From assembly GCA_965240325.2 (NCBI GenBank), contig OZ251235.1:806001-870000 (forward strand): 64,000 bases of DNA, written 5' to 3'. Every line of letters starts with the position of its first letter. Position 1 is the first letter of the stretch. The position numbers and the translations under genes were made by a program. Under the pieces are notes generated by a model, which saw only the letters and a list, made by a program, of their open reading frames with translations, was not told where the DNA came from and did not search any database. Below are positions 1-64,000 of the stretch, piece after piece. The DNA is from Rebecca billardiae RCC1528 (lineage: Eukaryota > Protista > Haptophyta).

Positions 1-136
1 ACAAGTACCTGCCTTTTGTGATGGTGGTCTCCAACTACATTGCGCAGCAGAAGCCACCCGTGCAGGACGCGGCGGGCATCGTCGTGGGCTACGCGTGGAG
101 CGTGCTGGCCAAGCTGCACGAGCGCGAGCTCGTCAT

Positions 137-171
<35 letters not shown>

Positions 172-287
172 GCGAAGGCGGGAAGCCGGACGCCGAGGGC
201 GAGCAGGCAGCGGCCGAGAAGCCGAAGAAGGCGACAGGGCCGCGGCGTCGGCGCTCAGGCTCCATCGTCAAGGACGAGCAGCGCTGA
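1..287 (+). CDS. 3' end of an unknown protein gene (partial at window edge)
   Basis: Open frame with GC3-rich codons ending at TGA 285-287; low-complexity C-terminus; no recognisable motif. Confidence 0.55.
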
Positions 288-594
288 CGCGCCACCAGCC
301 GGACTCTGGGGGCTTGCGACTGGGGCGCGGACCGTCACCACGCCCTCGCTCGCTGCGACGCACGCTCGGCGCCATCGACGCGCTTGACCGATCTCTCGCC
401 TACAAGCACGCCACTGCGCCGCACATCACTTACAGACTGACTCGTCGGACTCATCACATGCGACAGCAGTGAGCAGACGCAGGCCAGCAAGGGCCACGGG
501 CCCCCGGTGCGCGGCCTGCTGTGACGGCTGACGGCCTCGTCGTAATCACGCGTTGATGGCAGATATGGACTACCACCGGGGCCGAATTGACGAG

Positions 595-2793
595 TCACAC
601 AGTCGTAGTGCCACCCGTCGACGGCGTAGCGGTGCCCTGCTGGCGCCACGAGCGCCTCCTCTTCGCCTTCTTCGCCTTGCCCAGCGCCCGGGCACACGTG
701 CGGTACTGCTCGTACCCGCCGTACCCGAAGAGCTCCTCGAGCTCCCAGTCGAAGTGCTCGAGCAGCGCGCGCCACACCTCGCGCGGGAACTTGAAGACGA
801 ACGCGCAGCCGTCTGGTGTCACGGCCGCAAGTCGGTCGCGCGCATCTTGGTCGTTCGCGAGGTTGCCGTCCGGCTGCACCGGGAGCGCCTCGAGGCTGAT
901 CCACACGCTGCGCGGGCACAGCCCCAGCCTGCTGCCGAGCAGGCACGCGACCGCGCTCGGCCGGCGCGAGATGTCCTCGTACCGCAGCACGACGAGCTGG
1001 GCCCCGCCCTGCCGCCGGCTCACCGTGTGCACGAGCCCGCCTCGCCGTGCCTGCTCGTCCGCGCGGACGAGGTCGAAGGCGTCCCGCATGAGCCCGAGCT
1101 TGGCGATCCGAAGCTCGACGATCGTCTTGAACGCGTGCACCGCGCACTGCCGCTGCTGCTCGGCGGGCAGCCGGCGGATCTCGTCGAGCGCGCGCGTGCG
1201 GTTGTGCACAAGCCCCAGCTGGGCGCATCGCTCGGCAGCTTGCGGCACGCGTGGGCTGAGCCACTCCGAGCTGACAAAGTCGCGCGACTTGGAGAGGCGC
1301 AGCCACGGCGCGTCGTGCGGCGCGCGGTGCATCGCCAGCAACCACTGCAGCGGCTCCCTCACCAGCACGACGAGGGGCGCCGCGCCGCTGTGCGCCAGCT
1401 GCAGCTGCTGCCGCATAGCGCCGAGGTCAGCGGCCGAGTCTGTCGTCCACATGAACTGCGTCGCCTCGCCGCCCGGCATCAGCTCCGTGCCAAAGTTGAG
1501 CAGCATCATGCGCCTGAGGGCGTTCGCGCCCGTGTGCCGCTCGCCGACGATCCGGTAGTGGAGCGCCCCTGCCGCTGGCTCGGCACCGGCACTGGCGGCG
1601 GCGGCCGGAGCGGCGGCGCCGTCAGCGGCGGCGCCGTCAGCGGCGGCGCCGTCAACGGCGGCAGGCTCGGTGATCTCAGGCTTGACGGGGTGGCACGCCG
1701 GCGGCACGGTGGGGAGGAGGTTCGCGGGGCAGTCCGCGCTCCACCGCTTCGGCATGTGCACCGCCTTGAGCATCCCCGACGCGAGCACGCGCCAGTAACG
1801 GTCCCAGTGCGCGTCCCCGCTCGTGTTGGTTCTGTGCAGCGCGTCCTGCTCGTTGCCGAGCGGCCGGATTTTCAGCTGGTGCTTGCAGTAGAGCTGGGTG
1901 CAGTGCAGGAAGCGCGGCACGCCCATGTACTCGAGGTAGTCCGAGATCAGCAGGTCGTCCGAGATCCGCGCGTCCAGGTTCGCTGTCAGCGCGCTGAACC
2001 GCGCCTCGAACCCCTCCAGGTCGCGCGAGAACGGCTCGAGCGGCATGCGCCACCCGCCAAACGCCTCGGCGACGTCGATCGTGTCGAGGTGCTTGCGCGC
2101 GGCGAGGATGCCCTGCGTGTTGCTGAGTGTGCGCCCGACGAGGTTGAACCCCGACGCCCCCATCGACACCCGGTAGCTCGCCGACTCCGCCGCGAGGGCC
2201 TGCGCCATTCCGCGCGGGTAGACAATGTCGTCGTCGCAGATCACAATGTGCGTGCGAGCGATCGCCTCTGCGTCGGCGCCACGCGGCAGGCCGAGCACGC
2301 GCGTGATGTGCGGCAGCCGCTCGTGGAGCAGCCAACGCACCGTGGGGACCAGCTTCGTCGCCGGGCCCCAGTCCCGCCCGCACCGGTTCACTGTGACACG
2401 GTGCGCGACCTGCTCCGGCACCTCCGCGGGGAACTCCTGACCAGTGCGCGCAAAGCGGTCTGGCAGGTTGAGGAGGATGTCGTCGAACGGCCGGTACTGA
2501 TGCTCCGAATCCAGCGAGCGCAGCGTGTAGTAGAGCGAGCGCAGCCTTGTGGGCGATGTGGTCAGGCTGGCGATGAGGTAGATCGTCGCCCTCGCCGCCG
2601 AGGCGGCCGTGGCCGGCATCGTTCGCGGCCCTGCGGGAAGTCGGACACTCGTACAGTACTCCGATTTTCGCGAGACGACAGTCTGAACAAGGGGCTTACC
2701 ACGCGTCTGAACAGTCGGGCTGCCGGTGACTGACGCAGCGCGTACGCCGTACGTCTGCGTACCGAGTGCGCACGCCATGATGCAGTTTGCCAC
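595..2793 (-). CDS. Glycosyltransferase (GT-A fold) fused to a sulfotransferase-like domain
   Basis: N-half has IASLTTSPTRL...DWGPATKL...IVICDDDIVYP...ISDDLLIS (DxD-type GT motif set). C-half has IVGERHTGANAL (5'PSB-like), VVLVREPLQWL (3'PB-like) and VVLRYED. An Ala-rich linker with 15-bp repeats lies at ~1605-1660. The true start may be a downstream ATG. Confidence 0.65.
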   Translation of the reverse strand: MANCIMACALGTQTYGVRAASVTGSPTVQTRGKPLVQTVVSRKSEYCTSVRLPAGPRTMPATAASAARATIYLIASLTTSPTRLRSLYYTLRSLDSEHQYRPFDDILLNLPDRFARTGQEFPAEVPEQVAHRVTVNRCGRDWGPATKLVPTVRWLLHERLPHITRVLGLPRGADAEAIARTHIVICDDDIVYPRGMAQALAAESASYRVSMGASGFNLVGRTLSNTQGILAARKHLDTIDVAEAFGGWRMPLEPFSRDLEGFEARFSALTANLDARISDDLLISDYLEYMGVPRFLHCTQLYCKHQLKIRPLGNEQDALHRTNTSGDAHWDRYWRVLASGMLKAVHMPKRWSADCPANLLPTVPPACHPVKPEITEPAAVDGAAADGAAADGAAAPAAAASAGAEPAAGALHYRIVGERHTGANALRRMMLLNFGTELMPGGEATQFMWTTDSAADLGAMRQQLQLAHSGAAPLVVLVREPLQWLLAMHRAPHDAPWLRLSKSRDFVSSEWLSPRVPQAAERCAQLGLVHNRTRALDEIRRLPAEQQRQCAVHAFKTIVELRIAKLGLMRDAFDLVRADEQARRGGLVHTVSRRQGGAQLVVLRYEDISRRPSAVACLLGSRLGLCPRSVWISLEALPVQPDGNLANDQDARDRLAAVTPDGCAFVFKFPREVWRALLEHFDWELEELFGYGGYEQYRTCARALGKAKKAKRRRSWRQQGTATPSTGGTTTV

Positions 2794-2878
2794 TGTCAGT
2801 CGCCTGGCCCGCCATCGTCCTGCTCGGGGTATCCGGCTAGCACGAGGCCCCGAGTCCAGCGGAGAGCTGCCACCCTGC

Positions 2879-3982
2879 CTACTCAGCGCGCCCGCCGAAC
2901 GGCCAGAGCACGCGGCGCCACCACGGCCGCCGCTTCACCACCAGCCACGTCACCTCGTCCAGCTTGCCGATGCTCGCCCATGGCGTGCCGACGCGCGCGC
3001 GGAACTCGGGCGCGACATCTCGCCGGCCGAGCTGCTTGAGCGCGTAGCGCTTCGCGGGGAAGAGCTCGCGAAGCTCGGCCTCGGGCACGGCGAACGGCGG
3101 CCCCGGCGCCGCGGACTGCTCGTACTCCATCACCACGAGCAGCAGCCGCGCGCGCGGCTCGAGCAGCTCATCCAGGCGGCGTGCGTACGCGGGGCGCATG
3201 GCAGGCGGCACGGCGACGAGCCCACCGCGGTCCCACGCGCGGCCAAAGGTGCCGAGGGCGGCGCGGCCGCAGTGCTCGCCGAACCAGTCGCGCACGGCGA
3301 GCCACACGCCGCCACCCGGCCCTGGCTGCTTGTCCGCCCGTGCCGCCGCCGTCAGCCCCGCTGATAGCCAGTCCGACTCGCCCGCTCGCGCGAGCGGCGG
3401 CGGCGGCGATGCCGGTGTGCCCGGCGCGTGCGCGTCCAGGTAGTAGCCCGTGCCGAGTTCGCGCGTGGTGTACACGTAGCCAGGCTTCTCGCCAATGAAC
3501 GCGCCCGAGAGGATGAAGTCTGCCTTGCCACCCGGCGGCGGCGGCCGCGGCGTCGCGCGGCCCATCCGGAGCTGCGGCTGCTCCGCAGCAAACTGTTCGG
3601 CCGCGAGCGCGACACCATCGACGCCGACGACCTCGTGGCCCTTCGCCGCGAGATGCGGCATGTCGACGGTCTTGCCGCACAGTGGCACGAGCACGCGGTG
3701 CGGCCGATCTGCCGCGCCTCCGGGGAAGAGCGCTTCCTCGTTTGCCGACAGCGCCGGATGCACCTTGGGCTGATGGAAGGCGATGTAACCGTCGCCCCAG
3801 CGGCCCTCCCAGCGCGCGAGGCGCTCAGGCGTGGTGGCGTCAGGCGCGTAGTAGCAGTACGCGCCGAGCCCCGCACTCGCGAGCAGCGCGAGGTGGCGCG
3901 GGCGCAAGAGCGCCACGCGTGCGAGGCCCGCCGCGAGCCGGCCGAGGCGCGCCGTCATCGTGGCCGGCGTGATGAGGAACAC
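2879..3982 (-). CDS. TPMT: Thiopurine S-methyltransferase family protein
   Basis: W..RW..G.IAFHQ..VHP.L, RVLVPLCGKTVDM..LA..GHEVVGVD, WDRGGLVAV, GPPFAV...EL..LF motifs. Probable ATG at ~3958. Confidence 0.85.
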   Translation of the reverse strand: MFLITPATMTARLGRLAAGLARVALLRPRHLALLASAGLGAYCYYAPDATTPERLARWEGRWGDGYIAFHQPKVHPALSANEEALFPGGAADRPHRVLVPLCGKTVDMPHLAAKGHEVVGVDGVALAAEQFAAEQPQLRMGRATPRPPPPGGKADFILSGAFIGEKPGYVYTTRELGTGYYLDAHAPGTPASPPPPLARAGESDWLSAGLTAAARADKQPGPGGGVWLAVRDWFGEHCGRAALGTFGRAWDRGGLVAVPPAMRPAYARRLDELLEPRARLLLVVMEYEQSAAPGPPFAVPEAELRELFPAKRYALKQLGRRDVAPEFRARVGTPWASIGKLDEVTWLVVKRRPWWRRVLWPFGGRAE

Positions 3983-3989
3983 TCATCAG

Positions 3990-4861
3990 GCTGAGGAACC
4001 CCCTTTGCACACAGCAGGAACCTCCGCTGCGGACCCGGTGGCTTGCAAACCAAGCCCCCCAAAACGGGATGGCGAGCACTGGGCGACGCGAGGGCCCGCC
4101 TGCGCAGCGCTCCCAAGGCCGCATGCGGGCGTGACAGCCGTGCGCGGGCACTTTGTGGGGGCTAGAAGACCCGTAGGCAGCAATCGTGCCGCCTCGCCGA
4201 CGCCCTCGCCGCCCTCTCCGCGCGCAGAGACCTGCCGGATGGCAAGCGCAGTTCTGGAGAAGGCCTGTCCGACGAGCGTGATGGGCACGCGTGCGCCCCT
4301 GGGGCATTCAAAGGTCGGCTTTTTCGCTTCTGCGAGATGGGCATGGGAGTACTCAATATCACTGCTTCGCCGGCAGCCATGCCGACATCGATCAGACCGC
4401 GCACACACGCTCGACAGCTGGCAGGCCAGCAACCGGTTGAAATGGCGGCGCGCGTGATCACAAGGCTGTCGGCGAGGAGACCGCAGTGCGAGCCAAAGGA
4501 GGGCGCGCAAGACATGCATCTCGGTCGTGAGGCGTGCATGAGCCGCGAGCACGGGCACGACGTGCACGGCAAAGCCCGTCATGCGCCTCGACGCGCACGC
4601 GCCGCGGCGGACGACCGAGCAGGGCGCGCGCAGGCTGGCCTTCTTGGCGGCGGCTGTCCGGGAGTGCCCGCGCACGCGCAACGCGTATTCAAAGAGCTCC
4701 CGGAAGGCATCGACTCCGGCTGGAGGGACGGTGCCTTTCGCCGCGCGAGGGGTTTTGGGGGGCTTGGTTTGCAAGCCGGTGGATCGGTCCGGACGCCGGA
4801 AGTGCCTTTCGCGTTCTCGAGGCGCCCCCCCCCCGTCCGCGGTGCAAGTGTGCACCTCAGC
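3990..4861. mobile_element. Putative non-autonomous TIR element (MITE-like)
   Basis: Perfect 26-bp inverted repeat at 4040-4065 / 4752-4777 (GGCTTGCAAACCAAGCCCCCCAAAAC); weaker outer match GCTGAGG..TGCACAC at ~3990-4012 / 4848-4861. Confidence 0.5.
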
Positions 4862-5288
4862 ATCCGCAGCATGGGCGTACTACTACGGGAACCCGCACCC
4901 GCGACCCCCGTGTAGTCAAGGGCGGTGGTGTAAGACTGTAAGCTAGTTGTCAGTTGTCACCTGTGGCTCTGGCGTCCGCCGGGAGGGCGGCTCGGTGCGT
5001 ATGTATCACAGCCAGACAAGCATTCATTGTCGCTCGGTCCCCACATTAATGATACATGCTACAGGATCACGTCGTAGCTCGCAGCGATTCGGCTCGGACG
5101 CCGAAACTACTTGACTATTAACAGATTAGCAGACGATAATTGCCGACGTACGCCGCATCTATCACTCATCATCAGGCTGACAAGTCAGGGCGCGCGCTGC
5201 CCGAGTGCGCCGATAAGCTATACTCTTAGGATGAAGTCAAATCATCAATCTGATTCAATCAGTGGCACTCGGGTCCCAGTAGGCAGTA

Positions 5289-5332
5289 AAGTTTACTCAG
5301 AATACAAGACGCACACAGCTCAGGCAGGCGAG
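5289..5332. repeat. Degenerate copy of the CAGTTTACT dispersed repeat
   Basis: AAGTTTACTCAGAATACAAGACGCACACAGCTCAGGCAGGCGAG resembles 34412-34455. Confidence 0.7.
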
Positions 5333-5884
5333 AGAACGGCTGCGAACAGTCAGAGTTGATTGACCGTCACTGACGGTAGTTCTGAATGTTATCATAGTAG
5401 TTACAGTAAGGTTCTAGTCGCGTCTAAGTAACTGTAAGCTAGCATAAGGTAGTCCGCAATGTCTATCTACTGATGTCCGTTAGGAATGCCCGCTATAGGC
5501 GTAGCTAGCGCTCGGTAGTCATAAGTCAATCAGGTCACTGCCGCCCTGGTCAGCTGCAGCTATCGGCACTGTCGACACTCACTCGACAGTCGCCGTCGGC
5601 GGACCGGCGGCGGCGGCGGCCGCTCGGCGCTCAACTCAGTTCAAGTCCAACGGTGAGTACTGTCTACTAGTACTGAGTCACCTGGATAGTCCGCGGCCGG
5701 GTCCGGGATAACCCGTGGCGACATAATAATATTATATATAATAATAATAATAAATATATATTTACTAAATACGTTCTGAGAGTAGCTCTCGCTATGCTAC
5801 CAAAGTGTCAATTACAAGTGTCACGGACACGCGATTCAGATATATGAATAAAGTTTCATATCGCAGCTGGCGTGCGGCCGGGGG

Positions 5885-6850
5885 TCACCTCGCAGTCACA
5901 GTCACACACTCGCTGCTGTTGACCGCAAAGGGCGCAACCTCCTGGATCCTCGACATGAGCCACAGCTCGTGCCGGACGTGGCCGACCGCGCCGTCCATGT
6001 TGGTCAGGTCGCTCGGCCACTTGAAGCGCGATGCTTGCTCCGGGTCGATCAGCGGCGGCTTCTTGCTGCAGCAGTGGCACCCGCCCATCAGCTCGCACAT
6101 CGGCGCCTCCCTCCTGGCCACCAGCTCGGCCAGCTGCGGCCTGTCCTTGAACAGCCCGGAGCACGAGAGGTGGCGCGATTTCCTCGGCTTGCCGAGCGTC
6201 TGGTTGAGCGTCTGCCGCCAGCCCGGGTTCAGCTTGCCACCCTGCGCCTCGAAGGCGAGCATACAACGCTCCACGTCCTCCATCATGCGGTAGGTGCGCA
6301 CCCAGCAGTCCGCCTGCAAGTCCGGCAACGAGAGGGCCATGCGCACAGACATCAGCCCGCCAAAGACGCACGCGAAGCGCTCGAAGCCGAGCTGCGGGTC
6401 CACGCCCTGCGCGAACACCGCACGCGCGGTGCTGCTCGCGAAGAGCTTCATCGTCTTCTGCAGCGCGCCCTCCCCGCCGCGGCCGTACGAGTAGAGTGAG
6501 GAATAATAGCTGCACGGGTCGCGGTAGCTCACGACGACGAAAGCGCGCTTTCGGTCGGCGATCGTCGAGGACTGGAACTCGCGGCGCATGTCGAACCTGC
6601 CCTTCCCCACCAGCATGGGGAGGAGCTCCCTGAGCGTCGTGCCGCCCGTCTTGGGCATGTGGTTGAGCAGCAGGACCTTGCGCCCGGTGAAGACGAGGTC
6701 CTCGCCCGGCTCGCTCGGCTCGCTGGCGGGCGCGATCAGCGACGGAACAGTCGAGTGACGCATCCGGCCGAGGAAGGCGCCCAAGTTCACGAGGGCCGGC
6801 AATAACTCTTTAGTCCGGCCATCAGCTTTGTGGCCGCGGCGCGGCGGCAT
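5885..6850 (-). CDS. Sulfotransferase-family protein, copy 1 (altered 3' end)
   Basis: LLNHMPKTGGTTLRELL (PAPS 5'PSB loop of Sulfotransfer_2 type) and VVSYRDPCSYYSSLYSY (3'PB). ATG 6850 is equivalent to 13449. An indel near the 3' end gives an earlier stop. Confidence 0.7.
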   Translation of the reverse strand: MPPRRGHKADGRTKELLPALVNLGAFLGRMRHSTVPSLIAPASEPSEPGEDLVFTGRKVLLLNHMPKTGGTTLRELLPMLVGKGRFDMRREFQSSTIADRKRAFVVVSYRDPCSYYSSLYSYGRGGEGALQKTMKLFASSTARAVFAQGVDPQLGFERFACVFGGLMSVRMALSLPDLQADCWVRTYRMMEDVERCMLAFEAQGGKLNPGWRQTLNQTLGKPRKSRHLSCSGLFKDRPQLAELVARREAPMCELMGGCHCCSKKPPLIDPEQASRFKWPSDLTNMDGAVGHVRHELWLMSRIQEVAPFAVNSSECVTVTAR

Positions 6851-6939
6851 TGCTCCGCGCGCCTCCGGACGGACAGCGACGCCGACAGCGCGGCAGCGCC
6901 GGATCAGGCTGATGCACTTTTGCACTAATAGAAGGTGCC

Positions 6940-7330
6940 AATGTAACCGTCGCCACGAGGAAGTATGTAACCGTCGCCCCAGCGGCACTTCCAGCGCGCG
7001 AGGCGCTCACCGGGCGTGGTGGCGTCGGGCGCGTACAGTTTACTAAGAATAAGAGACGCACACAGCTCAGGCAGGCGAGATTGACGCCCGCCAACTGTCA
7101 CCGCCCATGAAGCCGTCGCCGATGGTAGCGCCGCCGGAAAAAATCGTTCAGCCGTTACTAGCAGAACACGCCGAGCCCCGCAATCGCGAGCAGCGCGAGC
7201 ACTGAGCAGGTGGCGCGGGCGCAAGAGCGCCACGTCAACCGATGTGCCGCTCTGCGAGGTCCGCCCGGCGAGCGGGCCGCCGAGGCGCGCCGTCAGCGGC
7301 GTCAGCCCGGCCCCGGTCATGGACCTTCAT
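6940..7330 (-). pseudogene. Degenerate copy of the TPMT 5' region, interrupted by a 120-bp insertion
   Basis: Matches 3783-3988, e.g. ATGTAACCGTCGCCCCAGCGG and GGTGGCGCGGGCGCAAGAGCGCCACG; has frameshifts and insertions. Confidence 0.8.
7036..7155. mobile_element. CAGTTTACT-family insertion, 120 bp, flanked by TA on both sides
   Basis: Absent from the intact TPMT gene at the equivalent site (GGCGCGTA|GTAGCAG); TA at 7034-35 and 7156-57. Confidence 0.8.
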
Positions 7331-7650
7331 CGTCACTCGGTACTCACTCTAGTTAGTCTTACACTCACGTCTCACTCATCACTCAGGGCGAGTCAGGCCG
7401 CCGGCGGGACAGCACTCACAGCAGCTGACGGATACTGACGACCGCGACTGTGAAGTCAGAAGTGTGAGCCGCGTTATTTATTGGTGTGGTGCTAGCTAGG
7501 TCTTCCAGTATTTTAAGTCGACCGGACTTAACTATAGCTATAGGTCTAGCTATACCGGGATGATGATTGCGTCATCATGCGATTTTAGTTGTAAATTCTA
7601 CATGCTCGTACGGCCGGTCTTGGGAGTTACAGCTGAGTTCACATCCGACT

Positions 7651-8261
7651 TGTCGCGAACCGATTTAGCTCAGTCGTTTCGGGCTCTTCATTCCCTCGGA
7701 CATAACCGTAAGTCTCCTGTTGGACACCCCGCGAGGGGCTGTAGTCCTGTCCAGTGTTCTGACGGATTTGTTGTCGAGGTTTTTCTCTCCCCGCCTGGTC
7801 TTACCCAGGTGTTCCACCCTGCGTGCTCGTCTGCTCTGTGGCTTCGTAGAGACTCCGTCTTTTGTGGGCGGTGAGCCCTTCTTTGCTGCTGTGGCTTTGT
7901 GATGAGGCTCTTTTTGTGTCTTTGTTGTTCACCCGGGCGACTGTACCCGGAGGTTGCGCGTCGCGTACCGTGCTCGTTTTTCTTGTCGTCTTTTTCTTTG
8001 TCGGTCATCTTCTCGTGCCCCTCTTTCGTTCGTCTTTTTGCCGACTCCTCGCTTTTCATTCCCCCCCGGAGCCGCGAGGCTCTCGCGAGGTCGAAAGCGC
8101 TTCGCATGAAAGGCCAAGAGTTGCCCGCGTCGGTCGCTGGATTCGAACAGGTGACTTTACGGTTGTGTCGAAGGCGTTGAAGAGCCCGAAACGACTGAGC
8201 TAAATCGGTTCGCGCGAACCGATTTAGCTCAGTCGTTTCGGGCTCTTCATTCCCTCGGACA
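7651..8261. mobile_element. Palindromic-TIR element, copy 1 (left palindrome arm deleted)
   Basis: TG...CA ends; CGACT direct repeat at 7646-7650 and 8262-8266; a 44-bp deletion relative to copy 2. Confidence 0.85.
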
Positions 8262-8870
8262 CGACTATCTTAACTAGTTTCTCCGCCGCCGCGAGTCAAT
8301 TATTCGGTGACCAGCTTACGGCTACGGACGGTTCGAGCCTGCTGCGCTATTGTACATGTAGGGCCGCGCGAGATACACATGTGGATTATCCGCGATGCCG
8401 ATATGATGATGCTGATGAGCGTGGTGAAACCCGCCGATTCAATAAAGGGCGGCAAGTTCAAGCAAGTCGTTATAACGTACATCACATCGGCTGTTAGGTA
8501 ACTAGCTATACTTGATAATGTTCTAGTGTCCGAGTAGTGATGGCTGACGATAACTTTATGGCATATGCTAGAATATTTGTGAATACAGTATATGTACATT
8601 CTGCAGTATATGTACATTCTGCCGACTCGGCTCACAGTCGATGATCTCGTCGAATTGCAAACTTGTCAGTGCACTGCTTGTACCCCGAAGCTTGTTGCCT
8701 GTTGGGCCAGTTATGTATGCTGTTGGCAATGGCATGCGGTCCCCGCGCCCTCTGCAGGCGGGCTGTCCACAGTGGACGGTGGTGCCAGCGGGCGCTAGGT
8801 GGATCTCGGACTCAGGTCAGTGGTTTGAGGTTGAGTGGGGGGGGGGGTGGTTGGTTCAGGGCGGTCGGTT

Positions 8871-8959
8871 GGGGGCTGGCCAGGGTCATAGGGCTGGAGG
8901 CTTCGTCGGCCGCCGGGCGCCAGCAGCCAGAATCTGATCGTACCCGGTCCCGCCGGAGC
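8871..8959. repeat. Insertion-riddled copy of the repeat at 23234-23289 (inverted); duplicate at 12196-12284
   Basis: Identical to the reverse complement of 23234-23289 after removing 7 short insertions. Confidence 0.85.
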
Positions 8960-8992
8960 CCGTCGTTATAAATCAAGGGCGGGGAAATAGTT

Positions 8993-8995
<3 letters not shown>

Positions 8996-9026
<31 letters not shown>

Positions 9027-9047
9027 GTGCGACACATACACACACAC
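8996..9047. repeat. (CA)n microsatellite; duplicate at ~12321-12368
   Basis: Direct reading. Confidence 0.9.
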
Positions 9048-9132
9048 CAATATATATATAGTGACGTCTACTGCGACGACACCGAAGAAATTGTTTTGAT
9101 GTCGTCATAATTATATTATTAATTGGTTTTAT

Positions 9133-10128
9133 TCATACAGCCGGCGTGCGGCCGGGGGTCACCTCGCCTGACTCATTGCTCACACACTCGCTGCTGTTGA
9201 CCGCAAAGGGCGCAACCTCCTGGATCCTCGACTTGAGCCACAGCTCGTGCCGGATGTGGCCGACCGCGCCGTGCATGTTGGTCAGGTCGCTGGGCCACTT
9301 GAAGCGCGATGCTTGCTCCGGGTCGATCAGCGGCGGCTTCTTGCTGCAGCAGTGGCACCCGCCCATCAGCTCGCACATCGGCGCCTCCCTCCTGGCCACC
9401 AGCTCGGCCAGCTGCGGCCTGTCCTTGAACAGCCCGGAGCACGAGAGGTGGCGCGATTTCCTCGGCTTGCCGAGCGTCTGGTTGAGCGTCTGCCGCCAGC
9501 CCGGGTTCAGCTTGCCACCCTGCGCCTCGAAGGCGAGCATACAACGCTCCACGTCCTCCATCATGCGGTAGGTGCGCACCCAGCAGTCCGCCTGCAAGTC
9601 CGGCAACGAGAGGGCCATGCGCACAGACATCAGCCCGCCAAAGACGCATGCGAAGCGCTCGAAGCCGAGTTGCGGGTCCACGCCCTGCGCGAACACCGCA
9701 CGCGCGGTGCTGCTCGCGAAGAGCTTCATCGTCTTCTGCAGCGCGCCCTCCCCGCCGCGGCCGTACGAGTAGAGTGAGGAATAATAGCTGCACGGGTCGC
9801 GGTAGCTCACGACGACGAAAGCGCGCTTTCGGTCGGCGATCGTCGAGGACTGGAACTCGCGGCGCATGTCGAACCTGCCCTTCCCCACCAGCATGGGGAG
9901 GAGCTCCCTGAGCGTCGTGCCGCCCGTCTTGGGCATGTGGTTGAGCAGCAGGACCTTGCGCCCGGTGAAGACGAGGTCCTCGCCCGGCTCGCTCGGCTCG
10001 CTGGCGGGCGCGATCAGCGACGGAACAGTCGAGTGACGCATCCGGCCGAGGAAGGCGCCCAAGTTCACGAGGGCCGGCAATAACTCTTTAGTCCGGCCAT
10101 CAGCTTTGTGGCCGCGGCGCGGCGGCAT
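9133..10128 (-). CDS. Sulfotransferase-family protein, copy 2 (chimera of copies 1 and 3)
   Basis: Same motifs as copy 1; offset 3278 bp from copy 1 and 3321 bp from copy 3. Confidence 0.7.
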   Translation of the reverse strand: MPPRRGHKADGRTKELLPALVNLGAFLGRMRHSTVPSLIAPASEPSEPGEDLVFTGRKVLLLNHMPKTGGTTLRELLPMLVGKGRFDMRREFQSSTIADRKRAFVVVSYRDPCSYYSSLYSYGRGGEGALQKTMKLFASSTARAVFAQGVDPQLGFERFACVFGGLMSVRMALSLPDLQADCWVRTYRMMEDVERCMLAFEAQGGKLNPGWRQTLNQTLGKPRKSRHLSCSGLFKDRPQLAELVARREAPMCELMGGCHCCSKKPPLIDPEQASRFKWPSDLTNMHGAVGHIRHELWLKSRIQEVAPFAVNSSECVSNESGEVTPGRTPAV

Positions 10129-10217
10129 TGCTCCGCGCGCCTCCGGACGGACAGCGACGCCGACAGCGCGGCAGCGCCGGATCAGGCTGATGCACTTTTG
10201 CACTAATAGAAGGTGCC

Positions 10218-10608
10218 AATGTAACCGTCGCCACGAGGAAGTATGTAACCGTCGCCCCAGCGGCACTTCCAGCGCGCGAGGCGCTCACCGGGCGTGGTGG
10301 CGTCGGGCGCGTACAGTTTACTAAGAATAAGAGACGCACACAGCTCAGGCAGGCGAGATTGACGCCCGCCAACTGTCACCGCCCATGAAGCCGTCGCCGA
10401 TGGTAGCGCCGCCGGAAAAAATCGTTCAGCCGTTACTAGCAGAACACGCCGAGCCCCGCAATCGCGAGCAGCGCGAGCACTGAGCAGGTGGCGCGGGCGC
10501 AAGAGCGCCACGTCAACCGATGTGCCGCTCTGCGAGGTCCGCCCGGCGAGCGGGCCGCCGAGGCGCGCCGTCAGCGGCGTCAGCCCGGCCCCGGTCATGG
10601 ACCTTCAT
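10218..10608 (-). pseudogene. Second TPMT 5' relic with CAGTTTACT insertion (10314-10433)
   Basis: Duplicate of 6940-7330 inside the tandem unit. Confidence 0.8.
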
Positions 10609-10931
10609 CGTCACTCGGTACTCACTCTAGTTAGTCTTACACTCACGTCTCACTCATCACTCAGGGTGAGTCAGGCCGCCGGCGGGACAGCACTCACAGC
10701 AGCTGACGGATACTGACGACCGCGACTGTGAAGTCAGAAGTGTGAGCCGCGTTATTTATTGGTGTGGTGCTAGCTAGGTCTTCCAGTATTTTAAGTCGAC
10801 CGGACTTAACTATAGCTATAGGTCTAGCTATACCGGGATGATGATTGCGTCATCATGCGATTTTAGTTGTAAATTCTACATGCTCGTACGGCCGGTCTTG
10901 GGAGTTACAGCTGAGTTCACATCCGCCGACT

Positions 10932-11588
10932 TGTCCGAGGGAATGAAGAGCCCGAAACGACTGAGCTAAATCGGTTCGCGCGAACCGATTTAGCTCAGTC
11001 GTTTCGGGCTCTTCATTCCCTCGGACATAACCGTAAGTCTCCTGTTGGACACCCCGCGAGGGGCTGTAGTCCTGTCCAGTGTTCTGACGGATTTGTTGTC
11101 GAGGTTTTTCTCTCCCCGCCTGGTCTTACCCAGGTGTTCCACCCTGCGTGCTCGTCTGCTCTGTGGCTTCGTAGAGACTCCGTCTTTTGTGGGCGGTGAG
11201 CCCTTCTTTGCTGCTGTGGCTTTGTGATGAGGCTCTTTTTGTGTCTTTGTTGTTCACCCGGGCGCGACTGTACCCGGAGGTTGCGCGTCGCGTACCGTGC
11301 TCGTTTTTCTTGTCGTCTTTTTCTTTGTCGGTCATCTTCTCGTGCCCCTCTTTCGTTCGTCTTTTTGCCGACTCCTCGCTTTTCATTCCCCCCCGGAGCC
11401 GCGAGGCTCTCGCGAGGTCGAAAGCGCTTCGCATGAAAGGCCAAGAGTTGCCCGCGTCGGTCGCTGGATTCGAACAGGTGACTTTACGGTTGTGTCGAAG
11501 GCGTTGAAGAGCCCGAAACGACTGAGCTAAATCGGTTCGCGCGAACCGATTTAGCTCAGTCGTTTCGGGCTCTTCATTCCCTCGGACA
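10932..11588. mobile_element. Palindromic-TIR element, copy 2 (complete, 657 bp)
   Basis: TGT...ACA termini; 84-bp perfect TIRs; 96-bp perfect palindrome at 10932-11027; 72-bp palindrome at 11505-11576; 5-bp TSD CGACT at 10927-31 and 11589-93. Confidence 0.9.
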
Positions 11589-12453
11589 CGACTATCTTAA
11601 CTAGTTTCTCCGCCGCCGCGAGTCAATTATTCGGTGACCAGCTTACGGCTACGGACGGTTCGAGCCTGCTGCGCTATTGTACATGTAGGGCCGCGCGAGA
11701 TACACATGTGGATTATCCGCGATGCCGATATGATGATGCTGATGAGCGTGGTGAAACCCGCCGATTCAATAAAGGGCGGCAAGTTCAAGCAAGTCGTTAT
11801 AACGTACATCACATCGGCTGTTAGGTAACTAGCTATACTTGATAATGTTCTAGTGTCCGAGTAGTGATGGCTGACGATAACTTTATGGCATATGCTAGAA
11901 TATTTGTGAATACAGTATATGTACATTCTGCAGTATATGTACATTCTGCCGACTCGGCTCACAGTCGATGATCTCGTCGAATTGCAAACTTGTCAGTGCA
12001 CTGCTTGTACCCCGAAGCTTGTTGCCTGTTGGGCCAGTTATGTATGCTGTTGGCAATGGCATGCGGTCCCCGCGCCCTCTGCAGGCGGGCTGTCCACAGT
12101 GGACGGTGGTGCCAGCGGGCGCTAGGTGGATCTCGGACTCAGGTCAGTGGTTTGAGGTTGGGTGGGGGGGGGTGGTTGGTTCAGGGCGGTCGGTTGGGGG
12201 CTGGCCAGGGTCATAGGGCTGGAGGCTTCGTCGGCCGCCGGGCGCCAGCAGCCAGAATCTGATCGTACCCGGTCCCGCCGGAGCCCGTCGTTATAAATCA
12301 AGGGCGGGGAAATAGTTTATACACACACACACACACACACACACACCGTGCGACACATACACACACACCAATATATATATAGTGACGTCTACTGCGACGA
12401 CACCGAAGAAATTGTTTTGATGTCGTCATAATTATATTATTAATTGGTTTTAT

Positions 12454-13449
12454 TCATACAGCCGGCGTGCGGCCGGGGGTCACCTCGCCTGACTCATTGC
12501 TCACACACTCGCTGCTGTTGACCGCAAAGGGCGCAACCTCCTGGATCCTCGACTTGAGCCACAGCTCGTGCCGGATGTGGCCGACCGCGCCGTGCATGTT
12601 GGTCAGGTCGCTGGGCCACTTGAAGCGCGATGCTTGCTCCGGGTCGATCAGCGGCGGCTTCTTGCTGCAGCAGTGGCACCCGCCCATCAGCTCGCACATC
12701 GGCGCCTCCCTCCTGGCCACCAGCTCGGCCAGCTGCGGCCTGTCCTTGAACAGCCCGGAGCACGAGAGGTGGCGCGATTTCCTCGGCTTGCCGAGCGTCT
12801 GGTTGAGCGTCTGCCGCCAGCCCGGGTTCAGCTTGCCACCCTGCGCCTCGAAGGCGAGCATACAACGCTCCACGTCCTCCATCATGCGGTAGGTGCGCAC
12901 CCAGCAGTCCGCCTGCAAGTCCGGCAACGAGAGGGCCATGCGCACAGACATCAGCCCGCCAAAGACGCATGCGAAGCGCTCGAAGCCGAGTTGCGGGTCC
13001 ACGCCCTGCGCGAACACCGCACGCGCGGTGCTGCTCGCGAAGAGCTTCATCGTCTTCTGCAGCGCGCCCTCCCCGCCGCGGCCGTACGAGTAGAGTGAGG
13101 AATAATAGCTGCACGGGTCGCGGTAGCTCACGACGACGAAAGCGCGCTTTCGGTCGGCGATCGTCGAGGACTGGAACTCGCGGCGCATGTCGAACCTGCC
13201 CTTCCTCACCAGCATGGGAAGGAGCTCCCTGAGCGTCGTGCCGCCCGTCTTGGGCATGTGGTTGAGCAGCAGGACCTTGCGCCCGGTGAAGACGAGGTCC
13301 TCGCCCGGCTCGCTCGGCTCGCTGGCGGGCGCGATCAGCGACGGAACAGTCGAGTGACGCATCCGGCCGAGGAAGGCGCCCAAGTTCACGAGGGCCGGCA
13401 GGAACCCTTTGGTCCGGCCGTCAGCGTTGTGGCCGCGGCGCGGCGGCAT
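12454..13449 (-). CDS. Sulfotransferase-family protein, copy 3 (probable original locus)
   Basis: HMPKTGGTTL and RDP motifs; unique upstream sequence, head-to-head with the D27-like gene. Confidence 0.75.
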   Translation of the reverse strand: MPPRRGHNADGRTKGFLPALVNLGAFLGRMRHSTVPSLIAPASEPSEPGEDLVFTGRKVLLLNHMPKTGGTTLRELLPMLVRKGRFDMRREFQSSTIADRKRAFVVVSYRDPCSYYSSLYSYGRGGEGALQKTMKLFASSTARAVFAQGVDPQLGFERFACVFGGLMSVRMALSLPDLQADCWVRTYRMMEDVERCMLAFEAQGGKLNPGWRQTLNQTLGKPRKSRHLSCSGLFKDRPQLAELVARREAPMCELMGGCHCCSKKPPLIDPEQASRFKWPSDLTNMHGAVGHIRHELWLKSRIQEVAPFAVNSSECVSNESGEVTPGRTPAV

Positions 13450-13533
13450 TGCCCTTCCCGAGCGCGGGTGATGCGCGCAATGTCGTGCGGGCGTGCAGCG
13501 TGCTCAGCCCAACTATGAATCAGCGGCGGCACG

Positions 13534-14451
13534 ATGGCGGCGGCCTTCATTTTTCGATCTGCGCTGGTCGCTGGTGTGTCGCCGCCCTTGCGTGCGGTTG
13601 CGCTGGGCTCGAAGGCGAGCGCCACGCCGTGGGACGCCGCACGCGACAGCGGGCCGCTTGGCTCGCGCGTTGACGCCCTGTTCATGTCCCGATTTCGATC
13701 GAAGCTCGCCGCTGAGCTCGGGCGCGACTCGGGCTTGTTGGAGCACGACTACTCGGCAGTGATCGAGCTCGTGAGCGCCCTCCACGCGCGTGATGCCGCG
13801 TCTCCCGTGGCGGTGGCCGCATCTTCGCGCCACGTGCTCCGCTCGCTCTTCCCCAACTGGCCGCCCTTCAACCCGCCGGGCACGGTCGGCCTCCTGCACT
13901 GGTTTGGCGTGCTCTTCGCCCGGCCCTTCCCAGTCTTCAGCGCGCGCCTCAACACGTGGGTGACCTGGCTCGCGGCGCAGTGGCTGATGGGCCCGTGCGA
14001 GATCGGCGACATCGACGAGGCGGACGACCTCGCCCGCCTCGCCGCGGGCTCGGGCGAGGGCCAGCTGCTGCTCGTCAAGCGCTGCCGCTACCTCGAGGAG
14101 AGCGGCTGCGCGTCCATCTGTGTCAACACGTGCAAGATGCCGACGCAGGACTTCTTCGGCGAGGACATGGGCGTGCCGATCACCATCGCGCCAGACTATG
14201 AGACGCTCGAGTGCCGTTTCAAGTTCGGCGTGCCTCCGTCCGCTGAGGACGAGGCGGAGGCGCGCGCGGTGGCATGCTTCTCAGGCTGCCCGCAGCAGCA
14301 GGGCCAGCCGGCCGCACTCACAGGCAGCAGTCTCAGGAGCGGCGGCCGCGCGGCATCCGCGAGTGCATCGCTGCCGCCGACGCCAAGCACGAGTACGCCC
14401 GCCGGGCGATGCGTCCGAATGGGAGACTGCGAGTTGGCTTCAAAGAGCTGA
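13534..14451 (+). CDS. D27: Beta-carotene isomerase D27-like protein
   Basis: WLMGPC and VKRCRYLEESGCASICVNTCKMPTQDFF.EDMGVP.TI.PDYE.LEC.F.FG are diagnostic of the D27/DUF4033 family. Confidence 0.9.
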   Translation: MAAAFIFRSALVAGVSPPLRAVALGSKASATPWDAARDSGPLGSRVDALFMSRFRSKLAAELGRDSGLLEHDYSAVIELVSALHARDAASPVAVAASSRHVLRSLFPNWPPFNPPGTVGLLHWFGVLFARPFPVFSARLNTWVTWLAAQWLMGPCEIGDIDEADDLARLAAGSGEGQLLLVKRCRYLEESGCASICVNTCKMPTQDFFGEDMGVPITIAPDYETLECRFKFGVPPSAEDEAEARAVACFSGCPQQQGQPAALTGSSLRSGGRAASASASLPPTPSTSTPAGRCVRMGDCELASKS

Positions 14452-15220
14452 GCTGCATCGCATACTTATTCGCCAACGTCGGTCCTGCGACGCCGCTTAT
14501 GCCATTCATGAACAACGAACTTAGAGAAGTATTCAGTATGATCATGCCCCGGCCGTCTAATGACTCAGCATCATGTAGTCCATATTATAATTCACACAGT
14601 AAAGAAATCGATTTTCGGCGTTACCGTAACCCGTCCGCACTTCCGCCCAGTGGGGATGCGGGGGATTTTTTTTCATGCCGCGTTCGCGGCACTTCGCGCC
14701 GCGCAGTAAGTCGAATGATAACTCGAAGCCTCCCGGCCGCCTACCCTGACCCTGTCCGAGTAGACAGTGCCTGGCCAGCGGCCCCAACCGTTCCGCCCGG
14801 CCCCAACCAACCTGACTTAGACAGCACCTTAGAACCCCGTTATTCCCCCATACTCCATAGTAAGTCCAGCCACCCGCCGCACTGAAGGCCACTCTGACTG
14901 CGTCAGGCCGGGGCAGCTGACGCAGTCCGACGGACCGACTCACACATGACACATAGCTCGAGCCTCAGCCTGCCCTGACCGTTGACCCGAGTCCTCCATC
15001 GCTTTTAGTGCCAGTGGACACGGCCCGCCTCTTGTTAGACCGGGGGCGGGGGTCATGCAGCCGGCTGCCGCTAGTGATGAGGCTTCAGCCAACAGCACTG
15101 TTACTTGTAAGCCCAGCACTGCGGGGTGGTCCAGGGGCACTCAAAGTGTCAGTGCACTTGAGCACTTCGTGGCAATTCGAGGTCATCGAATGCGAGCCAA
15201 AACTGCAATAGCCTACTGTA

Positions 15221-15373
15221 CAGTTTACTAAGAATAAGACTAAGAGACGCCGGACACACTAACACAGCTCACTGGCAGGCGAGATCGACGCCCGGCCGAA
15301 CTGTCAGTGTCACCGCCCATGAAGCCGTCGCCAATGGTACTTGGTAGCGCCGTCGGAAGATTCGTTCAGCCGT
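15221..15373. mobile_element. CAGTTTACT-family copy with many micro-insertions (may extend to ~15500)
   Basis: Starts TA|CAGTTTACTAAGAATAAG and aligns with 7036-7155; the right boundary is not determinable. Confidence 0.75.
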
Positions 15374-16414
15374 CCGCCTGCGAGGCCTGGATGAGGGCTG
15401 CGGCCGCCTCGCGGCGCGCCAGCATCCCTGCACGCGGGAAGGGGATGACGGAGCGGAGGGGACCGTCACGGCCCATAAAACCGCGTCGCCGACCGGCGGT
15501 AGACAATTATAACAAGTAGCTAATCAAGACGTTTTTTAAATTCCCCTTTATAACCGTACAGCGCCGGGAGACTCACGGGAGACTCACTCAACTTTAATGG
15601 TCGGTCCCGGGCGCAAGGTTGGTGCGCAGGCGACAAGAATTGGCTCACATTTGGGGCGATGGCCGACGCGACGGGAGTGGTGGGTTTGGCAGTCCGCGGC
15701 GGTTATCGCGTTATGACTGCCGCGTCGCTGCTCCGCCGCCGCCCGTGCCCCTCCCCGCTAGGTGGGCGTATACCTGGCCGGACGCGGGCTCGGCGCTCGC
15801 AGCGGCATCGCCGGAGTGACCGCACGGTGACGAGATGTGAGTCGGAAGCAGCTCGCCTTTGCGGCGCGGGTACCAAGCGGAAAGTGAGCGTACCTGCAGG
15901 CGGGCCGACCCTCGGCGTGACAGGCGCACCTTCGGGGCCGGTCAGGGCAGCCCACGTCGTGCAGCCGACCGCTTCCGCCGCGACTGCCCCCCGGCGCACC
16001 CTGCCCCGGCCGACGCCTGAGCACAGCGGCCCCGCCCGGGCCCGGGGCCCCCGGGCGGCAGGCCGCGGCGGCGCCGGCACACTCACGGACAGCCAGCGGC
16101 GCTCCTCCGCCTCCTTCGCTCCCCGTTCCTCGTTGTCCCCCCCTGGCGTGGTGCGCGTGCATCACGCTCGAACTCTCACGATGCTGCTTCGGCGTCCTTC
16201 TGCGGCGGCATCCGACGGTCGTGCGCACTGCGAGGCGGAGCGCGAGGTGCTGGGCACTGCCGTCCGTCGTGCTCCCTCCTCCTCATGGCCCACTGCTTTA
16301 CTCGAGGGGAACGCTCAGCGCCTTCTGCTTCTCTCATCCGCTCGTGCGCGACCACGCTTGTGCTGGGTGTCCTTCTGAGGCGTCCGGTGGCCGGGCGCAC
16401 ATCGGGGGCGCACA

Positions 16415-17228
16415 TCGGGGTGGTAAGTGAGGTGCCGGTGCGCTGCCGTCCGTCGTGCGCGCTCCTCGCTCATCTCCACCTGCTTCGCTCGAGCGTGGGC
16501 GCGCTCGGCGCTGTCTGCCTCGCTCGCGCGCGAGCGCATTTTGGCGCTGGACGAGACTCGTGCGCATCCATGCTGCTTCTGCGTCCATCGGCAGCGTCCG
16601 GCGGCTGGGCGCACGGCGGGGCGGCGCCAGCGGGCGTGTGTCGGGCACGCTCCACGCTCCTCACCAGCTGCTGCGCGCTCGCGGGGGCGCGCTCAACAAC
16701 ACGCTCCTCACCAGCTGCTGCGCGCTTGCGGGGGCGCGCTCAACAACACCTTCTGCCCTTCGTCCGAGCTGGAGCGCATGTCGGCGGCGCGGGCAGTGAG
16801 CGCACACATGCTGCTTCGGAACGTCGGGGTGGTAAGCGAGGTGCCGGTGCGCTGCCGTCCGTCGGGCGCGCTCCTCGCTCATCTCCACCTGCTTCGCTCG
16901 AGCGTGGGCGCGCTCGGCGCTGTCTACCTCGCTCGCGCGCGAGCGCATTTTGGCGCTGGACGAGACTCGTGCGCATCCATGCTGCTTCTGCGTCCATCGG
17001 CAGCGTCCGGCGGCTGGGCGCACGGCGGGGCGGCGCCAGCGGGCGTGTGTCGGGCACGCTCCACGCTCCTCACCAGCTGCTGCGCGCTCGAGGGGGTGCG
17101 CTCAACAACACGCTCCTCACCAGCTGCTGCGCGCTCGCGGGGGCGCGCTCAACAACACCTTCTGCCCTTCGTCCGAGCTGGAGCGCATGTCGGCGGCGCG
17201 GGCAGTGAGCGCACACATGCTACTTCGG
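16415..17228. repeat. Tandem duplication with a 409-bp unit
   Basis: 16415-16823 repeated from 16824 with few substitutions. Confidence 0.9.
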
Positions 17229-17549
17229 CGTCCCGTTCTCGGCCATCTGTTGGGCGGCCGGCGGGGCGGCGCGTGAGGTGTCGTTGCGCTGTCGTCCGTC
17301 GGGCACACTCGTCGCTCATCACCTTCTACTTCGCTTGAGCGGAACCGCGCGCTTCATCACCTTCGATCTGCCCCCCGCTCGAGCGAGCGCGCTTCTTCGG
17401 CGCGGGCCCCTCGGGGCGCAACAGCGGAGCCGCGCGCGCTCCGCGTGTTCGCGCTCGCCGCACGCCGCTGCCGCGCTGCAAGCACGCCGCCGCCACTCGC
17501 CGCCGCACGACTCACCCTTCTCTACAGCTCGCCGTCGCTCACTCGCGCG

Positions 17550-17635
17550 TCTATCTGTCTATCTATCTGTCTATCTATCTGTCTATCTGTCTATCTGTCT
17601 ATCTGTCTATCTGTCTATCTGTCTATCTGTCTATC
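17550..17635. repeat. (TCTA/TCTG)n microsatellite
   Basis: Direct reading. Confidence 0.95.
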
Positions 17636-17683
17636 CCTCGCGCGCGCGCCGATCATCATGCGCCGATCATCGTGTGCGCACCC

Positions 17684-18190
17684 TATCTTCTCCGCGCGTC
17701 ACTTGCGCCTATCTCATCTCCGCGCGTTACTTGCGCCTACTATCTACTTCTCCGCGCGTTACTTGCGCCTGTCTCCGCGCGTCACTTGCGCCTATCTACT
17801 TCTCCGCGCGTTACTTGCGCCTACTATATCTACTTCCCCACGCGTTTCTTGCGCCTGTCTCCGCGCGTCACTTGTGCCTATACCTCCTCCGCGCGTTACT
17901 TGCGCCTATACTATCTACTTCTCCGCGCGTTACTTGCGCCTGTCTCCGCGCGTTACTTGCGCCTACTATATCTTCTCCGCGCGTTTACTTGCGCCTATCT
18001 TCTCCGCGCGTTACTTGCGCCTATGTCTCCGCGCGTTACTTGCGCCTACTATATCTTCTCCGCGCGTTACTTGCGCCTATCTTCTCCGCGCGTTACTTGC
18101 GCCTATCTCCTCCGCGCGTTACTTGCGCCTATGTCCTCCGCGCCTATCGTCTCCGCGCGCATCTTCTCCGCGCGTCACTCGCACCTGTCT
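17684..18190. repeat. Minisatellite, core CTCCGCGCGTTACTTGCGCCT plus a variable linker
   Basis: More than 15 imperfect units. Confidence 0.9.
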
Positions 18191-21100
18191 TCTCATGCGC
18201 GCGCGCCGATCATCATCATGTGCGCGCGCCGATCATCACTTCGTGCTCAGCGTAACCATCGCATCATCATCCGGGTGCCGAGCGTGCCATCATCGCACAC
18301 ACCTTTCGGCGCGCTTACATGGGCGTACGTGGTGTCTGTGGCCGGGGCGTGGGGGACGACGTCGTCGGCGGGCTGGCGTTGATACCCGCGCGCGCCGATC
18401 ATCATTCGTGCTCCGCGCAACCATCATCATCATTCGGGTGCCGAGTGCGCCATCCTCGCGCGCACCTTTCGGCGCGCTTACATGGGTGTACGTGGTGTCT
18501 GTGGCCGGGGTGTCGGGGACGACGTTGTCGGCGGGCCGGCGTTGATACCTGCGCCGCGTGGCGGCTCTGGCGGATGCAGCTCTCGCCGGTCGGCTGCCAC
18601 TGCAGCGGGGCGCGCGCGCTGCTGGGCGTTTTCGGGCGCGAAAAGCGACGTGGCCCGCTGGCCACCTGCGGCGCTTTCACCTGGCCTTGGTCTTCCTCGC
18701 TCGTCACCTTCTGCGTCGCTCGAGCGCGGACGCGCTCATCATCGTCAATCACCTCCTGTCTATCGCTCGAACCGCTGCTTTCCGTTCCGTTCCGTTTCTA
18801 CGCGCGTTCCTTTCCTCACGCCGAGCGTGCCTGGCCCTTCCCGCCACGCGCCACGCGTTCCTCTCCCATTCCTGTGCCATCTTCCTCACTCATCACCTCC
18901 TGCTTCGCTCGAGCGCTCGAACGTGGTCGCGTTCATCGTCAATCGCCTTGTGCCTCTCGCGCGAGCCGTTGCGGCGAATTCGTCACGCGCGCGCATGGTC
19001 ATGCGCGCGCGCCGATCATCGCGTGACGATCATCATGCGCGCGCACCGACCAGCGCCGATCATCATGCGCGCGCGCCGTCATGCGCGCGCGCCGAGTATC
19101 ATGCGCCGTTTATCATGCGCGCGCTCCGATCCGCCCGCGCGTGCACCGCTCATCGTGCGCGCGCACCGATCGTCATTCGTGCGCCGCACGGCCATCACCA
19201 TTCGCGCACCGTGCGCGTCACCTCGCACGCCCCTTTTCGGCGCGCTTTCACGGGCGCTCGTGCGGTCTGCAGGCGCGTGGTTGACGACGTTGTCGGCAAG
19301 CCGACGTCGATACCTGCGCCTCATGTCGGCTCGGGTGTGTTCCGCGACGGCTCGGGCGCATGCGCTCTCGCCGGCCGGCGGCGGCGGCGGCAGTGCGCGC
19401 GTGCTGCTGGGCGGTTTCGTCGGGCAAGTGGACGGCGTGGCCTGCGGGTCACCTGCAGCGCTTCGCCTGGCCTGTGCCGGCGCGCGACGACGGGCGGGTT
19501 ACGCCAGTGGTCCTGTGGTCCGCCGGTCGCTGCGGGCTCTCGGCGACCTCTGGCAGGGGCTGAGCGCAGTGAGCGCTGGGGGGGAGGGGGGGGGGCACCC
19601 AGTCCGCCGCTCCGCGGCCTCACACCGGCGGCGTGCGGCGTGGTGGTGGGCAGGGCGCTGCGCCTCTGGGGGTCGGGGCCGGGCCTGGCCTCGGCCGCGC
19701 CGGCCGACGCCGGCCACGCCGGCGTGGCGCCTGGCGCTGCGCCTCTTTGGGCGGGCGCTGCCTCGCCGCCCTGCCCCCCCCCGTGGCGACTGGCGGCCCC
19801 AGGCAACCCCTGCATCCGCCTATCGTAAACACCGGATCGCCAGAAGGAGCGCGACGCGCGCGCGGTTATGGGGCGATGGCCGACGCGACGGGAGTGGTGG
19901 GTTTGGCAGTCCGCGGCGGTTATCGCGTTATGACTGCCGCGTCGCTGCTCCGCCGCCGCCCGTGCCCCTCCCCGCTAGGTGGGCGTATACCTGGCCGGAC
20001 GCGGGCTCGGCGCTCGCAGCGGCATCGCCGGAGTGACCGCACGGTGACGAGATGTGAGTCGGAAGCAGCTCGCCTTTGCGGCGCGGGTACCAAGCGGAAA
20101 GTGAGCGTACCTGCAGGCGGGCCGACCCTCGGCGTGACAGGCGCACCTTCGGGGCCGGTCAGGGCAGCCCACGTCGTGCAGCCGACCGCTTCCGCCGCGA
20201 CTGCCCCCCGGCGCACCCTGCCCCGGCCGACGCCTGAGCACAGCGGCCCCGCCCGGGCCCGGGGCCCCCGGGCGGCAGGCCGCGGCGGCGCCGGCACACT
20301 CACGGACAGCCAGCGGCGCTCCTCCGCCTCCCGCCCGCCCTCCCTGGCGTGGGATCGCCGCGCTGGGGTGGGTGCGGCTTGAGTCAGCGTCCACGGGGGG
20401 GGCGATGTGCTGCCGGGCGGGCGCTGCCTCGCCGCCCTGCCCCCCCCCGTGGCGACTGGCGGCCCCAGGCAACCCCTGCATCCGCCTATCGTAAACACCG
20501 GATCGCCAGAAGGAGCGCGACGCGCGCGCGGTGCGTCTCGGAGATCTCCTTCGGACACTCCGCTGGTTGGTTGCGCTCCGCTGCCGCCCGCGCGCGCTAA
20601 AATTCATTCTTTAAAATAGGGTTTTCAGTGCACGAAGAACCAAGCGAAGAACATGACTCCAACGGGCAAAAAAGAGCAAAATCAACAGATTTGCGGAGCT
20701 TCCCGTAGGCTATGAAGGGCACGGTGCAGGCGAGTGATGCGGGCGCTCCATGGCCATGTCGGCCGTCGCGGATGGCGTCAACGCACGCCACATGCTCAAG
20801 ACACATGCTCACTCGCACACACTTGGGTTGGGCGGGGCGAGACCGCGCTCGCGCAGCCGATCGACACTCAACGACGCTTGTGCGTTGCGACTGCTTTGAC
20901 ACAGCGAACGGCAGGGTGCAGACTCGAGATGTGAGGGTCATGCGGGCTTGGACTCGTAGCCAGTACCCACTGGCGGCAGCCTGCATGCCGCGCGTACTCG
21001 TCCGGACGCGAACTCGTACATCGAGCGGCCAAACTGCTGCGCGAGTCGCCGCCCCAAGTCACAAGCTCGCCATGGATCGCAGAGCCCGCGTAATCTCGGC

Positions 21101-22074
21101 GCTGTACGGATAACGGGCTCCGGGCTTGGGACGTCAACCCCCGAGATCGGTCTCGCAGCGGCCCGGACACGATGGCGCGCCCACGAGAGGCGCGCGTGCG
21201 CCCGCCTACCGGCGCTGCAGGCCGGCGCGGCTGATCGGCGCGGTCCACAGGACACGTGGGCACCGCGCGCGCCTCTTTTCCTGTCCTCTCGCGCTCCTCG
21301 CCGCGCGCAGTAGCCCGCTGCCAAGCCATCAACGCCTGCCAAGCGAGCCGGCGCGCGCACCAAGGGCGCGCGCTCGGCGCGGATAGGGCCAATTAAGGTC
21401 GGGGCACGGCATGGGCGAGTGGGCACGCATGTTATACACCGCTCGGGCGCACGCGTCCGGCGTTCTGCGCGCGCCCTTGCCACTGGCAAGTGCTCGCGCA
21501 CTGCGCGCGTAACTCACGAATGGTGCACCTCGCGGCAGCCCGCAGGGTATGCTCTGCATGGAGGCATCCTTCGCTTCCCAGCGGGCGAATCGGTGCCAGC
21601 CGCAGCCTGGGGGTCGTCTGTGAGTACCCCGGTCCAAGATGCCCCATGGGCACGCTGATACGGGTGCTATGTCGTCGATGCTGCCGAGGAGTGCCGAGCG
21701 GCTCTGCTCTGTGACGTCCCGGCACATGGGCCTTGTCGACTCTCGACCTTCCGCTCCGAGTTCATCACGCCAGACGCAGGCGATGCCGCTGTGCACGCTC
21801 GCGTTCGACCACTTCGTACCCACCAGACTGGCCCTTCTGTCTCTGTTGGCGTAGGTGGCGTGCGCGCGCGCGCGCGTGCCGCCTGCCACAGTACAGTAGA
21901 CGTAGTCGGTGCCGCGGACGCGGTGGCCGTGGGCCGCGTAGCGACCTGCTCGGATAGTCGTAGTCGCTTTAAAATAAGACTGCACAGCCTGGTTGATTTA
22001 CATATACATCGTCATCATCACTGCGCGATTTGCTGATGCATCAGTGTCATCAGCGCTCATCATCACCTACATTT

Positions 22075-23070
22075 ATCGGTACAGTAGTTTAAGCGGGCAG
22101 CGGCGCGCCAAAGCGACAGTACGCGCGCCGTGCAGAGGTGAGCTCGGGCACGACAGACGGTCCGCGCGCGTCTCCGTCTTGACCGAGAACTTCCTCGCGG
22201 TGGCGATGGCGGACTCGTGCTTGGCCGCCGCCTGCCGTGGCGTGATCTCGCTCGACGACGCACCCGGAGGCGGTGACGCGCACGGGCAGGCGCTGCTCGC
22301 ATGCCCGTTCCTCACCCAGTCGCAGATGCCGAGCGCGCGGCATGCGGAGCACTGTGCCAGCGCTGGCGCGGGGCACGCGCGCGCGCTCGCGCTGCCGCCA
22401 TCGCCCGCGCCGGACTTCTTCGTCTTCCTCTAGGTGGGCGTCGAGCCCATCGACGGCGGTTCCATCTCTCGCCGCTGCTGCCGTACCCGCGTGCTCTGCG
22501 GGCGCGGCCGCGGCCGGCGGCGCCGGCACCTCGAGACCAGGCAAGAGGCGTGCCGTGGCCGCGACGAGCGCGGGCATCAGGTCGCCAGCCGTCACCTGGC
22601 CGTCGAGAGGCTTGAGCGCATCCTTGTGCGCCGCCGACAGCGCGCACACCGCCGGGCGTACGAGCAGCTGCCGCACGGCGCACACAGCTGTCGCGGGCTG
22701 GCTGCATCCACATCACATTTCGAAACACCCGCTTCCGCTCGGCGCCAGCGCCGCGCCACTCAACCGCGGTTTCGATCGAGCGGAAGTGGGCGGGCTCGCG
22801 GACCACCTCGAAGCCGACGATGAGGCCGAGCGCATCTGCGGCGCCGGGAAGCAGGAACCCGCCGGTGCCCTTGCATTTGGCCGGCGTCGGGAACCAATCC
22901 GCCACGCGCACAGCATGGAGCGCAATCGCTCCAGGAGCGGGCGCGCCTGCGAAGCGGAGGTCGCCCCCAGCACCGGCTGTGAAGCGGGCAGTGTACACGG
23001 ACAGCGCGCCGTCCTCGTGCGCGAGGATCACGCCGTCTGGGAGGCCGTCAGTCAGAATGACGCGCGCCAT
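22075..23070 (-). pseudogene. Possible frameshifted gene of unknown function
   Basis: Coding-like peptide switches frame near 22685 and again near 22440 (TAG at 22430-32); the last segment reads CSACRALGICDWVRNGHASSAC. Confidence 0.3.
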
Positions 23071-23546
23071 GCCCGCCGCAGCGGCGCAGCGCCTGCGACG
23101 GCACGCCTGGCCTGACGCCGTTGGCGCAGAGGCGGCGCGCCGGACTCACCTCCCGGACGGCACCCCCCCCTGGGGAGGGTTGCCGTCCGGGAGGCGCATT
23201 CTCTCCGGACTGGTTCGGGGGTTAACGCCCCAAGCTCCGGGTGATCAGGCTGGCGGCCGAAGCCTCCAGCCCTACCCTGGCCAGCCCCCTCCAGTCGCGC
23301 TGGATTGTGAGATGCAGATCGACGTCTACTCTGCTGATGAGAACTTTACTGGTATTACAGCAGGAGTATGGGGTAGTAGTAGTACCTGTTTACCTGTGAT
23401 ACCAGGGCAGTGACCGGGCGTTAACCGTACGCCATAGTCATCAGGTGGGCGCGAAATCGCTTTGATGAGCTTCTCGACGTTGACGCGCTGTTGCGACGAC
23501 TCTCCAGCCTGCCCGACTCGCGAGCCGACACAGACGTACGTACGCC

Positions 23547-26083
23547 GTGATGCTCGGGCCGGTGAGCCCGCAGAGGCAGTTTGCGCCCATTTCGCCCAGC
23601 AGGAACCGGCCGCCATTGGCTGTGCAGGCGCCGAACGGCCTGCTGGTATCGCCGTTCCCCTCGCCGACCGCCTCGCCGACCGCCCCACCTCGCCCCGGCG
23701 GCGCGGACCTGCGTGGGCCGGACGGGAGCGAGGCGAGCGGCGACGAGGACGCGGCGGATGTGATCCAGGTCGACATGCCCACAGGGCTGAGCCGGCGCAT
23801 CTCGATCACAGGGACGCGCGCGTCCGATCGGCCCGGCTTCTCGACCGCCGCGTCGGACGCCCTTCAGAATCTGCAGCAGCTCGACAACCTCATGCGCGAG
23901 CAGTTGGCGGACTCGCGCAGCTCTCGGTCCGCCGCAGACGACGACGCCAAGCGACGTCTGGTCGAGGACGTCACGGAGGCGCTGCATCGCCCGCTCGAGC
24001 AGCGCAGCGACGAGGAGAACGAGCTGCTGCGCACGTGGGTCCGCACGCTCGACCTCAAGGACGAGCGCATGCAAGCCCTGCGGAAGAACCACGTGGACGC
24101 GCTCGTGAATGCGATGGCGGTCAGCGCGCACAAGCCGGGGGCGGTGCTCTTCCGGCAGGACGCGACGGGCGACGACATGCACATCGTGATGACGGGCGCG
24201 ATCGGCATGTTTCGCCGGGCAGATGGCAAGCCCGATATGGCCAAGGCCATCGCCGACGCGCACAAAATGGCCAGATTCGAGGCGGACGAGGACGGCTCAG
24301 GCGCGCGTGTCGACTTGCTGTGAGCGCGACGACGCTGCGAGCGAACGAAGGCGCACCCACCCCTAGCGGTTGATCTCGACGCGATAGCACTGCTACTGCT
24401 CACGCGTGCGCGCGCCTGCCGGTGCCCTCCCCACCCTGCCACCGCTCGCAGGGAGCAGATCGTGTCCAAGCACGGCCCGGCTTTGGCCGTGTGCCATGCG
24501 GGGGACCAGTTTGGGGAGCTGGCCGCCATCTACGAGCAGCCGCGCGCTGCGAGCGCCGTCGTCGTCAAGGCTGCCACGGTGCGCGCGAGAGCGCCCGCGC
24601 GTCAGCGTCTGGCACGCGCGGCGGCTCACACCGAGGGCGCGGCCGCTCGTCACGCGCTCGCGCGTGCGCGTCGCAGGTGGTGGTCGTGCACTTCCGCAAC
24701 CTGCTGGCCCTGGTGCGCAAGGGCAAGCAGAGCAGCGCATCCGCGAACCTCGCCTTCCTGCAGTCGGTGCCGCAGCTCGCGGCCGCCGAGAACGCGGAGC
24801 TGAGCAGGCTGCAGTACCGGATGAAGGTGGCCACGCTCGCGCCGAACAGCACGGTGCTCAAGGCGGGCACGCCGGCCAACACCGTCGTGATCGTGCGCAA
24901 GGGCGCGGTGTGCGTGCGGCTGCATGGTAACGCGAGGTTTGGCACGCCGAGCGGCCACTCGTGGGACGAGCGGCTGGAGCGCGACATCGGCGTGTACGGC
25001 AGCAAGACGCTGCTCGGCGAGCTGTCGAGCAACCGGACCAACCACTTCACCGTCGTCACCGCCTCCGAGTGCGAGCTGCTCGCCGTCGAGCGCGACGAGT
25101 TCTTCCGGACTCTGGGTCCGAGCACACTCGAGGCGTGCAAGAAGCAGCACGATGAGCGCTGGCGGCACTGGCTCGACCAGCTGCAGCGCTCGGCGCGCGC
25201 GGTGGCGAGGGTGATGTACGAGGCGCACGCGAGTGCTGCGGCCGCCGGCGCGAAGTCGGGCGACTCCTCGGCCGCTGGCTGGGTGGCGGCGGCCACCGCC
25301 TCGCCTGCCCGCCACGCGCACATCGCGCCCCCGCTGCCACCACCGCAGCACGGCCGGGCCCGGTCCGCCTCCACGCCAAACAGGGCCGTGGCGCCTCTGC
25401 TGCCGCCGGTGATCAGCCGCAAGTCGTCCGCGCCGGCGGCGCCCTCGGCGCACGATGCGCGCAAGCTTGCGCCACCGAGCGCGGTGAGCCACGCGCCGCC
25501 CAGCAGGCGGCCTAGTGCGACGTTGGCAGCAGCGCTCGTCTCGGCGCAGAGCCAGCCGTGGCGCGGCGTCGGCGTGCGCTACGACGCACACGTGCAGGCG
25601 TACGTGCGGACAGCCGAGGCGCCGATCGGCGGCGCTGCGGGCGCGAGCGCGGCGCGCAGAGCGGAGGGCGTGCTTCGCGGGAGCAGTGCAGCGCCTCCCA
25701 AGCGAGCCACCACGGCCAGCTCGCCCCATCGGCCGGCGCGCTCCTCGGCCCCTGCTGGGGCGACGACGGCGGCAAGCACCGAGGGCGACGGCGGTGCGGC
25801 GCGTGCGGCGCGGCTGCTGCCCGGCACCGTCTCTGTCTCCGCGCACGGATCCTCGGCGCTCCTGGCCCCGCGGCTGCGGCGCCTCTCCAGCCCACCATGT
25901 GTCGTGCCGCAGCCTCAGCAGCCGACCATCATCCGCGCCGACCAGCTCGTTGCGCATCCTGTGACAGCGGCGCTGGCTACTTCGGTGCGCCGCCCATCCA
26001 CCAGCGCGGCGCTGCCGCTGGGCATGCACTCGACGCTGCCAAGGCGCATGAGCTGCAACTTGAGTAGGCAGCAGCAGCAGTAG
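23547..26083 (+). CDS. Cyclic-nucleotide-binding domain protein with two cNMP domains, 3 exons
   Basis: Exons 23547-24319, 24452-24578 and 24677-26083 join in frame across GT-AG introns. LFRQDATGDDMHIVMTG..FGELAAIYEQPRAAS, then a second domain with LLGEL..FTVVTASECELLAVERDEF. Confidence 0.8.
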
Positions 26084-26788
26084 CGGCAAGCGCCAAGCTA
26101 GAGGCAGAGCAGTCATCGCGTCGGACGACCAGCTGATGAGTAATCACTGATGACGCGGTTTGAGAATAGGTAGCATCATCATCAGCAGCGCACAATATAT
26201 ATATATAGATAGATGCGCTGATGATGTCGTATATATATCTGCTGAGTCGTCATCGCCGGTCGTGCGCCAGCGCCGTCAGCAGTCAGTCCGCGGATGTACT
26301 CATTCTGCTATGATTATTTATAACGACACAGGTATAGGACGACGCGGGTCTCCTGCTGATTCGTCGGCGGCAGTGCCCGATCGTCGACACGTGAAGTCGG
26401 CGCGTTGGTGGCAGAGCATGGATCATCCAGTAGTGACGATGATTTAATTTTTCGGATAGCGCCTGCTGACACTCGTCCTCCTCACAGTAGAGTCAGTATA
26501 GTCACGACTCATCACACACTCGTGAGTCGTGACTCGGCGAGGAGGAGTGTGTATGCGTGTGTGCTGCGAGGTGCGAGCGAGCGTGTATGCGTGTGTGTGA
26601 TGTGCGTGCGCGCGTGCTCGCGCGTACGTGCAGCCCGTGTGCGTGCCCGCTATCAGCGGGCGAGCGATACACGCAGACGATCTTTGTCTTCGGGTGACAC
26701 TCACCTACTTGAGCCGGGTGAGCGTCGTGGTGGTACAGCACCTCAGGTAGTCCACCAGGCGGCACTTACACGTGTCGTGCGTGAGGCC

Positions 26789-27095
26789 CTACATGAGGAC
26801 GTCGGCCACGATGTCCAGGGAGTTCACAAAGGACACATCGATCTGACCGGCTTCGACGCAGTCGCAGACGCGGTGGTAGCGGATCTCGATGTGCTTGGTG
26901 TGCTTGCGCACGGGCTGGTTCACGGCGAGGTTGATCGCGCCGGTGTTGTCCGCGCGGATCTTGGTCGGAATCTTGGTGTCGATCAGCTTGAGACGGACAG
27001 TATGTTGCGCATGTACGCGACTGGCTTTCAACTTGCCCGTGTCCGACTGCGCCATGAACTCGGCCTCGCAGGAGGAGAGAGCGATGGTACACTGG
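26789..27095 (-). mobile_element. Ty1/copia RNase H relic; possible 3' LTR remnant at ~26467-26699
   Basis: TIALSSCEAEFMA...DNTGAINLAVN...HTKHIEIRYH...ADVL, the classic copia RNase H motifs. A purine-rich tract followed by TGTCA lies at 26699 on the - strand. Confidence 0.85.
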
Positions 27096-27200
27096 AACGC
27101 TCCCCGACGCCGACTGTGCGCGTGTTAGGCCGCGCCGCCGCCGGCCGCCGCTCATCATCGGGGCCACGCTCGGCGCCCGTGGCGGCGCTGCTGGCGCCCC

Positions 27201-27393
27201 CTAGTCGTCCCTAGGGGCCACCGGCGCCACCACAGCGAGCCGCCGCCGCTTGCGCCGGCTCCACAGCAGCGCCGCGCATGCGCACGCGCACAGCAGCGCC
27301 GCCACTCCGGCGGCGACACCGATGGCGACGACTGTCTGGTCGCCGACGCGGGCAGCGCCAGCCGCCTCGGCGCCCGCGCCGGCCGCCGCGCCG

Positions 27394-27445
<52 letters not shown>

Positions 27446-30400
27446 TGCCGCCCTCGTCGTCGGACGAGGTGCCAGGGCCCTCGGCATACACCACCTTGAC
27501 CACCTTGGTCACGGCCATCGCGAGCACGCTCGCGCCCGTCGCCTCCTGCACGGCCTGCTCGATCGCCTCGGCGCTGCTGAGCACCAGCTCGGCGAGCGCC
27601 TCGACGGTGGGCGCGGGCGAGCGCTCTGTGTGCAGGACGTCGAAGACGACGGTGGTGCTGCCGCCCAGCACGGCGAGGATCTCGACGTCGCTCGCGCTCA
27701 GGTTGAGGCCGTCCGCCACGCCCTGCTGGAACGTGCCGCGCTGCGCCTGGCCCGCGTCCGACGTGGCATCCCAGTCGCTTGGGTCGCTGTCCATCGTCAG
27801 TTGCGCGCGCACGCGCTCCACGCCCGGGTCGCCCGTCAAGGGCGGGAGCGGCGGCGGCGCGGGCGGCGGGCTGGGCGGTGGGCGCGGGCTGGGCGGCGGT
27901 GGTGGCGGCGGCGCGGGCGGCGGTGGCGAGGGTGGTGGCGCCGGTGGCGGCGGTAACGGTGGCGGTGGCGGCGGCGCGGGCGGCGGCGGCGACGGAGGCG
28001 GTGACGGTGGCGAGGGCGGCGGCGCTCTCGGTGGCGGCGACGGCGGCGTGGGCGGCGGCCGCGGCTGCGTGCGCGGCGGCGGCGGCGGCGACGCGGGCGG
28101 CGGCGGTGGCGGCGGCGGAGACGGCGGCGCGGGTGGCGGAGGCGACGGCGGCGGCGGTGGCGGCGCGGGCGGCGGCGGCGGCGGCTGCGGCGAGGGCGGC
28201 GAGGGCGGCGGGCGCGGGCTGGGCGGCGGTGGTGGCGGCGGCGCGGGCGGCGGCGGCGAGGGCGGTGGCGCCGGTGGCGGCGGTGACGGTGGCGGTGGCG
28301 GCGGCGCGGGCGGCGGCGGCGAGGGCGGCGGTGGCGGCGGCGAGGGCGGCGGCGCTCTCGGTGGCGGCGACGGCGGCGTGGGCGGCGGCCGCGGCTGCGT
28401 GCGCGGCGGCGGCGGCGGCGACGCGGGCGGCGGCGGTGGCGGCGGCGGAGACGGCGGCGCGGGTGGCGGAGGCGACGGCGGCGGCGGTGGCGGCGCGGGC
28501 GGCGGCGGCTGTGGCGGCTGCGGCGGCGGCGAGGGCGGCGGGCGCGGGCTGGGCGGCGGTAGTGGCGGCGGCGCGGGCGGCGGCGGCGAGGGCGGTGGCG
28601 CCGGAGGCGGGGGTGTCGGTGACGGCGGCGGCGGCGCGGGCGGCGGCGGCGAGGGCGGCGGTGGCGGTGGCGAGGGCGGCGGCGCGGGCGGTGGCGGCGA
28701 AGGCGGCATGGGCGGCGGCGACGGGCTCGGCGGCGGCGGCGAGTGCACCTGCACCAGATCGAACGCGCCCTCGAGGTTGTCAAAGTGCGAGGCGTCCGCG
28801 TTTGTGCCGCACTCGGTCGCGACGGCCGCATTGGCGTTCGCTCGATCCTGCAGCGCAACGCGGAGCACAGCCGCGCCGGCGCAGCGGCCGTCGGGCGGCG
28901 CGACGCGCAGCTCGATCGAGTCGGCGTTCACCGCGGACATGCGCAGCGCGCCGGGCGCGTACACCACCGCGTGCGCCTCCTCGAACGGCCCGCCGTCCCA
29001 CGCGAGCAGCAGCTTCACGCTCAGCCCGTGCCATGACGTGTACCCGCCAGCAGCGGGCATGAACTGCCACGACACGCGCAGTGCGCCGGGCGCGCCGGGC
29101 GCGGTGGCGAGCGTGAGCGAGACGAGCCGGTCGCCCCAGTCAGAGCGCAGGCACGCCGAGCCGGGCAGCAGCTCGATGAACGTGTGCGGCGAACTCGCGA
29201 GCGTCACCGCCGCGCACGCGGGCGGCGCGGGCGGCGGGCACGGCGGAGCGCGCGGCGCGGGCGGCGCGGGCGGCGCGGGCGGCGGGCCGGGCGGTGGCCG
29301 GGGTGGCAGCGGCGGCGGCGCGGGCGGCGGCGGTGGCGGTGGCGACGGGCTCGGCGGCGGCGGCGGCGGCGGCGACGGGCTCGGCGGCGGCGGCGGCGGC
29401 GGTGACGGGCTCGGCGGTGGCGGCGACGGAGGACTCGGGCAGCCAGCGACGGTGAGCTCATACCAGCCCTCGTCTGACGAGAAGCCCTCGACGAGCGCGT
29501 AGTACGTCGCGCCGGCGGGCACGGCGACGCTGAGATACGAGGCGAGGTCGCAGCTGCCGTCGTCGTCCGCCGCGACCTCCGACGTGCCACTATTGTATGG
29601 GCAGCCGTCGTACAAGCGCAGGTACGTGTCGAACGATGAGCCGCACGTGTCGAGCGTCGCCTCCCAGCCAGACGACCCGCCCTCGAGGGCGTACACGTGC
29701 TCCCCAGACGAGTAGCCCACGAGGTCCGGAGCGCCAATCGTGCTGCCGCTCGCGGGCGCGGCGCATGACAGCGGGCCGCGCGACACGGCGCACGCCGGCG
29801 GTGGCTGCGGCGGGCTTGGCGGCGCGGGCGGGCTTGGCGGCGCGCTCGGCGGCGTCGGCGGCGTGGGCGGCGACGGCGGCGGCGATGGCTCCGCGCGCAC
29901 AATCGCAAACTCGCCCTCGAGATTGTCGTAGTGCGAGCCGTCGTGCGCCGACGCGCACTCGCCGTCGACGCGGTCGGTCGGGCTCGCGCGGTCCTCGAGC
30001 GACACGCGCACCGCCGCGCGCTCGGCGCACGCGCTCGGCGGCATCGCGTACACCCACGCGTCTGTATTGAGCGCGTCGAGCTCGAGCTCGGCCGGCGCGT
30101 ACTCGCGGCGCAGCACGGGCGCAAAGTCGGAATCGCCGAGCGCCACTGCGATCTGCACGCTCACGCCGTGCGCCTCGGTGAATGTGCCGCTGCGCACGGG
30201 CACGAAGCGCCACTCGATGCGCAGCTTGCCAGCGATGTCCGTCGGCGCGAGGGCAAATGACTCCAGCCGGTCGTCAGCGCGCGCGCCGCGGCAGCACGCC
30301 GAGCCTGGCAGCAGGCCGTCGAAAGCACCGCCGCGGACGGCCACGCCGGAGCAGAGTGGCGGCGCCGGCGGCAGCGGCGGTGGCGGTGGCGGCGGCGGCG

Positions 30401-31874
30401 GCGACGGCGGTGGCTCAGGCGGGCTCGGGCAGCCCGCGAGCCTCAGCTCATACCAGCCCTCATCAGAAGAGAAGCCCTCGACGAGCACGTAGTACGTCGC
30501 GCCGGCGGGCACGGCGACGCTGAGATACGAGGCGACGTCGCAGCTGCCGTCGTCGTCAGCCGCCACCTCCGTCGCGCCCTCGCCGTCAGGGCAGCCGTCG
30601 TACACGCGCAGGTACGTGTCGAATGACGAGCCGCACGTGTCGAGCGTCGCCTCCCAGCCCAGTGACCCGCCCTCGAGGGTGTACACGTGCTCGCCAGACC
30701 AGTGGCCCACGAGGTCCGGAGCGCCAATCGTGCTGCCGCTCGCGGGCGTGGCGCACGACAGCAGCCCGCGCGACGCAGCGCAAGGCGGTGGCGGCGGCGG
30801 CGGCGGCGGCGGCGACGGCGAAGGCGGAGGCGGCGGCGCTGGCGGCGCGGGTGGGCTTGGCGGCGGAGCGGGCGAGAGGGGGACGATTGCAACCGCGCCT
30901 TCGAGATTGTCGTAGTGCGAGCCGTCCGCGTCGGTGCCGCACACGCCTTCGAGAGAGTCCCATGGCCGCGCTAGGTCCTCGAGGAACACGCGCACAGCCA
31001 CGTCGCCGGAGCACAGACCGCGTGGGATTGTGAACGTGTGCGCACCCACGTTGCTGCCGTCGAGCGCGAGCTGGGCCGGATAGTACCAGTACATAGTAGT
31101 GTCCGCCATGCCAAACGGCCAACCGTCGTATGCGAGGAGCAGCCTGACTCCGATGCCGTGCTCCACCGTGTACGAGCCGCTGCTTGACGCGTAAAACGAC
31201 CACTCAACGAGCAGCTCGCCCGGCGTGCCCGTGCTGCCAAGCCGCAGCCACTCGAAGCGGTCTCCCCACGGCTGGCGCGTGCACTCCGAGCCGGGCAGTA
31301 GGTCGTAGAACGTGCGCGGGTCCTCGGGCGCCAGCGAGACGTCGCCGCACAGCGGAGGCACGGGCGGCGAGGGTGGCGGCGGCGGCGGCGACGGGCTCGG
31401 CGGCGGCGGCGGCAGCGGCGGCGGCGGCGACGGGCTCGGCGGCGGCGGCGGCGGCGGCGACGGGCTCGGCGGCGGCGGTGACGGGCTCGGCGGTGGCGGC
31501 GACGGAGGACTCGGGCAGCCAGCGACGGTGAGATAATACCAGCCCTCGTTCGACTCGAAGCCCTCGACGAGCGCGTAGTACGTCGCGCCGGCGGGCACGG
31601 CGACGCTGAGATACGAGGCGAGGTCGCAGCTGCCGTCGTCGTCAGCAGCCACCACCGACGCGCCACTATTGTATGGGCAGCCGTCGTACACGCGCAGGTA
31701 CGTGTCGAACGATGAGCCGCACGTGTCGAGCGTCGCCTCCCAGCCCAGTGACCCGCCCTCGAGGGTGTACACGTGCTCGCCAGACGAGTAGCCCACGAGG
31801 TCCGGAGCGCCAATCGTGCTGCCGCTCGCGGGCGCGGCGCACGACAGCGGCCCGCGCGACGCGTCGCACGACAT

Positions 31875-31906
<32 letters not shown>

Positions 31907-34307
31907 GGCTTGGCTGCGGCGGAGACGGGCTTGGTGGCGGCGGCGATGGCGGCAGCACTGGCGGCGAAGGCGGCGCTGGCGGCACAGGCGGCGAAGGCGG
32001 CGGAGCTGGCGGCGCAGGCGGCGGCGCGGGCGGCGCGGGCACGCGCGACACCACGCCCTCAACGTTGTCGTAGTGCGAGCCCGCGTCGGCCGTGCCGCAC
32101 TCGCCGCGCACCGCGTCGGTCGGCCCCGCGCGGTCCTTGAGCGAGGCGCGCACGACCGCCTCGCCACCGCACTCACCCGGTGGCAGAGCGAAGACGATCG
32201 CGTCGTGCACGGGTACGCTCGGTCGGAGCCGCGTGGGCGGGTAGGAGCGACTCAGCACGCGCGTCCACTGGCCACCGACGCCGTCGGCGCCGAGCAGCAG
32301 CTGCACGTGCACGCCGTGCTCGGCGGTGAAGCCGCCACCGCTCGGCACAAAGCGCCACTCGGCACGCAGCTCGCCTGCGCCCGCCGCGCTCAGCCGCAGC
32401 CACTCGAAGCGGTCGTCCCAGAGGCTGCGCGCGCAGGGCGAGCCGGGGAGCAGGCTGTCGAACGTGCGCGCGCCGTCGGGAGCGACGAACACGCCGTCGC
32501 ACAGTGGCGGTGATGGCGGCGCGTGCGGCGCGGGGGGCGGGGGCGGCGGGCCCGGCGGCGGCGACGGAGGGCTCGGGCAGCCAGCGACGGTGAGATAATA
32601 CCAGCCCTCATTAGAAAAGTAGCCCTCGACGAGCGCGTAGTACGTCGCGCCGGCGGGCACGGCGACGCTGAGATACGAGGCGAGGTCGCAGCTGCCGTCG
32701 TCGTCAGCCGCGACCTCCGACGCGCCACTATTGTATGGGCAGCCGTCGTACACGCGCAGGTACGTGTCGAACGATGAGCCGCACGTGTCGAGCGTCGCCT
32801 CCCAGCCCAGTGACCCGCCCTCGAGGGTGTACACGTGCTCGCCAGACGAGTAGCCCACGAGGTCCGGCGCGCCGAACGTGCTGTTGCGTGTGCGCGCGGC
32901 GCACGACAGCGGCCCGCGCGACACGTCGCACGGCACCGGCGGCGGTGCGGGTGGCGACGGTGGGCTCGGCACGCTCGGTGGCACGGACGGCGGCATGGGT
33001 GGCGTGCCCGGGGGCGCGGGCGGCGGCGAGGGCAAGCCGCGGTAGGCTTGCAGCAGCCGGTCCCCGTCCGTGATGATCGTGCCCTCCGCGCGCACCCGGC
33101 CGGGCACCGCAGTAGCGAGCAGCAGCGCGCGCACCGCGCCGACACTCGCGCCGTCGCCGAGCGCGGCGACGAGCTGTGCGGCGACGCCGCTCACGTGCGG
33201 GCACGCCATCGACGTGCCCGACATGATGTACGTCGCGGCAGGCGCGCCGAGCCACGCGCTGAGCACGTCCGTTCCGGGCGCGTACAGGTCGACGCACGGG
33301 CCGTAGTTCGAGAAGCTCGAGCGTGCGTCGAGCTCCGTCGTCGAGCCGATTGTGATCGCCTCAGGTGCGTTCGCGGGCGAGTAGTTGCACGCGTCGTCGT
33401 TCTCGTTACCAGCAGCGACGACCACGGTGACGCCCTCGGCGACGAGCTCGGCGACCGCGGTGTCTACCGCGTAGAAGCGCCCCTCGAAGCCGAGCGACAT
33501 ACTCACGACCTTGCGCGCCGCCGGGTGCTCCGACACCCAGTCCAGCCCTTTCACCAACGACTCGATGTCGCCACTGCCGTCGTCGTGAACCACCTTGACG
33601 CCGTGCAGCGTTGCGCCGCGCGCGACGCCGTAGTGCGCGCCGAGTGCCGTGCCCGCACAGTGCGTGCCGTGGCCGTGGCCGTCGTTCGGCTCGGCGCCCT
33701 CGGTGAACGCGTCATACCCGTCGCCCACCCGGTTGGCGAACTCGTCGTGCGCCGCGTACACGCCCGAGTCCAAGACGAACACGTGCACGCCCGCGCCGTC
33801 GTGCTGCGGCGCAAACGCGCCGTCGAGCGGCAGGTCGGGCTGGTCGATCCGGTCGAGGCCCCACGGCGTGCCGAGTGCCGCGGTCCCTGCGGAGCCGACG
33901 CCGAGCGCGCCGCTGCCGACGTCGACGTGTGGATGCGCGCTGCCGCTCCGCTGCCGCCGCTTGGCCTCCAGCTCCGCCTTGGTTTCATTTGCGTCGGGCG
34001 CGGCTGCCACGCTCCGCCGCTCGCCGATGGCGTACGCCGCAATGTTGGGATCGATCTTTGCGCCGAGCTCCTCGAGCGCGAGGCGCGCCTCCGCGCAGAG
34101 CACCGCCGTGAAGCCGCGCAGCACCTTGCGGAACGTGTGCGACACGTTTAGCGCCGCGCGGGGGTGCGCCTCAGCCACGCGCCGCAATGCGAGCAGCGGC
34201 GTGTCGGCAGCGGCCTGGCGGTCGAAGGTGACGACGTACTTGGCGTCAGGCGCGTTGAGCGCGGCGCCGCTGAGCCCGAGCGCGGCCAACGCCACCGCGA
34301 GCATCAT
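27201..34307 (-). CDS. Membrane-anchored subtilisin (S8, proteinase K-like) with repeated extracellular modules and a Pro/Ser stalk, 2368 aa
   Basis: Signal peptide; I9-like propeptide; catalytic VFVLDSG, GHGTHCAG and SGTSMACPHV; four A-B module pairs; SPn stalk; C-terminal TM followed by RRKRRR. Confidence 0.92.
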
Positions 34308-34411
34308 CCGCGCCGTGGCGGCGGTCGAGCGCCGCGCGAACGATGTTCTTGCTCTGTCCTCTTTCCATCTGGATAGAAACGAATGTGAGAGTGAGTACTT
34401 CTCCGTATCTA

Positions 34412-34455
34412 CAGTTTACTAAGAATAAGAGACGCACACAGCTCAGGCAGGCGAG
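34412..34455. mobile_element. CAGTTTACT-family insertion, 44 bp, flanked by TA on both sides
   Basis: Identical to 7036-7079; TA at 34410-11 and 34456-57. Confidence 0.8.
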
Positions 34456-34839
34456 TATGTTGATGGGTTGTTTTTACCCCTCTTTAGGCTACGAATTCTT
34501 GAGAATTTGAGAATTCTCATTTGGTTCAAGATTGGCTGTGATTGGGGACAGATACTACAAAGAATAGCGAGATATGTTTTACGACCGGCGCCCACCAAGT
34601 GTCTTGTCCCGGACGCACGGACGTAAAGTACGATATACGAGCGAAATTCCGCGCCGTACCCGTATACCGTACGCTTATTAATTGACCGCTGCTCGTTCCG
34701 CGAGGCGGCAAGTGTCGCTTGGCGTCCAGTCACTCGACTATGATACAACGCGCATACGAATCAAAGGAATAATGAATGGGGAATCGTCCGCCTGCGACGC
34801 AGCACGACGAGCGCTGGCCCCCCCTCGATCGCCGTCTCG

Positions 34840-35141
34840 GTGGCAGCCACCGCCTCTCCTGCCCGCCCCGCGCCCATCGCGCTCCCGCTGCTGCCACCGC
34901 CGTCAGCACGGCCGGGCAGCTTCTCTGCCACCACCACCGCCGCAGGGCTGGCGTCGCCGTCCGGTCACCGGTGACCGGTCCGCCTCCGCACGCTGCCGCC
35001 CTCCTCCGCGGTGCCACTACAGGGCTACCTCTACTGCCGCCTGTGATCAGCCGCAAGTCGTCCGCGCCGGTAGCGCCATCGACGCACGATGCAAGCAAGC
35101 TCGCGCCTCCGAGCGCGACTGCGAGCCACGCGCCCAGCAGG
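34840..35141 (+). pseudogene. Degenerate duplicated fragment of cNMP-gene exon 3 (~25285-25507)
   Basis: Shares GTGATCAGCCGCAAGTCGTCCGCGCCGG and neighbouring blocks (LLPPVISRKSSAP.APS.HDA.KLAPPSA). Confidence 0.85.
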
Positions 35142-35598
35142 CACGCGAATCGACGGTGCAGTGACGGCTTCTCAGCCGACCAGCGGCTGGCAAATCTCGG
35201 CGCTCAGTAGTCTCGGAACTTTCTCGGATATGCTCATACTCTCGCTCAGCACGGCATATTCAGCATTATTAACGTTTTTTGCATCAGCGTCACCAGCAGG
35301 CGATTATATACGGATCCGTCGTCATATTATAAAAGGGGGCGTCGCGTCATCATCATCCGAATGATACTAAGGGGCTACTAAGGCGAAGGCTCCAATGCGT
35401 TCAGCCAGTAGCACTGGCAGCAGCGGCGCTGCCGGTTACTCACACGCCGGCCGGGTGACACGCCGCGACCGCCGTCAATGATGACGGCACTAGATAGTAG
35501 ATGTGAAGATTTCCGCCACACGACTTGAATACTTACATGTATATATATGTACTGATCAGACCGCCACGAGACCATGGGGGCCGGGCGCCGCGGGCGCG

Positions 35599-36383
35599 TC
35601 ACGGCCGGCGCAGCTCCGCCTCGGCGTGCGCGCGCGCGCCGAGCACGCACTCCTCGGCGCGCGCCTGCGCCTCGAGCACGAGCGCGCGCGCGCCCAGCGG
35701 CTGCCCGTCGTGCAGCGCGCCCAGCCGGCCGTCCGGCGCGAGCACCGCGCGGCACGCCTCGTCCAGCCGGCCGAGCGCCTCGCCCAGCAGCTCGTCCGCG
35801 TCCGCGGCGGCGCCTTCGATCCGCCGGCGCGGAAGCTCGAGCTGCTCGAGCAGCGCCTCGCGGCGCTCGACGCCGAGCGGCGCGGCGCGCACGGCGTCGA
35901 GGTGCGCGCGCGCCGCCGCGAGCGTCGCCGTCGCCGCGCGCTGCTGCTGCGCGCCCAGCCCCAGCGCGGCTGCCATCAGCGCGACGCACGCGTCGCCCAC
36001 CGCGCGCGCGTGCTCGGCTGCGCGCGCCGCCTCGTCGGGGGTTTGCCATGCCCACGCCCACCACGAGGCGCCGGCGGCGATCGGCGCGAGGGGCGCGCGG
36101 CGGAGCACGCCCGCGCCGAGCCCGACGAGCGAGCCGAGCTCCTGCAGCGTGCGCCCGTGCGCCGACGGCGCCGCCGCCGCCGCGCCGCCGCCGGCGCCGC
36201 CGGCCGCGGCCGCGCCGAGCGCGCGCGCGGCGGGCGTGCGCGCGAGCGAAGCGGCGAGAGCGGAGAGGGCGTGGCCGAGGGCGCAGAGGGCGATGAGCGC
36301 GTCGGCGGCGTGCGCGCGCGCCGCGCCGACGGCGGCGGGCGTCGGCGGCCACGGCGCGCGCGCGCCCGCCGCCTCCGCCTCCG

Positions 36384-36420
<37 letters not shown>

Positions 36421-39400
36421 GCCGGCCGCGCCGCCGCCGCCGCCGAGCGCGGCCGCGCCGCCCGCCGCCGCCGCCTCGAGCGCGCGCGCGCCGAGCAGCG
36501 CGCCCTCGACGAGCGAGCGCGCGGCGCCCGAGCCGAGCAGGCCGGGCGGCGCGCCCTCGAGGCTGGTGGGCAGCTCGGCCGGCGCGGGCTGCGCGAGCAG
36601 CGCGCCGCCCGCCGCGCCGTCGAGCGCGGCGCGAAGCGCGGCGAGCGCGGCGCACGCGGCGCTCAGCCGCGCGCGCGTGGCGGGCGCGCGCGCGCCCGCC
36701 CACACCGCGCCGCCGCCGGGCGCGCGGCCGAGGGCGTGCGGCGGGTGCGCGGGCTCAGCGGCGGCGCACGCGGCGAGCAGCGCGCACGCCGCGCGCGCCG
36801 CCTCCACGCGCGCCTCGCCGAGCGTCGCCGCGCGCAGCGCCGCGAGCTGCACCCGCTGCGTGGGCGCGCAGCCGTCGAGCATTCGCGTCGCGGCGTGCAA
36901 GCACAAGGCGGCGTCGGCGAGCGCGCCCTCCGCGTCGGCGTCGTCGGACGGGCTCGGGCCGTGCGCGGGCGGCGCGGGCGGGAGGGCGGGCGCGCCCGCG
37001 CCGCCGCCCGCGCCGCCGCCGCTCACGCCCGCCGCCGCGCCCGCCAGCGCGCCTCCCCACGCGGCGGGCGCGGCGCGCGCCAACGCGGCCGCCACCGCGC
37101 CACCCTCGGCTAGCGCGGCGCAAACGCGCGGCATTGGCGCGAGGGCGCACAGGACGGCGACGCCGTCGACGGGGCGCGCGGCGACGAGGTGGAGCAGCGG
37201 GAGCAGCAGCGCCGCGCGCGGCGCCGCGCCCGCCGCGCCCAGCGCCGCGCAGCCGTCGTCCGCGCCGCCCGGCCCGGTCAGCAGGGCCGTCCACGCGCGC
37301 GCCTGCTCAGCCGAGCGCGCGGGCGTGCGCCGCGCTAGCCACAGCAGCAGAGCCCACAGGCCGGGCGTGGATCCGTGGTGGGGCGCGCCGTGCGGTGCGT
37401 GCGCGTACGCCGACGGCGGCGGCGCGAGCCAGCCGTCGCCGCCGCCCGACCCGCCCTCCACGCCGAGCACCCCGTGCGCCGCGCCCACCGCCGCGCACGC
37501 CGCCGCGCGCAGTGGCGCCCACCAGCGCTCGGCCGACAGGGGCGGCGGCGCGGCGTCGGCGGCGCGCGCGGCGTCCGCGCGCGCGCTCAGCAGAGCACAG
37601 ACCGAGCTGGCGAGCGAGTCGGCGGCGCGGAGCAGCGCGGGGCGGCCGGTCTCGGCGGCGCCGAGCGCGGCGCACGCGCGCGTGAGCTGCGCGACCAGCG
37701 CGCCCAGCGCGCGCTCGGCGAGCTCCGCCGAGCCGCCGCTCGGCGCGGGCCAGCGCGCCGCGGCGCACGCGGCCGCGAGCGCGCCCTGCAGCCGCTCCGC
37801 AGCGTCCGCGCCGCCGTCGAGCGCGCGCGCGCACGCGAGCTCGGCGAGCTCCGGGAGCGCGCGCCACAGCGCGGCGCGCGCCGCCTCGGCCTCGCCCTCC
37901 GCCTCCGCCTCGCCGTCGGGCGGAGCGGCCGGCTCGTCCGCCGCCGCGGGCGCCGCCGCGTCGGCCGCCGCGTCGGCCGCGGCCGCCGCGGCGCGCAGCG
38001 CGGCGCACAGTGCGGGCGCGCAGCGGCGCGGCGCGGCGTGCGCGTGCTGCGCGGACGGCTCGGCACAGCCCGGCTCGGCGGCGCCGCCGAGCGGTTGCGC
38101 CCAGCCGTCCGAGCGCACGAGCACGCGCGCCGCGCCCGCGCCGAGCCAGAACTCAAAGCCGCCGGCGCCGCGCGCCGCGCCGTCCGCGCCGGCGGCGGCC
38201 GTGCCGCCGCCGGCCGCAGCGGCGGCGGCGGCGGCGGCGCTGGTGGCGCTGAGTGCGGCGGGGCCGGCGCCGCTGAGCGCGGCTGCGGCGGCGAGCGCGG
38301 CGGCGCGCGCCGCGCCCGCCGCGTCCTCCGCGCCCGCGCGCGCACGCCCCGCCACCCGCCTCCGCCGCACGCTCAGCGCCGCGCCGGCCGGCGGCGGCGG
38401 CAGCAGCGCGGCCGCGTGCGCGCCGAGCGCGCACACTTGCGCGCAGCTCGCGAGCGCGGCCGCGCGCGCGCGCAAGGTGGGCGGGTCGCCCGCGGGGGCG
38501 CGCGGCTCGGCGGGCGCGCGCGCGGGCTGCGCGTCGAGCGCGTCGAGCGCGCGCCGCGCGTGCTCCTTTGCGCGCGCGCACGCAACGCGGACGCCCGCGT
38601 CGTCGTCGTCGTCGCCGCCGCCGCCGCCGTCCGCGCCGCCGTCCGCGCCGCCGTCGGCGAGTGGCGGCGGCGGCGGCGCGGCGAGCGCTCGCAGCGCCGC
38701 GCCCGTGTCTCCGAGCACGGCCCAGAGCGCGGCTGCGCGCTCGTCCGCGGCGCGCTCGGCGTCCGCGCACGCGTCCGCGCGCGCGAGCTCGTGCAGCGCC
38801 CCATCCCACTCGGAGCGGCGCGCGCGGCCCAGCAGCGCGCGCGCGCACGCGCGCTGCGCGGCGCCCATCGCGCCCGCCGCGCCGTCCGCGCGCTCGGCCG
38901 CGGCGCGCAGCTCGGCCTCGGCGGCCCAGAGGCCGGCGCACGCCGCGTCGGCGTCGGCGCGCTCGAGCGCGCCGACGCACGCCGCGAGCGCGCCGCGCGC
39001 GCCCGGCGCGCACTCGCCCAGCGCCGCGCCGCCCGCGGCGGCGGCGGCGGCCGCCGCGCGGCGCGCGGCCGCGGCGCGCGCCGCGTCGGCGGCGAGCTCG
39101 GTGGCGGCGAGGCAGAGGGCGTGCGCGGCGCGCGTGAGCGCGGCGGCGCGCTCGGTGGGCGCGCCGCCGTCGGCGGCGCGCTCATGCGCGACGAGCGCGC
39201 CGCCGCCGCCGCCGCCGCTCGCCGCGCCGCCGCCGCCGCCGCCGCCGCGCGCCGCGGCCGCGCGCGCGGCCGCGAGCGCGCCGCCGCACGCGCCGCCGCG
39301 CAGCCGCGCGGAGCGCGCGGCCGCGCGCGCGGCCGCGCGGCGCAGCGCGGCGCGCGAGAGCCCGCCCGCGGCGGCGGCGAGGCGGCGCTGGGGCGCGCAC

Positions 39401-40497
39401 AGCGCGGCCTCGAGCGCGAGCGCCGCCGCCTCATCATCCTCGGAGCCACCATCGCCCGCCGCCGCCTCGGCGGCGGCGGCGCCGGCGGCGCGCGGTGCGG
39501 CGCCGGCCGCGCCGCCGGCCGCGCCGCGCGCGAGCGCGCGCGCGCGCTCGCGCTGCGCGCGCTCGCCGAGCAGCGCGGCGGCGCGCTCGAGCGCCTCGCC
39601 CTCCGCCTCCACCTCCGCGCGCGGCGCGTCCGCGCCGAGCGCGCGCAGCGCCGACGCCGCGCCGACGAGCGCGGCGCGCGAGCGCGCCTCGAGAGCGCCA
39701 GCGGACGCGGCCGCGGCCGCCGCGCCGCCCAGGCGGCGCAGCAGCGCGCGCGCCGCGCCGACGGCCGCGGCGTGGTCCGCGGCGGACGCGGCGGCCTCGC
39801 ACGCGCGCGCGCGCGCGCCCTCCGCCTCGGCCACCGCGCCGAGCTCGCGCTCCGCCTGAGCTAGGCTGTCGACGCCGGCGGCGGCGGCGCCGCCGGCGCC
39901 GCCGCCCGCAAGTGGCAGCGGCGCGAAGCCGCGCCCGTCGGGCGGGGCGGCGCGCGCGGCGCACGCGCACGCGAGCGCGGGGAGCGCGACCGCCCACGCC
40001 TGCGCCAGCTCCGCGCGCGCCGCCGCGTCCTCCGCCGCCGCGCGCGCGCGCGCCGCCGCCGCGCGCAGCGCGTGGGCGCGCGCGGCGGCGCGTGGCAGCG
40101 CGCGCCGCAGCCGCGCGTTCAGAGCCGCGACATCGACGGTGAGGGCGCGCGCGGCGCTGGCGCCGGGCGCGAGCGGGTCGGAGGTGGCGCGCACGAGCGC
40201 GGCGGCGTGCACGCCCGCGCGCTCGCTCTCGCGCGCCAGGTCGTGCCACGCCGCGGCGGCGCGCGCGGCCGCGCCGCCGGCCGCGCCGCCGCACGCGCCC
40301 GCGAGCACGCCGCCGAGCGCGCCGCGCGCGCCGCGGCCGGCGCCGCCGAGCGCGGCGGCGGCGGCCGGCGTGAGGAGGAGGAGGCAGCCGCCGCCCGCGC
40401 CGCCGTCGCCCTTGCCGCGCGCGGGCGAGAGCGCCTCCCACCCCTCGCACGCGCCAAGCTCGAGCTCGCCCACCGCCTCCGCGATGCAAACGCCGCT

Positions 40498-40553
<56 letters not shown>

Positions 40554-40910
40554 CGGCGCGCGCGGCCGCCGCCTCCGCTTCGGCCCACGACGGCATGGGC
40601 AGCGCGCACACGCCGAGCAGCGCGCGCGCGGCGCCGAGCAGCGCGGCGGGCGGCGGCGCGGCGGGCGGCGCCGCGCGCCACGCGCCGCCCGCGCCGCCGC
40701 CCGCCGCGCCCAGCGCCACAGGCAGCGCTTCCGCGGCAGCCACGCGCAGCGCGGCCGCGGCGGCGGCGCGCTCGGCCGGCCGCGCGTCGCGCGCCGCGCC
40801 TCGCAGCACGACGGCGAGGAGCGCACGCCACAGCCGCGCGGAGCGCAGCGGCTGCGCGCGCGCGAGCGCGCTCGGCTGCACCGCCGGTGCGCCGCCGCCG
40901 CCGCACGCCA

Positions 40911-40941
<31 letters not shown>

Positions 40942-41367
40942 CGGTGCGGCCGCCGCCTCGGCGCGCGCGGCGGCGAGCACGGCCAATGCGGCGCTGAGTA
41001 CGCGCGCAGCCGACGCGCCGCCCGCCGCTCCGCCGGGCGCGGCGGGCGCGCGGTCCGGCGGCGCGGGCGCGCCCACGTCGTCGTCGTCGTCCTCGCCCTC
41101 CGCCCAGCCCTCGCCGCCGCCCTCGCCGCCGCCGCCCACAGCCGCCGCGCCGCCGCCGCCGTCCGCGTCCGCGTCGTCGTCGTCCATGGCAGTGGCCGCG
41201 CCGCCGCCGTCCGCGCCGCCGTGCGCGCGCGCCGCCGCGGCGGCGGCGGCGTCCGCGGCGGCGCGGCCTGCCGGCGGCCCGAGCCACGCGCGCGCGCGCA
41301 CCAGCACGCACGCCGTCAGCACGTCGAGCACCGTGCTGCTGCCGCCGCCCGGCTGCGTCTGCGCCGG

Positions 41368-41402
<35 letters not shown>

Positions 41403-42418
41403 AGGCCGCGCCCGCCTCCCGCGCACCGCCCGCTGTGGCCGCGCGCGCGCCGAGCCGGCGCGCCTTGAGCTGCGGCCACGGCACCCACGCGCCGCCGCCG
41501 TCCGCGCCGCCCTCCGCGCCGCCCTCCGCGTCGGCGTCGGCGGGCCCCGCGTCGAGCGCCGCCGCCGCCCCCGCCGGCTGCACGGCCGCCGGCCCGGCGT
41601 GCAGCAGCTCGCCGACACTCCCGCGCCACGCGCCGTGCGCGCGGAACTGGACGACGACGAGCGCGCCGCCGCGCGCGGCGGCGGCGGCGGCGGCGGCGGC
41701 GGCGTCAGCGCCGCCGCCGTCGTCCGACTCCGCCGCGCCGCCGCCGCGGAGCGCGGGCGGCTGGGCCCCCGGGTGCGGAAGCACATGCAAAACGGTTCCG
41801 ATCTCCTCCGCCGATCCGAGCAGGCCCCAGCCCAGGGCGGGCGTGGTCGCGTGCTCGGAGAGGCGCACGCGCGCGCCGACGCGCGCCGCGCTGTCGAGCG
41901 GGCACCGGCACACCGCGTGCCCCACGGCGGGCGCGCGCCGGAGCAGCGTGATCAGCAGCCGCAGCGCCGCGCTCACGGGCGCGTGCGCAGACGGCGGCGC
42001 GGTCGGCTCGGCCGAGCCGACCGCCTGCGCTATGGCCGTGGCGAGGGAGGCGACGGTGGGCGCGTCGAGCGCGAGGGGCGGCGCGCACGTGCCGCCGCCG
42101 CCGCCGCCCGCCGCGAGCCCGCCGCCCGCCGCCGCCGGGCCCAGCAGCCGCGGCGCGGCCCCGGCGGCGGCCGCGGCGCCGCCGCCGCCGCTCGGCGCGG
42201 CCGCGGCCGCGGCCGCGGCCGCGGCGCCCTCCGGCGCGGCGCCCGCGCCCGCGAGCTCGGCGAGCAGGCTGAGCGCGAGCGCGCGCGTGCGCGCGCTCAG
42301 CCCCGCCTCCGCGCGCGCGTGCTCCGTCGCCGCGCGGCACACAGGCCGCGCCCAGCCCGCGGCGACGGCGGCGGCCGAGTCCGACTGAGGCGTGCCGCCG
42401 CCGCCGCCGCCGCCGAGC

Positions 42419-42470
<52 letters not shown>

Positions 42471-44077
42471 TCGGCGGCTCGGCGGCGGGGTGCAGCAGCA
42501 GCAGCGCGTGCAGCGGCGAGCGCCCCGGCGCGCCGGCCTCGCCGTGCGCGCGCCGCGCCGCGCGCAGGCTGCGCAGCGTGTACGTGTACAGTGCTCGCAG
42601 CAGTCGCTCCACCTCCGCGCGCACGGCCGCCGCGTCGCCGCCGCCGGCCGCCGCCGCCGGCCGCGCGGCCCAGCCACCGCCGGCGAACACGCCGGTGGCG
42701 GCCTCGTCGTCGGCGCGGCGGCGGAGCGCGCGGACGAACGCCGCCGAGACGCACAGCGCGCGCACCAGCGCCGCCTGCGACGACGGCCGCTCCCACGCCC
42801 CGAGCGCGCAGCCGGCCAGATCGGCCGCCGCCGCCGCGTCGTCGGCATCCGCGCCGTCTGCAGACAAGGAGCCTGCGCCGCCGCCGCCGCCGCCGCCGAG
42901 GGCGAGGGCGTCGCACAGCGTCTCGAGCGCGTCGGCGCGCACGCCGAACGCGGCGGCGGCGGCGCGCGCCGCGTCCGCCGTCGCGCACGCCGTCGCGCAC
43001 GCCGCCGCCGCCGCCGCGTCCGCGGCGGCGTCGGCGGCCGCGCCGCGGCCGGCGCGCGGCGCCGGGCCTTGAGACGCTGACGCGGCGAGCGGCGGCGGCG
43101 GCGCCGTGGCGCCGCGCACGCCGAGCTGCAGCGCGTCGGCGGCGAGCGCGGCGACGAGCGTGCACAGCGCGCGCGCGCGCGGCGGCGCCGCCGCCACGCG
43201 CCCGCCCGCCGGCGGCGCGCGCAGCAGCGCTCGCAGCAGCGCGACAAGGGCGCCGGCGCACCCGCCGGCGCCCGCGCCGGCCGGCAGTGGGTGGGGCGCG
43301 CGCTCGGCGCCGCCGGCGGCGTCGGCGCGGCCGAGCCACGCGGCGCACTCGGCGGCGCACACGCCGTGCGCGTGCACGGCGTGCATCACGCGCGCCGGCT
43401 CCGCGCGCGCGCACGCGCCGAGGCAGCGCAGCGCCGCCGCCGCCAGCCGCGGCGCGCGCGCATACGCTGGCGGCAGCGCCCCCGCGCAGAGGGCCACCGC
43501 GCGCGCGCACGCAGGCACAAGCCACGCGCTCACGTCGGCGGCGAGCGGCGGGTGGTGCGCGGGCGGCTGCTCGTCGTCGGCGGCGGGCGCGTCGGCCTCC
43601 GCGGGCGGCGCGTCCGCCGCGTGCAGCAGCTGCGCGAGCAGCTCGAGCGAGATGAGTGCCCGCGCCATGGCTGCATCGCGCGCGCGCGCGGCAGACGCGT
43701 CTGCCTCGCCGCCCGCGGCCGCGCCGCCGCCGCCGCCGCCGCCGCGCGGCGTGGCGGGCGCAGCGGCGGCGGCGGTGGCCATCGCACCGCGGTGGTGCGC
43801 GCTCACCGCCGCCGGGTCCACGCCGCCGCGCAGCCAGCCCTCCACCGCCGCGCGCAGCACCAGCGTGCCATCGAGCGATGCGCCCGATGCTCGCAGATTC
43901 CACGCGAGAATCAAACCTGGCGCGAGCCCCGATGCGGCGGCGGCGGCGGCGGCCGAGGGCTGCGGCGGCGGCGCGGCGGCGGGGTCGGCGTCGTCGGAGG
44001 CGCCGAGCACCTCGGCGAGCAGCGTGGCGCGCGCGCCGTGCGGCACGCCCACGCTCACCTCCGCGAGCCACGCGCAC

Positions 44078-44113
<36 letters not shown>

Positions 44114-44991
44114 AGAGGCAAACGCAGTCCGCCCGGCGCGGCCACGCCGAGCTGCGTGCCGGGCGTGCCGCGCTGCGCGGGCGCGAGCCACCAGAGGCCG
44201 AAGAGGTTGAGCGCGTTCGACGCGTGCGGGAGCAGCGCCGTCGCGCCGGGCAGCGCGCGCAGGTACGCCCACGCGCTGCGCGCCGACGCGCGCGTGCCGC
44301 CGAGCGCGCCGAGCGCCCGCGCGAACGGCCCAAGGCGGAGGGGGAAGGCGGTGGCGCCGAGCGCGGCGCCGAGCGGGCGGCCGGCGGTGACGTCGTCCCA
44401 CGCGGCCTCGGCGAGGGCGCCGCCGGCGGAGAAGACGGAGGCGAGGGCGCGCGCGAGCGCCGGGTCGTCGGCCCGCCAGCCGAACGGCGCAGCCGCGCGC
44501 GGCGCCGCCGCGCGCGCGCCGCCCAGCCCCGCGCCGCGCGCGGGCGCGGGCGGCGGCGCGCGCGGCTGCGCCACCGCCGCTGACAGGAGCCAGGCGAAGG
44601 CCTGGCGCGCGCACGCGGCGCCGAGCGCGGAGGGGTAGCATGCCGCGGAGGTGGGCGGCTCCTCCCACGCGCCCGCGCACTCCACGCACCCGCTCGCCGC
44701 GCCCGCCAGCGCCGCCGCCACCGCCAGCGAGGTTGATGCCGCCCCGCCGCCGCCGCCGTCCGCCGCCGCCGCCGCCGAGCCGCCGAGCGCGCCGCCGCCG
44801 CCGGGCGCCGGCGCGGCGGGCGCGGGCCGCAGCGCGGCGGGCACCTCGAAGGATGCCGCGACGAAGGCGAGGGGCTGCGCCCACGCCGCCGCGTCCGCGA
44901 GCGCGCACAGCGCCTCGTCGTCGAGCGCCGACTCCGCCTCGCGCGACGCGCCGCCGCGCGCGCCGACACCGCCGCCGCCGCCGCCGCCAGG

Positions 44992-45027
<36 letters not shown>

Positions 45028-46537
45028 TCGCGCGACGGTGAGGCCGACGAGCGTCCACGCGAGCGCGAGCACGCCAAAGCCCGCGGCGCCGCAGGCCTCG
45101 GCGCCCTCGGCGCCGCCGCCGCCGCTCGGCACGAGCGCGCGCGACGCCGCGCGCCGCGCGCCCGCGCCGTGCGAGCTCGGCAGCGCCAGCAACGAGGGCA
45201 GCGTGGCGCGCGGCGCGGGCGGCGCGGCCAGGGTGCTCAGCAGCAGCCGCGCGGGCTCGGACCACTCGGCGGCGGCGAGGTGCTCGCCGTGGGCGGCGGC
45301 GCCCTCGGCGAGCAGCAGCATCGCCATCGTCACCGCCGCGACGCACATCGACGCCGAGCGCTCGACGAGCGCGGCGGCGCGCACGGCGCACGCAGCAGCG
45401 GCCGCGCCGCCCGCGCCGCCGCCGCCGCCGCCGCCGCCGAGCGCGTCGGGCGCGCGCGCGAGCGAGAGCGTGGCCGCGTGCGGCGCGAGCGCCTCGAGCG
45501 TCTCCGTCAGCCCCGCCACCGACAGCGCGCGCGGCAGCGCGCCCACGCCGAGCGCCGCGTGGCAGTTGTGCAGCAGCAGACATTCAGACAGCAGAGCACA
45601 CTCGGCCGCGCGCTGCACGGCCGCGCGCGCGCCCGCCGCGCGGCACGCGTCGTGCTCGGCGGCGGCGAGCGCGGCGTCGAGCGGCGCGCCGGGCGCGGGC
45701 GCGGGCGCGAGCCACCACGCCCGCGCCGGCCGCGCCGCCGCGCCGCGCCCCTCGTGCGCCGCCCAGCCCGCGGCCAGCTGCGTGGTCAGACTGCCCCAGA
45801 GGTCGCTGCCCAGCATCAGCCGCTGCGAGATGGCGAGGGCGGTGGCGTGGAGCGGCGAGGCGGCGGCGGCGGGCATCGAGAGGCGGAGCAGCTCGCGCAC
45901 CACGCCGAGCAGCGCCGTGCGCTGCGCGGCGTACAGCCGCACGAGCTCCGCCTGCGCACTCAGACGCAGCCGGTGCCGCGCGGCCGCGGACGGCCCGGCG
46001 CCGCCGCCCGCGCCGGCGGAGGTGGCGGCGGCGGGCTGCTCGACGACGGCGCCGCCGCTCGGCGCGCCAGGCTCCGCGCGCAGCAGCGCGTGCGCCGCGT
46101 TCGGCAGCCGCTGCTCGAGCAGCCCGAGCAGCGCGCACGTCGCGTCCGCGCGCAAGTCGAGCAGCTCGGAGAAGTAGCTCACGGCCGCGGCGTCGTACGC
46201 GCCGGCGGCGTCGGCGGAGGCGGCGGCGCCGTCGCGCGCGGGGAAGGCGACGGTGTGCGCCGTGCCGATCGGCCGCGGGGACACGCCGCACAGCAGGTGC
46301 TCCTCGCACGCGCTCAGCCGCGCATCCTGCGCGAGCGACGCGCCGCGGCGGCGTGGGGAGTGCGCGTGCGCGCGCGCGCGCATGCCGCGTGAGCGGAGCG
46401 GCGGCGCGGCGCGGCGCGCGGGTGGAGGCGTGCGCGGGCTAGGCGGCAGCGCGCACGAGCTCGTGCGCCTCCTCCTCGCCGCTCGAGAGCGCCGCGTACA
46501 GCGCGTCCCACTCGACGGAGCAGGTGGCGGTGTCCAT
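35599..46537 (-). CDS. ~3600-aa Ala/Gly-rich helical protein, Nup188/Nup205-like scaffold nucleoporin (tentative)
   Basis: Exon 1 46537-46457, intron 46456-46327 (GT..AG), exon 2 open to 35599. LYAAQRTALLGVVRELL and FPLRLGPFARALGAL..SARSAWAYLRALPG recall the Nup188 N-terminal region. The CDS is secure; the identity is not. Confidence 0.5.
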
Positions 46538-46727
46538 CGCTGTTCGATCGGCTGGGTCGATCGGCGTCGCACGCGCGTGGGAGGGCGTGCTCGACTGCTC
46601 GCCGGCCTGGGCAGCGCTCCCGGGAGCAACCAGTCCCGGACACCGGACCGGAAAGGGATTGGCGGGCGTGGGCCGTGAAAGAGAGAAAGCTCAAGCACGG
46701 ACAGTCGGACACGGCGCTCCTGCAGCG

Positions 46728-48027
46728 ATGGCAGCGCCGCCGCCTCCGCTGCCGAAGCCCAAGCCGGTGGCGAAGGCGGCCCGCACGGCGGCGTCGGCGC
46801 CGCCGGAGGTGGAGCTCGCCATCCGCATGCGCGTCGCGCGCGAGAAGCTCGCGTACGACACCTCGCTCCACCTCACCACCGAGTGCGTGAGCCGCGAGCA
46901 GCTTGAGAGCGCCGCGCCGTACATCCACGCCAAGCACTACGACGGCGTGCTGGAGGAGCGGTGCAACGACGAGCTGTGCGCGTACCCGTGCTGCGCCGCG
47001 CGGCTCAAGCCACTCCGCCCGCGCCAGAAGTACTACATCGCCACCTTCACGCGCACGCCCGAGGTCCACCTCGCCTCGAAGATGCACCGCTTCTGCTCGG
47101 AGCGGTGCGCGGAGCTGTCGGACGCGTTCGAGCGCTCGCTCTCGCTCGTGCCGGTCTCGCAGCGCGACACGGTGGACGAGCAGCTGCAGCCGAAGCGCCG
47201 TGCCGAGCCGGACAGGCCGCGCATCCTCGGCGAGATCGTCGAGCGCGTTGTCGACCGCGCGGCCGCGGCCGCGCCCGCGCCGCCGCCGAGCGCCGCCGCT
47301 TGGCTCGCTGCCGGCCGCGCGCGCGCGATCGAAGGGCACGTGCCGGACGAGCGGCTCGACCCGTCGGCGCGCGCGGTGGGGTCGGTGGATCCGCACGTCC
47401 AGCCCGCGATGGTGCACCTCGGCGGCACAGCCGCACACCCCGGCACCGCCGCCGCCGACGACGACGACGGCGACGCGCGGCTCGCCGCGGTCGGCGCGCT
47501 ACGTGAGCTGCCGACTGCGCGGGGGGACCTCTCACCCTTTGGGGTGGTGTGGACGTTCCTGTCGAACGCGAGCACGCCGGCGACGAGCGCGTGGGTGCGC
47601 GCGCACGGCGGGCCCAGGCCGGACGCCGCGAGCGAGCACGGCGGCGGACGCCAGCCCCGACCCGCCTCGCCCGCGCCGCCGCCGGCCGCCAGCTCAACGC
47701 CGCCTGACGGCGCGGAGGGCGCGGCGCGCGCGAGCGCGGGCGCGAGCTGCGCTCAGGAGCGTGGGCGCGGCGTGGGCGCGAGGGGCGGCGGCGCGCCGCC
47801 CGCGGCGCACGGCGAGGAGGAGCTCGAGGCGATGCTCGAGCACGCGCTGCAGCTGCGCGCCGAGCTCGAGGACGCCAAGCGCAAGCGCGCGGGCCCGCCG
47901 CCCCTCGCCGCGCTCGCCGACGGCGACAGTGATGAGGAGTCTGAGGCGACGGTGGCCGTGGGCGCGGTGGGCGGCGGCGGTGGCGCGGCGGGCGCGGCGG
48001 GCGCGGCAGGGGAGCGGCGCGGGCCAC

Positions 48028-48086
<59 letters not shown>

Positions 48087-48506
48087 TCGGACGCCGGTAG
48101 CGCGGGCGGCAGCAGCGCGGACGAGGACGAAGCCGAGGCGCGCGAGCTCAGGGCCGAGCGGGCCGGCGCCGACGGCGCGCGCCGCGGCCGCGCGGGCGCG
48201 CTCACGGCGACCGAGGAGAGCGCCTCGCGCCGCGCGCTGCTCGAGCGCGCGCGGCGGCTGGTGCCGCGCGAGGACGCCGCGCGCGCGCGCGCCGTACACG
48301 CGCTGAAGCCGCTGCTGCGCACGCTGCGGCTCGGCGCGCCCGAGCCTGCGCTCAGCAGCGCGCAGCTGGACGCGAGCGCGTGCGTGCTGCTCGCCAAGGC
48401 GGGCGTGCGGCTGCCTGAGCACACGGTGGAGGGCACGCTTGCGCGCGCCGCGCTGGACCGGCACCAGTTTGAGGCGCTCACCACGTCGCTCTTCGCGCAC
48501 GGCTGA
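46728..48506 (+). CDS. RPAP2: RNA polymerase II CTD phosphatase RPAP2/Rtr1 homolog
   Basis: YDGVLEERC...CAYPCC...YYI...RFCSERC zinc-finger signature; LSPFG.VW segment. Confidence 0.85.
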
Positions 48507-48666
48507 GCCCGGCCTCACAGCGCCCGCTCGGCGTGTCCGCGCGTGTCCGCGCGGGCGCATGCCGCATGGCCCAATCGCATGGCGCAGCAGGGCGCACAGA
48601 GGAATGATGATGGAAGCAGCTTGCTGCCGCAGCTGCTGCTTATTGCTCAACTTGACTCTCAGAGTG

Positions 48667-49620
48667 GGCTCCAGCCACAGTCAGGGACGTCCACTGACCC
48701 TATGGGGGGGGTGCATTTAGACGAACCCCTGGGAGCCAGGGAGCGATGAGGGTACCAATCGAAAGATCTCCGGGGCGGCGGACGAAGCCGCAGGTTCAAA
48801 ACCGAAGCCGCAGACGATTTCGCGTATGTTTCCTTGTCCTTGAACGCGTCGTCACAGTCGAACACGGAGGACTCCATCGTGCTGACCTTTTTTTTGGCCT
48901 CCCGGACCGGTCTCCCGCACGATGGAGTTCCACCGAGCGGGCAAGGAGATGAGACGTCTCGGAGGCCTTGATCCGGGCGCATCCGCTGGTTGGCCGCGGC
49001 ACCCTGTCGCGCTCGCGCCCCGGGTGCACCCTCGTGCACTGAGAGTCACCGATGGGCGAGAAGCTGCTCGTCGACTCGAGCAAGCTGCGCGCTGTCCGCG
49101 TCGAGCTGCTCGCGCCGGCGGCCACACCTTGAGCTCGCGGCGGTGCGGGCGTGCGCATGAGCTTGTCGGCTTCGAGCTACTCGCGTCCCGGGCCGCGCCG
49201 TCAGCTCGTGGTGGCATGGGTATGCGCACGAGCTCGTGCTTGGCTGCAGCTCCTCAGAGGACTGCCACAGCTGGCTGGCTCAGAGAGTCAGAGCTTGTTC
49301 GCGAGTGCTGAGGTGCGGCGTGGCCTGCGCGGTGCGCCGCAGCAGTCAATGCGTTGCTCGATCAGGACTGCGCTGCGCTACGTCTAACGTCTTGACTCGC
49401 GAGTGAGGCGCCGAAATCGGGGCTGTGTGCAATGCGTCATGGCCGCTCGGCGCAGAGCCGACGCCGCACGACGCAGCCGGTCTGCTATGCAAATTCTGGC
49501 GAGTCAGGGGCCCTATTGAGGCGTATTTGGTCCTTCGATCGGCTGGGGGGAGCCCCCCCCAGACCCCCCCAGAGAGTCTGAATGCACCCCTGCTGGACGT
49601 CCCGGACAGTGACCGGAACC
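48667..49620. mobile_element. Putative degenerate TIR element
   Basis: 48667-48733 is an imperfect inverted copy of 49568-49620 (19/23 over CCAGCCACAGTCAGGGACGTCCA, plus GGGGTGCATT.AGAC). Confidence 0.5.
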
Positions 49621-50219
49621 AGTGGTATAAACGACCAGGGACTTGCCGACTCGACGTATACGCCTCTCATTCTCTCAACCAGCAAGCACGGAGATCGAAT
49701 TTATTCGACGGACACCGAGGGCCGCTCGACCGAGTCCGACCTCGGCCGAGGGCGCGCGCGCGCAGAATTCTGACTGAGACTCTCACTCTGAGCTTATTGC
49801 AACAACAATATAATAATAATCATTATTTTATAATATATATACTTATTGAGCGCATATTCTATATACTGTCCGGAGCTGGCTCGGGGCCGGCGGGCATAAT
49901 TACCGCACATAACACGACGATCTTTGTCCGATGATGGTCTCAGCAAATGTGAGTGACTGCGCCGCGTCAGCGCGTCGGTCGCACCCAGGCCGCTGCCGGC
50001 GGCCACTGAATCGTGCTCCGATGACCGAGTGGGTCCAGGTCACAGGAGCATCCGCACGGGCGGTCGCGTCGACCATCGTCAACAGTCAAAAGTCATCTGC
50101 TCCTCACTCAGTGCCCGACTCCCTGTCCCTCCCGAGACCGAGGCTCAAGTGCAGCCACTGGCACCGGCAGCCCCACCCCGCGTCGCGCCGCCAGCACGTG
50201 CTCGCAGCGCCGGCCCGCC

Positions 50220-51388
50220 TCAGCGATATGCGTCCGCCTGCGACCGCCTGCCCGACCCACCGCCCGGCCCAAGCCCGCGCGTGCGCGCGCCGCGTGCGCC
50301 CGAGCGCGAGCCGCCCAGCCGCCCCTCCTCGCACAGCGGCATCTCCACGTCGCATCCGAAGCCGCCGTCCGAGCCGGCGCCGAGGTGGCCCAGCAGCTCC
50401 TGCACGGCGCGCGGCGCGCGGTGCGCGGCGCGCGGCGCGCGGCTGAGCCACCGCCGTGCCCGCACGCAGCCGGCGCCGGCGCGCGCACAGGCGTGCGCAG
50501 ACAGACAGGTGGACAGACGGGCGGACAGGCGGACAGGCGGACCCACCTGCCCGTGGCCCTGCTTCAGCCGCTCGGTGATTGTCTCGATGCGCTTGTTGAG
50601 CTCACTCTTGCGGGTGGCGGAGAGGTCCTTCTCCACCTTGTAGTCTGTCACCTGCGCCTCGAGCGTCGCCATCAGCTCGACCGTCGTTTCTCGCCTGCGC
50701 GCAGTGGCCAGGTTGCCGCGCGCGCGCGCGCGAGGGCGCCGCGCCGCGTGCCATGCAGATGAGCTGCCGCATGCGCCTGCGGCGCGGCACAGCGCGCGCT
50801 CGCGGCGTGCGCGCGCGCGCGCGCGGGTCCGGCCCGGCGGCAAGCGCAGCACGGCACGCGCGCGCACCAGCTGCGCAGCTTCGCCTCCATCTGCGCCAGC
50901 TCGTCCGGGTGCACGTCCCTCCCGATCGCGTGGTGCACCTCGATCTGCTTGGAGCGCTGGTCGAGCTTCGCCTGCAGCAGGCCCTCGTAGATGAGCGAGA
51001 TGACGAGGTCCTCGAGCGCGCGGACGGAGGAGATGCCGAGGTCGCGCATCAGTGTGTCGTACGGGATCACCTGCGCGCTCGCGCACATCGAGACGAGCGT
51101 GAGCTTCTTCAGCTTGGACGCCTGCGACTCGTCCAGCTGCGAGGCCTGCGCCGGCGTGAGCGAACCCCATGTGCCGAAGGCGAAGGTGTTGAGCAGCTCG
51201 AGCACGGGCGCGTGCTCAGTGTTGGCGAGCTCCTGCACGTTTGGCAGCGCGAGCAGCTCCCCGAAGACGAAGATCTTCGGGTGTGACAGCACCTCTCGGA
51301 TCAGCGCAGCGCACGCCGCGCCCTTTGCCGACTGCGCGAGCACGACAAACTGGTGCAGCTCGCTCGTGCCGCCCTCGTCGAAGTCCAT
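50220..51388 (-). CDS. COPS7: COP9 signalosome subunit 7, 3 exons
   Basis: QFVVLAQSAKGAACAALI..VL.HP.IFVFGELL and KLKKLTLVS..VRALEDLVI..IGRDV. Exons 51388-50868, 50694-50547 and 50399-50220 join in frame. Confidence 0.92.
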
Positions 51389-51773
51389 CCTGTGCGCGCG
51401 AGGGGGTCACGGCGGCGGTGGGCGTGCCCCGGACCGTCAGCTCGGCCGAGCAGCCGGCCTTTGCTGCGGCCTCGCGTGCGCGCGCGCGTGGCGGCCAGCG
51501 ACCTGAGCGGCAGCGCGCCAAAAGCCTTCACGGGCAGTCGCCCCCGCCCGGCGGCGGGCGGGGGGGGGCAAGGCGCCGGACTGAGCCCAAACCTGGCAGG
51601 ATTCAGGAAGCACTGTGGTCCGGGCACAGTCAGTTTGACTTGCACATTGTCATTGAACATGTACACTACTACTACACTCAACACAGTATGCACAGTAGTG
51701 GCATTGGTCATCATCGGCGGACAGTGTTAAGTCCGTACTAGGTATGAGGATGCGTATGGCAGATGGCGAGTGA

Positions 51774-52658
51774 CTAGCTGTGGCCACTGCGCTTTGAATG
51801 TTTGCTGGTGATGGTGCCAGTGGCACTCGGCGTCGGAGTTGTAACAGTAGCAGCAGCGTCGCGGCTGGCCAATGCCACCGATCGTGAAGCCACGGTGGCG
51901 TTGGCGTCGCTCGGCGTCATCGCCGCCCCATCCGTCCTGTCGCCTCCACCAACGTGCCGATGACGTGGGCTCGCCCATGGCTGGTCAAGCCGACGAGCGA
52001 GCTGCATCTCGCGCTCCCATTCCGGCGCTCTTCGCCACGCGCGCTCCGGGATTTGCCATCGGGCACGGTTGATGGCGGTGTCGTGGGCTGCACGGGCAGC
52101 CGAGGACGTAACCCAAGAGGCTGATTCGCTCAGAGATGAGGGCGAGCCAGGGGCGTCCATGTGCGCTGCCTGCTGTCGAGGGCTGCGCGGCTGCGGCTGC
52201 AGCTGCTCTGCCGCTGCCAACCGCGAGACACGAAGAGTTTCCGCCTCGAGGAGCGCCGCAACGACCGTGCGCGCTGCCGCAGCCGTGTCCTCGTCCTCGC
52301 GGCTCCGTGGTGCGTGCTCGGCTGGATGCCTGCGCGAACGACGGCCCGAGTCGCTGCGCCTGTGCCCAGGGATACGCACTGCAATCGGCCGACTCGTTGG
52401 GCCATCAACCCCTCCCTCGAGCAGCGCACCGACCCGCACCAGCACGTGCACGCCCGGCGGACACTCAGAGATGTCGTGCCGGAGGAAGCTGGCCTCGACA
52501 ATGGCCTCGCCGCGCGGAGCGTACTTCACATCCGGGTCGGTGAGCTCCCAGTACTCTAGTCGGTAGGCGATGGCGCCGCGCACCGCCATCCACTCGACGC
52601 GCACGGTGCCCGGCATCAGCACACGCGCGTTCACCGGCGTGCCGTCAGCGGCGTGCAT
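51774..52658 (-). CDS. Protein with an N-terminal fibronectin type III-like domain
   Basis: P.NARV...VRVEW..V.GA.AYRLEY...L.PG..V.VRVGA....GP.S pattern. Confidence 0.6.
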   Translation of the reverse strand: MHAADGTPVNARVLMPGTVRVEWMAVRGAIAYRLEYWELTDPDVKYAPRGEAIVEASFLRHDISECPPGVHVLVRVGALLEGGVDGPTSRPIAVRIPGHRRSDSGRRSRRHPAEHAPRSREDEDTAAAARTVVAALLEAETLRVSRLAAAEQLQPQPRSPRQQAAHMDAPGSPSSLSESASWVTSSAARAAHDTAINRARWQIPERAWRRAPEWEREMQLARRLDQPWASPRHRHVGGGDRTDGAAMTPSDANATVASRSVALASRDAAATVTTPTPSATGTITSKHSKRSGHS

Positions 52659-52945
52659 CGTTGTCGCGAAGGCTCACGGTGGGCGGTGGCAGGTTGCCGC
52701 GCCATCCTTCATCGCACGCTCTCCGAAGAGAGACCTGGAAACTGGGGGTAGTACAGTTTATTTGTTTTAACGTGCGTAAGGCTCACGGCAGGTGGCAGGT
52801 TGCCGCGCCATCCTTCATTCAGTAGTAAGCTGCCACCCGTGCAGATCAGGACCCAGTACATCAGAACTCGTCGACAGAAAACGGTGCGAGCAACTGAGCA
52901 GCATTAATTTCCCCAATTTTTGGCGCGGCAACGGGATCCGCAGCC

Positions 52946-53965
52946 ATGACGGCCGTCGTCATTGCGATGAGCGTCCTCATCGCGTGCAGCGCGTCTGCAC
53001 GCTTGCCCCGGGCGAAAGGCCTCCATGTTCGCGCGCCCGGCGTTGCACTCCGTCGAACTCATCTCCTTAGTCTGTCGGATGCGTCGAATCTCGAGAGTGC
53101 CGCGCAGCAAGCGCAGCAGGCGCAGGCCGAGGTGCTGAAGGTGCTCACCACTGAACTCCAGCTCGAAACCGAGGACGAGTTCGATGAGACGTTCGAGATG
53201 CCGGCTGTGGGCCAAGTGAAGGCTCGCGTGCGCAGCTTCTCTTCGCAGCCGACCAACGTCGCTTGGGCGTCGGCTTTCGACGTCGGCGATGGCAATGGCT
53301 TCTCGGAGAGCATGCTGTCCATGTGGCTCGGCCCGCTCATCGCCGTGCCGCACATGCGCACTCGCGTGGCCGTGCGTGAAGGGGGCGTGGACCTGTCGAT
53401 CGACTTTTTCCCTCGGGCCGATGGCGCCTACGAGACCCAGCTGCCCGACGGTTCGTTCCCCGAGCCGGCCTCGCGCGAGGCGTTTGCGCACGCCGCCGTG
53501 CGGCGCGAGCAGGACGAGCTTTTCTTCACAGCAGAGGTGCGCGCATGGGAAGAGGCGGTACGCGCGCTGCCCGGGGCGATGGCCCTGGCTGAGGACGAGC
53601 TTGCAAGATCTGCCGGCTGCGCCGGACCAGTCTCCCTGGGCCTGCGCCTCCCGCCCGACGGCGTGAAGGCAGCCTGCAACGCGTGCGCCGATGCTGCGCG
53701 TTTCTGGCTGGCATGGGTGCTCGCTGCTCCCCAGCTTGGCCAGGTCAAGTCGATGCAGACATTCGCACATGACTGCAAGGTGCGGGCGCGCGTCGCGGCA
53801 GACACGGCGGAGCGCTTCGAATGCGCCTTTGGCGCGGAGGCGGGCCGCACGCTCGCTAGGATGGATGCAGGTCCGGTGGACCTCGCCGATCGCGGTGGGG
53901 CTATGAACGCGGCCGCCACTGGCAACTTTGACGAAGCGGGGACATCCACTCAGCATCAGGAGTAG
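52946..53965 (+). CDS. Probable plastid-targeted red chlorophyll catabolite reductase / ferredoxin-dependent bilin reductase-like protein
   Basis: Signal peptide plus basic transit-like stretch; SMWLGPLIAVPHM...LSIDFFPR motif recalled from algal RCCR-like proteins. Confidence 0.5.
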   Translation: MTAVVIAMSVLIACSASARLPRAKGLHVRAPGVALRRTHLLSLSDASNLESAAQQAQQAQAEVLKVLTTELQLETEDEFDETFEMPAVGQVKARVRSFSSQPTNVAWASAFDVGDGNGFSESMLSMWLGPLIAVPHMRTRVAVREGGVDLSIDFFPRADGAYETQLPDGSFPEPASREAFAHAAVRREQDELFFTAEVRAWEEAVRALPGAMALAEDELARSAGCAGPVSLGLRLPPDGVKAACNACADAARFWLAWVLAAPQLGQVKSMQTFAHDCKVRARVAADTAERFECAFGAEAGRTLARMDAGPVDLADRGGAMNAAATGNFDEAGTSTQHQE

Positions 53966-55891
53966 TGACTACCAGCCTGGGATGGGTGCATTCGCGGCCC
54001 CGCTGAGACTACAGGTGAAGCGTCGCGGACCGTTAATGCGGGCTCGGCCGCTCGGTCATCCGGCAGGCTACGGTCCGACGCGACACTCTCCGATTGAGTC
54101 TGTCGCCTTCTGTGGCCACGGTGTCGGACTACCTGTCACCTGACTGACGACCGCCTAGACAATAATCAATAATATTATTAGCGCTATATCTGCTCAGCAT
54201 ACAGTACGTATGTCTGTCCACTCATACGGGCTCCTCCGGGATCTGAGCCGCAGTGGCATTACCTGAGAGTATAAGAATAAGTGATGACTGACAGACTGTG
54301 AGTGTGATCCGCGCACGGGTCATCCGACCTTGCAGCGTCAGGATGCGGGCTGACACTCGGCTGCGCGTGGCCCAAAGCCGATAGCCGACTGTCTATGCAC
54401 GAGATCGCGCGCTAATTGCCCAATAGGGCGCTCGGCACGCGGTCCTAAGCACGAACCCCGTGCGGGCGAGGCCGTCCGTGCACCCCGGGACTCGGTCGTC
54501 TATGCCCGACTCCGAGCCAACGCGCATTGGAATGGGAGGCATAAACAGTGTGGTGCTCAGCACACTGTCGCTGCCCTGTCGCCTGATCGGACGAGTAGTA
54601 TTGTACTGAGGCAGCCGCTCCGCGAACCGGTGCTGTGCTGGCGGAGACACACGGTCCGAGCAGCGCCGGCAGCACGGTGACCGGGTCCCACCGCTAGGCG
54701 CTACGGTCGCCGAACCCGGGCCCACTCTCCCTGTCTGTAGGCGACAGGCCGGATTATTACTCAGTTCCAGGCAGTTTAATAGTGTACCATCGTAAGTCTA
54801 AGTGTCAAAGACGCGCAGGCCGCTGCTAAGTAGTAAGTTTTACAGATTGATGTAGCATTCAGATCGCCATCCGTGATCCGGATTCCAGCGCTGACTCGTC
54901 ACTCGGCTAGGGTGCCGCGGTCCGGACGCATGTCAGATGGCAGTCTCAGCCGCGAGTAGCAGCTGGCCCAGCCGTCCCCGTGCGCCCTTGGCCGCGTCCC
55001 GCGTACGCGCGTGCCGCTCCGCGCTTCGGGTCCAGTTGGCTGGCCGTGGCGGCGGCATGCGCTGCTGCTGCGGCTCCTCCTAGACCTAGTCACGTCCAAC
55101 AGTTCGGTCGTCTCGCCTGCGCGTGAAAGGAAGGGGGCGCAGCGGGACTGGCGGCATGTGCAGGTGTAGGCGCCAGGCGCGCCGCCTTGCGCGCCTGATG
55201 TTCCTTGACGGCGCGGGCGCGCGGCACGTCGTCATCGTGGTATTTTGTGGTGCGGTGAACGAGTCCGTCGGCCCTGCGCTGTTGTCTGCGCTACCCGCTG
55301 AAGTATTACTACGCATGAATCATCAGCGAGGCGACGAAAACCATAATCACGCCTGGCGAAGGTTCGCTATCCGAACAAAAACCAGATCTAGCGCTGAGAT
55401 CTTTCTTGGTCTTATCACGACGGATACGTTCAGAACGGCGCACCTCATTGGCCAGCACAATTTTGAAATGATACCTTGAGTACGGCCAATGACCCGCCTT
55501 CGGAGCCGGTATCGTGCAAAAGTGTAACCGGGCCCGAGCAGTGGTTGGATTCGACACTCTGATTGGTCCGGTGGCAGACTCAAAAAAATAATGTATGGGC
55601 ATGCGGGCAGATGTGGGTGTGACCAAAGTGACCGAGCTCGGCGAAGCTGTTGTCAACTCGGCCCTGCTCGGCGCGATACATTCGGCTCAGGCACCAATCA
55701 GATGGTCAGGCCTGTGCTAGTTGAAAGTTAACCGCGGTTACTACATTTAATTACCATCGCCGTAGCGCGCTACTGACGATTAATATTTCTCGGCTGCTCG
55801 GGCCCTTGCGGCCAGGGGCCGTACCCACATACCTGCCCCCGGGAGTCGACGGCGGCAGCCGAGGACAGAGCAGCACGCTGTGCCCTCTGTC

Positions 55892-58249
55892 ATGGATGAG
55901 CGCTGCGAGCCGTCGACGCCGGACGAGGCGCGACAGGTGCCGGAGCGAAAGATGGATGCCGGCCGACTCGTCAGCCCGCAGCCTGCAAAGTCCTCCGACA
56001 TGCCGACGCCCGAGTCGAAGCTGCGGCTCGTCTGGACCGAGGATCTGCACGCCCGATTTGAGGCGGCCGTGAACGAGCTGGGCTTCCAGAATGCGACGCC
56101 GGCGGCCGTCCTGTCGCGGATGCAGGTGCCTTGGCTGACGAAGGCCAACGTGAAGAGCCACCTGCAGAAGTACCGCACCAGCCGCAAGGCGCGAGAATCG
56201 GCTTGCAACGGCAATGCCGGCTCCCGCGCGCGCACGGGGCGCGTGAGTGACGATGATGGTGACGACAGCGACGAGCACGACGACGACATCTACGGCCGGC
56301 GCACGGGTGGGTACTCGAATATGTACCACGATGGGCGCCAGGGCATGTGCGCGCGCCCCCACTTCGGCTCGATGATGGGTCCGCCGCATGCCCTGCATCA
56401 GCAGCAGCAGCCCGCTTTCCCGCAGCAGCAGTCGTGGTCGGCCCACCCACACATGGGTGGGCGGGCAGACATGGGCACGCAGGCGATGCAGCAGCAGCAG
56501 ACGGGCCCTTCTCCACCGTCGCAGGGCGCTTGGCAGGGCTACGAGCCGGGCTGCGCGCCGATGCACAACCACCCGCAGTACGGCCCGCCGACGTGCCACC
56601 AGGGTTGGCCCGCGCCGAACACGCGTCTCCTCCTCCACGACACGGGCTCTTTGCCGCCGCCCGACGCCGCGCGACCGCAGGAGCATCGCGTCCACCTGAC
56701 GGTGGTGACGTACACCGCGGGCGATCCGGAGAAGCGGTCGCTCGCGGAGACTGCGGGCGATCCGGAGAAGCGGACGCTCGCGGATGAAGCTGCAGCCCAC
56801 TGCAAGCTGCGGCTCGTCTGGACCAAGGAGCTCCACCACCGCTTCGAGGCCGCCGTGAACGAGCTCGGCCTCGAGAACGCGACGCCGGCGGCCGTCCTGT
56901 CACGGATGGGCGTGCCGTGGCTGACAAAGGCCAACGTGAAGAGCCACCTGCAGAAGTACCGGGCCACCTACATGTCGGGGGCGGTGACTGGCGGCGGCAG
57001 CGACAGCGGACGATTCAGCGAGGTGATGGAGGGCAGCGTCGACGACGACGTCAGCGAGCAGGGCGGGCAGTCCGAGCATGGCGACGCCGGTGGCGATAGT
57101 GAGCGCGTGCGCAAGCCGATGTGCGAGGCCACGGACCACGACGTGCGTGCGCCGAGCTCGTGCACGCCGCCGCTCGGCACGGGCTCGATGGCGGGACCAT
57201 CGCGACCCACGGTGAACGCGCTCCCGCCTCCGTCGTCATCGCATGCGGGCGGGAAGGCGGCGACCGGCATGGAGCAGCAGCAGACGGAGACACACTTATC
57301 CACGCTGTCGCACCACGCAAGGCCGAGCGATGTGCCCGATGGCACGCCGACGCGCAGCAACCAACCGCGGAACGACGGACAGATGCACGGACAGGGCGAG
57401 TCGCAGATGCCGCCGCCGTGGCAGCCGCAGCAAAGGCAGCCGCAGCCGGGATGGCAGTCGCAGCCGCAGCCGCAGCAGCCGCCGCTGCGGCAGCACTGGC
57501 AGCCTGCGCCGCACTGGCACCGTCCGCAGCCGCGGCAGCAGCGGCAGGGCGGGCTGCCGCCGCCGCTACCTCCGCGGCAGCAGCAGCAGTGGCAATCACA
57601 GCCTCCGCAGCCGCAGCAGCCGCCGCCACCACCGCCTTTCGAGCAGCAGCAGCAGCACTGGGAATCCCACCCGCACCAGGGCCAGTGGCAGCAGCGGCAG
57701 CCATGGCAGCCGCAGTGGCAGCAGCAGTGGCAGCCTTCTGGCGAGACGCCGCCGACCGGGCGAAGCACAATGCCCCCGAGCGCGGCGCCATGGAACCATC
57801 GACCCGGGCAGGACCGAGACGAACGCGGTGTGCACAAGCGGCCGCGCAAATCGAACGGGGATGGGACGCGCCGCGCGGGCTGCGCTCGAGGCGGTGGCCG
57901 CCACGGCAGCGACGGCAACGGCACGGGCAACGGAACGACGCCTACGACCGGCCAAGGCCGCAGCAGCCCGCGCCACAAGCCGTCGACTCCTGATCCGGAG
58001 ATCCTAGACATGGGCAGCTTTGACGAAGAGCACAGCTTGAGGGAGCAGCAGCGCCTGCAGGAGGAGCTCTGGTCTCGGCTCGACCGGCATTCTGAGGCAA
58101 CACGGGCATCCCTTGAGCCCAAGGAGGCAGGCGGCGCTGCTCCGAAACGGGACGGCTCGCAGGCGTCACTGCGGGCGGCTCACGAATTGCACTTCGGTGT
58201 GATGGAGCTTGTGGGCAAGTACCAACACCTTATCGGGCTCCTTTACTGA
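55892..58249 (+). CDS. GARP/SHAQKYF Myb transcription factor with two DNA-binding domains
   Basis: [23 protein letters not shown]......[14 protein letters not shown] occurs twice (~56018-56175 and ~56804-56961); Q/P-rich region; C-terminal [16 protein letters not shown] coiled coil. Confidence 0.9.
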
Positions 58250-58848
58250 TGAACAGTGCGATGCCCAATATATATATTTAAGCTGCTCGTCGTATAGCAT
58301 GCCATTAAGTGCTGTGAATCGGAATTATAATATATATATATACTTTATTATAATAATATAAATTAAAATTAACGCGACGATATATATTTAACGACGTGGC
58401 AGCATCGGACAAGCGTCAGGCTCAGAGTGCAACAGACACATAGAATGCGTCCGCGCCTTCGATCCGTCCAGGTCAGACAGTGCGCCACCCGCAGCCCTGC
58501 CCCCCTACGGGAGCCGGGGCCGGGATGGAGCACCGGGCCTCGGCCTGGGGCACGCGGCGGCGACGGCAGATGCCGCCGCGGCCGAGCGCCTTCCGGAGCA
58601 CTTGGATGAGGGTGAGGTCGTAGTCGATGTCGCCGCCCGCCGACCTAGCGGCGAGCAGCTCCGGCAAGCGGCAGCCGCGGCTGTCGCCGACCCGTGCGCC
58701 CGCGAGAGAGATCGAGAGAGCGAGATATATATATGGTAGTTATATAATTGTTATAATAATAAACATAATAATAATATAGTACGCGTCGTAGCTTACGGCG
58801 GACTCTGACAAATTACTGAACAGAGCAGAGCAGTTTCAGGGATCGCTT

Positions 58849-59018
<170 letters not shown>

Positions 59019-59198
59019 GCGTGTAGTACTCTGTCTAGTAGTATAGTGTCGTGTCAGGAACTCGTCGCCGGTCTGATATCGACTGCTATCAATAAACTGT
59101 CACTATACTGTTAGTCAGGCCGGGCAGCATTTGACTGACGACACTCGGTCTCGGCAACGGGCAACGGCAACGGCCACGGGCGGGAATCCGCCGACACA

Positions 59199-61574
59199 TC
59201 ACGACCAGCCCTGCCGTCGTCGGTCGAGCACACGTATCAGCGTCGCCCAAACGCCCACGCGCGGGTTGCCATCATCAGGTGCAGCCGTGCACCCAGGATG
59301 GATGCTCGAGTACTGCAGATATGGCCAGATGTCCGCCAGCGCGGCGCGCATCGCGCCCACTGCTGTGTGATTGGCCGCAAGGCGCGCGAGCGTGCGCGGC
59401 AGCGCCTCAACCTCCTCCGGCGTGCCGGCGTGCACAGCCGCTGCTCGCCAGTCCAGCGCCTCTTCGAGCGGATCGGCGTGCGGCGCCGGCTTGATGAATA
59501 CGGGGATGCAGCCGAAGACGACCGCGCCGACGTACCGCCCGCCCCAGCCGCCGTCCGCACCGGGCGGCACCGCGCAAAAGGTGGCGCGCGCCATGCCAAG
59601 CTCGCGTGGCACAAAGACACCACCGCCTCCCCCGCGGAGCGAGCTGGCCACCACATCCATGCCCGGGGGCGAGTTCGGGCGCCCAGAGCGATGGAGCCAG
59701 TAGAAGAGCGTGCGGTAGTTGATCGGGTACAGGGCGCTGGGCCGGCTCGACTGCGCGCTCAGGTACGTGTGCACGCGCGCGCTCGCGGCGCCGTCGGACG
59801 CCGGTGCCTCCTGCGCGTGCGGTCGGCGATCATCAGGTGGCAGCGCACCGCCCAGCCTGTGCAACTTGCCTGCGAAGTGTAGCAGCGTCGTGCCGGGCGC
59901 CGGCCACACGGGCCGGCCACGTAGCGCGGCGCGTGCGCACGCGCGCGGCTCAGCCGCGCCCGCGCACTGCGCGAGCGGCGAGTGCGCGCGCACGGCCGCG
60001 CAGTCCAGCCGCCCATCGGCCTGCGTGGGCAGCGGCGGCAGCATCACGTCCACGCCGCGCGTGAAGCACACGTGGCACGAGCCGTCCGCGAGCGCGTCGG
60101 AGCGGCCGTTGTACTGCAGCGCCACGAGCACGCGGCTCCGGTTCGACGGGTCGAACTCGGCGGGCACGCCGTACCACCGCGCCAGCCGCGCGCCGCGGTC
60201 GTGTCCTCCCTGCAACAGCGCGCTCGTTGCGCCGAGCCACTGCGAATCACCCCACGCTCGGTCGCCCTCGACCACCACGATCTGGTTGGGCGTGCGCCGC
60301 GCCACGGCGGCGCGCACGGCCCAGCCCCACTCGGCGAGCACCGCGCCGAAGCGCGCGACCATCCCGCCCCACGGCGGGTGCAGGGCGCCCCCTATCCAGA
60401 AGAAGTCCGCCTCCTCCGCCGTGGGCGCCACCGAGGCGGAGCCGAGCGCGCGCTCGAAGAGCGCCCAGCTCAGCCGGTGGTACGCGTGCGCGGAGAACCA
60501 GCGCAGCTCCGGCCTGAGCGGGTAGAAGTAGATCCGCACGGTCGGCTCGTGCGCCTCTCCCTCCTCCACCGCCACCGCCGCCCTGGGCGGCGCCATCGTG
60601 TACACGTGCGACCAGGAGGATGCGTTTGGTGGCGCGCCCTCCGCCTTGCGCACGCCCACAGCGCGCAGCGCGCCCTCGTGCACTGGCCTGCCGCTGCGCG
60701 GGTCGAGCCGGACCGCGCAGTCGAGCCCCCACCAGCCTGCGATGCAGCGGCAGAAGCCGAGCCCGTCGCACGTGCCGCGCAGCCGGCACGCATTCGGACA
60801 CGGCTGCGGGAACTCGAAGCCAAATCGCTTCGCCGGCCAGGCGGCGCGTGGCAACGCGTCACCGGCGGCGCTCACGCTCAGCACGTCGCGGGGCACGTGG
60901 GGCACGCACGTCTGGTCCGATTCCGTGCTCTCGAGCGCGTAGCCCGGGAAGCAGCGGCACCTGAACGACGTGCTCTCTGCACTGGCCAACTGCTCGCACG
61001 TCCCCCGCCCCGAGCAGCTGCTCGGGCCGCAGGCGGCGGGACGGACCGGCCGCGCGCGCAGCTTGCGGAACGTGCTGGCCGTGAGCGGCGCGCGCGTGAG
61101 CCGGAGCGTGGGCGGTATGAAGCGCGCGCCCGGGAGCACCTCTCGCATGGGCTCCGTCACCCAGGCCATCTGCGCGTGGCGCCAGATCAGGACGTCTGGG
61201 CGCTCAATCACGTCGCTCAGGTTGGCGGGCGACTGCGCGCAGATGAGGGGCAGGGTGCACGCTTCGGAGTCGAGGCCTCCTTGCGTGCTCTTCATCGGGC
61301 ACAGCGCAAACAGCGCGGCCGCCTGTATCAGGCACTCGCACGGGATGGCGCCCAGCCAGTTGTGCCTGCGCCGGAAGCCCGGCCGGCGTCTGACCTCGCG
61401 GTAGCCGCGCGCTAAGAACGGCTTGGGCAGGAGCGTGAAGTCCCCGTGCGCGCAGGCCGGCAGCGAGAGCTCGGTGCAGTCCGCACTCGTCCGGTCGAGC
61501 GGGCAGCGGCACACGCCTCGATCCTCCTCGCACGTGCCGTGCTCGTGGCACCGCGGCGGGCATGATGCGGGCAT
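59199..61574 (-). CDS. Exostosin-like glycosyltransferase (GT47) with EGF-like domains
   Basis: Three EGF-like Cys patterns; RIYFY, EEADFFW, LHFAG and MARATFCAVPPG..G...GCIPVFI..PLEEALDW. An upstream exon may be missing. Confidence 0.85.
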   Translation of the reverse strand: MPASCPPRCHEHGTCEEDRGVCRCPLDRTSADCTELSLPACAHGDFTLLPKPFLARGYREVRRRPGFRRRHNWLGAIPCECLIQAAALFALCPMKSTQGGLDSEACTLPLICAQSPANLSDVIERPDVLIWRHAQMAWVTEPMREVLPGARFIPPTLRLTRAPLTASTFRKLRARPVRPAACGPSSCSGRGTCEQLASAESTSFRCRCFPGYALESTESDQTCVPHVPRDVLSVSAAGDALPRAAWPAKRFGFEFPQPCPNACRLRGTCDGLGFCRCIAGWWGLDCAVRLDPRSGRPVHEGALRAVGVRKAEGAPPNASSWSHVYTMAPPRAAVAVEEGEAHEPTVRIYFYPLRPELRWFSAHAYHRLSWALFERALGSASVAPTAEEADFFWIGGALHPPWGGMVARFGAVLAEWGWAVRAAVARRTPNQIVVVEGDRAWGDSQWLGATSALLQGGHDRGARLARWYGVPAEFDPSNRSRVLVALQYNGRSDALADGSCHVCFTRGVDVMLPPLPTQADGRLDCAAVRAHSPLAQCAGAAEPRACARAALRGRPVWPAPGTTLLHFAGKLHRLGGALPPDDRRPHAQEAPASDGAASARVHTYLSAQSSRPSALYPINYRTLFYWLHRSGRPNSPPGMDVVASSLRGGGGGVFVPRELGMARATFCAVPPGADGGWGGRYVGAVVFGCIPVFIKPAPHADPLEEALDWRAAAVHAGTPEEVEALPRTLARLAANHTAVGAMRAALADIWPYLQYSSIHPGCTAAPDDGNPRVGVWATLIRVLDRRRQGWS

Positions 61575-61834
61575 GCTCAATCTTTGCTGACGAAATCGGG
61601 CGGCGGATGACCAACGGACTGCGCGAGATATTATGCCATCCAGATAAAAGCCGGGAGTCTTGTAATAATGACTTGTCTACTAGTAGTAGCCGGCTAGTAG
61701 TAGTAGCTGCATACTCTAGCTCACGCAGGTCGCAGCACGATGCGCGTCGCTGCCATCACAGGCAGTGTTCTTCACGCAGGTCGCAGCACGCTGCGTTGCG
61801 GCCACAGGCGGTCAGACCGTCACGTTGATGACGG

Positions 61835-62800
61835 TCACGGGACGGACGCCGGGTCGGACCACTCGCCCCGGGCCGCGTCCCACTCTCCTGCGAACGGCGG
61901 GTCGCCTGACGATCGGTAGCGGTGCAGGGGCGCGCGCTTGGCGTCCGCGCCGTAGAAGCACCCGCTGCCCGCCAGCTCGGTGCTGAAGAGCAGGTGCATC
62001 GTCACCTTCGTGCCCTCGCGCGCGGGCTGCATCCCGAGCTCGGCCGCCGTCTTGGCGCCGACCGTGCGCTCGAGGTACGGCTTGGTGAGGTCAGTCTCGA
62101 GGAAGCCGGGCGTGCACGCGCTCACGAGGAGGCGCGGGTGAGAGCGGGCGAGGATCTGCATGTACGCGTTGACGCACGCCTTGGACAGGCCGTACGCGAG
62201 TGTCTCGAGGCTCGCCCCGTCCCCGAGCCCGACCGCGCGGAAGTCCGCCCCAGGCGGCGCGCCGCGCGCGCGCTGCTCGATCTCGGCCACCTCGGAGATG
62301 ATGGCGTCCAGCTGCGCCCAGCTGACCGCCGGGTCGACGAGCACGCGTCTGCGCTCGGGGCTGCACGTCGAGACGAACGCAGGGCCCGCGGACGAGGAGA
62401 CAAAGACGACGCGCCCGACGCGCTCGTCGAGCAGCGGGACGAATGCGTCGCACACTCGCTTTGCACCACGCGCGTTTGTGTTGAGCACGTGCGTCATCGA
62501 GCCCGCCTCGAAGACGCCCGCGTTGCTCACGATCGCGTGCAGCTTGCGCCCAGCGAGCAGAGTGCGCAGGCTGATCGCGGCCGCCCTCACCGACGCATCG
62601 TCCGTCACGTCCATCTCCACCACGTACACGCGCTCGCGATTCGCGCGCCCGAGGGCGGCCTTGGCGGGCTTGCCGCGCGAGGTGGCATCGCGCGTGCAGA
62701 GCACGACGCGTGTGTCCTGGTACGAAGCGAGGATCTCGGCGCATAGCGCATGGCCGATGCCTTTGTCCGCGCCCGTCACGAGCACGAATCGAGGCTGCAT
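61835..62800 (-). CDS. Short-chain dehydrogenase/reductase, carbonyl-reductase-like
   Basis: VLVTGADKGIG, NAGV, VSS, YGLSK and CTPGFLETDL. Confidence 0.92.
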   Translation of the reverse strand: MQPRFVLVTGADKGIGHALCAEILASYQDTRVVLCTRDATSRGKPAKAALGRANRERVYVVEMDVTDDASVRAAAISLRTLLAGRKLHAIVSNAGVFEAGSMTHVLNTNARGAKRVCDAFVPLLDERVGRVVFVSSSAGPAFVSTCSPERRRVLVDPAVSWAQLDAIISEVAEIEQRARGAPPGADFRAVGLGDGASLETLAYGLSKACVNAYMQILARSHPRLLVSACTPGFLETDLTKPYLERTVGAKTAAELGMQPAREGTKVTMHLLFSTELAGSGCFYGADAKRAPLHRYRSSGDPPFAGEWDAARGEWSDPASVP

Positions 62801-63088
62801 GGCTGACTGTGGGATTCAGCCGTGCTGGCGTCCAGCCCCACGCGCCATGCTAATCGATCGTGCGTACGTACGTGTGCCGGTCGATTCGCGGGCGGTGACG
62901 GGCTCCTCCTGAATAGCAATATTTCGTCCAAATTTGGCCAGAAGAGTGCTCCACCAGGCTCGTTTTTCATCATCAGCGGCGCGCGCAAGTAGATCGAGCA
63001 TCATCAGATCGAGAGGCTGTGGACGGGCGCGTGTCGACGAGCAAGGCTCTCCGCCCGGGCGCCGACGAGGCAGCGTCGCGCGCGCCAG

Positions 63089-64000
63089 ATGGAGCTGGAT
63101 GCACAGGTCAACTCCCTCTCGATCCTGCCGCCAGACACGCACACCCGCGTGTACGAGTCGAACGTGCGCGCCGTGCGCACCGTCTCTGCGCCCGGCAAGG
63201 CCTCCGCCGCCGCCTCCGTGCTCGAGCCGCACTCGCCCGGCAAGCCGCTGCGCGCGCGCGGAGAGTCGGCCGTGGAGGCGCACCTGCGCGAGCAGGTGCG
63301 CGTGCTGACGGACGAGCTCACTGACCTCAAGCTCGAGCTGGTCGCGATCGAGGCGCAGGTGGAGGATCTCGCGCTGCTGAAGGGCGCGCGCGCCGCGCAT
63401 GCCGCCGAGGCGGGCGGTGGCGGCGCGAACGGGCTCTGCCCGCACTGCGGGCAGGCGTGGCCGCGCCGGCACGGCGTCGGCAGCGACGATACGCACGACG
63501 GCGACGGGCTCGCCGCGCGCGCCGGCGCCAGCACGCCTCCGCCCTTCTCCCCAGGCGGCGCGCGCGCGTGGGCGGCGCATGATGCCTCGCCGCGCGCCTC
63601 CTCCGCCCCTCGCTCCACCGGCGCTCTGAGCGCGCGCGGCCGGGCGAGCTCGCCGCGGGGCGGGAGCATCGCGTACCCGCAGAGCCCGCGCGCGAAGGCG
63701 GTCGTCGACGGCCCGCACCGCAACCTCGTGCGCGGCGCTGGCGGCGGCCCCGGCCGCGGTCGTTTCAGCCCGCCGTCTGCGGCGGCGAGCGCCGCGGTCC
63801 CCGCCCAAGCCTCGCCGCCGCCGCCGCCGCCGGCGCAGTCGCAGCCCGCGGCGCAGTTGAGCGGGCGCGACCCGCGCTTCGACGCGCTCTACGACGGCGG
63901 CACGCCCCACGCGGGCTGCACCATCCCGCAGGCCGAGCTCCGCGCCATCACGCTGCGGCAGCTCAAGCGCGTGTACGCGTGCGCGCGCGAGCTGTGCGCG
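63089..64000 (+). CDS. 5' part of an unknown gene with a coiled coil (runs off the window)
   Basis: ATG 63089 (MELDAQVNSL...); LREQVRVLTDELTDLKLELVAIEAQVEDL; frame open to the window end, so it is absent from the ORF track. Confidence 0.65.
   Translation, partial: MELDAQVNSLSILPPDTHTRVYESNVRAVRTVSAPGKASAAASVLEPHSPGKPLRARGESAVEAHLREQVRVLTDELTDLKLELVAIEAQVEDLALLKGARAAHAAEAGGGGANGLCPHCGQAWPRRHGVGSDDTHDGDGLAARAGASTPPPFSPGGARAWAAHDASPRASSAPRSTGALSARGRASSPRGGSIAYPQSPRAKAVVDGPHRNLVRGAGGGPGRGRFSPPSAAASAAVPAQASPPPPPPAQSQPAAQLSGRDPRFDALYDGGTPHAGCTIPQAELRAITLRQLKRVYACARELCA

What the first reader, a model, noticed from the sequence alone, without database searches (positions are those of the whole stretch)
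8871..8959. Repeat copies decay by dense micro-insertions rather than substitutions: candidate insertion-based mutational system
Seen: this 89-bp stretch equals the reverse complement of 23234-23289 (56 bp) exactly once 7 insertions are removed (CAT, TCG, GGGCGCC, AGC, AGAATC, GT, TCCCGCCGG; 33 nt added, 0 substitutions). The same signature recurs in unrelated pairs: 15221-15373 vs 7036-7155 (CTAAGA, CGGACACACTA, CT, GTGTCA, CTTGGTA), the TPMT relic vs TPMT, 34840-35141 vs the cNMP exon, and 14724-14790. Many inserts duplicate 3-6 adjacent bases, often with a 1-2 nt spacer. Established: neutral decay is usually substitution-dominated, and templated insertions are a known polymerase-theta end-joining scar. 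Inference: a strongly insertion-biased process acts on non-coding or repeated DNA here. It could be an insertional analogue of fungal RIP or an unusual repair pathway.
Basis: partly seen in the sequence, partly recalled or inferred. Interest (0 to 1): 0.8.

Follow-up and report, generated by a model that had tools for sequence, protein, structure and literature searches.

The report
Repeat DNA decays by tiny insertions
In this alga's genome, dead copies of mobile elements and broken gene pieces change about as often by gaining 1-10 extra letters (often a copy of the neighbouring letters plus a few new ones) as by single-letter changes, and gains outnumber losses about 7 to 1; this looks like a slow, insertion-biased mutation process rather than a defence system aimed at repeats.

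Summary
Observation confirmed and extended. The 56-mer (23234-23289, reverse strand) is an exact subsequence of the 89-mer (0 of 20,000 shuffles).

It is the near-terminal part of a high-copy poly(A) LINE. Window 8619-8990 is an old copy of that LINE with 24 insertions (119 nt), 3 deletions and 18 substitutions.

In 75 LINE copies from many contigs, copy-private changes are 184 substitutions, about 157-160 insertions and 23 deletions. That is ins:del of about 7:1, stable under five scoring schemes. Insertion density rises with substitution density, so the insertions accumulate after integration.

About 4% are microsatellite or homopolymer slips. Typical events are untemplated 2-nt inserts, perfect 3-4-nt duplications, and 5-8-nt duplications joined by 1-3 new bases.

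A TIR DNA-transposon family grows in the same way: 27 copies are longer than the modal length and 3 shorter. A second repeat family and two gene relics agree.

The RIP-like reading is not supported, because dozens of 99-100% identical repeats carry no inserts. The inferred mechanism is end-joining repair of short staggered breaks, with fill-in plus added bases.

I could not settle whether unique DNA is hit equally. All four non-coding stretches I checked genome-wide contain dispersed repeats.

First readers noted the same pattern in at least 7 other windows of this genome. None of those notes showed a follow-up.

The parts
8871..8959 (+).
8619..8990 (+). Whole old, 5'-truncated LINE 3' copy (matches reference positions about 1293-1581 of L060): 24 insertions, 3 deletions, 18 mismatches
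11946..12315 (+). Twin of that copy in the next unit of the 3.3-kb tandem repeat. It is identical over the 151 nt tested, so the inserts predate the duplication
23234..23289 (-). 56-nt fragment identical to the LINE consensus (reference 1501-1556), with both flanks unrelated to the LINE
14681..14840 (-). Very decayed further copy of the same LINE tail (about 20 insertion blocks, 7 deletions; the alignment is uncertain at this age)
7033..7155 (+). Second dispersed family (fixed CAGTTTACT end) in its common short form; a twin lies at 10311-10433
15218..15373 (+). Insertion-laden copy of the second family (about 8 insertion blocks, 35 nt, 5 mismatches)
2879..3982 (-). Intact TPMT gene ORF (Pfam PF05724, E 6e-41). 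Its 5' part, 3783-3957, is the parent of the relic
6965..7295 (+). TPMT relic, interrupted by the second-family element at 7036-7157: about 9 insertions, 0 internal deletions, about 7 substitutions
34842..35142 (+). Relic of the exon at 25288-25508: 8 insertions (90 nt), 24 mismatches and some small opposite gaps
48667..49620 (+). Copy of a roughly 948-bp TIR DNA transposon (27-nt terminal inverted repeats), 6 nt longer than the modal length. Genome-wide, 27 copies are longer and 3 shorter than the mode
26297..26419 (+). Copy of a short dispersed element: 122-123 nt here against 105 nt in 14 or more other copies
5855..13452 (+). 3.3-kb tandem repeat (98% identity). Differences since duplication: about 11 substitutions, two de novo micro-duplications (CCG, GC), two simple-repeat indels and one 44-nt indel

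Best explanation
SHOWN. Non-functional DNA in this 72-Mb algal genome accumulates small de novo insertions. This is seen in dead LINE copies, a second repeat family, a TIR DNA transposon and gene relics. Insertions arise at about the same rate as base substitutions and about 7 times more often than deletions. Old copies therefore grow, by about 2.6 nt net per substitution.

The inserts accumulate after integration, roughly in step with substitutions, and are not produced by reverse transcription. They fall into three recurring forms:
- untemplated 1-3-nt inserts, with a mode at 2 nt, CG the commonest;
- perfect 3-4-nt duplications of unique sequence;
- duplications of the adjacent 5-8 nt separated from the original by 1-3 (rarely up to 9) new bases (X-spacer-X).

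INFERRED. These are scars of error-prone end joining. A break with a short 5' overhang is filled in on both ends, which duplicates the overhang. Bases are added before ligation by a family-X or theta-type polymerase. Blunt or nick-derived breaks receive only the added bases.

On this reading it is a general mutational bias filtered by selection in genes. It is not a system aimed at repeats.
For: Polarity and numbers:
- The short form is shared by more than 40 exact copies genome-wide.
- In 75 de-duplicated LINE copies (52.4 kb aligned), private events are 184 substitutions, 160 insertions and 23 deletions.
- Under five scoring schemes the counts are 138-169 insertions, 13-26 deletions and 181-205 substitutions. 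Inserted vs deleted nt are 586 vs 103.

Timing:
- Insertion density rises from 1.0 to 12 per kb across classes of private substitution density. Spearman rho is 0.61, p = 9e-6.
- Copies that are 99-100% identical over 1.5 kb have 0-2 events.

Anatomy:
- 108 of 157 inserts have no other private change within 4 nt.
- Inserts of 6 nt or more are 51% adjacent duplicate, against 9% in flank permutations.
- Direct local templating has z = 9.4; inverted templating has z = 1.9.
- The duplication-by-spacer table shows 3-4-nt duplications with spacer 0, and all eleven 5-nt duplications with a 1-3-nt spacer.
- Only 6 of 157 inserts are homopolymer or array expansions.

Not dependent on reverse transcription:
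- In the TIR element family, 27 copies are longer and 3 shorter than the modal length, +268 vs -4 nt. Length rises as identity falls, rho = -0.69, p = 5e-6.
- The TPMT relic has 9 insertions and 0 deletions.

Same scar in bulk non-coding-like DNA: direct 5-mers at offsets 6-8 are 1.8-2.4 times the shuffle expectation (149 vs 61 +/- 6.5 at offset 7). Offset 5 and inverted repeats are not enriched.

Machinery present: two Ku loci, two family-X polymerase loci and three family-A polymerase loci.

Precedent for fill-in duplications by NHEJ: 10.1101/2020.05.03.075358.
Against: - These are fixed differences, not raw mutations, so a fixation bias cannot be separated from a mutation bias.
- The insertion:substitution ratio differs among copies (chi-square p = 0.0016).
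- The 'non-repeat' non-coding sample was repeat-free only within my 300-kb sample. All four spot checks against the whole genome found dispersed repeats in such DNA. Action on truly unique DNA is therefore not shown. The in-frame excess in coding-like DNA is weak (1.5x).
- In the 1.13-kb family, several copies are 2-9 nt shorter than the window copy (unpolarised; possibly subfamily differences).
- Simple fill-in predicts perfect 5-nt duplications, and none were seen.
- In bulk non-coding-like DNA, spacer base composition equals background, so there is no polymerase-specific signature.
- The source of the staggered breaks is unknown.
- The enzyme assignment is inference only.
Confidence: 0.6

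Rival explanations
1. A repeat-targeted insertional defence, analogous to fungal RIP. Duplicated DNA would be recognised and deliberately riddled with small insertions.
For: Every polarised example is a repeat or a duplicate. All four non-coding stretches I checked genome-wide contain dispersed repeats, so repeat-specificity cannot be excluded from scar density. Recurrent insertion sites exist: 15 clusters against 7 expected, p = 0.0005.
Against: - Dozens of 99-100% identical copies of several families carry no inserts.
- Insert density rises gradually with substitution density.
- The 98% tandem repeat shows only 2 de novo micro-duplications against about 11 substitutions.
- Coding-like DNA shows a modest excess of in-frame micro-duplications.
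Confidence: 0.07
2. Excision footprints of cut-and-paste transposons: a target-site duplication plus a few leftover bases remains each time an element leaves.
For: The X-spacer-X form is what a footprint looks like. TIR elements with many copies exist in this genome.
Against: - Duplication length runs from 2 to 10 nt with no target motif.
- The commonest class has no duplication at all.
- No 40-300-nt element is seen sitting inside 52 kb of LINE copies, against 21 scars with a duplication of 5 nt or more.
- By eye, the spacers match neither palindromic nucleotides nor TG/CA ends.
Confidence: 0.08
3. Errors made during retrotransposition, such as template slippage or untemplated addition by the LINE reverse transcriptase. 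The inserts would then be present at birth.
For: Two of the families are probably retroposons. In the youngest class, inserts outnumber substitutions 22 to 4, although binning by substitutions biases this comparison.
Against: - Young copies are clean over 1.5 kb.
- Insert density tracks substitution density.
- A TIR DNA transposon family and gene relics show the same growth.
- Micro-duplications arose after a DNA-level tandem duplication.
Confidence: 0.04
4. Replication slippage or a fixation bias. Ordinary slippage would create duplications, or biased gene conversion or selection would favour longer alleles. No special break-repair pathway would be involved.
For: An insertion bias of 6:1, with indels as frequent as substitutions, is known from S. 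pombe mutation-accumulation lines, where it is tied to microsatellites (PMC4704713). Perfect 3-4-nt duplications make up 18 of 157 events here.
Against: Only 4% of inserts extend a pre-existing run or array. 123 of 157 contain bases not templated by the adjacent flank. Slippage does not create a novel spacer between the two copies.
Confidence: 0.15
5. An assembly or polishing artefact.
For: This is a long-read assembly (41 contigs), and I could not inspect any reads.
Against: - Inserts are confined to old copies and correlate with substitutions.
- Young copies match at 99.9-100% with no indels.
- The two tandem twins share all inserts.
- 5-10-nt duplications with spacers are not a known consensus-error type (my own knowledge).
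- Coding repeats in the same loci diverge with almost no gaps.
Confidence: 0.03

Closest known systems
Fungal repeat-induced point mutation (RIP)
   Same: Repeated, non-functional DNA ends up heavily mutated while the functional copy stays intact.
   Different: RIP makes C-to-T transitions, acts quickly on any duplicate, and is repeat-specific. Here the changes are insertions, near-identical repeats are untouched, and accumulation is gradual.
De novo 1-4(5)-bp duplications from trapped topoisomerase II, repaired by NHEJ (10.1101/2020.05.03.075358; the related human TOP2A mutator is PMC8795545)
   Same: Duplication of unique sequence by fill-in of a 5' overhang and ligation. There are hot spots. 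Ku, ligase IV and Pol4 are required in yeast. Here, perfect 3-4-nt duplications of unique sequence are a clear class, and Ku and family-X polymerase genes exist.
   Different: In yeast the mode is 4 bp, with no spacer. Here the largest class is untemplated 2-nt inserts, and 5-8-nt duplications always carry a 1-3-nt new spacer.
Polymerase-theta-mediated end joining with templated insertions (PMC4490562, PMC4912351)
   Same: Short inserts copy flanking sequence and are interspersed with untemplated bases. Rare complex inserts repeat the same flank segment, such as the 37-nt insert in L012. Family-A polymerase loci are present.
   Different: Theta scars usually come with deletions and microhomology, and with both direct and inverted templates. 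Here 69% are clean insertions, deletions are rare, and inverted templating is marginal.
Insertion-biased spontaneous indel spectrum of Schizosaccharomyces pombe (PMC4704713; review PMC6330053)
   Same: Insertions are about 6 times as frequent as deletions, indels are as frequent as base substitutions, and there is a net gain of DNA.
   Different: [quoted passage not shown] Here the mean is 3.7 nt, about 96% are outside pre-existing runs, and most contain novel bases.
Transposon excision footprints and N-nucleotide addition at V(D)J-type joints
   Same: A flank duplication with a few extra bases at the junction.
   Different: There is no fixed duplication length, no target motif, no palindromic nucleotides and no occupied sites.

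Membership tests
RIP-like repeat-induced mutation | Mutation is triggered by duplication itself, so near-identical multi-copy sequences are quickly and heavily mutated | tested here: not met
   The LINE, the 513-bp element and the 1.13-kb element each have 10 or more copies at 98-100% identity with equal lengths and 0-2 private events.
RIP-like repeat-induced mutation | Single-copy DNA is spared | tested here: inconclusive
   The scar excess was found in non-coding-like DNA. That DNA proved to be largely dispersed repeats genome-wide. There is only a weak in-frame excess in coding-like DNA.
RIP-like repeat-induced mutation | C:G to T:A transitions dominate | tested here: not met
   Private substitutions are spread over all classes, and insertions are as frequent as substitutions.
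Polymerase-theta end-joining scars | Inserts are templated from flanking DNA, both direct and inverted | tested here: inconclusive
   Direct adjacent templating is strong (z = 9.4). Inverted templating is marginal (z = 1.9). No clear distant templates were found.
Polymerase-theta end-joining scars | Junctions carry deletions with microhomology | tested here: not met
   108 of 157 inserts are clean, and only 7 have a deletion within 4 nt. Deletions are 7 times rarer than insertions.
Polymerase-theta end-joining scars | A POLQ gene (helicase plus family-A polymerase) is present | tested here: inconclusive
   There are three family-A polymerase loci. I could not fetch the DNA to check for a fused helicase.
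NHEJ fill-in duplications (TOP2-type) | Perfect duplications of unique sequence no longer than the 4-nt stagger | tested here: inconclusive
   21 perfect de novo duplications were found: thirteen of 3 nt, five of 4 nt, and 2-, 6- and 10-nt events. They are a minority of the 157 events, and the 5-8-nt duplications with spacers exceed a 4-nt stagger.
NHEJ fill-in duplications (TOP2-type) | Dependence on Ku, ligase IV and a family-X polymerase | not testable with these tools
   Ku (2 loci) and family-X polymerase (2 loci) genes are present. Dependence needs genetics.
Transposon excision footprints | Fixed target-site duplication length or motif, and occupied sites elsewhere | tested here: not met
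   Duplication length is 0-10 nt with no motif. No 40-300-nt elements were found inside 52 kb of LINE copies.
Microsatellite slippage (S. pombe-type insertion bias) | Indels lie in pre-existing homopolymers or tandem arrays | tested here: not met
   6 of 157 inserts extend a pre-existing run or array.

The most novel reading that the evidence does not exclude
A lineage-specific enzyme activity repeatedly makes short (about 5-nt) staggered cuts in non-genic or repeated DNA. It could be a domesticated integrase or transposase, or a guided nuclease. Each cut would be sealed with a duplication plus filler, giving an insertion-based genome-defence or genome-expansion system rather than a passive repair bias. 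The recurrent insertion sites, the absence of perfect 5-nt duplications and the repeat-rich substrate do not exclude this.
Probability: 0.07. Interest if true: 0.85.

Novelty: new variant of a known kind. Interest (0 to 1): 0.58.

Why it matters
Most eukaryotes and bacteria studied lose DNA through small indels (PMC9748784, PMC3542557). That deletion bias underlies models of genome-size equilibrium.

Here, neutral DNA gains about 2.6 nt per substitution. It does so through de novo 'duplication plus filler' events rather than microsatellite slippage. If this reflects the mutation spectrum, three things follow:
- Break repair, rather than replication error, would be a leading source of sequence change in a marine alga.
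- The way repeats become unrecognisable in this genome would be explained, which matters for repeat annotation and for dating insertions.
- The genome would offer a natural read-out of end-joining outcomes in a group where DNA repair is almost unstudied.

It also warns that identity-based ages of mobile elements and gap-penalised alignments will mislead in this genome.

Tried and rejected
All family work therefore rests on the window plus 90 loci.
- Rfam found no RNA family in the window.
- The tandem 3.3-kb repeat has too few differences to give a ratio.
- A 'second family' query turned out to be a Sel1-like coding repeat.
- Treating non-coding-like DNA without hits in my sample as unique was undermined by whole-genome searches.
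- Distant or inverted templates for spacers gave no signal beyond chance.
- By eye, spacers do not fit hairpin (palindromic) nucleotides, LTR TG/CA ends or poly(A) remnants.
- Spacer composition equals background, so there is no terminal-transferase-like signature.
- Literature searches found no description of this in haptophytes.
- I did not verify the organism. 'Haptophyte-type alga' comes from earlier scan notes.

Full report
**What the sequence is**

The window is G000:C18:806001-870000 of a 72-Mb, 41-contig, GC-rich eukaryotic genome. Earlier scan notes call it a haptophyte-type alga; I did not verify that.

The 56-nt 'short form' (reverse strand of 23234-23289) occurs as an exact copy at more than 40 scored places, out of 491 first-look candidates. 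In those places it is followed by a short conserved tail ending in an A-run. It is preceded by up to 1.5 kb or more of conserved sequence that breaks off at a different point in each copy. This is the 3' end of a poly(A) LINE with the usual variable 5' truncation. I used one natural young copy (L060:1-1581) as the reference.

**The observation**

The 56-mer is an exact subsequence of window 8871-8959 (33 extra nt, no substitution). None of 20,000 shuffles and 4 of 20,000 random 89-mers of the window reach this.

Homology continues on both sides. Window 8600-9000 aligns to the last 293 nt of the LINE with 18 mismatches, 24 insertions (119 nt) and 3 deletions (11 nt). The twin copy in the next unit of a 3.3-kb tandem repeat is identical over the 151 nt tested. 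The inserts are therefore real inherited sequence that predates that duplication.

The stretch at 14724-14790 is simply another, older copy of the same LINE.

**Polarity and numbers**

I aligned 75 de-duplicated LINE copies from many contigs to the reference (52.4 kb aligned). Only changes private to one copy were counted; shared changes are subfamily differences.

| Measure | Result |
|---|---|
| Private substitutions / insertions / deletions | 184 / 160 / 23 |
| Range under five scoring schemes | 181-205 / 138-169 / 13-26 |
| Inserted nt vs deleted nt | 586 vs 103, about +2.6 nt per substitution |

Polarity does not rest on the reference alone. Each insert is private while the short state is shared by dozens of copies, and the inserts themselves duplicate their flanks.

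As an internal control, lineages under selection look ordinary. A divergent active subfamily differs from the reference by about 90 substitutions but only about 8 insertions and 2 deletions. A Sel1-like coding repeat in the same loci diverges with 114 mismatches per 716 nt and 2 gaps.

**Timing**

- Copies that are 99-100% identical over 1.5 kb carry 0-2 private events.
- Insertion density rises from 1.0 to 1.9 to 7.0 to 12.0 per kb across classes of private substitution density. Spearman rho is 0.61, p = 9e-6.
- The inserts therefore accumulate after integration and are not reverse-transcriptase errors.
- The ratio does vary among copies (chi-square p = 0.0016). Part of this is probably unsampled subfamilies.

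**Independence from reverse transcription**

- Window 48667-49620 is a copy of a TIR DNA transposon with 27-nt terminal inverted repeats and fixed ends.
- Of 36 genome-wide copies, 27 are longer than the modal length and 3 shorter, +268 vs -4 nt, binomial p = 8e-6. Length increases as identity falls, rho = -0.69, p = 5e-6. This test needs no alignment.
- A short element at 26297-26419 is 122-123 nt here, against 105 nt in 14 or more other copies.
- The relic of the TPMT gene's 5' part has about 9 insertions (2-13 nt, frame-breaking) and no internal deletion.
- Since the DNA-level 3.3-kb tandem duplication, two de novo micro-duplications (CCG, GC) have arisen alongside about 11 substitutions.

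**Anatomy of the inserts**

Lengths peak at 2 nt (46 events), then 3 (38), 1 (19) and 4 (15). There is a second hump at 6-8 nt (24) and a dip at 5. The mean is 3.7 nt.

- Only 6 of 157 extend a pre-existing homopolymer or array. 21 are perfect duplications of unique sequence, and 123 contain bases not templated by the adjacent flank.
- The duplication-by-spacer table is sharply structured. 3- and 4-nt duplications have no spacer (13 and 5 events). All eleven 5-nt duplications have a 1-3-nt spacer and none has spacer 0. The largest class is an untemplated dinucleotide (32 events); among all 46 two-nt inserts, CG is the commonest (12).
- Inserts of 6 nt or more are 51% adjacent duplicate, against 9% in flank permutations. 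Direct local templating has z = 9.4 and inverted z = 1.9.
- 108 of 157 inserts have no other private change within 4 nt.
- Independent inserts recur at the same LINE positions: 15 clusters against 7 expected, p = 0.0005. Some clusters are split complex events.
- The same X-spacer-X scar is over-represented in bulk non-coding-like DNA. Direct 5-mers at offsets 6, 7 and 8 occur 115, 149 and 108 times, against about 61 +/- 7 expected. Offset 5 and inverted repeats are not enriched.

**What could not be settled**

I first read that last result as showing the process in unique DNA. Four spot checks against the whole genome all found dispersed repeat families in such DNA, so the 'unique' label does not hold.

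The only hint from genes is a 1.5-fold excess of in-frame micro-duplications (offsets 9 and 12) over a triplet-preserving shuffle in coding-like DNA. That hint is weak.

One family (1.13 kb) has several copies 2-9 nt shorter than the window copy. Without sequences I could not polarise these; pairs of equal size suggest subfamily differences.

Further genome DNA could not be fetched. As a result, LTR-LTR pairs, the cleanest post-integration test, were not examined.

**Mechanism**

*Shown:* the process is gradual, post-integration, insertion-biased, mostly non-slippage, and has a duplication-plus-filler form.

*Inferred:* the scars come from end joining of breaks with short 5' overhangs. Fill-in of both ends duplicates the overhang, and added nucleotides form the spacer. 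Blunt or nick-derived breaks receive only the added bases.

- Fill-in duplications by NHEJ are documented for trapped topoisomerase II in yeast. There they are 1-4 bp, occasionally 5, depend on Ku and Dnl4 and partly on Pol4, and show hot spots (10.1101/2020.05.03.075358).
- Polymerase theta alternates between untemplated and templated addition (PMC4912351).
- The genome has two Ku loci, two family-X polymerase loci and three family-A polymerase loci. That is compatible with either pathway and decides nothing.

Against a pure theta model: deletions and inverted templates are scarce.

Against a pure TOP2 model: the 2-nt untemplated class, and the 5-8-nt duplications that always carry a spacer.

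Against excision footprints: there is no fixed duplication length or motif, and no occupied sites.

**Comparison with what is known, and novelty**

An insertion bias of about 6:1, with indels as frequent as substitutions, is already known from S. pombe mutation-accumulation lines. There the mean insertion is 1.6 bp, and the authors tie small indels in general to microsatellites (PMC4704713; PMC6330053).

The ratio here is therefore not unprecedented. What differs is the anatomy: de novo events, mean 3.7 nt, and novel spacers. What also differs is the evidence type, namely fixed decay of dead elements.

I found no description of this for haptophytes.

I file it as a new variant of a known kind: an insertion-biased small-indel spectrum with end-joining scars. 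It is not a RIP-like system.

First readers flagged the same pattern in at least seven other windows of this genome. None of those notes showed a follow-up. They are unchecked leads, not independent evidence. My LINE and TIR data, drawn from many contigs, do test the genome-wide claim directly.

Noticed in passing
window 23234-23289; loci L032, L034, L035, L036: The 56-nt piece in the window is an isolated fragment whose two flanks are unrelated to the LINE. It starts exactly at reference position 1501, a run of five G. Four other 5'-truncated copies (L032, L034, L035, L036) start at that same position, which suggests a preferred truncation or template-switch point.
   Followed up: partly
window 48667-49620: A roughly 948-bp non-autonomous TIR element (27-nt terminal inverted repeats plus sub-terminal inverted repeats; possibly a 4-bp AGTG target duplication), with 38 or more copies at 88-96% identity across many contigs.
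   Followed up: partly
window 20600-21113 and 21121-22250: Two adjacent dispersed elements that look recently active. One is 513 bp, with 10 or more copies at about 100% identity and equal length. The other is 1.13 kb or more, with copies at 96-100%.
   Followed up: no
window 35600-46700: About 11 kb at 84-88% G+C, with self-similar low-complexity sequence and a 3699-codon open frame on the minus strand. The single ARAGORN tRNA-Ala call (39256-39351, 96 nt) lies inside it and is probably spurious.
   Followed up: no
window 5855-13452: A 3.3-kb unit present in about 2.3 tandem copies at 98% identity. It carries the old LINE copy, the TPMT relic and a palindromic TIR element. One unit differs by a 44-nt indel at 7654/10935.
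   Followed up: partly
L053:2100-3056 and L054:302-1211: A Sel1/TPR-like coding array of 108-nt repeats that diverges almost only by substitution (114 mismatches, 2 gaps per 716 nt). It is a useful contrast with the insertion-rich dead elements.
   Followed up: no
L034 and L036, flanks of the LINE copies: Target-site duplications of this LINE appear long (about 14-19 nt) and imperfect, with mismatches or small indels between the two copies.
   Followed up: no
L012, insert at LINE reference position 1411: A 37-nt complex insert in which the flank segment TCTGGAG recurs three times with different fillers. It looks like several rounds of copying at one break.
   Followed up: no
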